Virus record (IMG/VR): IMGVR_UViG_3300049043_000106
Reading direction: 5' to 3' (one strand)
Length of the DNA stretch: 64,000 nt
From: an uncultured virus (IMG/VR IMGVR_UViG_3300049043_000106)
Lineage: Duplodnaviria; Heunggongvirae; Uroviricota; Caudoviricetes
Shown here: positions 1-64,000 of the stretch, in pieces
Layout of the letters: every line of letters starts with the position of its first letter
Numbering within the stretch: the first letter of the stretch is position 1
Made by a program: the position numbers and the translations under genes
Notes under the pieces: generated by a model
What the model was told of the DNA's origin: nothing
The model's input: only the letters and a program-made list of their open reading frames with translations
The model's database searches: none

Positions 1-31
1 ACTACCCGTTGAGGTTGGTATTGCTCATAAG

Positions 32-2656
32 GTGCTTTTGGACTCGGGGGCTTCTTGCAACTTTGTGAGTTTGAGATTCCTCGAGAGATCGGGATTGCTA
101 CATAAGTTGAAACCAAGTATGGACGTGGTTACTCTTGCGGATGAGTCTCCATTGAAGGTCCATGGACAACTTAAGCTCCCACTCTCCATGGGCAAGTACA
201 CCGGTATAGTGCCGTGTCTAGCCGCGGAGATTGAACAAGACGTGATCCTCGGTGATCTATGGCTTGCGGCTAATAGAGCCTACATGGACTATGGGACAAA
301 GACGTGTGTGTTGCGTAAGGGCAACAAGAGGATAGTGTTGAAACCACCCACCCTCGCCCTCAACAACATAGATGTTGTTCCATATGAGGCCCAATCCCCT
401 TGCTCGGACAAGGTGGGGAGGAAGATCTTGACCGCGGTGTCAACGATGAGGTCCCTTAAGAAGAGTGGTACTCTTTGGGGATGGATCTTGGTGAGTAAGG
501 AGGGTAAGGTGCAAACGCTTGCGGGCTTTGGGTCCAAGAAGGCGGATCTTGACACCTACCTTGATACTCTTGAGGATGATAGATTGGCCAAGCTTCTCTC
601 TCGGTTCAAAAAGCCTTTGGGTCCTATACCTAAGGAGATTCCCAAGGACCGTGGAGTGTCGCACGTCATTCCTCTTGAGCAAGGTACTACCCCACCCTTT
701 AGGCATATGCTTAGACTCACTAAGGAGGAACGGGAGGAATTGGAGACTATGATAGCCGAGCTTCTTGAGAGGGGGTGGATTGAACCATCTACTAGCCCCT
801 ATGGAGCTCCAATCCTCTTTGTGAGGAAGAAGACGGGGGAGTTGCGCCTATGTATTGACTATAGGGCACTCAACAAGATCACGGTGAAGAATCGTTATCC
901 TTTGCCAAGGATAGACGACCTCCTTGACTCCCTCGGTGGAGCTAGGTACTTCTCCTCTTTGGATCTTGCCTCGGGCTATCACCAAATCAAGATTTCCCCG
1001 GAGGATGTCCCTAAGACGGCGTTTAGGACGCCTATGGGTCATTACCAATGGAGAGTTTTGTCTATGGGATTGACAAACGCTCCTTCGACCTTCCAACAAT
1101 TGATGAATCAATATTTTGCCCATGTGATTGGTAAGTTTGTGGTCATCTATATTGATGACATCCTCATCTACTCTCGGAGTAAGGAGGAACACTACCAACA
1201 TATTGAGCAAGTGTTGGAGATTTTGGACCGCGAGGATCTATATTGCAAGATCTCTAAGTGTGAGTTCTTCAAGGAAAAGATCAACTTTGTGGGGCATGTG
1301 GTGTCAAAGGATGGCATCTATGCGGATCCCACTAAGCTTGCGGTGGTGGCAAAGTGGAAATCTCCTAAGGATCCCCAAGAGTTGAGGTCCTTTTTGGGGT
1401 TTGCCAACTATTTCCGGAGGTTTGTACTCGGTTACTCCTCCATCACGGCTTCTCTTACGGAGTTGCTTAAGTTGAAGAAGTGGGATTCCACTACGTGGAA
1501 GGACGCCCATCAACGTGACTTTGATAGACTCAAGGTTGCATTGACTTCAACACCGGTTCTAGGGCATTTTGATCCAAACAAGCCCCTTGAACTCATTTGT
1601 GATGCCTCTAAGGTTGCACTCGGTGCGGTCCTTATGCAAGATGGACACCCAATTGCGTATGAGTCACGGAAGTTGAATCCCGCGGAAACAAGGTATAGTA
1701 CGGGGGATCGTGAGCTCTTGGCGGTGATCCATTGTTTGAAGGTGTGGAGGTGTTATCTAGAGGGTACTTTGTTTACTCTTGTGACGGATCACCAACCCAA
1801 CACCCACCTTAGGAGCATTGAGACTTGGACCGATAGGCATGCTCGATGGTCGGAGCGCCTTGAGAGATTCTCTTATCGGTGGGAGTATCGGGAGGGACGC
1901 TTGAATGTGGCGGACCCTTTGTCTCGGCTTCCATATGAGCTCAATGTTGTGACGAGAGGGCAAAGGGATCCTTCGCGGAGGGTGAACTATGCACCTAGTG
2001 GTCACAAACGGGTGAGATTGGACCCAACTCCTTCTAGTGAAGAGTTACCACCCGGAGATTGTGATGGGGATCTTGAGGACCCTACCACTAGAGGGGATTC
2101 GGAGGTGGTGGTTGAAGAGGAATTCGACCCACCAATGATACCTTCAAAGTGGGGAGGTAGAGACCCTAATGATGCCTTATGTGAGGATCCCACTCACGAG
2201 GGTAGATCCTTCCTCACACGAGACGAGATTGTCGCGTCTTACGGAGGGGAGGAGTGGTTAAAGGAACTTGCTCAACACAAGTACACCTTGAAACCTACCG
2301 GTTTGTACTACCATGAGGACAAGGTAGTAATCCCTAGTGGACCTAGTGCTAAGGCACTAAGAGACAAGGTCATAAGGGAACACCATGACACGTACTTTGC
2401 GGGTCATATTGGATTTGAAAGCACCAAGGCTTCAATCCGAAGAGGGTTCTTTTGGCAAAGACTCTCAAGGGACGTAGCGGACTATTGTTCGAAGTGCTTA
2501 GGTTGTCAAAAGCACAAGGGATCTCGAACAAAGCCCTATGGACCCCTCAAACCTATAGATCCCCCTAAAGGTGTTTGGGAGGCCATTACTATGGACTTCA
2601 TCACCGACCTACCTTTGAGTCAAGGGTATGATGGGATTCGCGGTTTTTGTGGATAG
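32..2656 (+). CDS. pol: Pol polyprotein of element A (aspartic protease, RT, RNase H, integrase Zn finger)
   Basis: LLDSGAS protease; [11 protein letters not shown] and YIDDILIYS RT; CDAS..LGAVL and TDHQP RNase H; HH..AGH...C..CQ integrase N-terminus. 874 codons are open; the ORF is 5'-incomplete. Confidence 0.95.
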   Translation: MLLDSGASCNFVSLRFLERSGLLHKLKPSMDVVTLADESPLKVHGQLKLPLSMGKYTGIVPCLAAEIEQDVILGDLWLAANRAYMDYGTKTCVLRKGNKRIVLKPPTLALNNIDVVPYEAQSPCSDKVGRKILTAVSTMRSLKKSGTLWGWILVSKEGKVQTLAGFGSKKADLDTYLDTLEDDRLAKLLSRFKKPLGPIPKEIPKDRGVSHVIPLEQGTTPPFRHMLRLTKEEREELETMIAELLERGWIEPSTSPYGAPILFVRKKTGELRLCIDYRALNKITVKNRYPLPRIDDLLDSLGGARYFSSLDLASGYHQIKISPEDVPKTAFRTPMGHYQWRVLSMGLTNAPSTFQQLMNQYFAHVIGKFVVIYIDDILIYSRSKEEHYQHIEQVLEILDREDLYCKISKCEFFKEKINFVGHVVSKDGIYADPTKLAVVAKWKSPKDPQELRSFLGFANYFRRFVLGYSSITASLTELLKLKKWDSTTWKDAHQRDFDRLKVALTSTPVLGHFDPNKPLELICDASKVALGAVLMQDGHPIAYESRKLNPAETRYSTGDRELLAVIHCLKVWRCYLEGTLFTLVTDHQPNTHLRSIETWTDRHARWSERLERFSYRWEYREGRLNVADPLSRLPYELNVVTRGQRDPSRRVNYAPSGHKRVRLDPTPSSEELPPGDCDGDLEDPTTRGDSEVVVEEEFDPPMIPSKWGGRDPNDALCEDPTHEGRSFLTRDEIVASYGGEEWLKELAQHKYTLKPTGLYYHEDKVVIPSGPSAKALRDKVIREHHDTYFAGHIGFESTKASIRRGFFWQRLSRDVADYCSKCLGCQKHKGSRTKPYGPLKPIDPPKGVWEAITMDFITDLPLSQGYDGIRGFCG

Positions 2657-3314
2657 ATTGTCCAAAATGGTTCACTTGAGCCCGGTCAATCTAACGGGTT
2701 TAACCGCCTTGGAGTTGTCAAAGGTCTTTATGAGAGAGATCTTTAGGCACCATGGGGTACCCAAGAGGATTGTGTCCGATCGTGATGTGAGGATGACATC
2801 CACATTTTGGAAGCAAGTGGTGGAATCTCTAGGGTCCAAGTGTGACTTTAGTACCGCGTTTCACCCTCGCACGGACGGTCTTACGGAGAGGACCAACCGT
2901 ACGATTGAGGAGATTGTGAGGCAATTCATCTCGCCCACAATGCTTAATTGGCCCGATTTGCTCCCTTGTGTGGAGTTCGCCTTGAATGATCGAGTCCATG
3001 AGGTTACCAAGATGACTCCCTTCTTTATGATGTATGGCTATCATCCGAGCAAACCGGTTGACATTGCCACATCTAGGGATCTTGAGGGTAAGAAGACCTC
3101 AGATGAGATTCAAGCGGCGTGGAAGAGGGCTAGAGAGCTTATTGAGGAGGCTTCTCGGAAAGCCAAAGCTCGTTTTGACTCCCATGTGAAGGAGATTCCT
3201 TTTGTGGAGGGAGATCTTGTGTGGCTCTCCTCAAGGAACTTCAAGTGGAGGTATGGGACCAAGAAATTTTGTCCAAAGTGGCTAGGCCCTTTCAAGATTA
3301 TTGGTGGGGTGTAA
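2628..3314 (+). CDS. pol: Integrase catalytic core of element A (frameshifted continuation of pol)
   Basis: VDRLSKMVH, IVSDRD, STAFHPRTDGLTER, KWLGPFKI motifs. Confidence 0.93.
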   Translation: MMGFAVFVDRLSKMVHLSPVNLTGLTALELSKVFMREIFRHHGVPKRIVSDRDVRMTSTFWKQVVESLGSKCDFSTAFHPRTDGLTERTNRTIEEIVRQFISPTMLNWPDLLPCVEFALNDRVHEVTKMTPFFMMYGYHPSKPVDIATSRDLEGKKTSDEIQAAWKRARELIEEASRKAKARFDSHVKEIPFVEGDLVWLSSRNFKWRYGTKKFCPKWLGPFKIIGGV

Positions 3315-3568
3315 CAGGAACCGCCCAGGTTTTGGCTCATAGGTGAGACGCTCTTTGAAGCTCTAGAAAGCACCCAAAAGTAATGTGAACATGCATATAT
3401 GATGTTCATATGAAAGCTGTACTGATTAGGAGTTTCCATTGAATCCATCCAATATGAATTCCATAGAGATTTAGACATTGTTATGGCTCATTTTCTAATG
3501 ACATGTACTGAGATTCTAAATGGCCCAAAATGAGGCCAAACTTGGCGCTTAGTTACGTGCTACACCCC
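3306..3568. mobile_element. MITE-like insertion (~263 bp) in the integrase of element A
   Basis: Imperfect TIRs GGGGTGTAACA / TGCTACACCCC; AT-rich non-coding core. Removal restores ATT ATT GGT GCC ATA GGG (IIGAIG). The 3-bp flanks GGT/TGT are an imperfect TSD. Confidence 0.65.
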
Positions 3569-3631
3569 TGTGCCATAGGGAGCTTCAAGTTGAAGTATCC
3601 GTAATGGAAGGTGCACAACGTGTTTCATGCA

Positions 3632-4273
3632 TACTTGATGGCTACTTCTCACTCCTATCATCCCCTTCTTGTGGCTACATTGTGGACCTCACCGGGAAGC
3701 TAGGCACCCGTGAGGAGGATCTCGAATCCCTCTTTTGGCTATGAGACTCTAGGGTTTTATCCGTTGGCTTCGAAACCCCTTCCATTGGATCGGGCTCGTC
3801 GAGAGCATGCGATTTGACCCCCTATTTGTCTCAAGGGGATTCCTAGATCATGAGATACCCTCCTTTGAGGCTAAGGGATCTCTCTTGTGGAAATCTAGCT
3901 CGACGGGTCATCGCCGCGACGTCGCGACGAAGGTACCATGTCGACGACCAAGGACTCCTTGTATGAGCGACCTAGAGGGGGCAATATCTAGGTTGTCATG
4001 ATTACATGTGAGGATACAATGCTACACTACATAAGGACTAAGGCTTGTGGCTTTTGGGACTTCTTGGTTAGCTTGATCTTGGATCTAAGTCTCTCGGAGA
4101 CTTCCTTACAAACGGTGCTTATGAGCTCCCCCTTTGCTTACTTGAGAGCGTGAAGCCATTGTAAGATTGTAAGAGTGGTCATAACTCAATTGAGGCTATC
4201 GGCTATGAGGCTTGTGTGAGGCTTTTGGAACTATATGTTGAGTGTACCGCAACCAAGTGTGGGACGCCTAACA
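3632..4273 (+). repeat. 5' LTR of A' (first 13 nt missing)
   Basis: Matches 10528-11170; ends ...GCCTAACA; followed by TATTTGGCGGGGTCAAC (PBS-like). Confidence 0.93.
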
Positions 4274-7200
4274 TATTTGGCGGGGTCAACAAAGGTCTAT
4301 ATGAACCACCGAAGATCTTGGCCCAAGTATGTTGGCTTTAGGAAGCCGTGACATATTTGATGGGGTCAACAAGCGGACTTGTGAACCGCTATCAAGATTG
4401 AGGATTCAAGTGACGCATATTTGCGGGGTCAAACCAAGTTGAAGATTTAAGTACCAAGTACCAAGATTTCCAAGGGGAAGGAGTGAACGCGGTTCATTTT
4501 CTTCTTTGAAGCTTGAGATATCTTTGGTGAGCAAAGAGTGTGCTAGGCACATGCCCTCGGTGGTAAACCTATTGGTTCTCTTTGAGGATTGTGTGTTTCA
4601 CATAATCTAGGGATTGCTACTCGGTACAATCTCTCTCTTGGGACTTAATCTAAGACAAGGGATAAGATTGTGAGAGTCTTCACTATCAAGTTGACGAGGG
4701 GACAAGTGAACTCGGTTTGCTTGGTCTTTGAAGCTTGTCAAACTTTGGAGTGAGAGCCATAGTGGCAAGGACTCGCTTACGGTTTTTGTAACCGGCAATC
4801 TATGAATCTAAGGACAAAGATTTCCGAGGGGAGAAGTGAACGCGGTTCATTTTTCTTTGAAGCTTGGAAAATCTTGAATGGAAGAGTGTGGAAACATGCC
4901 CTAGTGGGTACACCCTTGTGAGGTGCTCTTCTAGATTCTACAAGGTGGAATCTCTTCCTTAGAATCCCGACAAGAAGTTTTCTACTCGGTAGAACTCTTC
5001 CAATTGACCTACCAAGTTGCTTGGAAAGCAATAGTGCGGATGGGAAGCTTGTGGACTTGAGATCATCAAGGAGGAAGGCGAGCTCGGCTCACACCTTACC
5101 TTTGAAGCTTGAGATCTTATAGAAAAGGGGTGTTCTTACACCATACCCATGGGTGGTACCTTTTCAACTTTAGAGATTTCTACTTGGTAGAAACTCTTAA
5201 CCCATCTTGAAGGCACAACAATTGCAAGTGGCATATGGAGCCAACAAAAGCTAAAGCCGAATGACCAAATCCAAGATTGAAGCTAGGAATCTCCGAGGAA
5301 GAGGGTATGACTCTCTTTTGAAGCTTGGATGATTTCAGACAAGGGAAGATTATGCCAAGTGTGTACTTGAGGAGTGCACTTACTTGTGATAATTTCTCTT
5401 CACCAACCTTTAGTAAGGTTAGTCCCGCATCTAAGAATCTTCAAAGGGGGAGGGGCAAATTTTGCTCTAAGTTTGAAGAATTCGAGTGGCGGCGAGAGAG
5501 GAAGGCACGGGTTTACCTTCGAGTGAAGTACCCCGGATAAGGCCACTTTGTGTCTATTAAAGACATAACCTCTAGATTCTTGCTCGGTTGAGAATCTTTA
5601 TTGTGAACCATGGCATTGAAACGCCTAAACATCTTTTGGCAAGTGTTCATTGATGAGGATGAGTTGCTTATCTACTCTCGGAGTAAGGGCGGCTTTGTAC
5701 TCACATGGACAATTACATGTGGTAACGGGATCTCCATAGAGGAGTACCCTAGGTGCCCTTGTAATAAGGAAAACAAAAGGAGGACTAGAGTGAATCGGTA
5801 CTCCGAAGGAAGGACACCCAAGGTCCTTAAAAGACTCCCATCCTTCTCCGTGATCAAATTGCGTAAAGCAAGAGAGATTCACTAAGGAGATTGAGAGCAA
5901 ACTTGGAGTGAGACTCCAAAACCCGGTTGATCTTTAGGAAGATCATACCACACCATCTGACTTGAACCTTTAGGAAGGTTGAGTCTATGTGAATGGTGGA
6001 AACAAGAGGAAAGGTATTGGAGATTTAGGAATCTTCAATTGAAGACCGGACCTCAAAAGGCCCAACACTAACTACTATCTCGACTTTGATGAGTAAGGGT
6101 TGTGAGTATGAAGCAACTTGAGGTGATGCTCATTGTTGCACGAAAGCAATCTTACCTTGCTCCCATAGTCAAATGATGTAGTGTGATCCTTGGATCAAAA
6201 AGGGCACATAGAACATTTTGGAAGAGTGAAGCCTCGGTGCACACTCTATTGTGGAACACAAGCTTGGCTTGTGCTTTTGAACCTTGTGGACCATAAACTT
6301 ACACCTAGGAAGCGAAGGGTGTTAAGTACCTTTGTGTGGAGCGCGAGGCGTTAATCAAAGGTGAGGAGGGTTAAAATTGCTTGCACTTTGGCTAGTGGGG
6401 AGGAAACTTTGTGAAAGTATGCCACCTAGCTTGTGTGATTCAAGTGATTGCCCTTGAAAAGTGACATACCCTCGTGAGGTATGCTAGGAATTGCTTGTGA
6501 AGTATGTCCTCGTGAGGCATACCTTGTGTGAGAGGAGGGTGGAGATTTCAATCTTCCCCGTGGAGCAATTTGTCTCGGACAATCTCCCCTCATTATGGGT
6601 TTCTCTAGTGAGAACACCTTCTTTTGGACCACCTTCCATAGCTCGGCTATGAAAGATGTTGAGTGTCAACACAAGTAGGGTGAGATTGAGAATCTACCCA
6701 AGGGTACGGTTGCAAAGTGCAACACCACTTGTGCACTCGAAGGGTAGATTTGATAATCTTCCCGAGGGGAACGGTTGTCAAAGGACAACACCCTCAAACT
6801 AGATCTTCAAGGAGATCAACTATCTTTTGGAAACCTCTGAGGTAACTGGTTCACTTTGAGGAGTAAAGGGCAAAGATCTTGAGAGATCTCCCACGAGGAA
6901 TCTACAAGGTAGAGAGTCTAGACCACCTCGTGGTGAGACGTCTAAGTGACTCCAGTGATTGAAGATCTTGTGTTTGGGAAGTTTTCATGGTAAGGGGGCT
7001 AACCCTTGACCCATAAAACGTTTGTGACCTTCAAAAGGATAGGCTATTGAGGTGATGCTCAAACCTTTCCCCTATGGAGACCTCACATACACCCAAAACC
7101 AATCCTTTTGCGTTGCAATTGGAAATCAAAGATCTTAGGCTTGAGTAAGAAGGCATTGAGCCTTCGGCCTACATTGTGTGGTAACAAGTGGTACCATTTT

Positions 7201-9335
7201 GGAAATGGACCCTTGGCTTGGCACAAGGTGGGGAGGAGATCTCAAAGATCCCCGTGATAATCCACTTGTTGTCAACCATACCAAGTGTGGACAATGGGCT
7301 AAGGCGGGAGGAGATTGAATCTTCTTTCAAAATGCCTTATGCCTTGATTCTTTGAGAAAGAATCAATATGGACTCCATGAGTGTGGAGGATTGTGAAATC
7401 TTGTGGAAACTCTTTTGGCCTTGACTAGATTGATGAGAGTACCAAACGAATGGGCCCTTCTTCGTTGCGAAATCTCAATGGTCATGGTGGACAACTCTCT
7501 TAGTGGGAGGAAGTTGCTTCCCCCTCTTGGTCAAAGAGAGATTTGGACAACTTAAGGGTGGCAACCCTTATGAGGGATGGACATGTGTCCGTCTACACCT
7601 TGTGGAACCTATACCCCCACCAATAGAGCGCGGCTCTAGGTGTAAGATCTTGAAGTGTGGACCTCTTAGTGAGGATTCCCGACCACCCTTCTACAAGATC
7701 TATTGTGGAATAGAGAACTTTGGCCCGGACATATGCCTTTGGCAATTTGAGGGAGAGGACACACTCGTGGATCCCATATGAGTCTTGGACTTGTGAGGAG
7801 TAGAGTGGTGTGCCTAACACAAATGATGGGACAAGCTTTTGCTTGTGTGGGACATGGAAGAGTAGTTTGTAGGGAGAAATCCCCGCTCTTTCCAAGAAGG
7901 ACAAGTTGATGGTGTGTCCAACACCTATAGTACTTCGTACCTTTGCTTGCAACTCTAGAGTGCAAGTTTGTGGCGCCTTAAGTCAATAGATCCCAAGGAT
8001 GCCCCTAGGCACTAATCCCGAGGGTGAGACTATGAAGGTGGTGAGAATGGTAAGATTCAAGGAATCTCTACCAAGGTGTACCATTGTGTTTGCACACTCG
8101 GTGTGTGAATTCCTTCTCGGCAAAACTCCCGGGGATGGATGTTGTGTGTAGAGTAACTTGTGAGGAAGTTGCTCAACGGAAGTCTCGGAGTTGCCCGGCA
8201 CCAATCTTAGACCTAGGGGTCTTTGTGAGGGATTACCTTCACTCGTGCTTGACATGCACTTGTGTATGAAGAGAAGGGTACACTTGTGGCCTACACACAC
8301 GCGTCAATCTCATTGAGTTGGAAAGTGAGTGTCACGCCAACGCTTGAACGGTTAAGAGTCCTTAGATTGAGTCAAGGATCTTACCGGAGTATGGTAATCC
8401 CACACCATATGCTAGGACGTGAGCTTACCCAATCGAGCTAACGGACAAGTGGAGCAAAGAGTAGCCAATCTCTTTGTACCGGCATGAAGTGGACACCTTA
8501 CCAATGTCCATGGGATTGTTCGGTCCCGGGTGACGCAAGGGAGTTGTGAATCCCCGAGCGCCTTCTCTATCAAGACCTATGGAAGATCTTAAGGTGAGTG
8601 GGAGGTACATAATGTTTTGAGCATGGGTATGTGGCATGAACGGACGCTAGTGCGATGACCGGGTGGCCAAGTCTACGGACTTGAGCGCGCGGTCATCATG
8701 GAAGCATTCGTTTTGGCACGGTCTCAAATCCCCACTCGTACCTAACTTGATAGGCTAGAGCGTAAGTTACGACTTAAGTGTGTAGTTAGCGCTCATTTGG
8801 CATAAATATTGATAACTGCCATTAAGGTGGTAGCTATCAATGTTTATTTTATGGGTTGAGCTCGATTCCCGCTCATCTCATAATTGGCAATCTTAAGGAT
8901 TGTGGGTATACATGTTCATTTTGCATGACTTTTGGCAAGAGTGATGGACATGTGGGCATAGGGCTCTTCGTCATCCGTGGTGTCACACGAACGCAATGGA
9001 TGAGGAAGAACCATACCATAGTGCAACACTTTTTGTGTGGTAATCTTTGTAGATTGTAGATTGGAGTATATAAGTGCAATGCATTGCATCCATGTCGTGG
9101 TGCACCTTGTTACAAAGCATTAGAGGCCTACGGGCGTCGAAGCTTTGTAAGCCTGGTGTATCGCTGCATTTTGGCACGGGCTCAAATCCCGTTATGTCCC
9201 TAACATGACTTTGAGTTTTTGGTAGCGCTCAAGGTAAGTGAATAGGACATTTGAGTAGTTTGCAAGAGGTTATGGTCTCAAATCTCATTGGAGTCATGTT
9301 CATTTTGTTTGCATGACTTGGTTGTCCATGTCTTT

Positions 9336-10467
9336 GTGGGAGATTGGTCCCCACTTGACAATTGGTATGGGAGATTGGTCCCCACTACCATTATGTTGAT
9401 GAGAGATTGAACCCTCATCTTACACTATGTGGAGATTGTGTCCCACATATTGGCACTTTGGAATTATGTGTGGAGTTGGGGTCCCACATATAATTGATTT
9501 TGGCACATGGAGATTGTTCTCTTGTGTATGTATGGAGATTGTGTCCCATACACTCTTTGTGGAGTAGGAGATTGATCCCTACTTATAATCCTTAGTGGAG
9601 ATTGTTTCCCACTTGGATATTTTGGCCTTGCATGTGGATTATGCATACCACATGGAGAGGTATATGTAAGTGTGTCTTGTGACATGCTTATATTCTTTTG
9701 GATACATGAGTTTACACTTGTGTATATTTGCTTGTGGATAGTGGAGATTGATCCCACTATGATAATCTATGTATGGAGATTGGTCCCATCATAGATCCTT
9801 GTGGCTTATAAGCATGTGTCTTATAAGAGGAGTTGGTTGTGTTAAAGGATTTGTTCGGTCCCGGGTGACACACCACTCTATGAGATTAAAGGTCTTGAGA
9901 AGATCTTAAGTGGAGATTGATTCCCACTTGATTTTGGCTTATGGCTCTAAGGTGAGTGAGACTACTTAAAGTTGTGTGTACATAGTATGCACACATCTTA
10001 TAGCCAAATCTTATTGCCGTAAGGTTTGGATATAAGATGTATTGCCTCATTTTGTGGCTCGGTCTCAAATCCCGTGATAGACCTAAAGTGACTTGTCATT
10101 TTTGCTAGCGCTCACATGGTTTGATTATAGATTTTGACTTGTTTTGGAAAGGTCTTAGTCTCAACTCTCATTGTTTCATTTCATTTTGTGTGAATGTGGC
10201 TCGTGGAGCTTAAGATCTTGTGAGATCTTTGGTGAGAGATTGATTCCTCACACTTGTCAATCTGAAGTGGAGATTGGCCCCACTATTGACACCACTTTGG
10301 CTTATGCCTTATTGTGGCTTTTGAACCATTTTGGCTTGTGATTCTTGCTTATGGCTTGTGGACAATTTTGGCTTGTGGCTTGTGGAAATCTCGTGGAGAT
10401 TTTGGTAGATTATGTACACTACCATATTTTGGACCTAAGTTAGAGCTTGTGGAGATTGGTCCCACAA
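9336..10467 (+). repeat. Array of ~14 stem-loops with conserved AGATTG loop in the 3' UTR of A'
   Basis: Examples: GTGGG-AGATTGGTC-CCCAC, GATGAG-AGATTGAACC-CTCATC, AGTAGG-AGATTGATC-CCTACT, ATAGTGG-AGATTGATC-CCACTAT. Confidence 0.8.
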
Positions 10468-10500
10468 CTCTAAGAGGTTTTCCGGGACGAAAACCCACTT

Positions 10501-10513
10501 AGGTGGGGAGGAG
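10501..10513 (+). other. Polypurine tract of A'
   Basis: AGGTGGGGAGGAG immediately before the TGTTAC LTR start. Confidence 0.85.
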
Positions 10514-10514
10514 T

Positions 10515-11170
10515 TGTTACACGTGGCTACTTGATGGCTACTTCTCACTCCTATCATCCCCTTCTTGTGGCTACATTGTGGACCTCACCGGGAAGCTAGG
10601 CACCCGTGAGGAGGATCTCGAATCCCTCTTTTGGCTATGAGACTCTAGGGTTTAATCCGTTGGCTTCGAAACCCCTTCCATTGGATCGGGCTCGTCGAGA
10701 GCATGCGATTTGACCCCCTATTTGTCTCAAGGGGATTCCTAGATCATGAGATACCCTCCTTTGAGGCTAAGGGATCTCTCTGTGGAAATCTAGCTCGACG
10801 GGTCATCGCCGCGACGTCGCGACGAAGGTACCATGTCGACGACCAAGGACTCCTTGTATGAGCGACCTAGAGGGGGCAATATCTAGGTTGTCATGATTAC
10901 ATGTGAGGTGACAATGCTACACTACATAAGGACCAAGGCTTGTGGCTTTTGGGACTTCTTGGCTTAGCTTGATCTTGGATCTAAGTCTCTCGGAGACTTC
11001 CCTTACAAACGGTGCTTATGAGCTCCCCCTTTGCTTACTTGAGAGCGTGAAGCCATTGTAAGATTGTAAGAGTGGTCATAACTCAATTGAGGCTATCGGC
11101 TATGAGGCTTGTGTGAGGCTTTTGGAACTATATGTTGAGTGTACCGCAACCAAGTGTGGGACGCCTAACA
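10515..11170 (+). repeat. 3' LTR of A'
   Basis: TGTTA...TAACA termini; direct repeat of 3632-4273. Confidence 0.95.
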
Positions 11171-11510
11171 TCTGCGCGTCAGCCAACAACGCCAAGGTGC
11201 CCCGGTTCTTCACTAGAGCAAACTCTTGTCTTGCCCATGACTTGAGTGGTGAAACCATTTGGTGTGTCACCTCACCCTGGAAGCTCATTTGGCCCCGTCC
11301 TAGAGCATTATTGAAGTGTAAGGCTCTAGCTCAGAGACCACATCTCCGGTGTTTGTGTTACCTGGATCTGGTGCGGCTGGGTTGACAAGGTTGCTGGTAT
11401 GCACCTTGTTCGCTCATACCCAACTTTAATTCCAGTTGTTCCATTGACTCAGAGGGTAATCGCTACTCTATTGGCCCCACCCCTAGCCAGTCAATGTGTA
11501 CTTGGACCCT
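11171..11510 (+). pseudogene. Degenerate Dam-like DNA amino-methyltransferase domain of element C
   Basis: ASANNAKVPRFFTRANSCLAHDLSGETIWC..PWKLI, then after frame changes PVLEHY..KCKALA..VFVLP..GMHLVRSYP..PVNVYLDP. Collinear with the domains in E and D; catalytic tetrapeptide not intact. Confidence 0.65.
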
Positions 11511-11772
11511 CGCGAGGGACACCCGGTTAGTCAAGCCAACCCTTGGATGCATCCCCAGCAAAGACCCTGGGATAATCAGAAACCTAAGGTCCTTAGAGAT
11601 GGCTCGTAAATGCCATGCTCTGGTGGAAGAGGACTTGGAGTGGAAGGTCCCCACAGATCACCCCATAGCTCGGTCTATTCAGCTATGCATGGCAAGTGTC
11701 TCGCGCAAAACTCTGTGTGGTGTTCCCCCCTACGTTCTGTAATGGGAGGTTGATGGATTTCCTGCCCGCCTA

Positions 11773-14700
11773 ATGTTGGATGACGGTGCGGACCACAACT
11801 TCATTTCTCAGGAGTTTGTGACTAAGCACAAATTGCAAGTCACTCCTCTTGAAGGGCTTGACACAGTGGCCTATGATGGCCACTCCTCGAGCGTGTCCAG
11901 GTGTGGTCCAGAACTTGCGCCTCAGTCTTGGACCATTCACCTACATGCTGGATGCCTTTGTGGCACCCCTTGGCAGATATGATATCTTCTTGGGGACCCC
12001 TTGGCACAAGGAAGCTGACCCTGTTGTCAGTCACCGGCAGAGATGCATCACTCTGCGAGGACAGGGGTACCGACGCGGTGACACTCTCCTTCCTGAGTGA
12101 GAACCAGACCTCCTCAGCGAGAGTAGGGCTGATTGCCTACACCGAGCTGCTCAGCTTCAACAAGAAGGTTGTCAGGTGTTTGTGGGTGTGGTACGCTTGA
12201 CCACCTCATCATCAGAGGTTGACACCTTCGTGGGGGCAATAGAGGCTGTATCATCTCCTCCCACTCGGCCTGTCCTGCGGAGTTCAAGGTGGTCTTTGAC
12301 CCAGCTTGGCAAGCCTCAGGACCAGGACATCAAAATGAAGATTGCCCTGGTGGAGAATGCTGAACCCCTAAGCATGGAGTGCGTAGGATGAGTGGACCTG
12401 AGCTCTGAGGAAATCAAGGCCCAGCTCCAGGACCACTTGGAAAAGGGGTGGATACGCCCCTCCTCTTCTGACTTTGGCGCGCCGGTGCTCTTTGTCAGGA
12501 AGAAGGACGGCTCCTTGCGTATGTGCATCGACTACCGGTCTCTCAATAAACTCACGGTAAAGGACCGGTACCCTCTCCCTCACCTTGAAGAGCTTCTTGG
12601 ACCGTCTTCATGGTGCTAAGGTCTTCAGCAAGATAGACCTTCAGTCTGGCTATCATCAGGTGATGATTGAGGAAGGAGACATCCACAAGACTGCCTTCAG
12701 GACCCGCTATGGGCAGGATACGAGTTCACGGTCATCCCCTTTGGCCTGACCAACGCTCCTTCGGTGTTCATGAGGATCATGAACAAGATCTTTGCTGAGT
12801 ATTTGGATGACTTCATTGTGGTCTTCATCGACGACATCCTGATCTACTCAAGGACCATGAAGGATCACCTCCTTCACCTCCGTAAGGCTCTGGAGGTCCT
12901 CAGGAAGCATGGCTTTAAGGCCAAGCTTAAGAAGTGCCAGTTTGGCCTTCCTCAGGTGGAATTCTTGGGCCATGAGATCAGTGAGGCAGGTCTCTCCCTC
13001 CCCGCTCCTCTGCTCAAGCCATCCTGGAGTGGCCAGCCCCACTTAACATTGAGGGTGTGCGCACCTTCTTGGGTTTCCTGAATTGGGTAAAAAAATACAT
13101 CCCACGCCACGCCTGGAGTCCGCTCTCCCAATCTCCAACCTCCTCGAGCTCTGCATCACCCTGGACTTGGGGTCCTGACCAAGACGCTACTTTCAGGACC
13201 TGAAACACAAACTCATCACTTCCCAGTGTTGAAGTGGCATGACATTCTCAAGCCTTCATCCTCATCATTGATGCTTTGACCACACTCGGTGGTATCCTGC
13301 TCACATCTTGGGTTCCTCAATTGGGTAAAGAAATACATCCCACGCCACGCTGAGTCCGCTCTCCCAATCTCCAACTCCTCAGCTCTGCATCACCGTGGAC
13401 TTGGGGTCCTGACCAAGACGCTGCTTTCAGGACCTGAAGCACAAACTGATCACTTCCCCAGTGTTGAAGTGGCCTTGACATTCTCAAGCCCTTCATCCTC
13501 ATCACTGATGCTCTGACCACACTATCAGTGGTATCCTCTCCAGCTTGACCCAGATGGAGACCCCAGCCTTGTGCTTATGACAGCTTCAAGCTCAAGGCTG
13601 CCCAACTCTCATGGACAGTGGGAGAGAAGGAGATGTTTGCAGGTATCCGCTGCATGCAGTTGTGGAGGTGCTACCTTTTGAACATGGAGTTTCAGTGGTG
13701 GACTGACCACGACAACCTCCGGTATTGGAGCACCAAAGCAGAGTTGTCACCTCGTCTCATCAGGTGGTTGGACAAACTGGAGAATACAAGTTTGAAGTTC
13801 TGCACATCCCTGGCAAATCCAATCCAGCTGATGCCCTCACCAGAGTGTCTGAGGACCCTGAGTACAAGTCTCAGGTTGCCAGGCGCCAACAACTTGCCGC
13901 ACGGTTAGGCTTCCCTGAGAATGTCTCCTCAGGTAGCCTACATCCTCCCTCTCTCACCTCTTGCGCAATGAAGCTCAGAGGGGAGATTCAAGTTGGTGGG
14001 GAGTATTTGGATAGGGTACGGCGTGCTTATGCTACCGACCCTTGGTTCGCTGAACCTGACAACGTTCAGGACCTCCATTTGGAGAACGGCCTATGGTACA
14101 AGGCCGGCAAGCTTTGCATTCCTGAAGGCCCTACCAGGATGCACTTGCTCCGTGAGGCACATGACTCACCAACAGGTGGTCACTGGGGACACAATAAGAC
14201 TCTGTCTTACCTCAGGAACCATTTCTTTTGGCCGGGTCTGGCCAAAGATGTACTCGAGTACGTGAAGACTTGCCACCACTGCCAAATCAACAAGGCTCGC
14301 AACCACAAGATTTTTGGGGACCCTTCACCTCTTGGGGTTCCCCAAGGCAGATGGGAGGAGGTCAGCATGGACTATATGGGTGGCCTACCCAAGTCCAGAT
14401 CCCTCGGGTATGACCACGTCCTGGTATTCGTGGACCGCTTGTCTAAAATGATGCATGTGGTGCCAGTGACCAGCACGGTCACAGCACAGGAGACAGCGGA
14501 GCTCTTCTTGAACCATGTGGCACGTTACCATGGTTTACCCAAGAAGATTCTCAGTGACCGTGACGCCCGGTTTCTGTCTGAGTTTTGGAAGCAGTTATTT
14601 GATGGTTTTGGGACCTCCCTTGGTCTCAGTACCGCCTATCACCCTGAGACAGATGGCCAGACAGAGATCTACAGACGGGACTCTGCTCAGGTACTTGAGG

Positions 14701-15445
14701 ACCTACAGTGCCAAGGAGGGCAGGGACTGGCCCAAGTGGTTATGGTTGGCTGAATTTGCTTACAACCACGCGGTCCAAGCTTCCACAGGATTTTCTCCTT
14801 TCCAGCTCATGTATGGAGAAAACCCATGCACTCCCCTGGAGCGCATGCTCCCTCCTGTGCACAAGTCCCCTCAGGTCAAGCAACGCCTAGACAAGCTCAG
14901 GCAAACCCTTGAGACCTGCAAGAAGCACCCTTCAAGCTGCTCAGGACTCTCAGGCCCAGCAGCTGGCGCAGCGGCGCACTCCACCTCCTGCTCTGACCGT
15001 GGGCATGCAGGTTGCCCTCTCCACAGAGCACCTGAAACTTCCAGGCAAGACTGTCAGGAAGCTCAGGGAGAAATGGATTGGCCCTGTGCCTATCACACGT
15101 GTGCTAGCCAATGGCAATGCTGTGGAGCTCAATCTACCTCCCCGCTGGAAGGTCTCCAAGTCCTGGAATGTGAAGTATGTCAAGCCCTACAACACTTCCT
15201 CCAGATTCCCAAGGGATGAGATTGCCCAGCCTCCCAGCATGATGGTCAACAATGAGGAGCACTGGGAAGTTGAATCCATCTTGGATTCTCGCACCAGGAG
15301 GGTAGGCAACAGGAACATTCAAGAGTTCCTCGTTAAATGGCTTGGATGGGGCACCGAACACAATGATTGGCTCCCCAAATCCGAGCTTTCCTCCTGCAAG
15401 GCTCTCCTGACGCAGTTCCTGAGGCAGAACCCTAGTCAATCTTGA
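11773..15445 (+). pseudogene. pol: Frameshifted pol of element C (PR, RT, RNase H, integrase, chromodomain)
   Basis: [83 protein letters not shown] chromodomain. Confidence 0.93.
13067..13541 (+). repeat. Tandem duplication (~239-bp unit) in the RT/RNase H connection of element C
   Basis: TCTTGGGTT(T)CCT.AATTGGGTAAA.AAATACATCCCACGCCACGC begins at both 13067 and 13306. Confidence 0.9.
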
Positions 15446-15649
15446 CACCTGGCAGTTGACTCCGGACCTCCGAGGCTCAGGACCCCGAGACTCCCAAGCT
15501 CTCAGGTCCCAACTCGTCCTCTGCCTGGGTACTTAAGCTCTCGCTTCTCCAGGGTTCTCCTATTGTGTTTTCACACTTCTGTGGACTTCAATCTCCTGCA
15601 ATCTCTACTCAATCCGACCACTTTGTCGACATGGCTGCCTTGACACCCT

Positions 15650-18600
15650 ATGATACAAGCACTGCCCCATGGCTCTCCACCCAAGGAGGGTCAGTTTTAC
15701 AACATTCAAGGTTGGCTGCAACATAAGGGCATTCGGATGTACAGTGATATGAGGGAAGCAAGGGGTTGGGGGTGGCATCTGGGCCGTGGACCAGCCCTCT
15801 TCAAGGAGGCCTCCCTTCCCTTCAGTTTCAAGGACATCCCTAACCCAAAGTGGTCCTTTGTGGTTATGGGAACTAGAGCTGCCAAGGACCCAGTGGATGG
15901 GGTCCAACCTCTGTTTGACTTCACTAGCAAGCAATGCTTAGTGTACCATCCTGCTAAGGATGGCGCTCCTGCAGAGGTCACGGCAGCCAGCCCTGTGGAG
16001 TGGGCTCGGTACAAGCACTACCGCGTTCGAGAAGCTCTTCCTGAGCTTGGGGCTACCTTCGTGCAGCGGCCCACCCTCGAACTGGTCTCCACCATGAGCC
16101 TTCAGCAGTACCTTCAAAGGTACTACTTTCCCCTCAGGTTTGTCAATTCAGACTGAGCGGGACATCAATTACTCCAAGCTCTCCCGAGTGGCTTCAGACA
16201 TAGCCACGATGCCGTCCCCTCACTTCTGGGAGGAGTACCTGGGTGACCCAGTGTACTATGACTTCCAGTCTCATACTGTCATGCGCGTGGACCCCGCCTC
16301 CAATACTGTCCTGAGGCACACCAATGCCAACGAGCCCTACATAACCACCCTCTTCGTCACGGATGCCCTCTACCTCCTGAGACTTCACAAGGCTGGCCCT
16401 TACCTGGCTGCAGCTTCTCCGTGTGTTATGAAGGCTCTAGGCTCGGGTGCTTCTTCTCAGGACTTGGAGCTCCTGGAAGACTTCAAGCTGGAAGCTCGAT
16501 GACTTCCACAAGGTGCTGTACAACACCTTGGGAGCCTCCACTCCGTTGGACTTCAAGCCCCGTGTGATTACTAGACCTCACCGGGACTTCTCATCCTTCG
16601 AACCCTCCTACGTTAGTGACAGCGTGAACCAGTGGGTTTCCTACATCAGGGGAGACTCCATCCACCCCCTGTGGACCTTCAAGAGGGACGAGCTAGAGCC
16701 ATCTTACTGGGAGACCTATGACCAGTCCCCAGTACCTGCTCTCAGGTGGACCACCTACTCCAGGACCTGCGGGTGGCTATCAGCCTCCTCAGTACATCTT
16801 CAATGTCTACGGGAACTACCTTCAACGTGTTCCCCCTCCATCTGACCTTCTCCTAGGACTCACCTCTTCTGAGCGGCGAGCCATCTGTGAGAAGCCCCTC
16901 AATTCTGAGGTGGCTGAGGACTCCCTCCTATACATCCAGTCCAACAAGGATGATTGGGAGATGCCTGCTGGCGGTGGGTGGGATAGTGATGATGAGGAGG
17001 TGCACCTCACCGTCACTCACGCTCAGGTGTCAAGACTCTCAAGGGAGACTCAGGACCTTCTCAGGTCCCAGCAACCTAAGGCACAGCGGTCAGCGTTGGC
17101 TGCTTTGGAGACCATCTCCTCCCAAGCCACGCCACGGCAGTCAACCTGCCAAGGGCCTCCGCCACAAGGCCAGAGTCGTCCGTAGTCCTAGCCCTGAGGA
17201 CCCTACCCCCACCAAGCGTCCCCGCCACTCCTCAGCTGCACCAGAGCCAGCAAAGCTTCCCGCACCCAAGCTCTCTCCTTTGGGTGTGCTGATGGAGTGG
17301 GTTCACAACCCCCACTCCTCTACCAAAAGGGAGGCTAGTGGACACCGGTCGGTCAACCTCACCACTGACACGAGCATCAAGCACGGTCAGTCTGACCACC
17401 GACACAGCCTTGGTACGCCACTTGCTTGCCCAAGACCCCCTCTACGGCATTGGCACCAAGATTGCGGGGATCCCACACCCCACCGACTTTGCCAAGAATG
17501 TACCTCCCCTCCTGACCTGCCGTCCAAGTTGGATAGGGGTGAGTTGTACAAGGCAATGTTGAAGGAACGGGCAGCACGGCGGGAGCTGGAGCGTCAGGAC
17601 CTTCAACTCAAGCAAGCGGCCACCACCCCGAGTGACCCTCATTCCTCACCCCGGTGCTGATGCCAGCTCCTCCCTCCTCACTCCTGCCCAAACCCATCAG
17701 GACCTCATCGATGCGTACAGGGCCACTCAGCCTAGAGCCCTTCCTGGCTTCTGGCCTCTCCCGTGCCCTGACCTCAAGGACTACCCGGAAGTTAACACCC
17801 GAGAGGACTTCCAGGTAATGCTAAACCAAGAGTGGGGCCGGTTGAGTCAGCAAGCCAGTGATAGGGAGGAGGAATGGCGACAGAGATTCAACGAGGCCAG
17901 CGAAAAATACCTTGACCTCTTGAACTCTTTCGAGTTGTTAGATCAGCGGCTAACAACCGTCCAGGACCTCCAATCTGGCCCAAGGCCCTCTACCTCGACC
18001 TGCCGGAGCCCGCTCAGCCCGTGCAGTCGGTCCTCAACCTGTCCAGTACCTCCCTCCGAGCTTCAGGACCCTATTGACCTCAGCCGTGAGGAGCTCTCCC
18101 CACACCCTAGTCCTGAAGCCCACGCCCATGAGGAGGTCCCCAGTCGAGGAACCCCCTCCTGACCACACTGACAGTCCCTCATCTTCCTCTCCTTCTTCGT
18201 CGGAGAAAGGTCAGTCTCAAGGGCAAGTCACCCCGCCCTTAACCTACAGTCCCATGACCGCGGGATTCACCTCAGCCAAGTGGTGGGCTTGTCACTTCTC
18301 TGCCACCCTTGGCTAGCCCTCTCCCGCTTCATGACCCGTCAGCTATGTGGACCTTCTTCGAGGCCCAAGCTCGCAGCTCGCCCCTCCCCTCCTACCAGTT
18401 CCTCCACTCTGTCTACCAGTCCACCGCCCCGTTGTCTCTGCCTTCCAGGCAGAATTGTCATCTCAGATGACACGGGTGGCCACCCTGGAGGCAGAATTGG
18501 AGACCGCCAAGCTCTCCGGAGGGCAACCTTGAGCAGATGCAGCTGGCCATCAACCGCCTTGAGGAGGTGGAAGCCCGCTGCACCTCTCTGGTTGCACAGG

Positions 18601-19032
18601 TCCAGCATGCCAACGCCTCGCTGGACCACCTCAGCGGTCTGTTCACCTCCTTCTACAACAGGCTTCAGACTGCCGTGGAAGCCAGCTTTCCCCCAACACC
18701 CCAACACAGTCTTGAGGGTACAGCGGGGGACATTCTGGAGATGGCCCTTGAGCTTTGGGAGGAGATGGCCCTCATCACCATTGCCTATCGGGAGCTCCAA
18801 GCCCGCCCTGTCCCTGGCAACCTTCCTCACCGTGTCTCCGAAGGTATCCAGTACTCTCCGGACGTGGATTGAGCACGCTCAGGAGAGGTACCAGGCTATG
18901 CGGGGGCAACGGGACTCCTCCCGTGCACAGGTGCGTGGCCTTCAGGCCACACTCACTGCTGAGGCTGAGCAGATTGGTCGCCTTACCTCCGGGGCTGACC
19001 AAACATCATCCCCCGGGACATCAGGACTTTAG
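15650..19032 (+). pseudogene. Additional sense-strand ORF region of element C (env-position, unknown function), frameshifted
   Basis: Chain of overlapping plus-strand ORFs (15650, 16140, 16447, 16718, 16887, 17632, 18537...) with protein-like composition, an S/P-rich middle and a coiled-coil-like end (QLAINRLEEVEARCTSLVAQVQHANASLDHL). Confidence 0.6.
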
Positions 19033-19110
19033 GACTTGTATAGTTTGTCCTGTTGCCTGATTGTTTTCCTTAGGTCCCGTCCAGGACCTCAGGAAGGGGG
19101 AGGAGGACCA

Positions 19111-19681
19111 TGTAGGCGCTACCGGACCCTTAGGGGGCCTCAGGACCCTACCCTTAGCCCTCAGGACCCTCCTGAGGTACATGGTAATTAGGCCCCCGGC
19201 GGAATCCCCATCCTGTGGGCGCCGGTAGAGACTCTATTCATCCGTACTTGTGTGTTCGTAGCTTTCCCGCACTTGGGCGCGGTTAGTTCGGCATGCATGT
19301 TGGCTATTCATGGCTCAGGACCTACAGGAACCCTAGTATATAGGTTCCTTAGCCCTTGTTGTACGGGCAATGAGCCCACCGCGTGTAACACTGTTGCTAG
19401 TAGCACCCATTGTCCGTGACAAGTTGTCACCTCGTGCCCCGTTGTCGCCGGTGTCCAAGACCTCAGCCACGTGGACCGTTGGGGCCCACCGGCCGAGAGC
19501 CTTGGCTCCACCGGCTCTGCATTGTCGACGGCTGGAACCGGTTCCTGCCGGTTCCCGCAGGTAGGCTCGTTTTGGCTCCATTCTGAGCCATTCTGAGCTA
19601 TGTCTTAGGATGTGTGTTTTGCTATGTTTATGCTAGGTCTTGTAACGCCCATTATGCAAAATTACAACGGTCACTCCTATA
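19111..19681 (+). repeat. LTR between elements C and B1 (preceded by PPT, followed by PBS)
   Basis: AGGAAGGGGGAGGAGG PPT then TGTAGG...CCTATA; 19425-19670 matches 28690-28934. Confidence 0.8.
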
Positions 19682-19683
19682 CT

Positions 19684-19700
19684 TGGTTTCGGAGCCGGTT
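19684..19700 (+). other. PBS-like sequence, variant of tRNA-iMet PBS
   Basis: TGGTTTCGGAGCCGGTT 2 nt after the LTR end; canonical plant iMet PBS is TGGTATCAGAGC. Confidence 0.7.
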
Positions 19701-19829
19701 CCCACCAGCTTCTAGCTACTCCATTTACCATCTAATCCCCAGAATCCAGGAGGCAATTTAGCCTCTTCCTGAAGTGCTTAACGCAGCTGGTGGTGAGAAC
19801 CACCGGTTTAGGGCCCCTTAGGGCTTCCT

Positions 19830-20728
19830 CTACCAAGCTCCAGTGTCCTGGCCCTTGTCGTGTTGCCGTAGCCGCTGCTCCCACCAGCTGCGCCATCGAT
19901 GACCGTCAGGAGACGGCCAGATTCTCCACTCGATGACGACCTGCAAAGGTAAACAAGGTAAGATAAAACCTAACTTACCTTGTGGAAAGACGTTGCCGAC
20001 TTAGCCAGCTCTGACACCTGCACAAGAAGGTAAGTAAGAGATAACTTACCTGATGAATGAAGCTGGCCATGAAGGCCAGCTGGGCGAGAGGGCCGCAGAG
20101 GCCCGTGGACCTACGAGCAAAGACACAAGGTAAGTAATTCGAAAGAACTTACCTTGTGTTCTTCGAGAAGGGCGCCTCAGCTGCCGAGCGCACGGACGCA
20201 CGGTAGGCCAGTCCATGGCCCCAGCCCCAATGGCACCAGCCTGAGCCGGTGCCCACCTACACGAGAGATAAGGTAAGTAACAGAAACTTACCTCTGCAAG
20301 CGCTGACGCCTCTCGGAGGACGCCGTTAGCACCTGCGAGACGAAGAAGGTAAGTAATGACAAACTTACCTGGATGAATGAAGCCATCGGGACGATCCCGA
20401 CGGAGCTGGCGACCTGACAAAAGAAAAGGTAAGATCAGACTTACCTTTAAGTATGACTACGGTCGGTGACCTGCAAAGCAAGAAGGTGAAGTGCTGAGTC
20501 ACTGACCGTGGGGCCTGCGCCCTTGTGAACTCACCTGTTCAGACGAGTCGCTGCAGGACTTCCTAAGGCACTGAAGCCGACGTGTCTAGTCGACCGAGGT
20601 CCATCGCCTGTCGACGTGGTCAAGAGGGGACCGGTCACTCGAGTGACCGGCCTCGTGCGATACTTCCAAGTACCCCACCGACCGGCAGGACAACCGGCGG
20701 TGGAGTACAAGAAGGACGGCGGAAACAT
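19830..20728 (-). CDS. Putative antisense 8-exon gene/transcript with seven micro-introns (206-aa spliced ORF, no recognisable homology)
   Basis: Minus-strand GT..AG introns at 20471-20534, 20414-20444, 20333-20368, 20257-20291, 20111-20152, 20018-20049, 19941-19978. Manual splicing gives an open frame from ATG 20728 to TAG 19830. Confidence 0.45.
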
Positions 20729-20730
20729 GG

Positions 20731-20910
20731 ATTAGGGTTTTCGGGGGTTTCTGCTAAACCCCCGGCCCCAAAACTCTACCTTAGGGTTTTTCGAAAAACC
20801 CTACGTGGAATCTGGGGTTCCCAGCTGAACCCCTACACCCCTATTTACCCGAGGAGTCCCCGGAGCTCAGGGAGTATAAGGGGGCTCTAGGGTTTTGGGG
20901 TAAACCCTAT
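20731..20910. promoter_or_regulatory. Telo-box-like cluster (TAGGGTTT/AAACCCTA), possible promoter of the antisense unit
   Basis: At least five TAGGGTTT/AAACCCTA motifs in 180 bp; equivalent clusters at ~30140-30170 and ~53870-54115. Confidence 0.5.
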
Positions 20911-20946
20911 TTCTTTCAGGGTGTTTGAATTGAGTTTTTACACTTC

Positions 20947-21530
20947 AGCCGGCCTCCGGGCCCGGCGAAGCGCTGCAGTAAATTTTGCGGGCACTATGTA
21001 TTCGTTCTTGCGGCATTTACAGGTTTTCCAGATTGAGTTTTTATGGTTAAGCCGGCCTCCGGGCCTGGCGAAGCCATGCAGAAATTTTGTGAACGCATGT
21101 GTATTTTCGGCCCCCGGAGCAGGGTTTGTGTTTTTACGGTTAAGCCGCCCTCCGGGGCCGCCGAAACTCTGCCCAAATCTTTGTGAGTGTAGTGTTAAGG
21201 AAGTTTCGGAGGTACCGGTTACTCATTTTACTATGAGCCGCCCTCCGGGGCCGCTGAACCTATGCTCAAATTTTGCAGAAGTTACATATTCGAGTTTTTC
21301 GGCATTTCGCGGCTTATTTTATGGGCTTATCTTTTTACGCCGGCCTCCGGGCCCTGTCGAACCTGATGCCCAAATTCTCTACACGAAGTGCGGACTTTGT
21401 TTTTCTTCCTCCCCTTCATTTAAGCCGGCCTCCGGGCCCTGCCGACCTATGGTCAAATCTGGTTGGTGATATGGGGAATTCGGGTTATGTTTTAAGTGTA
21501 TGTATGCATTAAGCCGGCCTCCGGGCCTGT
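20947..21530 (+). repeat. Seven ~85-105-bp degenerate tandem units with core TTAAGCCGGCCTCCGGGCC (B1)
   Basis: Core at ~20947, 21047, 21140, 21234, 21338, 21420, 21510. Confidence 0.9.
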
Positions 21531-24500
21531 CTAAATGCTGCACAAATCATTTTTGAGTTGTGTATGTTAAGTGTGTTAGAATTTGGCACACTGCATACTA
21601 TGTGTTAATACATTTCTCAGCCATGTGTTCTTTGTTTTACACATAGAGCATCTGTGTTCATACACCCTATTGTATGAGTGCATTTATATATGTGTGTATG
21701 TATGACTGCACATACATGAGAGGGTATATGTGTGTGGTCTGGATGCATACACATGTGTGGTATATACTTATGTATGGCTTGCATTTATGTTGAATAAGTG
21801 TGGCATACCCATATTTAGCATATGATATTGTATTGGCCATTACTTACACTCTTTGTTTGTGAGTGTATGGCTGATATACGGACTCTCACGAACTGGGCCT
21901 GCAGGATGCATGGCGGGTATGGGTCTGGTGGATAGCGTTTGGACCAAGCTTCAAAGACCCTGCCTGGACTAGCCGTGATGCTGTGTGGAGTGGAGTGTGG
22001 ATCCCAGTACAGTGAGTGATTGGGATACACATAGAGGATGTTTGGATTGATATTACATTTGCACATAGGTTGCAAACATCCACACATCCTTGTCTATGGT
22101 ATTTTGTGACACCTTGCAGTTGTGCATTTTATGACACTGCAGGAGTAGTCTTGCATACCTGAGTGGTTGTGGCTGTGCCCAGGGCAGCCATGATCCAGTT
22201 GTGCTTGTGCCCCAGGGCAAGCCAACTGAGTCATGTATATATGACTCTTATCATTAGTGCATGCCGTCATTTCACTTCATTGTGTTATAGGATTTGCAGT
22301 GTTTATGCACCAATTGAGTATGCTATGAGTGAATGTGCCAAGTGGCCTTTCACCATTCATACCAATTGATTGTTTATGTATAATTGGGTACAATTTGTGT
22401 ATATGTGCTGATTGTAAGTGATAACTCACACGAGTTATCATTAAGCTTCGTCGGACTATACACAAAGTACCATATCTAGTTTGGGGAATTCAATCAGGAA
22501 ATGTATGGGCTATTGTGAGTGAATGAGCCCAGTGTTAGTCCACAGTGACAACACTCTGTGAACACACCACAACAAGTAGAGTTAACTTAGGGTAAACCCT
22601 AATTGACCTGCTTGATTGTACACCTCCAATTGGGTTCAAAGACCTGCTAGTTGATGTCACGTCTTGTGCATTTTCTGGGATAAGGGTAGAACCTGATTGC
22701 ACTCGTGGGTACATGTTTGCCCAACAAAGGTGTCGGATTAACCACCCTTAACGGCTGTGCCTTGTGGCTTTGCCGGGGTGTACAACCGACTGCCTTACCT
22801 GCTAGCAGTAGCCGTTCATACTTTTGAAAATTTTTCTTCCGGTGTACCCTCTTTTGGTACATCCAATGTAGTTGAAAAATTTAGCTCTCGGGGCAGGGTA
22901 GTTCTGATTTAGGACCCCTTGTGCCTCACCTCCTAGGCGTGCTAGGAAACGTTGGGTATGGATGTCGGTGACCCTATACCCTGAGATAACGCCAATAGGC
23001 TATAAGTCTGTAACCAGGACACAACGGTTCATGTTCACCGGCAATGGATGGTGAGGGCACTGATCCCCCTCACATCTAACCGGGCGAGTGACGAGAGAGT
23101 AGGAAGCCACCATAAACGTTGAGAGTAGGTGTGCTAGGTTGATGATTCAATAGGATGGGCCGTTGGATTAGGATATAAAGTGTTGAGAGAAACTTAGGTA
23201 TCCGTAGGCTTAGCATATGGTATGCATAAGCATGGGTACTGGTTTCTGGTTTCGGAAAGTAGTGTAAGCAGTTTGTAATCAAACTGTAACTCGGACACCG
23301 ATACCTTAGAATGGATAGCTCTGGATCTTATATAAGAGTCCAAAGAAGAGCATCCACCAGGTGGTGTATATGTCAAAATATATTTCAATTTCTGATTATA
23401 CCATACATGTTATGTATGAGTATAGGAGTAATCTTTCTTTTCTTGAGAGTATCTGTCACTTGACAAGATACTTGGTTCGTTGCTTTGCTTTCTTTGTCCT
23501 TTCCAGGAGCAAAGTAGAAACAACAAGGCTATGGGCAATAAAGGCCAGAGCTTGCTTATGTCTTGCATGTCTTGATGCTTGACCTCTGATGAGGTGCTTA
23601 CTTGAAGTGCCTATCTTATGTGTGAAAAAGAACGTACCCCAGAGATCTGTGAGATCTTGAAGTCTTGAACACAAGGGGCTATGAGTCCTAAGTGTTGTGT
23701 GTGAGGTCTAACCCTCTTGAGAAAGTAACACCCACAGAAGAATAAATGTATGGGATGTCAGTGAAGACATCAGGGTGTCCACGCATGAGGCATGGGTATC
23801 ATTTGGATATCCATAAATAATCAAAGACCCTATGTTTGGGTACAGTGGAAGCGTGGTGGGTCATGTAGACCCGAGTGTGATAAACTCTGTGTTTGTCCAC
23901 TATAACGTTGTATACCGGTTATGAAAGAGGTGTGATGATATTTACATCACCACTTACTCGTTGAGTAATGGTTGATATTACGATGTATACGTGATGATGA
24001 CTATGTATACTAAGAAAGAGTATGCATGTTGTCATTTCCTTTATAAGGTGTGTCGTTGAAAGACACAATTGATGATCATAATATGATGATCTTATTACAA
24101 CCTTCTTAAGGTCTGTATGTTTATGAGAGGCTCTTGAGGTCAGTCTTTATTGGTTACACCGTGTGTAAACCTCTGAGTTATATTGTCAAAGGTCTTACCT
24201 TAATGACCTTGGTATGGTCTTTTCAAGATCAGATGTGATGAGTCGTACCGTAGTCTTCAAACATGGATGTTTTGAGACTACCAGGTTACATTCAAAGTAT
24301 GATGAATTATGAGTACATATGAGTGAGACTTATGATTGAGGACATAAGGTCCACGGTATCATTTGTCTTGGTATGTCCCTTCCATTTGAGGGTACATGTC
24401 TGGTCATGAGTTATGACAAGTACGTCGTTTTATACGTGAAGTATAAACGAGTGAAGACATGGTGTGTCTTTTGGTGTCTCTGTGAAGCACCACTATGATA

Positions 24501-26429
24501 CATGTTGATGATGATATATGGTCCATGAAAATATATGACTATGTATGCTATTATTGAAGTCTCAAGGTCTTGAGTTAAACTGTGCAAGTGATTCTATCAT
24601 TAGGAGTGTTACATGGGCAGTGGTTGTCTACAAGACAAGATATGCCCAAGTGTGTATTGTCGGTATTACGTGTGCATAGGCACAAGTTGTCAACTTGACA
24701 AGAGTTGCCTTATGCAAGTAACAATGGTATGACAAGGTACACGTCACTTCTGTCTCGTGTCCAATTGGTATTCTCAATATGACATGTGTATCATGTCATG
24801 AGACTAACGTATGTATGGGTCAATATGAAGGACATATGTCTTGTATTGGTGATGTCATTGAGTCAAGTCTTGATATGATAACATTGTCAAGTTCTTGGTC
24901 AATGAGAAGTCTCAATGTGTGACTTACAATCAAGTTGCACATGAGGTATGAGTAAGATGTATGGTTGTCCATAATCTTATGTTGAATAATATGAGTACGT
25001 TATCGTACGTCTTCATATATTCAGGCTTCTGGTAAGCTGTGAGAATCATTATCATTATGAGTGATTAATAAGTCTTCTTTGAGAGAGTCATGATCTTGAT
25101 ACATCAGCTAGATAAAGATGTGTTGAGATCAATGTATGTTTCTGAGGTACATAGAATAGATATGATCATGAGTATTGTATCATGAATACTGTATTGCAGT
25201 TACTTTGAGTCATAATATGGTCAAGAGTCGTGTTGTGTCTCATTACTCTTTATGAATATCAGTCAAATGAATGTTGAGGTTATTGAAGTTGATGGTACAT
25301 TTGTAGAAGTACGCTCTTTGTGGTATTATCAAGTGAAAGTATGTATTTTATATACCCTATGCTGCTATACTATGAGGAGAGTATGAATATGAAGGTGTCG
25401 TCATCTTCAATACCTCATAAAGTGGTATTGCATGGGTAAACACATGCTCATCTTAATGTTGAGCAGGTACCAGGTACTGTCTCAAGGAGAGAAAATACTA
25501 GGCATGTTGCCAAAGTATGAGACATGTGACGGATAGATACCTATACACGATGAGAGTTTACACTTAAGTGTACTACTCGTTGAGGTGTCAAAGTTCATAT
25601 GTGAATGATTGATCAATCAGGATCTATGAAGGGAGACACACTCACATCAAAAGGTATCTTGAGATCCTTGAGGAATACGGAGGTATTGGTATTAGGTCTT
25701 GACCTTGAAGCTGAAGGGATAGGCTGAGGGTACGGAGACCCAAGTATGCCCATGACCCCAATATTGCTTTCCTCTTGGATACAGTCATGTGACGGTACTG
25801 TTCTTGAGTCTGTTATGTCGACTGGGTATTGTTTTTGCAGTCAAGTCAAAGTCAAGAGTACAAAGGGTAGTTGCCCTTTGGGGACATGTCCATAAGTCCC
25901 CGGAGCAAGTGTGTACGCTCCATGAGAGTGGATTCCATGATGTGGGACCACATTTACGTACTTCCTCTGAGGCCCTTGTTCCTTACCCTGATCCCTCTTT
26001 TGTGTTCATCTCATATGGATCAGAGGTGTCTTGCTTGCCTCAAGAAGTAAAAATGATGACCACTATAAAGTTGATAAAAGGGACATGAGTCATGTAGACT
26101 CAATTTGCCAAATCTTTAGGCAAAGACAAGTGGTATGTGTGTGTGACCCTATCCAAGACAGTCTGACACAACCGTGACAAAGGTCAGGTGTGAAGTCTGT
26201 GGGGTCACGATGCAAGTGGCATCAAGTTTACAGGTGCCTGACGAGGTGCCTTGGTCACTAGTCAAGAGTACTGGTGGTCTTGTGAAGAGTTCACGCTGTG
26301 ACTCTTGGTTGAGAGTGAAGAAGATTGCCCCTTCTTACTCCAGAGTATGTGGCCATAGTCCCCGTGACTAAGTGGCAGGTTGAGGTGGTCTACACCGATA
26401 CCTTAGGCCTTCCATGGAGGTCAAATGAG

Positions 26430-26885
26430 AAACGTGTGTTGACATTTATAGAGGAAAGTCGAGTGGTAGACCTGGCCTGTTGGACCCACTCGCTAGCTGG
26501 AAAGCTATGAGAGCGATGATACAAATGTCAACTGTATGCCTTACAATCCGGTGTAGGACAGTACTCCTGGTTCAGGACTTGTTCGATTTCTCAGTGGTAC
26601 AGTTACATTCCTGCCTGTTACTAGGGGCTCTGCCTATTTGGTGGGGCGTAACTGAGCAAACTGGCACCTCCGTGAGGAGATGGAAAATCCAGGGGCTGTA
26701 CCATGTGGCCACAATCAAGGACTGGAAGGTAAAAACATAGTGGGTATGTATTTACCAGGATGGCGGTAGTACCCACTCCTTCGCAGTGCCTTGTAAGCCG
26801 CCGCGGTGGTGTTCAGACCGACATCACCTGGCATGAGCGCTGAGACGGTAGGGTTAACCTAGGCCCGTGTAGGTCTGGCATACTG
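26430..26885 (+). ncRNA. Conserved structured cis-RNA element in the 3' UTR (copy in B1)
   Basis: Homologous to 50140-50530 and 59280-59740, with compensatory stem changes and a GNRA tetraloop. Confidence 0.55.
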
Positions 26886-28256
26886 GGTGTGTAGAGGGGG
26901 CTAGTCCTTTACATATCCTTGAACTTGTGTTGAGGGTTGTCCCACCTCACACAAGGAGGGTGATCCTGTCCCACCGTGGGAAGGTACGGACCCAGAGGTG
27001 GCATGTGTCCCTTTGCCACAAACAAATGGTTGGTAACCTTTGTATAGGATTACCTGCATGTTGAGAACAAAGTCTTGTACATGTCAGAGTACAAGTGGGA
27101 GTCACTGGTGTGTCAGTACTTGAAGACTTGTGGAAGTCTCCTTTATCTTCTGATGGCTTGGTATTGAGCCACGGTAAGATTCACAAAGTGAAGTGACTTA
27201 GTCCAATCAGGACAATCCAAGTGAGGGACATTGGTGTGTCAAGTGTGGTGGTCAAAAGTGGTCAGAGTCCTTCTCACATCTTGTGAAGATCAGGACAAGT
27301 ATAACGAGTATGTTAAGGGCTGAGTTATGAGGTTAACAGAGGTTAACAGAGATGGTATCTATGATACATCTCTAAGACTCACATGAGTCTTTATGAGCCC
27401 TATATCAAGTGAGCCTTTTCCCTTTCCAACCTCTTGATCCTCTTGCTATCTTCATGCATGGGTTGCATTGTAAATCAACCCAGTGTTGCGGCTTTGCCAA
27501 AGCACTGTTCACTATAAAAGTAAAGCTTGAAAGCTTGTGAAGATGAGTACTGAGGTGCTCAGTGAGTTATGGGCTTCTATGTCCATACTTGAGTTGTGTT
27601 TAACATCTCCCTGATGGAGGATGTTGGGGTACAGAGTGGCATGTCTTTATGTCACTGTATGAGTTGGATGATCATTACAACTTGGTGATGATCATGTGAC
27701 CTTTACTGAGTCACATCTTGAGATGTCTTTTATGAGTGGTACATTTGTACCAAGCAAGTGTTCTTGTGAGTCAACTTGATACCTTGATAGCAGCTCTAGG
27801 TAGGCCTGCCCTTAGATAGCCCAGAGATTGAAGAGTGGCATGAGTTGCCATGGAGTTGGCATGCAACCTGCATGACCATTGAAGTGAAGAGTACTCACCC
27901 CTACATCTTGAGAAGATGTTATGACTACCGTCTTGAGGGGGAGACATCATGAAGACATGTGGAGCCATGTCTGGTTTATGTCTATATTAGTGTTTGACAT
28001 TGGGAAGGTGTGGAGTGGCAGGTTTTTATTCCCCTGAGGGTTTTCCTGTCGAGGACAGGTTTTGGCCTGCTGAAGAGTCAATGGGGTCTTTTACTGTCCG
28101 CTAATAACCATGGTGTATGTCAAGTATGATGGCATACATCCTCCCACCTGCCTTAGTTATGTCTAGGGACATTATGTATTTGGGAACTTGGTGAACTTTA
28201 TTGATGTGGGCACCTACCTGTGTGAGCCAGGAGGCTCACCTTTAGGAGGGGAGAGT

Positions 28257-28935
28257 TGTTAGGACGCACCGTCCTAACAACCACTTTTCGCCCCTTATTT
28301 TTATCTCTGAACTTATGTCACGTCTGTCTTGGGGGTTGGTTCGAGGTCGTACTGTAGCGCCTCACCCCCTTAGTCGTCTGTCCACCCGTCTGTGTGTCCG
28401 TGTGTGTGGGTGTGCCAGGGCTCTCGTGGCCCGGGGCACTTGTGTTATAGGGGTGCTCGGGCACTAGGCCCTAGGCCCCCTCTTACCCGTGTTTAGCTGA
28501 GTGGTCACCGGGGGTGTTAGTCCCCTCGTGGGGCACCTCCTTGGTTATGTTGTGTCTTACCCCACGAGGGGCTCTAGGCCCCCGTGAGGGTTAGTGGGGG
28601 TGTCGGCCCCCTTGAGTAGTTGTCAAGTCCCACGTCAAGTCCCACGGCCGCTAGGGCCGTTACTGAGAGGGCCAGGTGACAGCTTTCAGTTGTCACCTTG
28701 TGCCCCTGTCGTCGCCGGTGTCCAAGACCTCAGCCACGTGGACCGTTGGGGCCCACCGGCTGAGAGCCTTGGCTCCACCGGCTCTCCTGTCGACGGCTGG
28801 AACCGGTCCTGCCGGTTCCTGCCGTGTGTGCTGTTTTGGCTCCATTCTGAGCCATTCTGAGTATGGTCTTAGGTGTGTGTTTTACTAGTGTTTGCTAGGT
28901 CTTTTGTAACGCCATCTATGCAAAATTCCAACGGC
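28257..28935 (+). repeat. 3' LTR of B1 (last ~10 nt missing)
   Basis: Starts TGTTAGG after the PPT; 3' part matches 19425-19670. Confidence 0.85.
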
Positions 28936-29429
28936 TAGCTTATAGTAGGTGACACATACTTGCAGGTCTTCCGATATTCACAATGATGTGAAATGACTGC
29001 ATGAAGTACATGATGGCCAGCTTGCCCGGGGCACAGAGCATAACCGGATCGTGGCTGCGCCTGGGCACAGCGACAACCACTGAGGGATGCACCCCGGGAC
29101 CTGCAGTGGCATGTCATGCTCAACCTAGACAGGAGATCACATTTACCTCAAACAAGGATGAGTGAATGGATTGCAAATGACCTATTGCATATGCAATATC
29201 CATTCAAGCTCTCTAAATCCCCAACTCACTCGGAAATAGGCAAGTAGCCTATTTAATCAATTGGAGACTTACTCCACATCCCCCAGGATCATAGCTAGTC
29301 CAGGTAGGGTCTTTGAAGCTTGGGCCAAATAGCTTCCACCAGACCCTTACCCGCTATGCATACTGCGTGTAAACTGAAGTGAGAGTCCTCATTTCCACGA
29401 GAGAGAATTTAGGCAGAGGTTCGAAGAGG

Positions 29430-30048
29430 CCCGGAGGCCGGCTTAATTGCATAAGCCCGAACCATAGAGCCCGAAAACACTCAGAAGTAACCTAACCCTG
29501 AACTCGAAATTTGAGCATAGGTTAGCAGCACCCGGAGGGCGGCTCACTGTAAATAGCCAACCGCTCCTCACCGGGCTGAAAACACAACACAACACAAAAT
29601 TTTGGCCATAGGTTCGGCAGGCCCGGGAGGCCGGCTTAACTCGGATAAAACACATAGCCGAACATACGTAAATACATACAAATGCTGGCCAAATTTCTGC
29701 ATGCCTTCGGGAGGCCCGGAGGCCGGCTTAAGCATGATGTCATGCACTTTCTACAATACCTGTAATAGCCGAGAAAAGCTATACACGAGTGTTGCAAAAT
29801 TTGCGGCATGGCTTCCGCCAGGCCCGGAGGCCGGCTTAACCATAGAAACAACTCTCACACGACAACCTGAAAATGCCGAAGAAGTTATACTACTCATGTT
29901 TGCAAAATTTTGGCATGGCTTTGCCGACGCCCGGAGGCCGGCTTAATTGTAGAACACTCAATCTAGAAGCCGTTGAATGCCGAGAACCGAGCAACTGCTG
30001 ATTTGCAAAATTTTGCATGGCTTCGCCGGGCCCGGAGGCCGGCTTAAC
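29430..30048 (-). repeat. Seven ~100-bp units with core TTAAGCCGGCCTCCGGG (B2)
   Basis: CCCGGAGGCCGGCTTAA recurs about every 100 bp on the plus strand. Confidence 0.9.
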
Positions 30049-31214
30049 CATGAAAACTAACACTGGAGGCTTGGGATGTAGGGGTTCTTGAGACCCTAAT
30101 TTCTCGGATAATCGTTCCCCTCAACCCCGGGGTTACTCACCCTAGGGTTTTAGGGAAAACCCTAAACCTAGCTATAGGTGTTTCGTGCGAAAACCTCCGC
30201 CGCTAACCCACCGGCCGGTCTCCGTGCCGGTGGCGCAGAGCACAAGAGGGGCCGGCCACGGTGCCCGTGCCCTGTAACACTTGGTGGAGTTCCCTTGAAC
30301 GGTGGTACTGATGTACCGCCTTAGCTATCTCGTTGGTCGCTCGTTGACCAGCGAGATCTCGACGAGGAGGCGCCTTGGCGCTTCGTGACGACAGCGACAC
30401 GAGGAAGGTAAGTACTTCAGTAGAAAGGTAACACTGACGTTTGTTCGGTGAGTGGCTTATGGCCACTTGAACTTGATTCTTTCAGGCGCCGCCCGGAGAA
30501 TGCAGGAGGAGGGGCCATTCATGGCCCCTCGGCCATTCTCCAAGTAAGTTGTGCACTTACCTCTCTGATAGGTCGTCACGGATTTTCAAGGGAGAAGGAA
30601 AACGACTTAACGTTTTTCTCTTTTTTTGTACGTAGGTCTTCGTTTCCGCGACTCGAACGACCGCCCACCGCCTCGAGGGCACGATGTAAGTTAGTCATTA
30701 CCTTTTTGTGTTGGGATGTCCAAACCCGTGCACCCGAGGGCTGTCATCAGCCTCGTCCGTTGCAACCTACTCTGCCGCCGAGGAAGTAGTATTCTTAGGT
30801 ATACTTACCTTCTCGCCTCCGGAGGATGATGGGAGGTGCATTCACTGGCTGACCCGGTGGGTTTGCAAAACCCCACCATCTTTGTAGGTAACTTGGCCGT
30901 CCGTCGAAAACCCTAAGGTAAGTGCTAGGGTTAATGCTTAACCCCCAAACCCTCTTGGTGAGGGTGTCCAGGTATGCAGCGAGGCATGACGCTCACCGGA
31001 CGGTCATCGACGGCAGGAGGAGCAACTAGAACAGAGCGGCTCCCGTGGGAACACAGCCCAAAGCAACCGCGCTAACCTTAAGAGTGGCCTGGAGGCCCTC
31101 TCTAAACGGTGTTTATTAACACCTTGCGTTTTAGCTTTCATATCAGGACCATTCTTGAATGAATGGCGTGAATGCAAGGAGGAGGAGGCGGTGGGAACCA
31201 GCTCCGAAACCAAG

Positions 31215-31819
31215 TGGAGGCCTGGCGAGGTGACTGTTAAGAATTTTGGCAGAGAAGCGTTACAAAAGACTGCCCAAAGAGCAACAACAGAACTCAAGTA
31301 GGTGTTGCAAAAGGCCCAGGTGGAGCCTCAGCAGAGCACCCACCCAACCGGCTCCTGGAGCCGGTGGGGCGCCGGTCCTCAGGAGGACCGGATGGACTTT
31401 GTGACCGGGAGGGAACGTTGGAACGACCTGACCGTTGGGACTTGAGTCCCACGGTGGTCTCCGACGACAGGGCACGTGTCGGTCACGTTGTGACCGCCAG
31501 GGCCCACTCAAGGGGGCTCGCTGCCCTTGACACTCGACAAAGACACACAAGGACAGGCATGCCCGGAAAACACTACGTGGAGCAAGACAACCCCTCTTCG
31601 GGGGCCTAGAGCCCCACGTGGGGTACAACACGCAATAGGGGGTCTGCCCAGGGCACGGGGCCGGACTACCCCTGGGACTCGACTGGAGGAACAGCACCAA
31701 CCGGGAGGCCCTGGGAGTACCCCCTCGCGGGCCCTAGCGCCGTGACAACTAACCACTGAGACAACGAAGAGTACACCCCGACACAACCCGTGGTCGGGGC
31801 CAGGGCACCCTGCGTGCCT
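31215..31819 (-). repeat. Partial LTR of B2
   Basis: Reverse complement aligns with LTR 61326-62068; ends CA 2 nt before the PBS. Confidence 0.8.
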
Positions 31820-32134
31820 GGCCATAGGGCTTTGACACCCCTTGTAGACCTCGAATAGGAGCCGTTTAGGACCGTTATGACCTCGTGGACCAGGGGTTTA
31901 GGGGCTTGGATAGGTTTGGAGTGCCCTTGGGAGCCCTTGGAGGGTAGTTGGACCCTTGGTTGGAGGGAAAGTGAGTAGTTGGCATGGGTAGTAGGTGTTT
32001 TGGCGCCCTTGAGTTGGTGGCAAGGGCATGGTGTCCCTTGTGTGTTTGTATATAGCTTGTGGGCGCGTTATTGCTTGGTTGTTGTAAGTTTGGAGTAAGG
32101 AGAGACGTTGTAAGGAGTAAGGAGCGAAGTAACA
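31820..32134 (+). repeat. 5' LTR of E (first 6 nt TGTTAC missing)
   Basis: Matches 40167-40476; ends GTAACA; TATATA at ~32049. Confidence 0.93.
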
Positions 32135-33283
32135 CTTGGTTTTTGGAGCTTGTTACGAACTACGGCTTATCTTTTCTTTATTGCGCTACTCTTGAACGTT
32201 GTTTCGCGGAGGGGGAGACGTCGCAAGTACGGACTACTAAGACAACTACCTCGAGAAGTCTACACCGTACGAGCACTACGTGTGCCGTCTGCCTAACCCT
32301 TACCGTGCAGGAACTTACACCTGGAGGGCTCACGCCCTTGGAGCTTCGCGACCGCCTGGCAGCTACCTCGTGCCCCTGATCTCGTTGAGGGCACAGCCTT
32401 AACTCTTTTCGCAGTACCTCGCAGAACAACACACAGAGGGTTAGGACAGAAACTAACCCGGTAGCAATTCGGACGAAGACCCGTTCTAACTTACCTACGA
32501 AGTTTCAGGCTGTCGGCGTCTGTCTTCGTTGAGTTAGTTCTACGGCATCCCATCGGCAATTGCCGTCGGGCACTCTTGTGGAAACTCGTGCTATAGACGC
32601 AGAGTTAAGAGGCTGAAATTTCGAAGGTAAGGTTCTAGCGGGCTAACTCATGCGAACCTATGCGTTTTACTTTCTTGAATAGTGGTCCTCCTCCGTGGCG
32701 GAGGAGAATCTGCTGCCATGATGCCCCATTGAGCTGTTTGTCCTGCTAAATTGGGGCTTTTCTGTGATATCTAAACCGATAGAAACCTAAGTTATCTAGT
32801 ATGTTATAGGTTGTCTTTAACTAGTTTGTGTAGTTACTTTTGTTTTTACAGTGAGTGTCTAGCCTCATTAGCTGCTCATGGTCATCTGCCATCTACATCT
32901 GTCAGTCTGGAGGGGGACAGCACTCAGCCCACCCTCTAGTCTGTTTTAGCATCAGTAGGCTCTGATAGAGCCTACTGACACCAGTTGACCGACTTGTGGT
33001 CTAGTCCTCAGGTCTCAGCTCACCCCCAGATAGCCATTGAATGGCCATTCAATGAGCCATCTTGACTAGTGTTTTAAAGGGGAGGTCCTTACCTGTATTA
33101 AGCAATGTATATGTGTTAGGTTTTTACATGAATAACTTGTCTCACTGACATACTTGTCTAGCGCTAGTGCCTAGAGGGGAGCCCATCCATGGGCCCCTTC
33201 AGTGATTTCTGACTAAGTTGGACTCTGACACTGAACGGTACTTAAGTCTAGCGCGCCACTTACGGTGCAAGGAGCGTAAGTGG

Positions 33284-33347
33284 TGCTCGAGATAGAGCGG
33301 CGCTCTGCGGACCGCAAGACCCGGGTTCAAGTCCCGGTCCTGGAGCA
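33284..33347 (+). ncRNA. tRNA-like cloverleaf in the 5' leader of E
   Basis: Closing stem TGCTCGAG/CTGGAGCA, stems AGAGC/GCTCT and TGCGG/CCGCA, T-arm CCGGG-TTCAAGT-CCCGG; no normal anticodon loop. Confidence 0.45.
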
Positions 33348-33413
33348 TAGTGTTTTACACCAGGCGGCAGTAACTCACTATTTTGAGCTTATTTTTTGCC
33401 TCTCTCTTCACTG

Positions 33414-35000
33414 ATGGCTACCAAGACCTACAAGAGAGCTAGCACTTGGGCTGCTGAGGCTGAGCACGCTCAGGTTAGAGAATGAAGCCCTTCGAGCCCG
33501 TCTTTCCGGTCGTACGGCGCCTTCCGGGCCCGGGGAACCCTCTACTCGTGTTGTTGAGGGACCCACTGATGATGACCCTATGATTGTGGACCCAAGACCT
33601 GATGCTGGAGCTACTAGGGCTGCTGATAACCCTACCGACCCTACGGGTGATGACGGAGCCCCTCCGGGGACGGATAACCCCCATACGGAGCACCCCAGTG
33701 GAGACCGAGCAAGAGAGGGTCAAGCTCAGGGTCCTGTTGTGATTTTTGGGGTTGATATCAGTGCCTTGAGGGATGCTGGGATGTCTGAGCAAGATATTGT
33801 CCTTGTGTTGAGTACGAAGGCCGGGAAGAGGCTCCGAGAGTACCCTGAGCAGGATAGGGCAATGCTTGACCTGATGAAGAGTATTAGGTTCCCCAATTTG
33901 GAGAGTGTGCCCAGTGATGAGGACCTTGATCACTTCTTTGATCAGGTCTCTAGGTTTGTGAAGGCCAAGGGTGAAGTGGGTGTGATTGCCAGTGATGCAC
34001 ATGTGATTGATCTGGCTTTGAATCATGCTAAGGGCCTGTCCTACAACTGCATCAAGGGGTCACTTTGAAGCATGGTATGGCTGCCACTTGGAAGCATGTT
34101 GAGGAGGCACTGAGGTTGGCTTTTGGTGACAAGAATCCAGCTGCAACTAGGAGGGCCAAGTTGGCTAAGTTGTGGTGGAAGGAGGGCACTCTTGGGGAGC
34201 ATGTTATTCGTTTCCGGGATGTGCTGTATGCCTGTATGCAAGATGCTGAGCCACCCAGTTCTGCTTATGCATGTGACCACTTCAAGAGGTCCATTAGGGA
34301 CCACAAGGAGCTCAGTGCCATGCTTGAGAGGAGGCCTGATTGGACTGATTGGACGGACATTGAGGAGTTGCTCAACATGGCTACTATGGCCTTTGGGAAG
34401 TGGACCTTTGCCAAGGACAGTGGCAAGGCCAAGGAGGGAGGCAAGGGTCACCATATGGCTGGTGGTGGAGGACGCAAGAGAGCTAAGTTTGAGGGCTCTG
34501 GGCATGGCTTTGGGGGTGGTCATCATGGGTTTAATGGTGGTCATCAAGTGTTCTCTGTTGGCTCACATCATGGGTCAGATAGGAGCAGTGGTAGCCACTT
34601 TTCCGGTGATGGTTATCGTGGCAGAGGCCGAGGTTTCAGAGGTAGAGGATGGAGGGAGAGAGGTGGCTATGGGAGGGGAGGTGGCTTCAGAGATGGTGGC
34701 TTTGGTAGAGGTTCAAGAGGCAGAGGTAGGGGTGGTCAGTCATGGTCACATCAAGGTACCCAGGGGAATGCGTCTTTCCAGTCTGTGGTTGATCAGGTTA
34801 GGTCAGTGGCTGGGCCTTCTGCATCCCAGGACACTGGTGGTTTGAAGTTGATGTTGGGGCCCAAGGCTGAGCAGTGGTACAAGGCCAATGATAGGTGTTG
34901 GAAGTGTGGTAAGCCTGGGCACAGCAAGAAGGAGTGTAGGTCTAGGATGTACATGAAGGCAGCTGACTTGCCTGCTGACCAGGATGACTGTAACATGGTT
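33414..35000 (+). CDS. gag: Gag of element E (frameshifted)
   Basis: ATG at 33414; capsid-like region; RGG-rich tract; CCHC knuckle CWKCGKPGHSKKEC at 34896-34937. Confidence 0.85.
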
Positions 35001-35194
35001 CCCAGATATGAGGAGGTCCCTGGGGCTTTGGGTGAGCATGTAGTGGCTGATGTCCCTCCTCTTGACCCACCTTTACTTCACTCTGTCTCTGGGGTTGCCG
35101 TGTCTCCCACTGTAACTCATACACAGGCTGCACCTGTCCCTTTGTCTGTTGGGGAGTGTCTTAGACAACAGGTGCAGCAGGAGTCACCCAACCA

Positions 35195-35625
35195 AAATAG
35201 GAGAGTGAGACCTGATGTGTTGCTGAAGATCAGAGGGTTGGTACCTCATGAGTTCACACTTGAGGCATGCTCTGATGTTGAGGGAGCAAATGCTGTGTTA
35301 GGTGGTGTCACGCGGTGTAGCATACGTGATAGCTTCATGGGTATGGATCTCAGAGGTCACCACATTTGGATGAACCCTCCTTTCAGCAATAGCATCCCCT
35401 TCATCAAGCATTACATTGAGCAAAAGGCCAAGTGTGGTGCTATGTCTTGTGTTGTGATGTTGCCACAAGGGAGCAAGGGTGCTAGGTTGGTGCATGACTG
35501 GCAGAAGCTGGTTACCTTTCCAGTTGGTTCCTTTCTGTTTCAGTCACCTTCCAAGAAGGATCCCAGCAAGTTTGTGAACATGAAGGGTTGTCCTTTTGCT
35601 GTGGATGTGTGGTATGATCCTCCCA
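35195..35625 (+). CDS. Dam-like (N6-adenine/N4-cytosine) DNA methyltransferase domain in frame with Gag of element E
   Basis: HEFTLEACSDVEGANA (motif I-like), DSFMGMDLRGHHIWMNPPFS (motif IV, NPPF at 35373-35384), SCVVMLP. Same pattern as phage N6-adenine MTases (F.LD.CA...N...D.L...W....W.NPPY...V.L.P). Confidence 0.8.
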
Positions 35626-35699
35626 CTGCATCTCACTTGTGTCCTGTGGGGGATTGTGTGGAGAGCATACCTTCCTTTGTGTTCGGCGGAACCCTTGGT

Positions 35700-38600
35700 A
35701 CCTGCTCAAGCTCAGGTTGGTATCACTACCAAGAAGATCTTGTTGGACACTGGAGCTTCCACTTGCTTTGTGGACAAGAAGTGGCTGGAGAAGCACTTGC
35801 CACACAAGCTTAGGAGGCTCAGGAACATGCCTGGCCAAGTGGATCATGTGGTGTTGGCCAATGGCACACAGCAGCCTGTCTTAGGTTGGATACGATTGGC
35901 GTTGCGCATCGGTGAGTACCGTGGGAGTGTCCAATGTCTTGTGACTGATCTTGGTCAGTATGAGCTGATCTTGGGGGACAAGTGGTTGCAAGAGCACAGA
36001 GCATACCTTGACTATGACACAAGGTCAGTGGTATTGAGGCATGGGAATAGGAGGATGACCATTAGGCCAGAGAGTGATGTACCAGTGAGGCAGAATTCTG
36101 GAGGGCAAGGAGACTTGAAGCTTGTGTCTTACTTGCAGTGCAAGAGGGCCTTGAGGAAAGGTTGCACTCTCTCAGTGATCATGGTTAGGCCTTTGGGAGC
36201 TCAGGTGCATCTCAACTCTGTCACCATTCAGTCTCGAGTCAGATGTCCGGAAGTTCTTGCATGACATGGGGACAAGGAGCTCACAGACCTGTGCAGTGAG
36301 TTCTACCATAGGTTTCCACCTCCACCTGGGTATGAGGCTACTGATAGGCCTTTCTTTGTGGACCATACCATCCCCACACCTGGTAACCCTAGGCCAAGGT
36401 ACAAGTACACCAGTAGGTTGACACCTAGGGAGAGGGAGGAGCTCGAGAAGCAGCTCAAGGAGCTGCTGGCTAAGGGGTTGATAGAGCCATCCACATCACC
36501 ATTTGGGGCACCTGTCTTGTTTGTTAGGAAGAAGGATGGGAGCCTTAGGTTGTGCATTGACTATAGGGCTCTCAATGCCATCACTTCTAGGAACCCTTAC
36601 CCCTTGCCTAGGATTGATGAGCTGATTGACAAGCTGAGTCATGCCAAGTACTTCACGAGTCTTGATCTGGCTACCGGGTATCACCAGAATTAGGATCAAG
36701 CAAGGAGGATGTTCCCAAGACTGCATTTAGCACTCCTTTTGGTCACTTTCAGTGGAAGGTTCTCATTGAAGGACTAACCAATGCCCCAGCCACTTTCCAA
36801 GCTCTGATGGACAGGATCTTTACCGGAGACTTCAAGGAGTTCATGTGTGTGTACATTGATGATCTGCTGATTTTTAGCAAGACCAGAGAGGAGCACCTTG
36901 CCCACTTGAGGAGGGTGTTTGAGAGGCTCACTGAGGCCAAGCTCTATGTGAAGTTGCCCAAGTGTGAGTTCATGAGGAGTGAGGTAAAGTTCTTGGGGCA
37001 TGTGGTGTTCTGCTAAGGGTGTGAAGCCTGACCCTGCCAAGGTGCAAGTGATAGAGGAATGGAAGACACCTGGTAGTGTGAGTGAGGTCCAGAGTTTCTT
37101 GGGCCTTGGGCAATACTTCAAGAGGTATATCAAGGGGTACTCAGGGATTGTGTGGCCCTTGACTGATCTCACAAGGAAGGGGCATGAGTGGGAGTGGACT
37201 GAGAAGTGTCAGATTGCCTTTGATGCACTCAAGAAGGCACTGGTGTCTGCTCCTGTGTTGGCCATCTATGATCCCACCAAGGAGACTGAGGTTGTGGTGG
37301 ATGCAAGCAAGAAGGCTCTAGGTGCTGTGTTACTGCAAGATGGGCACCCTGTGGCCTTTGAGAGTAGGAAGTTGCTGCCTGCGGAGACGAGGTATGACAC
37401 GGGTAACCGGGAGTTGCTTGCAGTTGTGCATGCACTCATGACATGGAGGCATTACTTAGAGGGTGTGCCTTTCAAGCTCATCACTGATCATGAACCCAAC
37501 ACATTCTTCAAGAGCATCTCTCCATGGAATGATAGGCAAGCTAGGTGGTACCAGAAGATGGCAAGGTTCACCTTTACCTGGGTGTATAGGAAGGGTGTTC
37601 TGAATTGTGCTGACCCACTCAGGTAGGATTCCTGAGCTCATGGGGGATAGTGGGGTGCAAGACACACATGTATCTTTGCATGTCATGACCAGAGCACAAG
37701 CTAGGAGGCAAAGGGAGGTGGTGGACCCTGATGATCAGGTCATGCCATCTGTTGATCCTGCTGACACCATTCCTGAGTTTGTTCCCGGTGATCGCGTTCC
37801 CGATGACATGGATGATGAGGTGCAAGAGTTGGCTGATGAGGCTCAGCCTTTGGAGGAGCTTTGGGAGGTCTCAAACCTATCAAGGGCTAGGCTTGTGGCT
37901 GCCTATGTTGGCCCTGAGTGGACCAAGGAGTTGGAGGAAAATCAGGTTAAGTTCGAGCGGGGTACCGGTGTGAATTCTGACTTGTGGTACTACAATGGTA
38001 GGATCGTGGTACCGAGTCATGCAAAGCACAAGGTGCTGAGGCAATTGATCATCAGAGAGCACCATGACACACCTCTTGCTGGTCATCAAGGAGTGGCTAG
38101 GACAAAGGAGTCCATCAGTAGGTTGTTCTGGTGGAAGGGGTTGCATCAGGAGGTGTGCAAGTATGTGCATGGGTGTAGGCAATGCGCAGTGAGCAAGCAC
38201 AGTAGACAGAAGCCCTTTGGTTTGCTTCAACCACTGCCACCACCTAAGTATTGTTGGGAGGAGGTCACTATGGACTTTGTCACTGGTCTTCCCACCACTT
38301 TGGAGGGGGAGGATACCATTGTTACCTTTGTGGATAGGTTCAGCAAAATGGTGCACTTCATTCCTTGTACAACAAAGGGGTTAGACACCATCAAGTTGGC
38401 TGGCATCTTCATGAGGGAAGTGTTCAAGCATCATGGTTTGCCAAGCAAGATCTACAGTGATAGGGACCCCAAGATGAACAACATATGGTGGAGAGAAGTC
38501 ATGGCTAGGTTGGGCACAAGGTTGGGTTTCAGCACTGCATTCCATCCCATGACTGATGGGCAGACTGAGGTGTTCAATAGGTCATTGGAGGAGGTGCTTA

Positions 38601-39373
38601 GGTGCTTCATCACACCTGATATGACCAATTGGTCTTCACTCTTGCCTTGTGTGGAGTTTGCTCTCAATAGCCATAGGCATGAGGTGACAAGGGAGACACC
38701 ATTCTTCCTTAACTATGGGAGGCACCCAGCTAGGCCTGTGGATCTAACCTTTCAGTCTTTGCACAAGCTGGACAAGAACTCTAAGGATGCTCAGGCACAA
38801 GCTGCTGAGTGGCACAAGGCCATCAAGAGGACTCAGGAGTTGCTAGAGGCTAATGCCTCAAGGATGAGCCAGAGGGAGAACCTCAAGAGGAAGGACCACC
38901 CATTCAAGGAAGGTGACATGGTGTGGCTGAGTTCTAGGAACTTTACTTGGAAGCATGGAGCTAGGAAGTTGTGTCCAAAGTACATGGGGCCTTTCAAGTT
39001 GCTGAGGGCAGTAGGTCCTGTTGCCTTTGCTGTGGAGTTGCCTGCTGAGTGGAAGATCCACAATGTGTTCCATGTCTCTCTGTTCAAGCCTGTCAGTGAG
39101 CACTTGAGGTACAAGTACCCCAAGCCTGTCAAGGTTGTGAGTGGCATTCCAGAGTGGGAGGTCAAGCAGATTTTGAGGCACAGAGATGTTGGGAGAGGGC
39201 TCAAGGAGTACCTTGTTGCTTGGACTGGTTTTGGTCCTGAGTTTGACAGCTGGCTGAGAGAGGAGCAGCTGGAAGGCAGCCCTGTGTTGCTGTCTGAGTA
39301 TCATCATGCCAAGAGGCTCAACCCTCAGTGGGGTCAGAGTGCTGAGGATGTGGAGGATGTGAGAGACCCCTGA
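35700..39373 (+). CDS. pol: Pol of element E (PR, RT, RNase H, integrase, chromodomain), split by a few indels
   Basis: [80 protein letters not shown]. Confidence 0.95.
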
Positions 39374-40160
39374 TCAGTGGGAGCAACCTCAGAGTGAGGC
39401 TCTGCTGTGGTTGGAGTTGCAGTTCGCTGAGTGATGCACTGCCATGGGCTACTGGGTTACCTTGGAGTATGAGGAGTTGGAGATGGAGTGGAGTGGTACC
39501 CAGTGGAGTGGAGGGAGTGGGGCACTGCTCTGCATTGTGTAGAAGGGTGTATGTTGGTCACAGGCTCCAGGAGACATCGGAGCCCCTCTGGGTATGTTCT
39601 CTGTTTGAGGGCAGTGGGTGCTGTCGCAATCTCCTCTTCGGGCATGGGCGTGTTGTCCCTAGCATGACCAGCTATGAGCCAGTGCTGGCTGTTCCTCATA
39701 GTAAGATATCAGGAGCTTGTGATCTCACCCTTGTGTACCCAGCACACCAGCCACTTTGCATCAGTGTGAGATGGGAGGTGGGAGCTGCCATGGCCCAGCA
39801 GTTTGGCCCACAAGGTGGATATGTTGCTGCTTGGAGGATGTATGAGTTGGAGCAGCTGTTGGCAAGTCAAATGCCACTGCAATGTAGTTGTGTGTTGGAC
39901 ACTTGTGGTGTGGTTTTCAGCCCTTGACTTGCTTGAGGTTGCTAGCATTGGACTTATGACTTGGCACCTAGGTTGTGTGCTGAGTTAGACTCAGCTAGGA
40001 GCTGATGTCCCTTGTCAATTGTGGGGCACAGTGCTGAGGTTTTTACTCCTTGCCCTTGCGGGTGAAGGTTTTTCCCTCTATGTGCTTAGTATGTCTTTGG
40101 TGCCTACCTTTAGTTGGCTGAGTTCTGCGGCCAGGAGGCCTTGGATTTAAAGGGGGGAGT

Positions 40161-40481
40161 TGTTACGGCCATAGGGCTTTGACACCCCTTGTAGACCTCG
40201 TTTAGGAGCCGTTTAGGACCGTTATGACCTCGTGGACCAGGGGTTTAGGGGCTTGGATAGGTTTGGAGTGCCCTTGGGAGCCCTTGGAGGGTAGTTGGAC
40301 CCTTGGTTGGAGGGAAAGTGAGATAGTTGGCAGGTGGTAGTAGGTGTTTTGGCGCCCTTGAGATCTTGGTGGCAAGGGCATGGTGTCCCTTGTGTGTTTG
40401 TATATAGCTTGTGGGCGCGCTAAGTTGCTTGGTTGTTGTAAGTTTGGAGTAAGGAGAGGCTTGTAAGGAGTAAGGAAGACA
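40161..40481 (+). repeat. 3' LTR of E (terminus altered or clipped)
   Basis: Starts TGTTACGGCC after the PPT; match to the 5' LTR stops at ~40476. Confidence 0.93.
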
Positions 40482-40888
40482 GCTTGCCATATACAAGCTG
40501 AAGGATTCGTACAAGCACCTTCAAGAGCCAAAACAAGGTCCACATCGTGCTCTAAATCCGTCCTTCTCGTACTTCCCGTACTAGATTCCAAGAATTAGCC
40601 CCGCACTTGATGCTCGGTACGGTAGTCCCATCCTCGTACCGCTCGTAACAAGGTGGTGTACATCATGCAAGACCCCTAGAAAAGTGACCATAACTTCTGA
40701 TTCACTCATCAGGTTCATGTGTAATCGGGATGCTCTGGAAGCTCTCGACGAGCACAATACCATTATGAGAATCAACGGTACTTTCCCGCAAGTGGACACC
40801 CATGCAGAAGCGTTCTGGTGTTGGATGCCGGTCTAAATCTTCTGTACTTCAACCGCAACAACAAGAAGCTCCTGAGCTAGTGGGATTG

Positions 40889-41443
40889 CACCGTCCTCCA
40901 ACGCCTAAACTCCCCGTTGTGTTAAGCCGTGGGACTCCGTGTGAGGAGCCACGTGCTTCGTGTGTACAAGGGCTCTAGGCCCAGGGCACTAGGTCCCCTT
41001 GTTTTATCCAAAACCCCAGTGTTACTCAGAACCCTTCGGAGTGACCCCCAGAAGGGGCTAGGGCCGTGGGACCCGGCCGTTATCTCTGTATCGAGTCCCT
41101 CGGGTCTTGACGTCGACCCGTGTGGGCCGTGTCAGGGGCCCTCGGTGGGTTGTCACGTCGGTTCAAGGGGCCCTGGCCCCCAGGGTGTCCCCTTCGGACC
41201 GGTGGGACCTTTCACCGGTTTGGTTTGAAAGCCCTCACGGTCCCCTTGGACCGGCGGCGGCCGCCGTCGCCCGGGAAGCTGCCCTCTGGGCGGGCATAAC
41301 CGGCGTCTAGGCTTCGAATTCACGTTTGGTCTGCTAAGGCACGACAGCGGGCGAAGCTGTCGGCGCCGGCCTTCAGCAACTGTTGTAAGGGTGTCAGTAA
41401 GCGCCATTGACAGATGCCACTGAGCCAGGTAGCCCCCCACGAG
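40889..41443 (+). repeat. 5' LTR of D (first ~9 nt missing; 3' boundary approximate)
   Basis: Clear match to 51162-51603 up to 41313, weak beyond; CTTGGTTTCGG PBS-like at ~41444. Confidence 0.7.
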
Positions 41444-43976
41444 CTTGGTTTCGGTCACGTGGTTTACGTATCCAGGGCGCCCTACTCGTATCCAACTAGA
41501 CCGCGTGTCCATGTTTAAGCCCGTCACGAGCTTTCCGTAGTGCCCCTCCTGCTTAAACGAATGGCAGATGAATGGTGCCATTCATGGCCATTCATGAGGG
41601 GGCACTGAGCCCCCCCTCTAGTTTCACTAGTTATTGGTGGTGTGGGCCGACGCTACTGGCGTAGGTTTTGCTTAGTACGTCGTGTTACTAATTAGCCGCG
41701 GGCCGGTCCGTGCACCAGCCGGTTCTGGCGTGTCCACCACCGTGTCCATTGCTCGGGGCCTTACCAGCTTGTAGGCGCCAGGGCAACGCCTGAGTGTGGA
41801 CGTGCTGAGTAGGTGCAAAGCCGGCACCAGGTGTTATTAGCAGGGCTCTCGTCTAGGACCCGTTGTGCTTAAGGCGGCCCTCTTGGCGACGCCTCTCGCG
41901 CGCGGCTGTCCAAATCCCGGTTCCGCGCCATCGGCGGCGGTGGCCTTATGGAAGGACCATACTGTCAGCTCTGTGTGGCAGTGGCGTGTCCAGGTAGCAC
42001 CGAGACTGTGGTCAAGTGGTGCTCAGAAGCACCGTGTGAGGTTCAGCTTGTTAGCGACAGTGGCCTGACAACAGGTTCGAGTCAGCCGACCTGAGAATTG
42101 CCATGAGTTCGGTCGGCATTGGGTACGCCGCGTGTCCTTCTAGGAAGGCAGCAGTCAGGCTAACCTTGTGCGACGTTTAAGCTATTGCAACCAGTCGTGA
42201 TGTTGCTCGGCTATCTGATGCTGATTGTGGTGGCGCTGTCAAGCGCCCCACACGGGTTGAACTTAACACTTGTGCTGGCGTGGAAGCCCTAGCAGGCAGG
42301 TAGCTACCCCGATAAGGTAGGGTGGTCACATACTCAGTCAAGTTACCCAAGCTATCGACTCAGCTTCTTAGGTCAGATTGCAGCTTCCCAGGTCGAACCC
42401 CCACGACCTGAAGGTAAGGATTTTGACCAAGCTGAGCCGTTTGCCTGCCTGTGCGAACGCCGCACTTGAGGGGGAACCCTCTTCGGACCAAGCGCGGAGA
42501 CCGGTTCCACTCTCGTGCCGGCTGCCGACCTGGCGGTAGGACACTACAAGAGGTTCTTGTAAGTGTCGGAGGGATGAGGTGCTATTCTATGCCCTTAAGC
42601 GAGGGTAGTAAGTGCGGGGATCAATTAGAAGAGATAATTGATGTCATCCGCAATTAGATCATTTGCAATCATTGCAATTCATAACCTGAATTTTGGTATT
42701 TTCGCGGCTTCGGCCCTTGCAGTTGTGCATGAAATTGGCACTGCAGGGCAGCCATGCATTCCTGAGTGGTCTTGGCTGTGCCCAGGGCAGCCTTGATCCT
42801 TGTTGTGCTCGTGCCCCAGGGCGAGCCGAGCAAAACCCCGAACCTTCTATGGGTTCTCATAGTGCATGCCGTCATTTCACATCATTGTGAAATAGGTATT
42901 GCTGTGATTTTGCACCAATTGTTTATGTTATGGCTGATTGTGCCCTGTGGCCTATCACCATACATTGCAATTGATTGTTTATGAATATTTGGGTACTGAT
43001 TGTATGACAGATCTGATTGAAGTGGTAACTCACTATCGAGTTATCGTTAAGCTTCGTCGGACTGGATACAAGTACCACTATAGTTTTGAGCACACAAGTG
43101 ATTGTATGGGCTAAACGTGAGACTTTTCAGCCCACTAATTAGTCCACTATGATCACTTGGGGAGTAAGTAGGAAAAACATAAAAATTCCTCCTTACTGGC
43201 CCACTACCCTTCGGGATCAAAAACCTGCCCACTTAATGTCACGAACCTCGTGCATTTTTGGGATAAGGGTAGAACCTGATTTGTGCATACGTGGGTACAT
43301 GTTTGCCCAAACCAGGTGTCGGATGAACTCTCAATAGGCCAGTGCCAAGTGGCCAGGCCCTGGGAGGTAATATCCGTCTGTACTGCCTCGAGAGCAGCCG
43401 TATAAAATTTTTCTTTCTTTCGGTGTACCCTCTATTGGTACACCCACTGTAGTTGAAAATAGAACTCTCGGGGCAGGGTAGGTTTTGAGTAGGACTCTCT
43501 ACCCCTGTCTATGCGTTTTCTCACTACTAGGTGACCGTTGTGCTAGGATACGTTGGGTATCGGATGTCGGTGATCCTATAACCCAAGAAAAGCCAATAGG
43601 CTATATTGTAACCAGGACACAACGGATTCACATTCACCGGCAATGGGTGAACGAGGAATGGGCCCCTCGGAATCCTAACCGGGCGAGAGACGTGAGAGTT
43701 AGGACAACTTCGCTAAATTTTGAGAGTAGGATGTGTTAGTTTCTTTCCTCAATAGGAACTTGTGTTTAAAATAGGTACCTTGTTGAGAGACTTCTAGGAA
43801 CTCCTTAGGAACTCCCTAGGAATCGCATGAGGTATGCATCTTGCATGGGTTATAGGGGTTAGGTATAACCTCTCTGTAATTAGGTCAAGATCATACCCAA
43901 CCTCCACTGAGTAGGTACCCGTCTTGAGTCCCTAAACTGAGTCCGTCGTTTTGTCTTACTCTCATGAAGGCATAAG

Positions 43977-45841
43977 ATGTCTAGACGAGCTAGGTTAAGC
44001 TCTATGAGGTTAGGAGACACTGTGTCCCCAGCTCAGCCTGGTTGTATCCGCACCGGTTACTACTCAGGCAGTCGATGATTCTTCCTTGAGTCAGGAGAAC
44101 AGGACCGATCCACAGGGAATTAGTCCTGATGAAACTAGTGGGGACCTTGCCACCTTAGTCTCTTCCTTGAAGGAGCAGAATCCAGTCTGGGTTCAAGTCC
44201 CTGAGTGATAGGCTTGACACCATTGAGGAACAGCATCACGAGTTACAGGGTGCTGTGTCCTATATAGACAAGTATTTGTCTGGTCAAGTGGATGATGAGG
44301 AGGAACCCATGGATGGGGTTGAAGAGGAGGTCAATCCAAGCATGCCACCTTTGGTAGATGAGCATGGTATTGCATGCATGGCTCCTGATGTCAAGGCATG
44401 CTGATGTCTGGTCCTTCCCTCCTTCCCATCTCCAGTCGTGAAGTCCCACATGCATCTGGGCCATCAGTCAGTGAGTTCTATACCACTAAGGCTGGTGAGA
44501 GGGCACGAGTTACTACCGAGTGTCCTCCTTTCAATCTCTCTTCTGAGATGCTTCCCTTCGGTATTATCAGGCATCCGCCTCCTGCGAGCACGGCTCCTGC
44601 GAGCACGGCTCCTCCCTCAACCATTTTCCTTGATGGTGCTGAGGACTTGGGTACTGTAGATGCAGCTGTACCAGCGAATCCAGTGCTTGCGGCTATCTCC
44701 ACGTTGGGGAAGTCGATCGTGAGTGCTATCCGACCTCACTCAGATTCTGGGGTTCTCAAGCACATCAGAATGCCGACACTTTCTGAGTTACCCAGACGAG
44801 CAACTGGAGAAGTACTTTGAAGATGTAGAGCGGTATATCGCGGCTCACAAGCCGTCTACTCAGCAGTTGCATATCACGTTGCTTATTGCACTGAAAAATG
44901 ACATCTACATCTTCGCCAAGGGTATAGTTGACCGTTATGCTGCTAGGTATGATGGTAATCTGTGTCCTTGGGGTGTGATTAAGCAGGCCTTTATCATTCA
45001 GTACCAGTCAAAGAATCCCAGGGAAGTAGTCGTGAAAAAGCTACTTAACCTGACCTGGACTGAGGGTAGGCTTGCAGATCATATTAATAGGTTTACGCAT
45101 CTGCTGAACATTCTGGAGAAGCATGATCCCATGGCTGAACCAAATTACATCAGGATTTTCATTCGCAGTCTTAGGAATCACCCTGATGTGCAGAAGAAAC
45201 TTGAGCTCACTCCCATGTATGAGCAGTGGAAGACATTGGGTGCATTACTGGACACTGCACATAACTTGGGTACTAAGGAGATTGAGAAGAAACATGGTGG
45301 TGAACCTCCTGCTAAGAAGCAGAAACTTGAGCATTCCTGGCAGAAGGATAATAAGGATAGGCCTCAGTGGAAACCACGTGGTGGATACCGGGGTCGTGGT
45401 TTTCGTGGTCGTGGTAGGGGTTCTTATCGTGGTGGTCATTTTGATCGGGATAGGTTTACCCCTCGCAATGACAATCCCAGTGGTGGTAATAACCAATCAA
45501 GGGGTGGTCAGAATTTCAGAGGTGGTCGGGGTGGTAATCAGGCTCCACAGGGGCGTAAAGTTGCCATCCTCTCTGATGCAGCAAGACAGATTTACACTAC
45601 CAAGAAGCTGTGTTTTAGGTGTGGTAAATCTGGGCATGAGAGTAGGGACTGCCGGGTTGATGTGGCTTTGGCCAATGAGGTCAAGAACATGCCTGGTTGT
45701 AAAGTAGCTTGGCAGTATGTTGAGGTCCCTATTGAAGATGTACCTGAAACATCTACACCTCTTGTGCATGATCTTCAAGTTACTAATAATAGTACTTGTG
45801 AGATGGCTGTTCAAACTGATGACTACTCCTGTGTTTCCTAA
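43977..45841 (+). pseudogene. gag: Gag of element D (frameshifted)
   Basis: Capsid-like region similar to E Gag (LTWTEGRLADHINRF vs LWWKEGTLGEHVIRF), RGG tract, CFRCGKSGHESRDC knuckle. Confidence 0.88.
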
Positions 45842-45924
45842 AGTAAAAAGGATTAGAGTATAAGACCAAAGTAGGTCATACTCAAGCAAGAAGCTATATG
45901 AAAAGGTAAATAGGTTAAATCAGG

Positions 45925-46365
45925 ATAGGAAAGTTCGACCTCAGGTTATGGCTGAAATTCAAAAGTTAATTCAGAGAAGTTTACTTTTGAAGCATGTACT
46001 AATATTAGTGGTACTAATTGTGTCCTTCCTGGTTTACCTAGGGCACACTCTGCAGATAGTTTCTTTGAAAAAGATCTAGCAGGACATTGTGTATGGATGA
46101 ACCCACCATTTGCTGATCCTGAAAGGTTTGTGGAGTACTATAATTTACAGAAGTTAAAGTCTCCACATAACACCAGTTGTGTTTTCATAATACCAACTAG
46201 ACAGAGAGGTCAGTTGAATAGGTATCTACAGGGTTGGAAACTAATTAAAGACCTATGCACCATTGACCGAACTCTTTGAAAGACCTAAAGATGATCTTTG
46301 CTTAGAGTATGAGGCTATGCCTCCCTTTGCATATGGTGTAGAGGTATGGTATGATGCACCTGTGC
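45925..46365 (+). CDS. Dam-like DNA methyltransferase domain of element D (frameshifted)
   Basis: RKVRPQVMAEIQKLI..EKFTFEACTNISGTNC..DSFFEKDLAGHCVWMNPPF (NPPF at 46100-46111)..TSCVFIIP..GVEVWYDAP. Confidence 0.8.
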
Positions 46366-46399
46366 ATAACCCCCATGTATGGGCTGTATCAGACTTCCT

Positions 46400-49300
46400 T
46401 GATAATAATAAACCCCGTTTTGTTGTCAAGGGTACTGTTGGTCTTAGTAAAGCGGATGTTCCAGTCGCAGAGGGTAATATACTCTTTGACACAGGAGCAA
46501 CTAGTTGTTTTGTAGATTCCTTCTGGTTGTCCTCTTGGAAACCTGACTATAAAAAGAAATTAAAGCACTGTGACCAGTCTTTACAGTTGGCTAATGGTAC
46601 TAAGCAGCAGATTGAGGGTTTGATTAGGTTAGGTATTAAGTTGGGGAACTATGCTGGGTCTGTACTGTGTTATGTTGTAGATCTAAGGAGTTACAATGTC
46701 ATCCTTGGGATAACGGTTAAAGGAAAAGAGGTCTTTCATTGACTACACTACTGAGACCATTGTAATTCACCAAGGTAAAAAGCGATACACGATCAATCCT
46801 AATCGCATACTTCAGCCACAAGATGCTACACAGCGAACCACTCCGGGTAAAACTGGTGTGTCTATGCTGTCTGCCTTGCAAGCTTAAGCGTGCTATGAGG
46901 AAGGGTTGTGAAGTCACTGTGATATTAGTTTTCCTGAAGATCCACAACTTAATGCAGCTAAAATGTCACGGGAGGATGTCATTGATGCTATTAACCAGAT
47001 GGATAGAGAAAGACTTGATGCATATCTGTCAGAATGTTATTGACATCTTTAGAGATCCTCCTGGGTATGCATGTACCGAACGTGACATTAATGTACCGCA
47101 CACTATACCTTTGCCACATGGGCATGTACCTCCATATGGTCCTAGGTATAGGCATACTCCGATAGAACGTGAAGAACTTGAGAGACAGGTTACAGAGGGT
47201 ATTTCTAAGGGTATTATTGAACCTAGTTCAGCACCCTATGGGTCCCCTGTAATCTTTGTAAAGAAAAAGGACGGCTCTCTCAGAATGTGCATTGACTATC
47301 GGGCACTCAATAGGATAACCATAAAGAATAGGTATCCTTTGCCTAGGATAGATGACCTACTTGACCAAGTTAGTAAGGCAAAGTATTTCACCTCACTTGA
47401 CTTGGCTAGTGGTTATCACCAAATTAGGATTCGTCCAGAGGATGTACCTAAAACATCTTTTAGTACACCCTTCGGGCATTTCCAATGGAAGGTGTTAATT
47501 GAGGGTCTAACCAATGCACCTGCTACATTCCAGCATTTCATGAATGAGGTATTCAAAGACGAGATGCATAAGTTTGTGGCAGTATACTTAGATGACATTC
47601 TCATCTATAGTAATTCTGAAGAGGAGCATTATAAGCATGTTGAGCATGTTCTTAACAAGCTCAAGGCTAATAATCTCTTCCTCAGGTTTGACAAATGTTC
47701 ATTCTTTAAGAGGGAGGTTAAATACCTTGGTCACATCATTGATGAGCATGGTATTAGGCCAGATCCTGATAAAGTTAGGGGCGGTACAGGATTGGCCTCC
47801 ACCTAAAAATGTACCAGAACTGAGGTCTTTTCTGGGGTTAACTAACTACTTTAGGAAGTTTATAAGGGGTTACAGTCAGTACACGTTCCCCTTAACTCAG
47901 TTCCTGAAAAAGAGTACTACGTGGGCATGGCTTCCGCCTTGTCAAACGGCATTTGAGTTCTTAAAGAAAGCTTTAATCACTGCACCTGTTCTTACACATT
48001 ATGATCCTGAGGGTAACCTTGAAGTCATCTGCGATGCCTCCAAAGTCGCTCTTGGTGCTATCTTAATGTGTAACGACAAGCCGAGTCGCATACGAGAGTC
48101 GTAAACTATCTCCAAGCCGAAATGCGATATGACATCGGGATCAGGGAACTACCTTGCAGTAGTTCATGCCTTGAAAGTCTGGAGACCGTATCTTGATGGT
48201 GCGTGCTTCAAGCTTGTCACGGATCATGAACCTAATACGTACTTGAAGAACATTGCTAATTAGGACTGATAGACAAGCTCGATGGAACCAGAGGATAGAG
48301 AGATTCTCCTATTCCTGGGTCTATCGTAAAGGGGTTGATAATATTGCTGATCCCTTGAGTCAGGATGCCGGAGTGTAATGCGATCACACGGCTTATGCTT
48401 AAAAGAAGTTCTTTACCTGACAGGATGAGGACTTGGTAGGTCCTACACCTATTCCTGCATCTGGGTTACCCAAACCTAAGAAAGCAGATATATAAGAAAC
48501 CTGCAACTTCCATCAAGACCTCCAGATTTTAGGAAGGCATATTCTAATCCTGCATGGGCTGATGAGAAAAGGATACCACATATAAAAAGGGTCATAACGA
48601 CTATTGGTATCATGGGGACAAGGTAGTAGTCCCTTCTCATTCAGCATGTAAAGACCTTAGGGAGTCTCTAATATCTGAGCATCATGATACTCCTTTGTCG
48701 GGTCACCAAGGTCTTAGGAGAACTTTGAAATCTCTAGGTAGGACGTTTCACTGGAAGGGTATGTACGCAGAAGTAAAGCAGTACATTGACGGGTGTTATG
48801 AGTGTGACATCAGTAAAAGTTCCACTCAGAGACCCACAGGTCTATTGGATCCCTTACCAGTACCTCCTGCACCTTGGGAATGGATGAGCATGGATTTTTG
48901 TACCGGTTTCCCATGTACAGTAGATGGTTATGACTCCATCATTGTCTTCGTAGACATGTTGACCAAGTTGGTGCATATCAGACCTTGTACTAAGAAAGGT
49001 CTTGATGCATTCAAAGTTGCTACACTCTTTGAAGAAGAGGTTATTAAGCATCACGGGGTTCCGCGTCACATTGTTAGTGACAGGGACTCAGTACTTACTA
49101 GTAATGCATGGAAAGAACTGGTTAAACGTCTTAACAGTAAGTGTAACTACAGTACTGCTTATCATCCTCAGACTGATGGGCAAGACTGAGAGATTCAATA
49201 GGAGTATTGAGGAATACCTTCGTTGCTTCATTGCTCCTGACATGTTGAACTGGTCGTCTTTACTTCCTTACGCAGAGTTCGCTCTGAACGACCATGTTCA

Positions 49301-49923
49301 CGCTGGTACCCAACACACTCCTTTCTTTTTGACTTATGGGTATCATCCGACGAAACCGATCGACCTTGCACTTGGTTTGGCACCTGAGTCTAAGGATGCT
49401 AAACTCAGAGCTGACGAGTTGCACAAGGCACTCGAGCTCGCTCAAAAACTTTTGTCTGACTATAAGAGTCGCATGAAGCAACGGGCTGACAAAGCTCGTA
49501 AGGACTGGACCTTTGTGCCAAATGATAAGGTGTACTTGTCAAGTAGAAACTTCTCTTTCAAGTACGGTACTAGAAAGCTTTTACCCCGGTGGCTTGGTCC
49601 CTATCTAGTGGAGGGAGCTGTGGGCAAGGTGTCCTATAAGTTAAAACTCCAAGACGGATGGAAGATCCATCCAGTTTTCCATGCAAGTTTACTCAAGCCT
49701 GTATTCGATCATACCAGGTACAAGATCCCTGAACCCACACGTACTGATGCTGACGGCATCCCTCGAGTGGGAGATCACTCATGTGTTAGACCACAGGGGT
49801 CAAGACGAAGGGCGTACTGAGTACCTCGTAGCATGGAAGGGCTTCGGGCCAGAGTGCCTACGATCGGCGGCCGAGAAGATCGAGCTGCCAGGCTCGCACT
49901 ATACTGCGCAAGTACTGGAGTAA
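46400..49923 (+). pseudogene. pol: Pol of element D (PR, RT, RNase H, integrase, chromodomain), frameshifted
   Basis: [64 protein letters not shown]. Confidence 0.93.
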
Positions 49924-50139
49924 AGTAGAGGCTAACCCTGATGTTGGCTCTCACTGAACCGGGATAGGGTCCACTCACTTGTATCCCTGGTTATGATAAG
50001 AACTGTGTGAGGCATGTAGCCTACAAGTTCTGGGTGAGGTGACACGTTGTTGCCAAAAGTCCCGGGTTGAGGTAGCACTGGCTAGCCAAGTATACCCACG
50101 GGTGTATCCTCCTCAGAGGAACCCCAATGTACAATATGG

Positions 50140-50530
50140 TCGTTGACATTCAGAGTGGAAAGTCGAGTGTTAGACCTGGCCTGGTTGGACACACTCGCTA
50201 GCTGGAAAGCTATGAGAGCGATGATACGAATGTCAACTGTGTACCTGGTAATCCTATGTAGTACAACGTTCAATTGTACGAGTACTCAGCGGTATAGCTA
50301 CTATTCCTGCCTGCTGACGAGGGCTCTGTTCGTATTGATGGGGCGTAGTTGAGCAAACTGGCACCACCGTGAGGTGATGGATAATCCAGAGGCTATACCA
50401 TGTGGCTACAATCAAAGGACTGTCATGATATGGCAGTGCCTTGTAAGCCGCCGCGATGATATTCGGACCGATGTCATTGGCATGAGCGCTGAGTGGGTAG
50501 GGTGAACCTCAACCCAGTGCTAGTCTGCGT
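50140..50530 (+). ncRNA. Conserved structured cis-RNA element in the 3' UTR (copy in D)
   Basis: Homologous to 26430-26885 and 59280-59740 with covarying stems. Confidence 0.55.
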
Positions 50531-51152
50531 ACACCTGGATGAATAGTCGGGATGGGACTATGCATCCTTGAATGTGTGGCTAGGGAAAGCAGCTTCCTAG
50601 TACACAGATGGGGAGGAATCCCTAGTCAGTATGAAGTGGTCTTCATGATGCCACGTCTGACAAACTGGATGATCAAGATTGGAGATCACCATGAAGCTGC
50701 TGTGGAGATGTGGAGAAGTGTACTATAGTTAGTATGAGCATGACTGGTGGTTTTATTCCCAGAGGGTTTTCCCACCTTGACACAGGTTTTGACCCAAGTT
50801 CAGAGGGTGTGTTTTCCCTGTGCACTGCCAAGTATGAGGGCAGGTGAGTCATGGCTCAAAGACGTATGGGTATCATGCATTCACTCGGTACGATGGTTCC
50901 TGGGCTAGCTAGCTTGCATGATGTGGTGGTAAGTCCTAAGGTACCAGAGGGTAGGGTGAGCATTAAGTGTGACAATGTTCATAGGCCCCCACTCAAGTAC
51001 AATGAGATAAACCTGTTCTCCTGGTACCAAGGGAAACTGCCATCATGTTGTGTCTGTTGGTTAGGCTGGAACACTGCCTATGATGGGTGTGTGTGGACCT
51101 ATGTGTTTTATTTTGGGTGAGTCAGGGGTCTCACCACTAGGTGGGGGAGAGT

Positions 51153-51747
51153 TGTTAGCGACACCGTCCTCCAACGCCTAAACTCCCCCGCTCCTCTGTG
51201 AGTGGGCACGTGTGTCGTGTTAAGCCGTGGGACTCCGAGTGAGGGGCCACGTGCTTCGTGTGTACAAGGGCTCTAGGCCCAGGGGCACTAGGCTCCCTTG
51301 TTTATCCAAAACCGCAGGGCTCCTAGGACCCTTAGGAGTGACCCCAGAAGGGGCTAGGGCCGTGGGACCCGGCCGTTATCTCTTGAGAGTCCCTCGGGTC
51401 TTATGTTGACCCGTGTGGCCGTCGTCAGGGACCCACGGTGGGCTGTCTCGACGGTTCAAGGGGCCCTGGCCCCGGGTGTCCTCTTGGACCAGGATGGGAC
51501 CCTCTCACCGGCTCAGGTTTGACGCCGTCACGGTCCCCTTGGACCGGTGAGGGCCGTCGCCCGGGAGCTGCCCTCCGGCGGGCGGTAACCGGCGCTAGGC
51601 TTCTCCTTTGCCGCTTCTACTTAAGGTCCGGGTAGCTCTAGGGCACCGGCCTTGATCAAATCCGAAGGTCACGACGCTTGCCGAGGCAGGCGCCACTCCT
51701 GACGCGGCCAGGAGCTCCCCACCAACGTGAATTTCAGCTCATTAACA
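51153..51747 (+). repeat. 3' LTR of D
   Basis: TGTTAG after the PPT; probable end ...CATTAACA. Confidence 0.8.
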
Positions 51748-53827
51748 GAATAAGATCAGGAGAGACGAGTCTGCAATAACTAAGGCGGCCAAGAGAAGAG
51801 ACAGAGTATTCCCGCCCTGATAAGAGGCAAAGAACTTCAGGGAGTTGACGAGCCTTATACAGGTCTTCTAAAGGCCTGGTGCATGATGCAGGCTCTTGAG
51901 ATTGTCGAGTTTCTAGGGGAAAACATGCCTCACCTCAGCAGTGCTTCTGAGCCGGACAGTACTTGGAAACTGAAGAAGGAAGGAATCGTATTTCCGGGAT
52001 ATATGCCTAAGACTTCCTAATCTCCTTCTTTAAGGAGATACCTCAAAGTGACAGGCCTCAATCACCAGGTGGTATACCGTGTTCACGGCCTCAGCAAGAC
52101 CATTGTACTCTCCAGGAGGCTGATGTCCAAGTGCGAGTTAGGAGTGGTTCACTCTACAAGGTCACTTAAACCCAATCCAGTGCAAGCACGGCACTCCGAT
52201 ATGGAGATATCGCTATCACCAAGGAAGTAGTGTGTCATAGATCTCGCTGTGGTTTAGCCAACCACTTCGACAGGCTATGATACCTCCGGGGTATGAGTGG
52301 CACGTCCTGACCAAAGTTGGTACACTTGGTCTACCACTTGACGCTATTCAATACGTGGATGCGTGTCGGCAATGTCTTGCTACACTCCCAGAGCATCTCA
52401 ACACGTATTTCTCTGTTGGAAACAATTTGTTGCCAAATGCCTGTCACTTGGGAGGTGATGGCTGTGCAACATGCTTTCCAATCGTGCCAAACATTGGGAA
52501 AGACTCTTCTACGGGTGCCGAGTATACATTTCTTGGCGACACCCTGAGTCTTTATGATACTGGCTGTCTCCTAGTTCAGCTCCATTTCCTGGAAGTTGTC
52601 CCTCTCCACGATGGATAACCTTCCACTGGCAACCTATTCTAGGTGCTACCATTATACCACACGGAAGAGGAGGTCTATGGTTCACATGATGAACATGACC
52701 CCTACCTTTGAGCAACATCACTCCTTGAGTATGTTTGCTCTTAAGGCCCTTTTAACAGCGGACGGCTTACGCCTCTGCTTCCAGTTGAGATCTCCGGATC
52801 TTGGCAAAACTCACCTTGACTTGTGGGGTGTGGTGACGATCACCCCCACCTGTCCTTGGTGCACGTCTTTGCCTCCTCTAAAGGGCTGTCCTATACAAGA
52901 CTAGTGAAGCACTCTAGTGCCTCACCCCTTGGGGCCTGATGGCAGCGCTCCGGTCACCGGATTTGTTTGTCAAAATCCCGACGACCTGCCTCCCGTTTCC
53001 CGTGCTTGGTGCAAGAGGTCTTCATAAAGACCTGGCACGCTCTCCTCCATTTGGCCATCCTTGCAGGAACCAAGCGAGGGCGCTTGGAACTTGAAGGGGG
53101 GGGGGGTATGTAGCGTTCAGGGGCCATTTATGGATAATTCCTAGTGTGGGCCACCTATATGTGGCCACACGGGACCCTGTTAGCCTCTACTTGCGTATAG
53201 GGATACACGTGAGTCGGGCACGAGACTCACATCCCGCCTGGGAGATGGGTTGATCACCCATGGACCCAGAGTAGTCATGTGTGGGAGCCCATACTCGGGC
53301 TTGCTCCTTCGGGGTTTCACCCATGAGGTGTTTTACCCGAGGGGCACCTTGGCCTAGTACCGGCCAAGTACCCTAAACACGAATATCCACTAGATATTAG
53401 GGGCCTAGTACCCCAAGGGGGACTAGGGGGAGCCCTATAGTACCATATAGTATTATAAATACTATATGGTACCCTAAGACCCGTTAGCGGTAGCCGTTGG
53501 AAGCGACTACCCGGGCACTCTTACACACGAAGGTGTAAGAGTACCGACGATCGATCAATCGATCGATCGCCGGTCACCAAACCGGTAATTCACCGACCCT
53601 CGCTCCGAGCAGAGGAGCGAGGGCACGTGGCGGGTGGCCCCAGAGCCACACCCGGTCCGGGTACCCGGGTGTGCTCTGGCCCTGGTCGAGGCGCGGTGCC
53701 AGGGACTGGTGGTCTTGGTATAAGACCACCAGGCGGCCTTAGAGGCCGCTCTCTTATTGTTTTTGGGTTCTTGCTTGTTTGTTTAGGTTTAGTTACCGTC
53801 CGGGGCCCCGAGGCCCTGGACGCTACA
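51748..53827 (+). mobile_element. 3' end of LTR element F (decayed interior, PPT, LTR)
   Basis: GAAGGGGGGGGGGG PPT at ~53093-53106, followed by an LTR with 14-bp inverted termini. Confidence 0.75.
53109..53827 (+). repeat. LTR of F
   Basis: TGTAGCGTTCAGGG ... CCCTGGACGCTACA inverted termini. Confidence 0.85.
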
Positions 53828-54145
53828 TACGCCGAACTTGGTCAACGAGCGACCAGGGGCACCCGACTAGGGTTCTGAGGCGGTACCGAAGTACCTGCCG
53901 CTAGAAGTTGAAGCTAAGGGGCACGGCTCACCCGTGTGGCCGGCCCCTCTCCCTCTGCTCTGCGCCACCGGCACGGAGGCTAGCCGGTGGATGCGGCGAG
54001 GGTTTTTCTGAAACCCTAGAGTGTAGTTTTGAGGGTTTTACCCTTACAACCCTAGGTGAGAGACCCGGGGGGTTAAGGGGAAGATTTTGAGAAATTAGGG
54101 TTTCAAAACCCTAAGACCCAGGGGCCTCCATTCGTGTTTTCATGG

Positions 54146-54760
54146 TTAAGCCGGCCTCCGGGCTTGGCGAAGCCATGCAGAAATTTTCCAGAATCAAGCA
54201 GTTAGCGTTTCTCGGCATTCAACGGCTTCTAGTTTGAGTGTTTTACAATTAAGCCGGCCTCCGGGCCTGGCGAAGCCATGCCAAAATTTTGCAAACGGGT
54301 AGTATATGCTTCTTCGGCAATTTCAGGTTTGTCGGGAAGTGTGTTTCACAGTTAAGCCGGCCTCCGGGCCCGGCGAAGCGCATGCCCAAATTTTGCAGAT
54401 CTGTGTATCCCTTCTCTCGGCATATACAGGTTGTGTGAAAGTGATTTTCATGCTTAAGCCGGCCTCCGGGCCTGCCGAAGGCATGCAGAAATTTTGCCAG
54501 CATTTTGTATGCAATTACATGTGTTTGGCTATGTGTTTATCTGAGTTAAGCCGGCCTCCGGGCCTGCTGAACCTATGGCCAAAATTTTGTGAGTTGTGTT
54601 GTGATTTCAGCCCGGCGAGGAGCGGTTGGCTATTTACAGTGAGCCGCCCTCCGGGGCTGTCTAACCTATGCTCAAATTTTGAGTTCAGGGTTATGTTTTT
54701 CTGAGTTGTTTTCGGCTTATGGTTCGAGCTTATTCGATTAAGCCGGCCTCCGGGCCTCTG
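54146..54760 (+). repeat. Seven ~100-bp units with core TTAAGCCGGCCTCCGGG (B3)
   Basis: Core at ~54146, 54249, 54352, 54454, 54546, 54640, 54738. Confidence 0.9.
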
Positions 54761-57700
54761 CGAACCTCTGCCCAAATTTCTCTCGTGGAAATGAGGACTT
54801 CAATTACTTCATTCTTCAATGAATCCAGCAGTATGCATAGCGGGTAAGGGTCTGGTGGAAGCATTTGGCCCAAGCTTCAAAGACCCTACCTGGACTAGCT
54901 ATGATCCTGGAGGAGTGGAGTAAATCTCCAATTGATTAAATAGGCTACTTGCCTATTTCAAACAGTGAGTAAGGGATTTAGTGAGCTTGAATGGATATTG
55001 CATGTGCAATAGATCATTTGCAATCCATTCACTCATCCCTGTTTGAGGTATAATGTGATCTCCTTGCAGTTGAGCATGACATGCCATGCAGGTGACAGTT
55101 GCATCCCTGAGTGGTTGTGGCTGTGCCCCAGGGCAGCCATGATCCGGTTATGCTTGTGCCCCAGGGCAAGCTAACCATCATGTACTTCATGCAGTCATTT
55201 CACATCATTGTGAAATATAGGAACTTGCAAGTATGTGTCACCTCCTGAGTGAATTGAGCAGTTCTAGAGCCTTGTGGCCTAACTGCCAATATTCTCCAGT
55301 AGTGTATGATTTATAATTGGATCACTGATTGTACCTGAGTAAGAGTGGTGTGGTGATCTCAAGATCATTGCTATAACACCACCTTACCAAGTACAAGTAT
55401 CAGAAATGTAGGTTTGGGAATTGGTGACATTGTGGGGATAAAATTTTCCCCAATGATAGCCCACAGTACATGTGAACGGTAAGTGGGTTAGCTATGAGCA
55501 ACCTGCTTATATGTTCACCCAGATGGGGTTAAATACCTACCCAGTGATGTCACTATGAGCATTTCTGGGAATGGGTAGAACTTGTCAGTTCATAAGGGGC
55601 ACATATTTGCCCAATGAATAGGTCCTGGAGTAAGTCACCTTAAACAGTCTAGCCACGTGGCTAGCGGGTGCTTACCCAGGTGTCTTACCACTCAGAGTGG
55701 TTTGTTATACCTATGTGTTTATCCAGGTGTGTGCCTATACCGGCATACATCCAAATAGGAGAATATAGAAATTCTCGGGGCAGGGTAGTTCTGCTTCAGG
55801 ACCCCTTGTGCCTCACCTCCTAGGCGTGCTAGGAAACGTTGGGTCTTGGATGTTGGTGATCCTATACCCCAAGAAACGCCGACAGGCTATATCTAACCAG
55901 GACACAACGGTTAACGTTCACTGGCAATGGAAGACACAGGCTTCCAACCAGGCGAGAGACGTGAGAGTAGACAAAGAATAATGTTGAGAGTAGGAGTGAT
56001 AGTTTGAATCATCTCATAGGATGGGCTATTGCTCTTAGGATAAAAGTGTTGAGCGAAAAGCTCAGGAAACCCTTAGGATACCCTTAGGCTTAGCATACGG
56101 TATGCATAAGCATGGGTATGGGTTTATAATGGGAGTTAGGTGGTCAGTGAGTTAGCAGTAACTCGAAGTAATTAGGCCACCAATACCCAAGCAAGAGAAT
56201 TGTCTCTGAGCTCGTAGAAGCTCACAAGGAGCAATCTCTTAGGGTGGTGATTTGAGTAGGAGTATGTTATTACCTCCTGTGTCACCTCACCTTAGATAGG
56301 TGATGATCTTCTCTACTCCCTAAGCAGGTGTCTTCTCGGAAGACCCTGGGTCCGTGTTGTGCTTGTGAATCCTTTCCAGGTGCAATACAGGTTATTGGGC
56401 AATGGGCATATATAGGCCAGAGCTTATGCAAGTCTTGCTTTCTTGATTGCTTGACTTGTATGATAGAGGTGCTTCCGTGAAGTGCCTATGAGTATGTCTC
56501 AAGGTTTGAGACCCGAGTACCCCTTTCAGGTCACGATGACCTTGTCTACTTGAGCACGAGAGGACGGTTGTCCTAAGTGCATGTATAAGCTTGCTTACCC
56601 TGAGCCAATGTCCTTTGACAAGGCATACTCATGGGTTAAAAGGGAGTGAACACCTTAGTTCACTAACAAGTAAAGAGCATGGGTATCCAAACCAGCATGG
56701 GTACTCATGAGTAAAGGTGTTTCATGAGTCTGAGTCGTGAAGTTATGATATATGAGTACTCTACGTATATAGAGTACAGAGGAACCACGTTGGTTCTCTT
56801 GAGAAGTATAAGTTGTTTGGTGTCAAGTACCGGACAATGCAGTGTTATACAAGAAGAGGTATTGTGTGGTCTCTCCATGTGATGTCTCTTGAGTAATCAC
56901 ACCTATGTCTATAGGATGTGGTTGAGGTATTTTGTGAGAAGCTCCACTCATAGGGCGGTCTTGAAGGTTCGTCTATGAGAGAGTCACATGTGTATATTGA
57001 TAGGTCAGTCTCAATGAGGTTGGTCTATGAAAGACCATTGGTGTATACCTATATACATCAAGGTGATATTTATAAGATGTCGACAGATGAGTTCGATCAG
57101 ATTCAAGTTGTTGAAGATGTCAAAGATGAGTGTTATCCTCGTGGATAACGATACTCAATGGTCTAGTGACTACTTGGTTATTCGGTATAATCAAGGTCAT
57201 AGGAACTGGTATCAAGTTCCAGTAGTGAGTCCAGATGAGTCATGAGTGTTGGTTTATGGACAGATTATCTGAGGTATCAATGAGTTGACTATGGGTCTTA
57301 TCCCTATGGTCTTGAGTCAAGGTGTTATGAGTGACAAGGTCGTAACCTACTCATGACACAAGTTATGTGTGATGTAAGGTCAAGACATTTGTCTTAACAA
57401 ATGCTACCAAGACAATGTGTGTCATCACGAGAATGTGTCAAGCATATGGTCAAGTATGTCTATGACACGAATGGTTAGGTATGGTTGTGACACGAATAAT
57501 ATCATATAGGTTATCCCTAGTCAATGGGATGCCTAAGTCAATAAGAGAGTATGGTATATCATGAGGTCCTCTCTTGTGAGTTGTCTCTCATGTATGTGAT
57601 GAGGATGGTTTGAGTCAAGTTCCGGTGGGTATAGCTGTCTTTTGACAAGACATACCCATGGTTCAAGTTAAGTGTCCGTGACTTAGGGATGTGTTTACCC

Positions 57701-59279
57701 TAAAGGTTCCACAAGTGGACAACACATGAGTACGGTATGTAGTCTTTTGTGGTTCATAGTCTGTTACAAAGGACACGAGGATATGTCACTTAGACAGGAG
57801 TGTCCTCAAGGTGTTCTTAAGTATGGAAGTATGTGAGTCCATGGACATGGTTACCTATACCAAGTAAGGTTTTACCATGTACCACGAGTTGAGAGTCTTA
57901 TCATGAGTTTGTCAGGTAACCAGAGAAGTGTAAGGATCCATCTTAGGATCTGAATGCTTCATGAGTATGTTCTGGAACATAAGTCAGCATGTAGCATGTG
58001 ATCTTCGGTTATTCATACCGCTGGTCATGTGTACATGTCATAGTCATAAGTGTTAAGAGAGTTATGAGTCTGGTAAGGAGTGTTCATGAGGTGTAACATG
58101 AGGAAACTTAACACTTTCTTCTAACGCATCTCGTGGATGCTCATGGTGTCTAAGTTGGTATGATATTACTTTTCTGTGAGCATACTACTTACGGTGTTTC
58201 AAGCGAAAGTGCCTTCGGGTACCCTATGCTCTAATGCTGTAAGGAGGATGTTAATGGGAAAGGCGTATCATCCGAGTTATGATATATGTCAATATGGTCT
58301 ATTGAGTCATGTGTGAAGTTGGGTTTGCATGGGTTGAAGTGCACCTCAAAGCATTATGCTAGATGGTATTTCCATACCGTCTAAGCAAGTATAGGTTATG
58401 CGACCGAGGTGTATACTTGTGGTGGATAGGTACCCACACAAAGATGCGGGTTTACACTGAGGTGTACTACCCATTGGGTATCAAAGTTCATAAGGAATGA
58501 TTTGCATACCAGGAATTATGAAGGGAGATACACCCACATCAAGCGGTACCTTGAAACCCTTGCTTACTACTGAGGTTAAAGGTATTAGGTCTTGTTCTTC
58601 AAGGTCTATGACCTTAGAGCTCCTGATGGAGGCTCTCCTCTTAAGTCGAGTGATGGTACCTGTTCTTAAGTCCGTCAGGTAAGACTGGTACTGTCCGAAG
58701 TCATGGGTTAAGTCAATGAGAACAGGGTAGGTTACCCCTGAGAGGGACATGTCACTGAGTTAGTCCCTGGAGTATGTGAGCTCCAAGAGTGTTGCTCATG
58801 AGCACGCTCTAAGTATGTACTTCCTCTGAGGCCCTTGTTCTCTACCCTGGTCCTTCTTTTGTGTTCACACTTTACGGACCTGTGGTACCTCTTTGCCTCA
58901 TGAAGTTTGAGTTATGATGACCATTAGGTAATGAGCAAAGTAGGAAAGTTATGGGACATGAGTCACCATGTGGCTCTTGCCAATGCTCAGAGCAAAGGCA
59001 GAGTGGTATGACCCCATCAGAGTCTAGGAGAGTGGTGTGAAGTCAGTGGGGTCAAAGAGATGCCGCCAGGCATATGTGAAGGTACCTGACGAGGTATCTA
59101 TGTGGTCACTGGTCAAGAGTGCTGTGTGATCAAGGAAGAGATCACTTCGTGTGACTCTTATGAGAGTAGTTAGGAGGATCCCTACTGCTCTGAGAAGCCT
59201 GAGTCCCCGTGACAAGAAGGCTGGCTGAAGTGGTCTGACACTGAAGCCGAGACCTACTGCAGAGGTCTAGAAAGAGAGA

Positions 59280-59740
59280 AGTGTTGGCACTCTTACAAGG
59301 AAAGTAGTGGTTGGCCTGGTCTGGCTATATCCACTCAATGGTAACACAGGGTTACCATGGAAGGTTAAGGAAAGGGAGGACGAGTGTCAGACTGCTATGC
59401 CTCGTAGTCCGATGTAGTATAGTACTCCTGGTTTCAGTGCTATGCGAATTCTAGTAGTGTGACCTACTATTTTGCACTGCTACCTGGGGTCCCTTGTGAG
59501 TATGGAGGGGTAGCTGAGCAAACTGGCACCACCGAAAGGTGATGGAAAATCCAGGGGCTACACAATGTGGCTTACAATCAGGGATGGAAGGTAAAATTAT
59601 AGTGGGTATAATCCGCCAGTTGAGGGTGGCATCCACTCCTTTGCATGCCCTGTAGGCCGCCGCGACAACGCTAGGATCGAGTGTTGTCTGAGTCCTGAGA
59701 ACGGTCAGGCTTTCCCTAGGCCCGTGCGGGTCCGCATCCT
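59280..59740 (+). ncRNA. Conserved structured cis-RNA element in the 3' UTR (copy in B3)
   Basis: Third homolog, with CACC-GAAA-GGTG hairpin at 59530-59541. Confidence 0.5.
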
Positions 59741-61325
59741 GGGTGTACATCGGGTGTATGTGCATCCTCGAACTTGTGCTAAGTGTTGTCCCACCTCACA
59801 CAAGGAGGGTAAAGATCCTACCTCATGGTAGTGTGAACCCTACAAGAGAGTCATGGCACCAGTCCCTCTGCCATAAACAAATGGTGGTGGTTGTCTAGGA
59901 TCACTACGTTGTGAGATATGGAGGATCACGATGCGATCCTTGAGGTATGATCACTGAGACATACCCAAAGTCAGGTCCTAAGTCTTAGTAACCGTGTAAG
60001 TCTATGAGTGAGTCATAAAAGACTTGTGGAAGTCCATTCTAGTCTACATGTGGCTGAGTACCAGTTGGAGTAGACTCCCTCACAAGGTGGAGTGGACTAG
60101 TCCAATCAGGACATCCTAAGTGTGGGACAGTGTGGTCAGCCAGTTGAGGAGTGGTGTGTATGGTCATCTCTGTCCTTCTCACTCTACAAGTGACACTAAG
60201 GGCAGCTCAGTCAAGTACAAGGGCAATATGACCAAGTAGGTCAATCAAGTTACAGATGGTATGTGAGGAACACATACATCTCAGAGAGACTCCTTTGAGT
60301 CTTTGCCCTTATGAGTAGAATCTCTTCAGAAGTTCCTCTCTTCCTCTTGAGCCTCTTGTTTTCTCTTGAGCATGGGATGCATGACAAAAGCATTGAGTGC
60401 TGAGCCTCAAGTCTTTCTTTACTTGGGAAACCTTAAATCCGTGAGGTCAAGGACCAAGACCGGTAAGGCAGGTCCCAAGAGCTCAGTCACTAAGGAGTTA
60501 AAGGTAATCTTGATAACCTTTTTGAGTGACAAGTGCGGTTGCACTACTGAGTCATGAGAGAGTACACCTTGTACTTCTCTATGACCTTTGGATGAGAGAC
60601 CCTCCCTTACCATGAGTCCAGTTGGACATGAGTCCGGGTACCAGTGACTTCTACTATGTCACTATGAGTGTAGATGGTCATTACACCTTGTGGTGATCAT
60701 CATGAGTATGTTGTGAGGTCACATCTCTTTGATGTTGACAATAGTGAGTACACCCATGAGTGTGCTTGTAGTATGTATAGTATAGTACTACTGAAGTACT
60801 AGGATAGTTAGTTTGTGAAAGCTCTTGGAGGCCTGCCCAGTCAGAGATGCCCATGAAGACATTGGAGATGGTATGGTACCATGAGGTTGGCATGCCCCTG
60901 CATGACCACTACACTGATGAAGTGTCACCCCTCAAGGCAAGCTGGTTGCCTGTGGATACATAGATACTACAGCTAGTATCTAGAGGGGAGACATCTTGAA
61001 GGTGTTCAAGAGAGAGTTCAAGCGAGTCAACGAGCTCTGGAAGAGCTGTGGTCTGGTGTTATGAGTTCTAGTTGGGATAGGAGGTGGAGGGTAGGTTTTT
61101 ATTCCCCTGAGGGTTTTCCTACCTGGACAGGTTTTGGCCTGCTAAGAGTAAAAGGGGTCTTTTCACTGTCCGCTAATAACCATGGCACATGTCAAGTATG
61201 ATGGCATGTGTGCCCACCTACCTATGTGTTTAGGGACATTATGCATGTTGGACATGGTGAACATAATGTTTAAGTGGGTGCTCCACTGTGTGAGCCAGGA
61301 GGCTCACCTTTAGGAGGGGGAGAGT

Positions 61326-62068
61326 TGTTAGGGCGCCAGCCCTAACACACACCTCATACACTCACCTATTTTCCAACTCTGTCTATGTCTACGGGGTGTT
61401 TCGGGGCACTCTGTAGTGTCTCGCCCCGTCTAGCTCGTCGTGTGTGCGTGTTCTGAGTCTGAGTCTAAGTCACGCCACGTGTGTCTGAGTGCCCGAGCCC
61501 TGGGGGTGCCCTAGCACCGACCACGGGCTGTGTGGGGTGCACTCTGAGCTGTCTCAGTGGTTAGTGTCAAGGCGCTAACCGAGGGGGTCTCCCAGGGCCT
61601 CCCGGTTGGTGTGTACCCAGTGAGTCCCAGGGTCAGCGGGCCCCGTGCCTGGTAGACCCCTGTGTGTGTTGTACCCCACGTGGGGCTCTAGGCCCCCGAG
61701 AGGGTTGTCCTACTCACGTAGTGTTTCGGGACCGGGCCCCCTGTCCTTGTGTGTCTTGTCGAGTGAGGGGTAGCGAGCCCCCTTGAGTGGGCCCTGTCGG
61801 TCACCCTTGGACCGACACGTGCCCCTGTGGTCGAGAGCACCGTGGGACTCAAGTCCCAGCGGTCAGGCCGTCCAGACGCCTCCCCGGTTACAAGTCCCAC
61901 CGGTCCTCCTGGACCGGCGCTCCACCGGCTCCAGGAGCCGGTTGGGTGGGTGCTCCGTGAGGCTCAAACTGAGCCTTTGGCAACACCTACATAGTACTCT
62001 GTTTGTTGTGTCTTTGGACTAGTCTTGTAACGCTTCCTATGCAAAATTAGCAACGGTCACCTATCCCA
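61326..62068 (+). repeat. 3' LTR of B3
   Basis: TGTTAGGG after the PPT; homologous to the B2 LTR; U5 motif TGTAACGC..TATGCAAAATT..AACGGTCAC shared with B1. Confidence 0.85.
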
Positions 62069-64000
62069 CCTACGAGAAACTTGCCAGAGAATTACAAGAC
62101 AGACTTTGCCTTCTATTGATTAGAGGCTATCTTGAAGGTATGTAAGAGGGTGGTGGTCAGTGACACACGTGGATTCCACCACCTCCAAAAAGGCAAGCCA
62201 AGCCCCAGCAGTGCACTACCGCCAAGGCATTCACGGTCATGGGTCTCATAATTCTACTCAGGACTAAGGATCCGTGACTAGGCCATTGGCTTGCCATCTT
62301 GAGTCAAGATGCCACCAAGGGCAAACTCTGAAGCGTCACACTCCACCGTGAACGGCTTAGAGAATCCTGCATTGCCAGAGGAGGAGAGGTCAAAGCAGCT
62401 CTTTTAGTTTGTCAAAGGACTCTGGCCCTCCCGCGCCCACTCAAAGGCCACGTTGTCCTTGGTGAGACGGGTCAGCCCCAGCCTACGCAGCCCGTTACTA
62501 TAGTCCTTGATAAACTTCCTGAAATAATTGGTCAAACCCAAAAAGGACCGCACATTGTCCTTGGGCCGTGGCCATTCCTTGGACCACTCGTGTTCTCCGG
62601 GGTCGGCCTTCAGTCCGTCCTTGGAAACCACATGACCAAGATAGCTCACTTCATATTGGAGAAGAACTTAAGCACTTCTAGGGTTGACAAACAACTTGTT
62701 CTCCCTAAGACCCTGGAGGACCTTGCGAAGGTGATCCATGTTCATCCTCTGCCCTAATGAAGATGATAATGTCATCCAGGTAGACGAGGCAAAAGTCCCC
62801 AATGAACGGTCCGCAAAACATCGTTCATGAAGTTCAGGAACACGGGAAGAGCATTGGTGAGCCCAAAAGGCATCACTGTGTACTCAGTGTCGAACGGGGT
62901 ATTGAAGGCGGTCTTCAGGAATATCAGATTCCTTGAAGCCTTATCCTGGTGGTAACCCGACTTCAAGTCCGGTGTTGAAAACACCTTACGCAGAGCCAAG
63001 AGTATCCAACAGGTCATTCAATCCTTGGGTAAAGGATACTTGTTCCTGATCGTGACCTTACTCAAGACCGACGAGCTAGTCCACGCACATCCGGAGAGAG
63101 CCATCCTTCTTAACAACAAAGAGGAGGGGCTCCATACGGAGACGTGCTGGATGTACTCTGCAATTAACCAAGTTCTGTAACTTGGTCATGACATTCCAGC
63201 TTCTCTCGAGGCGAGAGCCGGGTGCGGGTCTATACGGTGTCCCTGTTGACCGGGGACCTTAGGGCAGACCTCATGGGGTTCCCTTATAGGCAGGAAACTC
63301 ATCAGGGAGGTCCTTAGTGATCACGTCACTGGAGCTCTGTCCGCAGTGGCTCTTGACGTGCCGGTGACGAAGACTTCAAGCTGGGCCGTCACCTCAGACA
63401 CCTCCTTGACATGGCACACAATCATGTGTCGTGTCTGCTTGAGAGCATTGACAAACTTCTTGGCAGGACAACGGACATCGTGCCGAGAGGCCCGCTTCTT
63501 AGCAAGAGCCGAATCAAGCCGGATGATGTGTCGCTTCTCACCCTTAATCAAGGTGACGGTGGCCGAACACGTAATTGAGGATGGCTTTTTATTTTGACAA
63601 GCGCCATGATTCTGGCCCAGCAACAGGTCAAAGTGGGACCCCGGGTCCACGCCTGTCACCGCTGACTTTGCTCTTAAACTTTTTCACGACAATGCGTGAC
63701 GGTGGGTCTCGCCCCAGTTGCGGAGGCGGAGCTGTACCGTTCTCCCCATTCCGTCTTAGCCCGGGTACAACTGAATGGACAAGCCCATGTCAATGGCAAG
63801 CCTTTTGTTGATGAGGCACTCCCCATCAAAGGCAGTGTCCAGGGATTCCGGAGGCTTTAAGTGCGGCCACCCGAGCATGTGTTCCCGAGACCGTGGCAGG
63901 CAAGATTAAACAGCAGATTGTTGTTCAAGGCCGCGATCTCCTGGGGAAGGCTGTGACGGGTCTCTTGCCATCAACATAAACAGCCGTGGCCCAAGTGTGG
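62069..64000 (-). mobile_element. pol: Ty3/Gypsy element G, decayed pol (PR-RT-RNase H), runs off the window
   Basis: Minus strand: DLKSGYHQ, KTAFNTP, MPFGLTNA, SYLGHVVSKDG, VRSFLGLTNYFRKFI; RNase H remnants at ~62100-62350. Confidence 0.9.

Follow-up and report, generated by a model that had tools for sequence, protein, structure and literature searches.

The minus strand of positions 19830–20728 carries seven intron-like segments of 64, 31, 36, 35, 42, 32 and 38 nt, which lie antisense in the leader of an LTR element, B1. The window, by which we mean the whole 64-kb stretch of DNA that was analysed, is a nest of Ty3/gypsy chromoviruses in which every gag-pol is on the plus strand. We tentatively propose, giving it slightly less than an even chance, that the array represents a telo-box-driven, multiply spliced, non-coding antisense transcription unit in the leader of the non-autonomous LTR family (family B) to which this element would belong.

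The antisense array and the element that carries it

All seven units followed one consensus on the minus strand, AG/GTRAGT...CTTACCTT...Y-tract...YAG/GT (the slash marks the predicted junction), with AG/GT at both edges in all seven. The donors were AG/GTAAGT in six units and AG/GTGAGT in one, the acceptors were CAG in five and TAG in two, and each unit presented the GT-AG ends of U2-type introns with an extended donor consensus. A branch-type motif, CTTAC (yUnAy), was located 13–17 nt upstream of the 3' site in introns 2–7, with CTTCAC in intron 1, and the tracts consisted of T, C and G only and were free of AG, so that both the yUnAy motif and the tract of U2-type introns were present. Complete architectures comprising donor, branch motif, tract and YAG numbered seven and were found on one strand only.

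The predicted antisense unit (19830–20728, minus strand) comprises eight exons and seven introns, at exactly the coordinates and lengths that the first-pass annotation had given for seven minus-strand GT-AG segments. Intron 1 (20471–20534, 64 nt, GC 0.58) reads GTGAGT...CTTCACCTT...CAG. The other six, also on the minus strand, are introns 2 (20414–20444, 31 nt), 3 (20333–20368, 36 nt), 4 (20257–20291, 35 nt), 5 (20111–20152, 42 nt), 6 (20018–20049, 32 nt) and 7 (19941–19978, 38 nt), each of which matched a strict pattern, GTAAGT-N4-14-CTTACCTT-N5-20-YAGGT. Internal exons of 26, 45, 41, 104, 61 and 39 nt separate the segments, and in the introns of 31–42 nt the distance from donor to branch motif was only 14–25 nt.

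The strict pattern gave six matches in the 64-kb window, all of them inside the array, and none in 100 shuffles (none expected), while a looser regular expression gave 12 matches on the minus strand of the window, six of them in the ~500 nt that the array occupies. This clustering indicates that the array is real and not a product of chance. TRF detected no tandem array within 19830–20728, and a simple tandem repeat was rejected as a candidate since only one of the 28 exon pairs was alike (exons 3 and 6). Rfam returned no matches. Across viral contigs, a single-intron pattern gave 106 matches, each of them single and unrelated to the array.

It seems to us extremely unlikely that the six short introns arose by repeated insertion of a tiny introner-like element at AG/GT. 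Such an origin would agree with the AGGT flanks found on both sides of all seven units, and with the GTAAGTT...TTACTTACCTT that the units share in the absence of any general likeness among their exons. However, the letters held in common are the splice signals and their complement only; the 64 kb contained no copy beyond the array and its homologue in another family member, B3, with no near-identical copies in the window; and the 13 loci that matched a two-intron pattern across metagenome contigs were all unrelated to the B family.

B1 is a 9.5-kb plus-strand LTR element, and the array lies ~130 nt inside its putative primer-binding site (PBS). The 5' LTR was delimited at 19422–19682 (plus strand), an aligned part whose true start may be slightly further left and whose end coincides in alignment with those of the LTRs in two other copies, B2 and B3. 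The 3' LTR (28688–28934, plus strand) could likewise be aligned to the LTRs of both copies, and was 89% identical to the 5' LTR over positions 19422–19670. Directly after the 5' LTR came a PBS-like stretch, TTGGTTTCGGAGCCGGTTCCCACC (19683–19706, plus strand), and the PBS-like TTGGTTTCGGAGCC was found 0–2 nt past the LTR in both B1 and B3, the B3 stretch (31212, minus strand) differing from that of B1 by one base. The autonomous chromovirus E3 carries a near-identical TTGGTTTTTGGAGC after its 5' LTR, and its gag-pol fixes the strand. This match supports the plus strand as the sense strand of B1, and the array is therefore read as antisense. Together with the LTR pair, the agreement of TTGGTTTCGGAGCC with E3 supports the earlier proposal that an LTR retroelement carries the array in its leader, in antisense orientation. 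A sense-oriented array near a 3' LTR was also considered as a candidate and was rejected, the strand being fixed by the PBS-like motif of E3.

ARAGORN predicted no tRNAs in the window. Before the 3' LTR of B1, a weak GAGAGGGCCAGG was the polypurine-tract candidate, and no clean target-site duplication of the element was found. The interior (21469–29557) contained no ORF of at least 120 aa, and tblastn of the gag and pol of the window against the B1 interior gave no match. Having neither gag nor pol, B1 reads as non-autonomous, within a family associated with chromoviruses, and the autonomous element E4 has leader and 3' segments in common with B. The PBS pattern had no match in viral contigs or in metagenome contigs, the E4 RT had no relative in viral contigs, and the E3 gag had no match at E <= 1e-10 among proteins of near length.

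A telo-box cluster, which had been annotated just upstream of the array, was confirmed upstream of the predicted unit on the minus strand. Five AAACCCTA boxes occur at 20733–20909, including a 22-nt perfect palindrome (20782–20803), and make this region a candidate antisense promoter. The window contained 14 such boxes as compared with 2.2 expected, mostly in three clusters, namely those of B1, B2 (54011–54113) and B3 (30143–30164), the last two at the equivalent place. At the sequence level, these figures provide both the enrichment and the clustering looked for in a telo-box promoter element. Along its minus strand, B1 presents in turn ~100-nt tandem repeats, telo-boxes, first exon, intron array, PBS and LTR. 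The ~100-nt tandem units (20930–21550, plus strand) are common to B1, B2 and B3 and showed the highest depth in the metagenome run. At the other border, TGTAA (19662–19666, minus strand), which we take to be the polyadenylation signal of green algae, is a possible polyadenylation signal of the predicted antisense RNA; the 430 nt past the stop contained no other copy of this pentamer on the minus strand.

Donor/branch hairpins and the feasibility of splicing

Exons and introns differed in composition, with a GC content of 0.62 in the exons as compared with 0.34–0.42 in introns 2–7, whose loops and tracts contained 45% T on the minus strand. In introns 2–7, the donor together with the last exon bases (e.g. 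CAAGGTAAGT) is the reverse complement of a motif in the branch region (ACTTACCTTG). The pairing of donor and CTTACCTT generated a hairpin of 8–10 bp in six of the seven units, with z from −2.1 to −3.6 as compared with shuffles: 9 bp in intron 2 (z −2.9), 8 bp in intron 3 (z −2.4), 9 bp in intron 4 (z −2.5), 10 bp in intron 5 (z −2.1), 8 bp in intron 6 (z −3.5) and 9 bp in intron 7 (z −3.6). Intron 1 was without a strong hairpin. The exon bases at −3 and −4 covaried with the bases that follow CCT (AAAG with CTTT, CAAG with CTTG). The pairing of the 5' splice site of each short intron with its own CTTACCTT is a newly recognised feature of the array. Further perfect palindromes were present in the leader at 20631–20650 and 20782–20803.

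Consensus donors, GGTAAGT, were also found on the plus strand, at 20029, 20129, 20272 and 20348, preceded by purine-rich tracts. They arise because the stem of the hairpin is palindromic, and part of the splice signal is therefore strand-symmetric. Such symmetry is what would be seen if the units were palindromic RNA or DNA modules and not introns, with AGGTAAGT-loop-ACTTACCT hairpins and the sense purine tract acting on the sense genomic RNA or on DNA, and with the antisense 'introns' as a by-product too short for splicing. Possible roles for modules of this kind are recruitment of U1 snRNP to suppress polyadenylation in the 5' LTR, packaging or dimerisation hairpins, and protein-binding palindromes. 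In HIV-1, U1 at the leader donor suppresses the poly(A) site of the 5' LTR. The hairpins and the covariation at exon bases −3/−4 agree with this account, as do the plus-strand donors behind purine-rich tracts, the extra leader palindromes and a length of 31–42 nt, which is very short for splicing. It leaves unexplained, however, why YAG/GT stands at a fixed short distance in all seven units, why the tracts lack AG and the loops are U-rich on the minus strand only, and how a frame comes to be restored across eight exons; the listed tract variants among copies, described below, also speak against it. Because of the features that are strand-asymmetric, namely the T-rich loops and tracts of the minus strand, the absence of AG from the tracts, YAG/GT in seven of seven units and the GC contrast between exons and introns, we prefer the intron reading over one of hairpins alone, which we consider somewhat unlikely.

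Whether such introns could be spliced depends on the host. The best named relatives of one pol of the window were from Closterium, Solanum, Tanacetum, Chromochloris and Astrephomene (42–49% identity), and an Atlas lead gave a weak pointer to Streptophyta, suggesting that the host of the B family probably belongs to the green lineage. No host gene was found in the 64-kb window. In land plants the working minimum intron length is ~70 nt, a limit reportedly given by Goodall and Filipowicz in 1990. At 31–42 nt the short introns of the array fall below it and, since the pol relatives are of the green lineage, the host may not splice them. The CTTAC of the array also departs from the plant branch consensus, CTRAY. 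In addition, the donor/branch hairpin would hide both the donor and the branch site from U1 and U2. Since the introns are very short and the hairpin would compete with U1 and U2, we give splicing less than an even chance.

Copies of the array and the stop-free frame

B2 (~53919–62062) is collinear with B1 over the whole length of B1 at 67–82% identity. It retains the telo-boxes and the beginning of exon 1, and is cut off at ~53840. B3, the third copy, is inverted, with its LTR at 31810–31190; it is interrupted by B1 and is therefore older and dead. Read on its antisense strand, the leader homologue of B3 (30075–31236, plus strand) presents telo-boxes, a first-exon homologue, seven micro-intron-like motifs and a PBS. 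Two of the seven motifs are still GT...YAG (~30408–30476 and ~30545–30572), and the others are missing a donor or an acceptor. The 3' half of intron 1 aligned with B3 at 30446–30498 with CAG/G kept (score 39, as compared with a shuffle maximum of 36), and position-by-position orthology between B1 and B3 was supported for intron 1 only; the remaining local alignments were driven by the common motif and were not collinear, and a global MAFFT alignment of the two leaders was uninformative inside the array. The layout of the array is common to copies that are just 67–86% alike elsewhere.

Variant copies were collected from the contigs of one public soil-metagenome DNA run (share 0.05) at a likeness of at least 80%. 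In total 157 contigs fell on the stretch, 23 at an identity of at least 99%, 38 at 95–99%, 49 at 90–95% and 47 below 90%, and from this gradation we conclude that the leader is present as many variant copies. With B2 and B3, they make the array a family trait of B elements. At 80% likeness, the metagenome contigs showed no DNA joint at the intron borders and gave no cover over 20472–20605. One contig had a 71-nt, unit-sized skip from 20258 to 20330.

Forty differences between copies were listed, besides 86 others, and 20 of the 40 were located within 19941–20728. Among those listed, six were in introns: one at an acceptor (TAG>CAG) and five in loops or tracts, of which four were G>T and one was A>T. 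All six left GT, AG and CTTAC intact. The five variants listed for intron 5 either retained YAG or added pyrimidines, and the listed tract variants all shifted toward pyrimidine on the minus strand. Conservation of GT and AG among copies had been set beforehand by the first-pass annotation as the test on which the array could fail, and no listed intron variant broke a signal; the core signals make up ~1/6 of the array positions, and this sparing is mild statistical support only.

Removal of the seven segments gave a product of 621 nt with 206 codons, from ATG at 20728 to TAG at 19830, in which the stop lies in the last exon. The single stop-free frame that had been obtained by manual removal was thereby reproduced. 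The other two frames of the spliced product contained five and six stops, and the unspliced frames were closed. An open frame would arise by chance with a probability of 0.007 as judged from shuffles, or 0.008 as judged from random deletions of equal sizes, and several partly unspliced forms were likewise open, up to 244 codons.

This frame might encode a protein of 206 residues, as an antisense accessory gene that would be the leader counterpart of the ORFs of Grande, RIRE2, Retand or fungal brtn. An open frame over eight exons, ending in the last and with P ~0.007, is consistent with such a gene, and sections of PMC7264820 and PMC11963269 describe accessory ORFs in antisense as a common feature of Ty3/gypsy elements. 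Against coding, the 14 listed exon differences among copies were distributed over codon positions 1, 2 and 3 as 8, 5 and 1, with 13 of the 14 altering the residue; B2 and B3 have TAGG at the place of the B1 ATG; in the last exon, indels of 8 and 5 nt distinguish B1 from B3; and an open frame is not particular to the fully spliced form. In agreement with this, Pfam gave no match for exons 1, 5 and 8 or for the unspliced frame of 136 codons, and a search of the exon 1 peptide against 1.84 billion representatives gave no true homologue, its two matches both being repeat artefacts. The copies show no constraint at the protein level. A protein-coding reading of the 206-codon frame is thus not supported and appears disfavoured, and with it the 'small antisense gene' that the first-pass annotation had offered as one of two options; we regard an accessory gene as very unlikely. 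A frame that is merely stop-free, with its end in the last exon, would suit an RNA under pressure to escape nonsense-mediated decay.

The same searches bear on a different origin, in which the array would be the decaying 5' end of a host housekeeping gene captured in reverse, with its telo-box promoter and short introns, and the signals would be relics. In plant translation-related genes, telo-box clusters are found near the start of an intron-rich unit, and the boxes beside the start of the predicted unit resemble that arrangement. Gene capture by LTR elements is known, as sections of PMC7264820 describe. The failure of exons 1, 5 and 8 and of the 136-codon unspliced frame to match Pfam, and of the exon 1 peptide to find a true homologue, argues against capture. 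Moreover, six of the introns are built on a single 18-nt consensus and a single type of hairpin, whereas the introns of host genes are varied; the signals are better preserved than the exons across copies; and the layout is held in common by copies that have diverged elsewhere to the extent given above. For these reasons we accord a captured gene only a small probability.

The proposed antisense unit and known systems

In the explanation that we favour, the telo-box cluster would act as the promoter of a minus-strand RNA, which would cross eight GC-rich exons and seven U-rich GT-AG introns toward the PBS and the 5' LTR. Retrotransposition would leave antisense introns in place, since the genomic RNA is of the opposite strand, and their splice signals would be held by selection in active copies and would decay in dead ones. 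The most likely product would be a spliced non-coding RNA, or one whose frame is maintained merely free of stops; a conserved protein is less likely. The hairpin may help to define such short introns, or it may mask the mirror-image donors on the sense RNA. For the element, the effect could be antisense control of copy number, or escape from silencing through a resemblance to a gene. We infer from the sequence that the telo-boxes drive transcription, that the RNA is spliced and that the element is affected in some way, and gene-like chromatin or protection from silencing through splicing is conjecture. How RNAi recognises transposon RNA in a manner linked to splicing is reportedly treated in PMC6643885 and PMC6232588.

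A more far-reaching version, which we hold to be clearly unlikely, is that of a portable 'intron cassette', in which a telo-box promoter and seven minimal, self-hairpinned introns are packed into 900 nt and are truly spliced at 31–42 nt. The antisense RNA would then pass as a housekeeping message, being exported, exempt from nonsense-mediated decay and unflagged by splicing-linked silencing, and would shield the 5' end of the element or tune its copy number.

If the junctions are used, the leader of an LTR element houses a non-coding antisense unit with several introns, and the array would provide a test bed for the minimal length of an intron with ideal signals and a donor pre-paired to its branch region, for splicing density as a 'self' mark in silencing pathways, and for what antisense RNAs do for retrotransposons. 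If they are not used, the repeated donor/anti-donor hairpin is still an unexplained conserved structure of the leader.

Several antisense units of retroelements can be compared with the array. The brtn gene, said to have been described by Zhao et al. in 2011, is reportedly an intron-containing antisense gene of fungal chromoviruses. Human L1 ORF0, with its splice donors, and HTLV-1 HBZ combine an antisense promoter near the end of the element with spliced antisense RNA. They differ from the B array in having one or few ordinary introns and proteins of shown activity, and in being mammalian systems; HBZ is mentioned in a section of PMC11963269. Among plant Ty3/gypsy elements, Grande gene23, RIRE2, Retand and PvRetro13 are described in sections of PMC7264820 and PMC11963269 as antisense units with their own promoter, conserved within the family and of unknown function. 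Their ORFs lie between pol and the 3' LTR, are continuous, measure at least 600 nt and often carry a TRP28 or Smc domain, according to the same sections; the word 'intron' occurs 0 times in either text. The B unit resembles them as an antisense unit inside an LTR element that is conserved within its family. It differs from these units (aORF-3R) in lying in the 5' leader near the PBS and not between pol and the 3' LTR, in its seven introns and in the absence of protein conservation. A literature search of limited scope found no LTR element with an antisense unit of several introns in its leader.

By analogy, the closest known case of the B array would be TART of Drosophila, whose antisense transcripts contain as many as eight short introns with splice sites close to consensus, as described in sections of Maxwell et al. 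(2006; PMC1636488). In TART-A, eight antisense introns, of 53–104 nt plus one of 489 nt, are located in untranslated regions and are documented by ESTs; subfamilies that have diverged resemble one another in the size and spacing of their introns, and the spliced forms contain no significant ORF (sections of PMC1636488). Both are retrotransposons whose antisense strand has many short consensus introns that diverged copies retain, which in B is seen at the sequence level. In contrast, TART is a telomeric non-LTR element of insects whose introns are backed by ESTs, whereas B is of the LTR type; the predicted introns of B measure 31–42 nt, carry a built-in hairpin and are packed into 900 nt behind telo-boxes.

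Tandem repeat and palindromes in the B-family leader

The leader of the B family of non-autonomous LTR retrotransposons carries a tandem repeat of ~100 nt containing GGGCCCGGAGGCCGGC, found at positions 20930–21550, 54134–54800 and 29427–30067. In the soil-metagenome run, where DNA contigs were aligned to the window, word depth over this repeat, up to 824, far exceeded that of any other part of the stretch, and the repeat may also be present as a satellite. Two perfect palindromes lie in the leader of copy B1, as does the micro-intron array (seven intron-like segments on the minus strand): one of 22 nt (20782–20803), formed by two head-to-head telo-boxes (TAGGGTTTTTCGAAAAACCCTA), and one of 20 nt (20631–20650) inside exon 1 of the array (CCGGTCACTCGAGTGACCGG).

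LTR motifs and the host

The motif TTGTAACGC was unchanged in all four B-family LTR copies, ~85 nt upstream of the LTR end (approximately 19590–19600, 28860–28870, 61990–62000 and 31250–31260), and two TTGTAAG motifs were observed at the end of the LTR of E3, an autonomous chromovirus of the window. Since TGTAA is the green-algal polyadenylation signal, these motifs in the B-family and E3 LTRs may give a clue to which host the elements come from.

Other elements and ORFs in the window

The LTRs at 3632–4274 and 10528–11171 are 98.9 % identical and enclose an AT-richer interior of 6.2 kb without ORFs; this element has a clear polypurine tract and a sequence resembling a primer-binding site (TTTGGCGGGGTC) that differs from the B-family one. 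It is a young non-autonomous element of a family other than B. Downstream of the element 2 chromodomain, a GC-rich run of 3.4 kb (15644–19032) contains overlapping plus-strand ORFs for which Pfam gave no match. The resemblances returned by Atlas were all weak and to Streptophyta proteins that are uncharacterised; the run may represent an additional gene of element 2 that has decayed. Overlapping ORFs of 217 aa (plus strand) and 194 aa (minus strand) were also present in the E3 leader (33415–34068), neither of them with a Pfam match, and a few weaker intron-like motifs were observed on the minus strand of the same leader.

Micro-intron-like units in a metagenome contig

On the minus strand of a metagenome contig locus (L110:228–530), approximately six units of 50 nt are arranged in tandem, each consisting of a 32-nt segment that resembles a consensus micro-intron (GTAAGT...ACTTACCTTGCTGACAG) and an 18-nt spacer. 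Because the pattern used to select this locus demanded GTAAGT/ACTTACCTTGCTGACAG-type motifs, its likeness to the B1 array is partly due to ascertainment; the design common to both is the donor/anti-donor hairpin, in which the putative 5' splice site would pair with a presumed branch-region motif.

Follow-up and report, generated by a model that had tools for sequence, protein, structure and literature searches.

A Dam-like adenine methyltransferase domain between gag and protease in two sister families of Ty3/gypsy retrotransposons

LTR retrotransposons that carry an adenine methyltransferase domain (DAM-LTR retrotransposons) were described in May 2026 in a preprint by Fernandez-Moreno, de Mendoza and co-authors (bioRxiv 10.64898/2026.05.21.726589), which claims the first such domains in LTR elements outside the DIRS group. 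Five lineages are described there, two from green algae and one each from ichthyosporeans, Pyropia and Euglena. In Euglena and two ichthyosporeans, 6mA is reported there to be higher on DAM-LTR copies; eukaryotic DAMs that the authors expressed in dam-deficient E. coli produced no 6mA. The words "gag", "protease", "purifying" and "copia" do not occur in its main text, which neither states the order gag, DAM, protease nor mentions selection tests; the supplements may hold more.

The DIRS1-like retrotransposons, which use a tyrosine recombinase, have a methyltransferase (MT) domain of the same small Dam-like family. This domain was reportedly the subject of work by Goodwin and Poulter. It is treated in PMC5890265 and PMC4738411, and Iyer et al. 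2016 describe the related DIRS1 domains as "likely inactive" and place them in the PCIF1 clade. Retrotransposons with a C5 cytosine methyltransferase have been described as well, namely SymbioLINE-DNMT, SymbioDIRS-DNMT3 and Gypsy-DNMT3 (de Mendoza et al. 2018, PMC5890265).

We analysed a stretch of 64,000 nucleotides, referred to here as the window, which is repeat-rich eukaryotic DNA. Rfam gave no match on the window and ARAGORN no tRNA, and the ORFs at 15.6–19.0, 20.9–21.5 and 39.3–39.9 kb match no Pfam family. A scan of all six frames of the window for [NDS]PP[FYW] returned two matches in a methyltransferase-like context, at 35373 and 46100, both on the plus strand. Each of them sits within a Ty3/gypsy element, and we refer to the families of these two elements as E and D, respectively.

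The E element spans 31.8–40.5 kb on the plus strand and is bounded by two LTRs of ~310 bp (31816–32123 and 40163–40476) that are ~96% identical. Its coding region (33414–39373, plus strand) includes an ORF at 34032–35813 in which gag (zinc knuckle at 34893–34940), a linker and the Dam-like domain are read in a single frame. The domain itself (35199–35627, RRVRP to VDVWYDPPT) is uninterrupted, with NPPF at 35373–35384, and the strings quoted for it in the first-pass annotation (RRVRP from 35199, NPPF and VDVWYD) all lie within this ORF. Protease, RT, RNase H, integrase and chromodomain follow 3' of the domain.

A search of 5.8 billion proteins returned an intact relative of E, P0002, which has 1984 aa and is 99% identical over the E domain. 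Pfam assigns to it RVT_1, two RNase H models, Integrase_H2C2, SH3_Tf2-1 and Chromo (residues 1913–1962). The coding region of the window's E copy is 92–100% identical to P0002 per piece (81% over the first 21 residues), and it is split into seven pieces in three frames with three stops; this copy is thus dead, as is that of D described below, although its domain is uninterrupted. The 90% cluster of P0002 has 40 members, and the 15 listed include at least eight distinct 1984-aa proteins that are 99–100% alike.

In D, an old Ty3/gypsy chromovirus, the Dam-like domain comprises ~143 residues at 45927–46365 on the plus strand, with the gag zinc knuckle on its 5' side and the protease on its 3' side. 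The first-pass annotation held that D keeps the same methyltransferase with an intact NPPF. All strings on which it relied are present: RKVRP at 45927–45941, EKFTFEAC from 45968, SCVFIIP, and VEVWYD at 46338–46355, and DLAGHCVWMNPPF includes NPPF at 46100–46111. The motif is intact, but the domain that surrounds it is broken over three frames, with switches near 45974 and near 46250. Piece a (RKVRPQVMAEIQKLIQ, RKVRP to KLIQ, 45927–45974), which was located by three-frame translation, lies in frame +1 relative to gag and aligns without gaps to RRVRPDVLLKIRGLVP of E. Piece b (EKFTFEAC through WMNPPF to GWKLIKD, 45968–46252) is in the gag frame, within an ORF at 45956–46279. Piece c (TYAPLTELF to VEVWYDAPV, 46251–46365) is in frame +1 and runs on into the protease, within an ORF at 46245–46742.

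The gag frame of D has a stop at 45839–45841 and five more ahead of the domain. Counted from the 3' end of gag through the whole domain, there are at least three frame disruptions plus several stops. Since the domain is spread over three frames and separated from gag by stops, this copy of D is dead, which agrees with the age of its candidate LTRs (86% alike). Programmed frameshifting was considered and ruled out, as both switches are inside the domain and the stops are upstream of it.

For an independent test of similarity, we used a family profile composed of E and 59 relatives, from which D was left out. The two main pieces of D, b and c, match this profile with E-values of 1.7e-27 and 1.1e-9, respectively, and the former value rules out a chance similarity. 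With the three frames of D taken together, 53 of 143 aligned residues are identical between the two elements. Applied to the six-frame translation of the window, the profile also picks up a third, degenerate Dam-like remnant at 11180–11430 on the plus strand (E-value 2.5e-4, with a second piece at 0.096). It lies upstream of a protease, RT and integrase at 11.8–15.4 kb and reads TSPW at the site of motif IV, so the motif has been lost.

The gag ORF of D (44723–45841) matches zf-CCHC and Retrotrans_gag in Pfam and has its zinc knuckle at ~45608–45655. Remnants of pol, in several frames, extend over 46400–49920 and were identified by tblastn with pieces of E and with P0002, together with a Pfam match for the protease. 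They comprise protease (46473–46712), RT (46766–47806), RNase H (to ~48393), integrase (48566–49820) and a chromodomain (49765–49854) with 60% identity to Chromo of P0002; all are on the plus strand. The Dam-like domain is situated ~600 bp upstream of the RT remnants. Candidate 5' and 3' LTRs of D, also on the plus strand, are found at 40889–41315 and 51162–51603 and are 86% identical.

By the features tested, D and E are members of the DAM-LTR retrotransposons. Both are Ty3/gypsy LTR elements of high copy number whose polyprotein includes a Dam domain of prokaryote- or phage-like type, and the RT belongs to the same element as the domain (one 1984-aa ORF in E, the short distance given above in D). 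They have LTR pairs and a DDE integrase, and P0002 has no Phage_integrase match. The Asn-Pro-Pro-aromatic catalytic motif takes the form NPPF in both, and a C-terminal chromodomain, as in chromoviruses, is found in P0002 and in D.

The differences from the other described systems are clear. EpiLTRs combine DAM, C5-DNMT and chromodomain, whereas P0002 has no DNA_methylase match (Pfam at E<=1e-5); D and E therefore are not EpiLTRs, as they lack a cytosine methyltransferase. They are not DIRS elements either, since they have no tyrosine recombinase and instead possess a DDE integrase and direct LTRs. The small Dam-like domain within a retroelement polyprotein is common to DIRS1-like elements and to D and E, but in the former it follows RT and RNase H, whereas in the latter it precedes the protease, in elements with LTRs and a chromodomain. 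SymbioLINE-DNMT, SymbioDIRS-DNMT3 and Gypsy-DNMT3 are likewise retroelements with a captured DNA-modifying enzyme that presumably shapes their own chromatin; however, that enzyme is of an unrelated class, modifies another base and has the opposite expected effect (5mC silencing).

The domain scores against Pfam PF05869 (DNA N-6-adenine-methyltransferase, Dam) with 23.0 bits in E (E-value 7e-5) and 15.9 bits in D (E-value 0.011). Both scores are under the gathering threshold of 28.1 bits, and we therefore name the domain "Dam-like" by homology and do not treat it as a direct Pfam member. When 1.84 billion cluster representatives (50% identity) were searched by phmmer with a 173-residue stretch of E, 326 relatives were returned at E<=1e-3, including 91 at <=1e-10. 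Among the best 149 of these 326, 74 reach the PF05869 gathering score, RVT_1 is found in 41 and Chromo in 16, and 27 more have only a retroviral-type protease after the domain. Five of the same 149 are Ty1/copia polyproteins, in which the domain occupies the same gag-to-protease position; a tyrosine recombinase was found in none of the 149 at the thresholds used. The position is also stable among the gypsy-type polyproteins examined: in 32 of 33, the domain is upstream of protease or RT, the exception being P0116 with a C-terminal domain.

Mapping D and E onto the family alignment reveals which residues are conserved. The NPPF of both elements aligns to the family's motif column (motif IV), where the best 149 of the 326 relatives have Asn in 135, the second Pro in 144 and the aromatic residue in 141 cases. 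The canonical NPP[FYW] is absent from 55 of the 149 representatives, 19 of which, for example, read NAPF; NPPF is kept in D, in E and in all five copia-type relatives. Three columns are near-invariant, G38 (145/147), N40 (144/147) and P98 (141/142). These are retained in D and E, as are the conserved columns F28, S54, F55, W66, N68, P70, Y81, K85 and D149.

We modelled the E domain with AlphaFold2 from a 60-row alignment (pLDDT 91.0, with residues 10–152 at ~97; pTM 0.83). In the model, the sheet is Rossmann-like and strand 4 is followed by the N/D-P-P-aromatic motif. Its best match among predicted viral structures is a small phage "DNA N-6-adenine-methyltransferase" (E-value 8.7e-8; TM 0.68 on the query and 0.61 on the 198-aa target), and this match spans most of the domain. 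The small phage Dam enzymes of PF05869 likewise have NPP[FY] after the fourth strand, but they are free-standing and only 13–19% identical in sequence. Some of them are active. Judged by the model, the domain is predicted to adopt a compact fold of class I SAM-dependent methyltransferases, of the type seen in small phage Dam enzymes, and it would cover whole proteins of that kind and not a fragment of one.

Among solved structures, the cap-specific mRNA adenosine-N6 methyltransferase PCIF1/CAPAM (PDB 6irv, 6irw and 6irx), which shares the NPPF catalytic motif, comes out on top with a Foldseek E-value of 3e-4 and, in VIA, a Z of 10.3 and an rmsd of 2.8 over 132 aligned residues. EcoDam (Z 9.9) and T4 Dam (Z 9.6) follow closely, and similar Z values are obtained for the RNA adenine methyltransferases Erm/KsgA; since less than 1 Z unit separates all of these, they count as a tie. 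A search of the PDB by sequence gave no methyltransferase above noise, PCIF1 being the sole one (E-value 0.93), and none with a tighter alignment.

Two trees indicate how D and E came by the domain. In the RT tree (40 rows) D and E are sisters (SH-aLRT 94), and in the domain tree (142 rows, 141 columns, IQ-TREE quick search) they fall into one six-row clade (SH-aLRT 97), in which E pairs with P0018, D with P0026 and P0029 with P0020. The order of zinc knuckle, domain and protease is identical in the two elements. Since D and E are sisters for RT and belong to one domain clade, the domain was already present in their common ancestor and was inherited, not captured twice.

The two families have nevertheless drifted far apart, in keeping with the earlier observation that their LTRs and base composition differ. 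An all-against-all blastn of the window shows no match between D and E LTRs, at third codon positions the E domain has a GC of 0.52 and the D domain one of 0.29, and the GC content of the window is 0.51–0.52 over E and 0.41–0.47 over D. For a profile-guided set of 143 D–E codons, Nei–Gojobori counting gives a pN of 0.438 and a pS of 0.728 (Fisher p=5e-7), and an uncorrected pN/pS ratio of 0.60 (bootstrap 0.48–0.75). Identity by codon position is 0.47/0.62/0.41 (random expectation ~0.26), and the third base is common to D and E in 7 of 20 conserved four-fold codons. Jukes–Cantor correction leads to dN ~0.66, dS ~2.6 and an omega of ~0.25 or lower, values that are unreliable with pS at its saturation limit; since synonymous sites are saturated, dN/dS proper is not measurable for this pair. 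The safe statement from the codon pattern is that the protein has been conserved while silent sites were randomised.

The degree of constraint can be judged by comparison with the rest of the polyprotein. D and E are 37% identical over the domain, 35% over gag, 44% over the protease region, 61% over RT, 52% over RNase H and 53% over integrase. A set of nine near-identical E-family proteins varies at 6 of 142 positions in the domain versus 3 of 850 in PR+RT+RH+INT (p=4.5e-4), and the domain does not differ in this respect from gag (11/510, p=0.23). All six variable sites lie outside the family-conserved columns. The constraint on the domain is thus real, weaker than that on RT and integrase, and comparable to that on gag and protease.

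The first-pass annotation had proposed long-term purifying selection on a functional domain as opposed to a one-off captured fragment, and inheritance, family size, codon pattern and retention of motif IV support this view. "Functional" is, however, established only in the sense of "selected". We regard it as highly probable that the domain is what its homology indicates, that it was inherited from the D/E ancestor and that it has been under purifying selection.

What the domain does is less certain. It may be catalytically active, and we rate this as slightly short of an even case. As a part of Gag-Pol, in which it would be translated, the domain should be packaged into the virus-like particle and then released by the protease. 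Within the particle it would use S-adenosylmethionine to place N6-methyl groups on adenines of the replication intermediates, either cDNA or the RNA:DNA hybrid, which is the model proposed in the preprint (10.64898/2026.05.21.726589). New insertions would then bear 6mA, which marks permissive chromatin where the host maintains this modification, and could recruit host AMT1 and so come to sit in permissive chromatin.

Alternatively, the domain may have been retained in a catalytically inactive form, serving Gag-Pol as a structural module or as one that binds nucleic acids, for instance by binding element RNA or by mimicking a factor of the host; a role of this kind was proposed for the DIRS1 domain by Iyer, Zhang and Aravind. 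This explanation would account for the negative E. coli assay of the preprint and for the "likely inactive" DIRS1 copies of Iyer et al. 2016. It also fits a domain whose rate of evolution equals that of gag and exceeds that of the pol enzymes, and a motif IV that is non-canonical in more than a third of the representatives (55/149). On the other hand, the best-kept residues are precisely those of motif IV (N, P and aromatic in 135, 144 and 141 of 149) and of the G38/N40 loop after the first strand, and it is difficult to account for their retention unless a cofactor is bound or a base flipped. The conservation of NPPF in D, E and the copia-type relatives, together with the higher 6mA reported on DAM-LTR insertions in three species (10.64898/2026.05.21.726589), also speaks for activity. 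We thus consider an inactive module rather unlikely.

If the domain is an active methyltransferase, its substrate might be RNA instead of DNA: a PCIF1/CAPAM-like enzyme could modify adenine-N6 on the element's transcript or genomic RNA, for example next to the cap. PCIF1 heads the matches to solved structures, and none of the other top VIA rows has so low an rmsd; it is also the only methyltransferase in the PDB sequence search, where it is not significant. Iyer et al. assign the DIRS1 domains to its clade, and the tie in Z between Erm/KsgA and the Dam enzymes is compatible with an RNA substrate. The VIA rows are, however, less than 1 Z apart and count as ties. Among predicted viral structures, the phage DNA Dam is ahead of the giant-virus PCIF1-like proteins, which come next (E-values of 8.7e-8 and ~3e-4, respectively), and Pfam assigns 74 of the 149 relatives to the DNA Dam family. 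Moreover, PCIF1 is a cellular enzyme of ~700 aa with WW and helical domains, whereas the domain of D and E has no WW match and lacks the PCIF1 helical domain. An RNA enzyme of this kind therefore seems improbable to us.

A separate acquisition of the domain by D and E, or a one-off captured fragment that decays neutrally, would agree with the many frameshifts in the D copy, but it can be dismissed as very improbable in view of the same zinc knuckle–domain–protease position, the sister relationship of the RTs (94), the single domain clade (97), a protein similarity that persists over randomised synonymous sites and the existence of intact 1984-aa E ORFs.

Returning to an active DNA methyltransferase, a more extended scenario is conceivable, though we would not expect it to hold in full and present it as a tentative conjecture. 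D and E would represent a DAM-chromovirus lineage from a host group outside the sampling of the preprint; the active domain would methylate the element's own cDNA or RNA:DNA hybrid in the particle so that insertions arrive marked with 6mA, and the module would have moved once into Ty1/copia. The host appears to be a cosmopolitan microbial eukaryote of soil and freshwater.

Retrotransposons with an adenine methyltransferase of their own suggest that mobile elements are able not only to evade silencing marks but also to put an activating one on themselves. D and E offer a natural comparison in this regard, as they are sister families in which synonymous sites are randomised and both the place of the domain and its catalytic motif are kept. 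Since many intact single-ORF copies are present in public data, the E family is good material for biochemistry. The claim has its limits in the gag-like evolutionary rate of the domain, in the many relatives with altered motifs and in an activity that is predicted only. Since the DAM-LTR phenomenon itself was described in the preprint of May 2026 (10.64898/2026.05.21.726589), the value of the present analysis is in confirmation and detail and not in discovery.

As to whether gag, methyltransferase and pol form one ORF, they do so in E, where the 1984-aa protein reads gag-DAM-PR-RT-RH-INT-chromo; for D, no intact relative was found in the collections searched. In metagenome contigs, 352 pattern matches with the D+E alignment and 336 with D alone included no confirmed intact D-family domain, and none of six pattern matches in viral contigs scanned with E was confirmed. 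A word-based search for D-family proteins of near length with D's 107-aa ORF gave no match.

Copies of D are nonetheless abundant. Parts of a 5.6-kb stretch of D occur in metagenomes of soil, freshwater, wastewater and aquaculture (20 runs, 11 studies), with no RNA run among those listed. In four runs, 211–657 contig pieces per run match it at 90–100% likeness, and D is thus multicopy and widespread. In none of these four runs do contigs cover 41528–42255. A metagenome contig of run X2 joins 51623 to 41346, and records of run X3 join 51600 to 41353 and 51628 to 41355 with letters in between; joins of this type are the LTR-to-internal junction as expected in other D copies. Two further joints, 45819 to 45906 and 45820 to 45899, were each seen in a single metagenome contig with short sides at 90% likeness. 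The D pieces from the four runs amount to 110 indel rows and 415 substitution rows. Among the 12 indel rows and 40 substitution rows listed, one change is situated in the Dam-like domain, 46207 A>G, which is found in all four runs and is synonymous by codon reading.

Some Ty1/copia polyproteins also carry the Dam-like domain, the methyltransferase-like module that families D and E of the window encode. Among the 149 best relatives of the domain, five are of this type (P0037, P0060, P0068, P0134 and P0138; none from the window), with Dam scores of 29–49 bits. Their domain order is Retrotran_gag_2, Dam, Pol_BBD protease, gag_pre-integrs and rve, followed in P0138 by RVT_2; placement of the Dam domain between gag and protease is common to the copia-type relatives and the gypsy-type elements. 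All five keep the NPPF motif. In the domain tree, the copia-type rows form one group (SH-aLRT 83) that is nested among gypsy-type rows. Our literature search found no report of copia-type Dam elements, and the word 'copia' does not occur in the main text of the preprint describing DAM-LTR retrotransposons (bioRxiv 10.64898/2026.05.21.726589).

Two other relatives have unusual architectures. In the gypsy-type protein P0116, which differs in this respect from the other 32 gypsy-type relatives, the Dam-like domain is C-terminal (residues 1224–1364 of 1369) and follows RT and RNase H. P0099 (518 aa) combines an N-terminal bacterial-type Peptidase_S13 (D-Ala-D-Ala carboxypeptidase) with a Dam-like piece at 433–513; the fusion probably stems from chimerism of the contig or of the gene call.

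We aligned the near-identical E-family polyproteins P0002, P0009 and P0011–P0017. Amino acid variation clusters in three parts of the polyprotein: 11 of 510 sites vary in gag, 6 of 142 in the Dam-like domain and 4 of 130 in the linker that separates RNase H from integrase. The RT, RNase H and integrase domains are nearly invariant, with 2 of 745 sites varying.

A third, degenerate Dam-like remnant lies on the plus strand at 11062–11527 (profile E-value 2.5e-4), with TSPW in the position of NPPF. It directly adjoins the end of an LTR-like repeat (10528–11171), with no gag between the two, and decayed protease, RT and integrase follow at 11.8–15.4 kb. The same 643-bp repeat occurs 6.9 kb upstream (3632–4274, 98.9% identity), and the stretch between the copies shows no pol similarity. 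The upstream copy is 3′ of a fourth chromovirus-like pol (2–3314), a single 884-aa open frame from protease to integrase that the window start truncates exactly at the protease, so that any Dam-like domain 5′ of it would fall outside the window.

Two pol-less repeat blocks, at 21–28 kb and 54–61 kb, repeat parts of D, namely stretches of its long leader (42715–43757) and 3′ region (50142–50422), at 73–83% identity, and may be non-autonomous relatives of D. The segments concerned, among them an inverted pair of 1.3 kb that is 85% alike, are 22112–23155, 26438–26724, 25522–27030/58415–59885 and 28944–30272/53919–55246.
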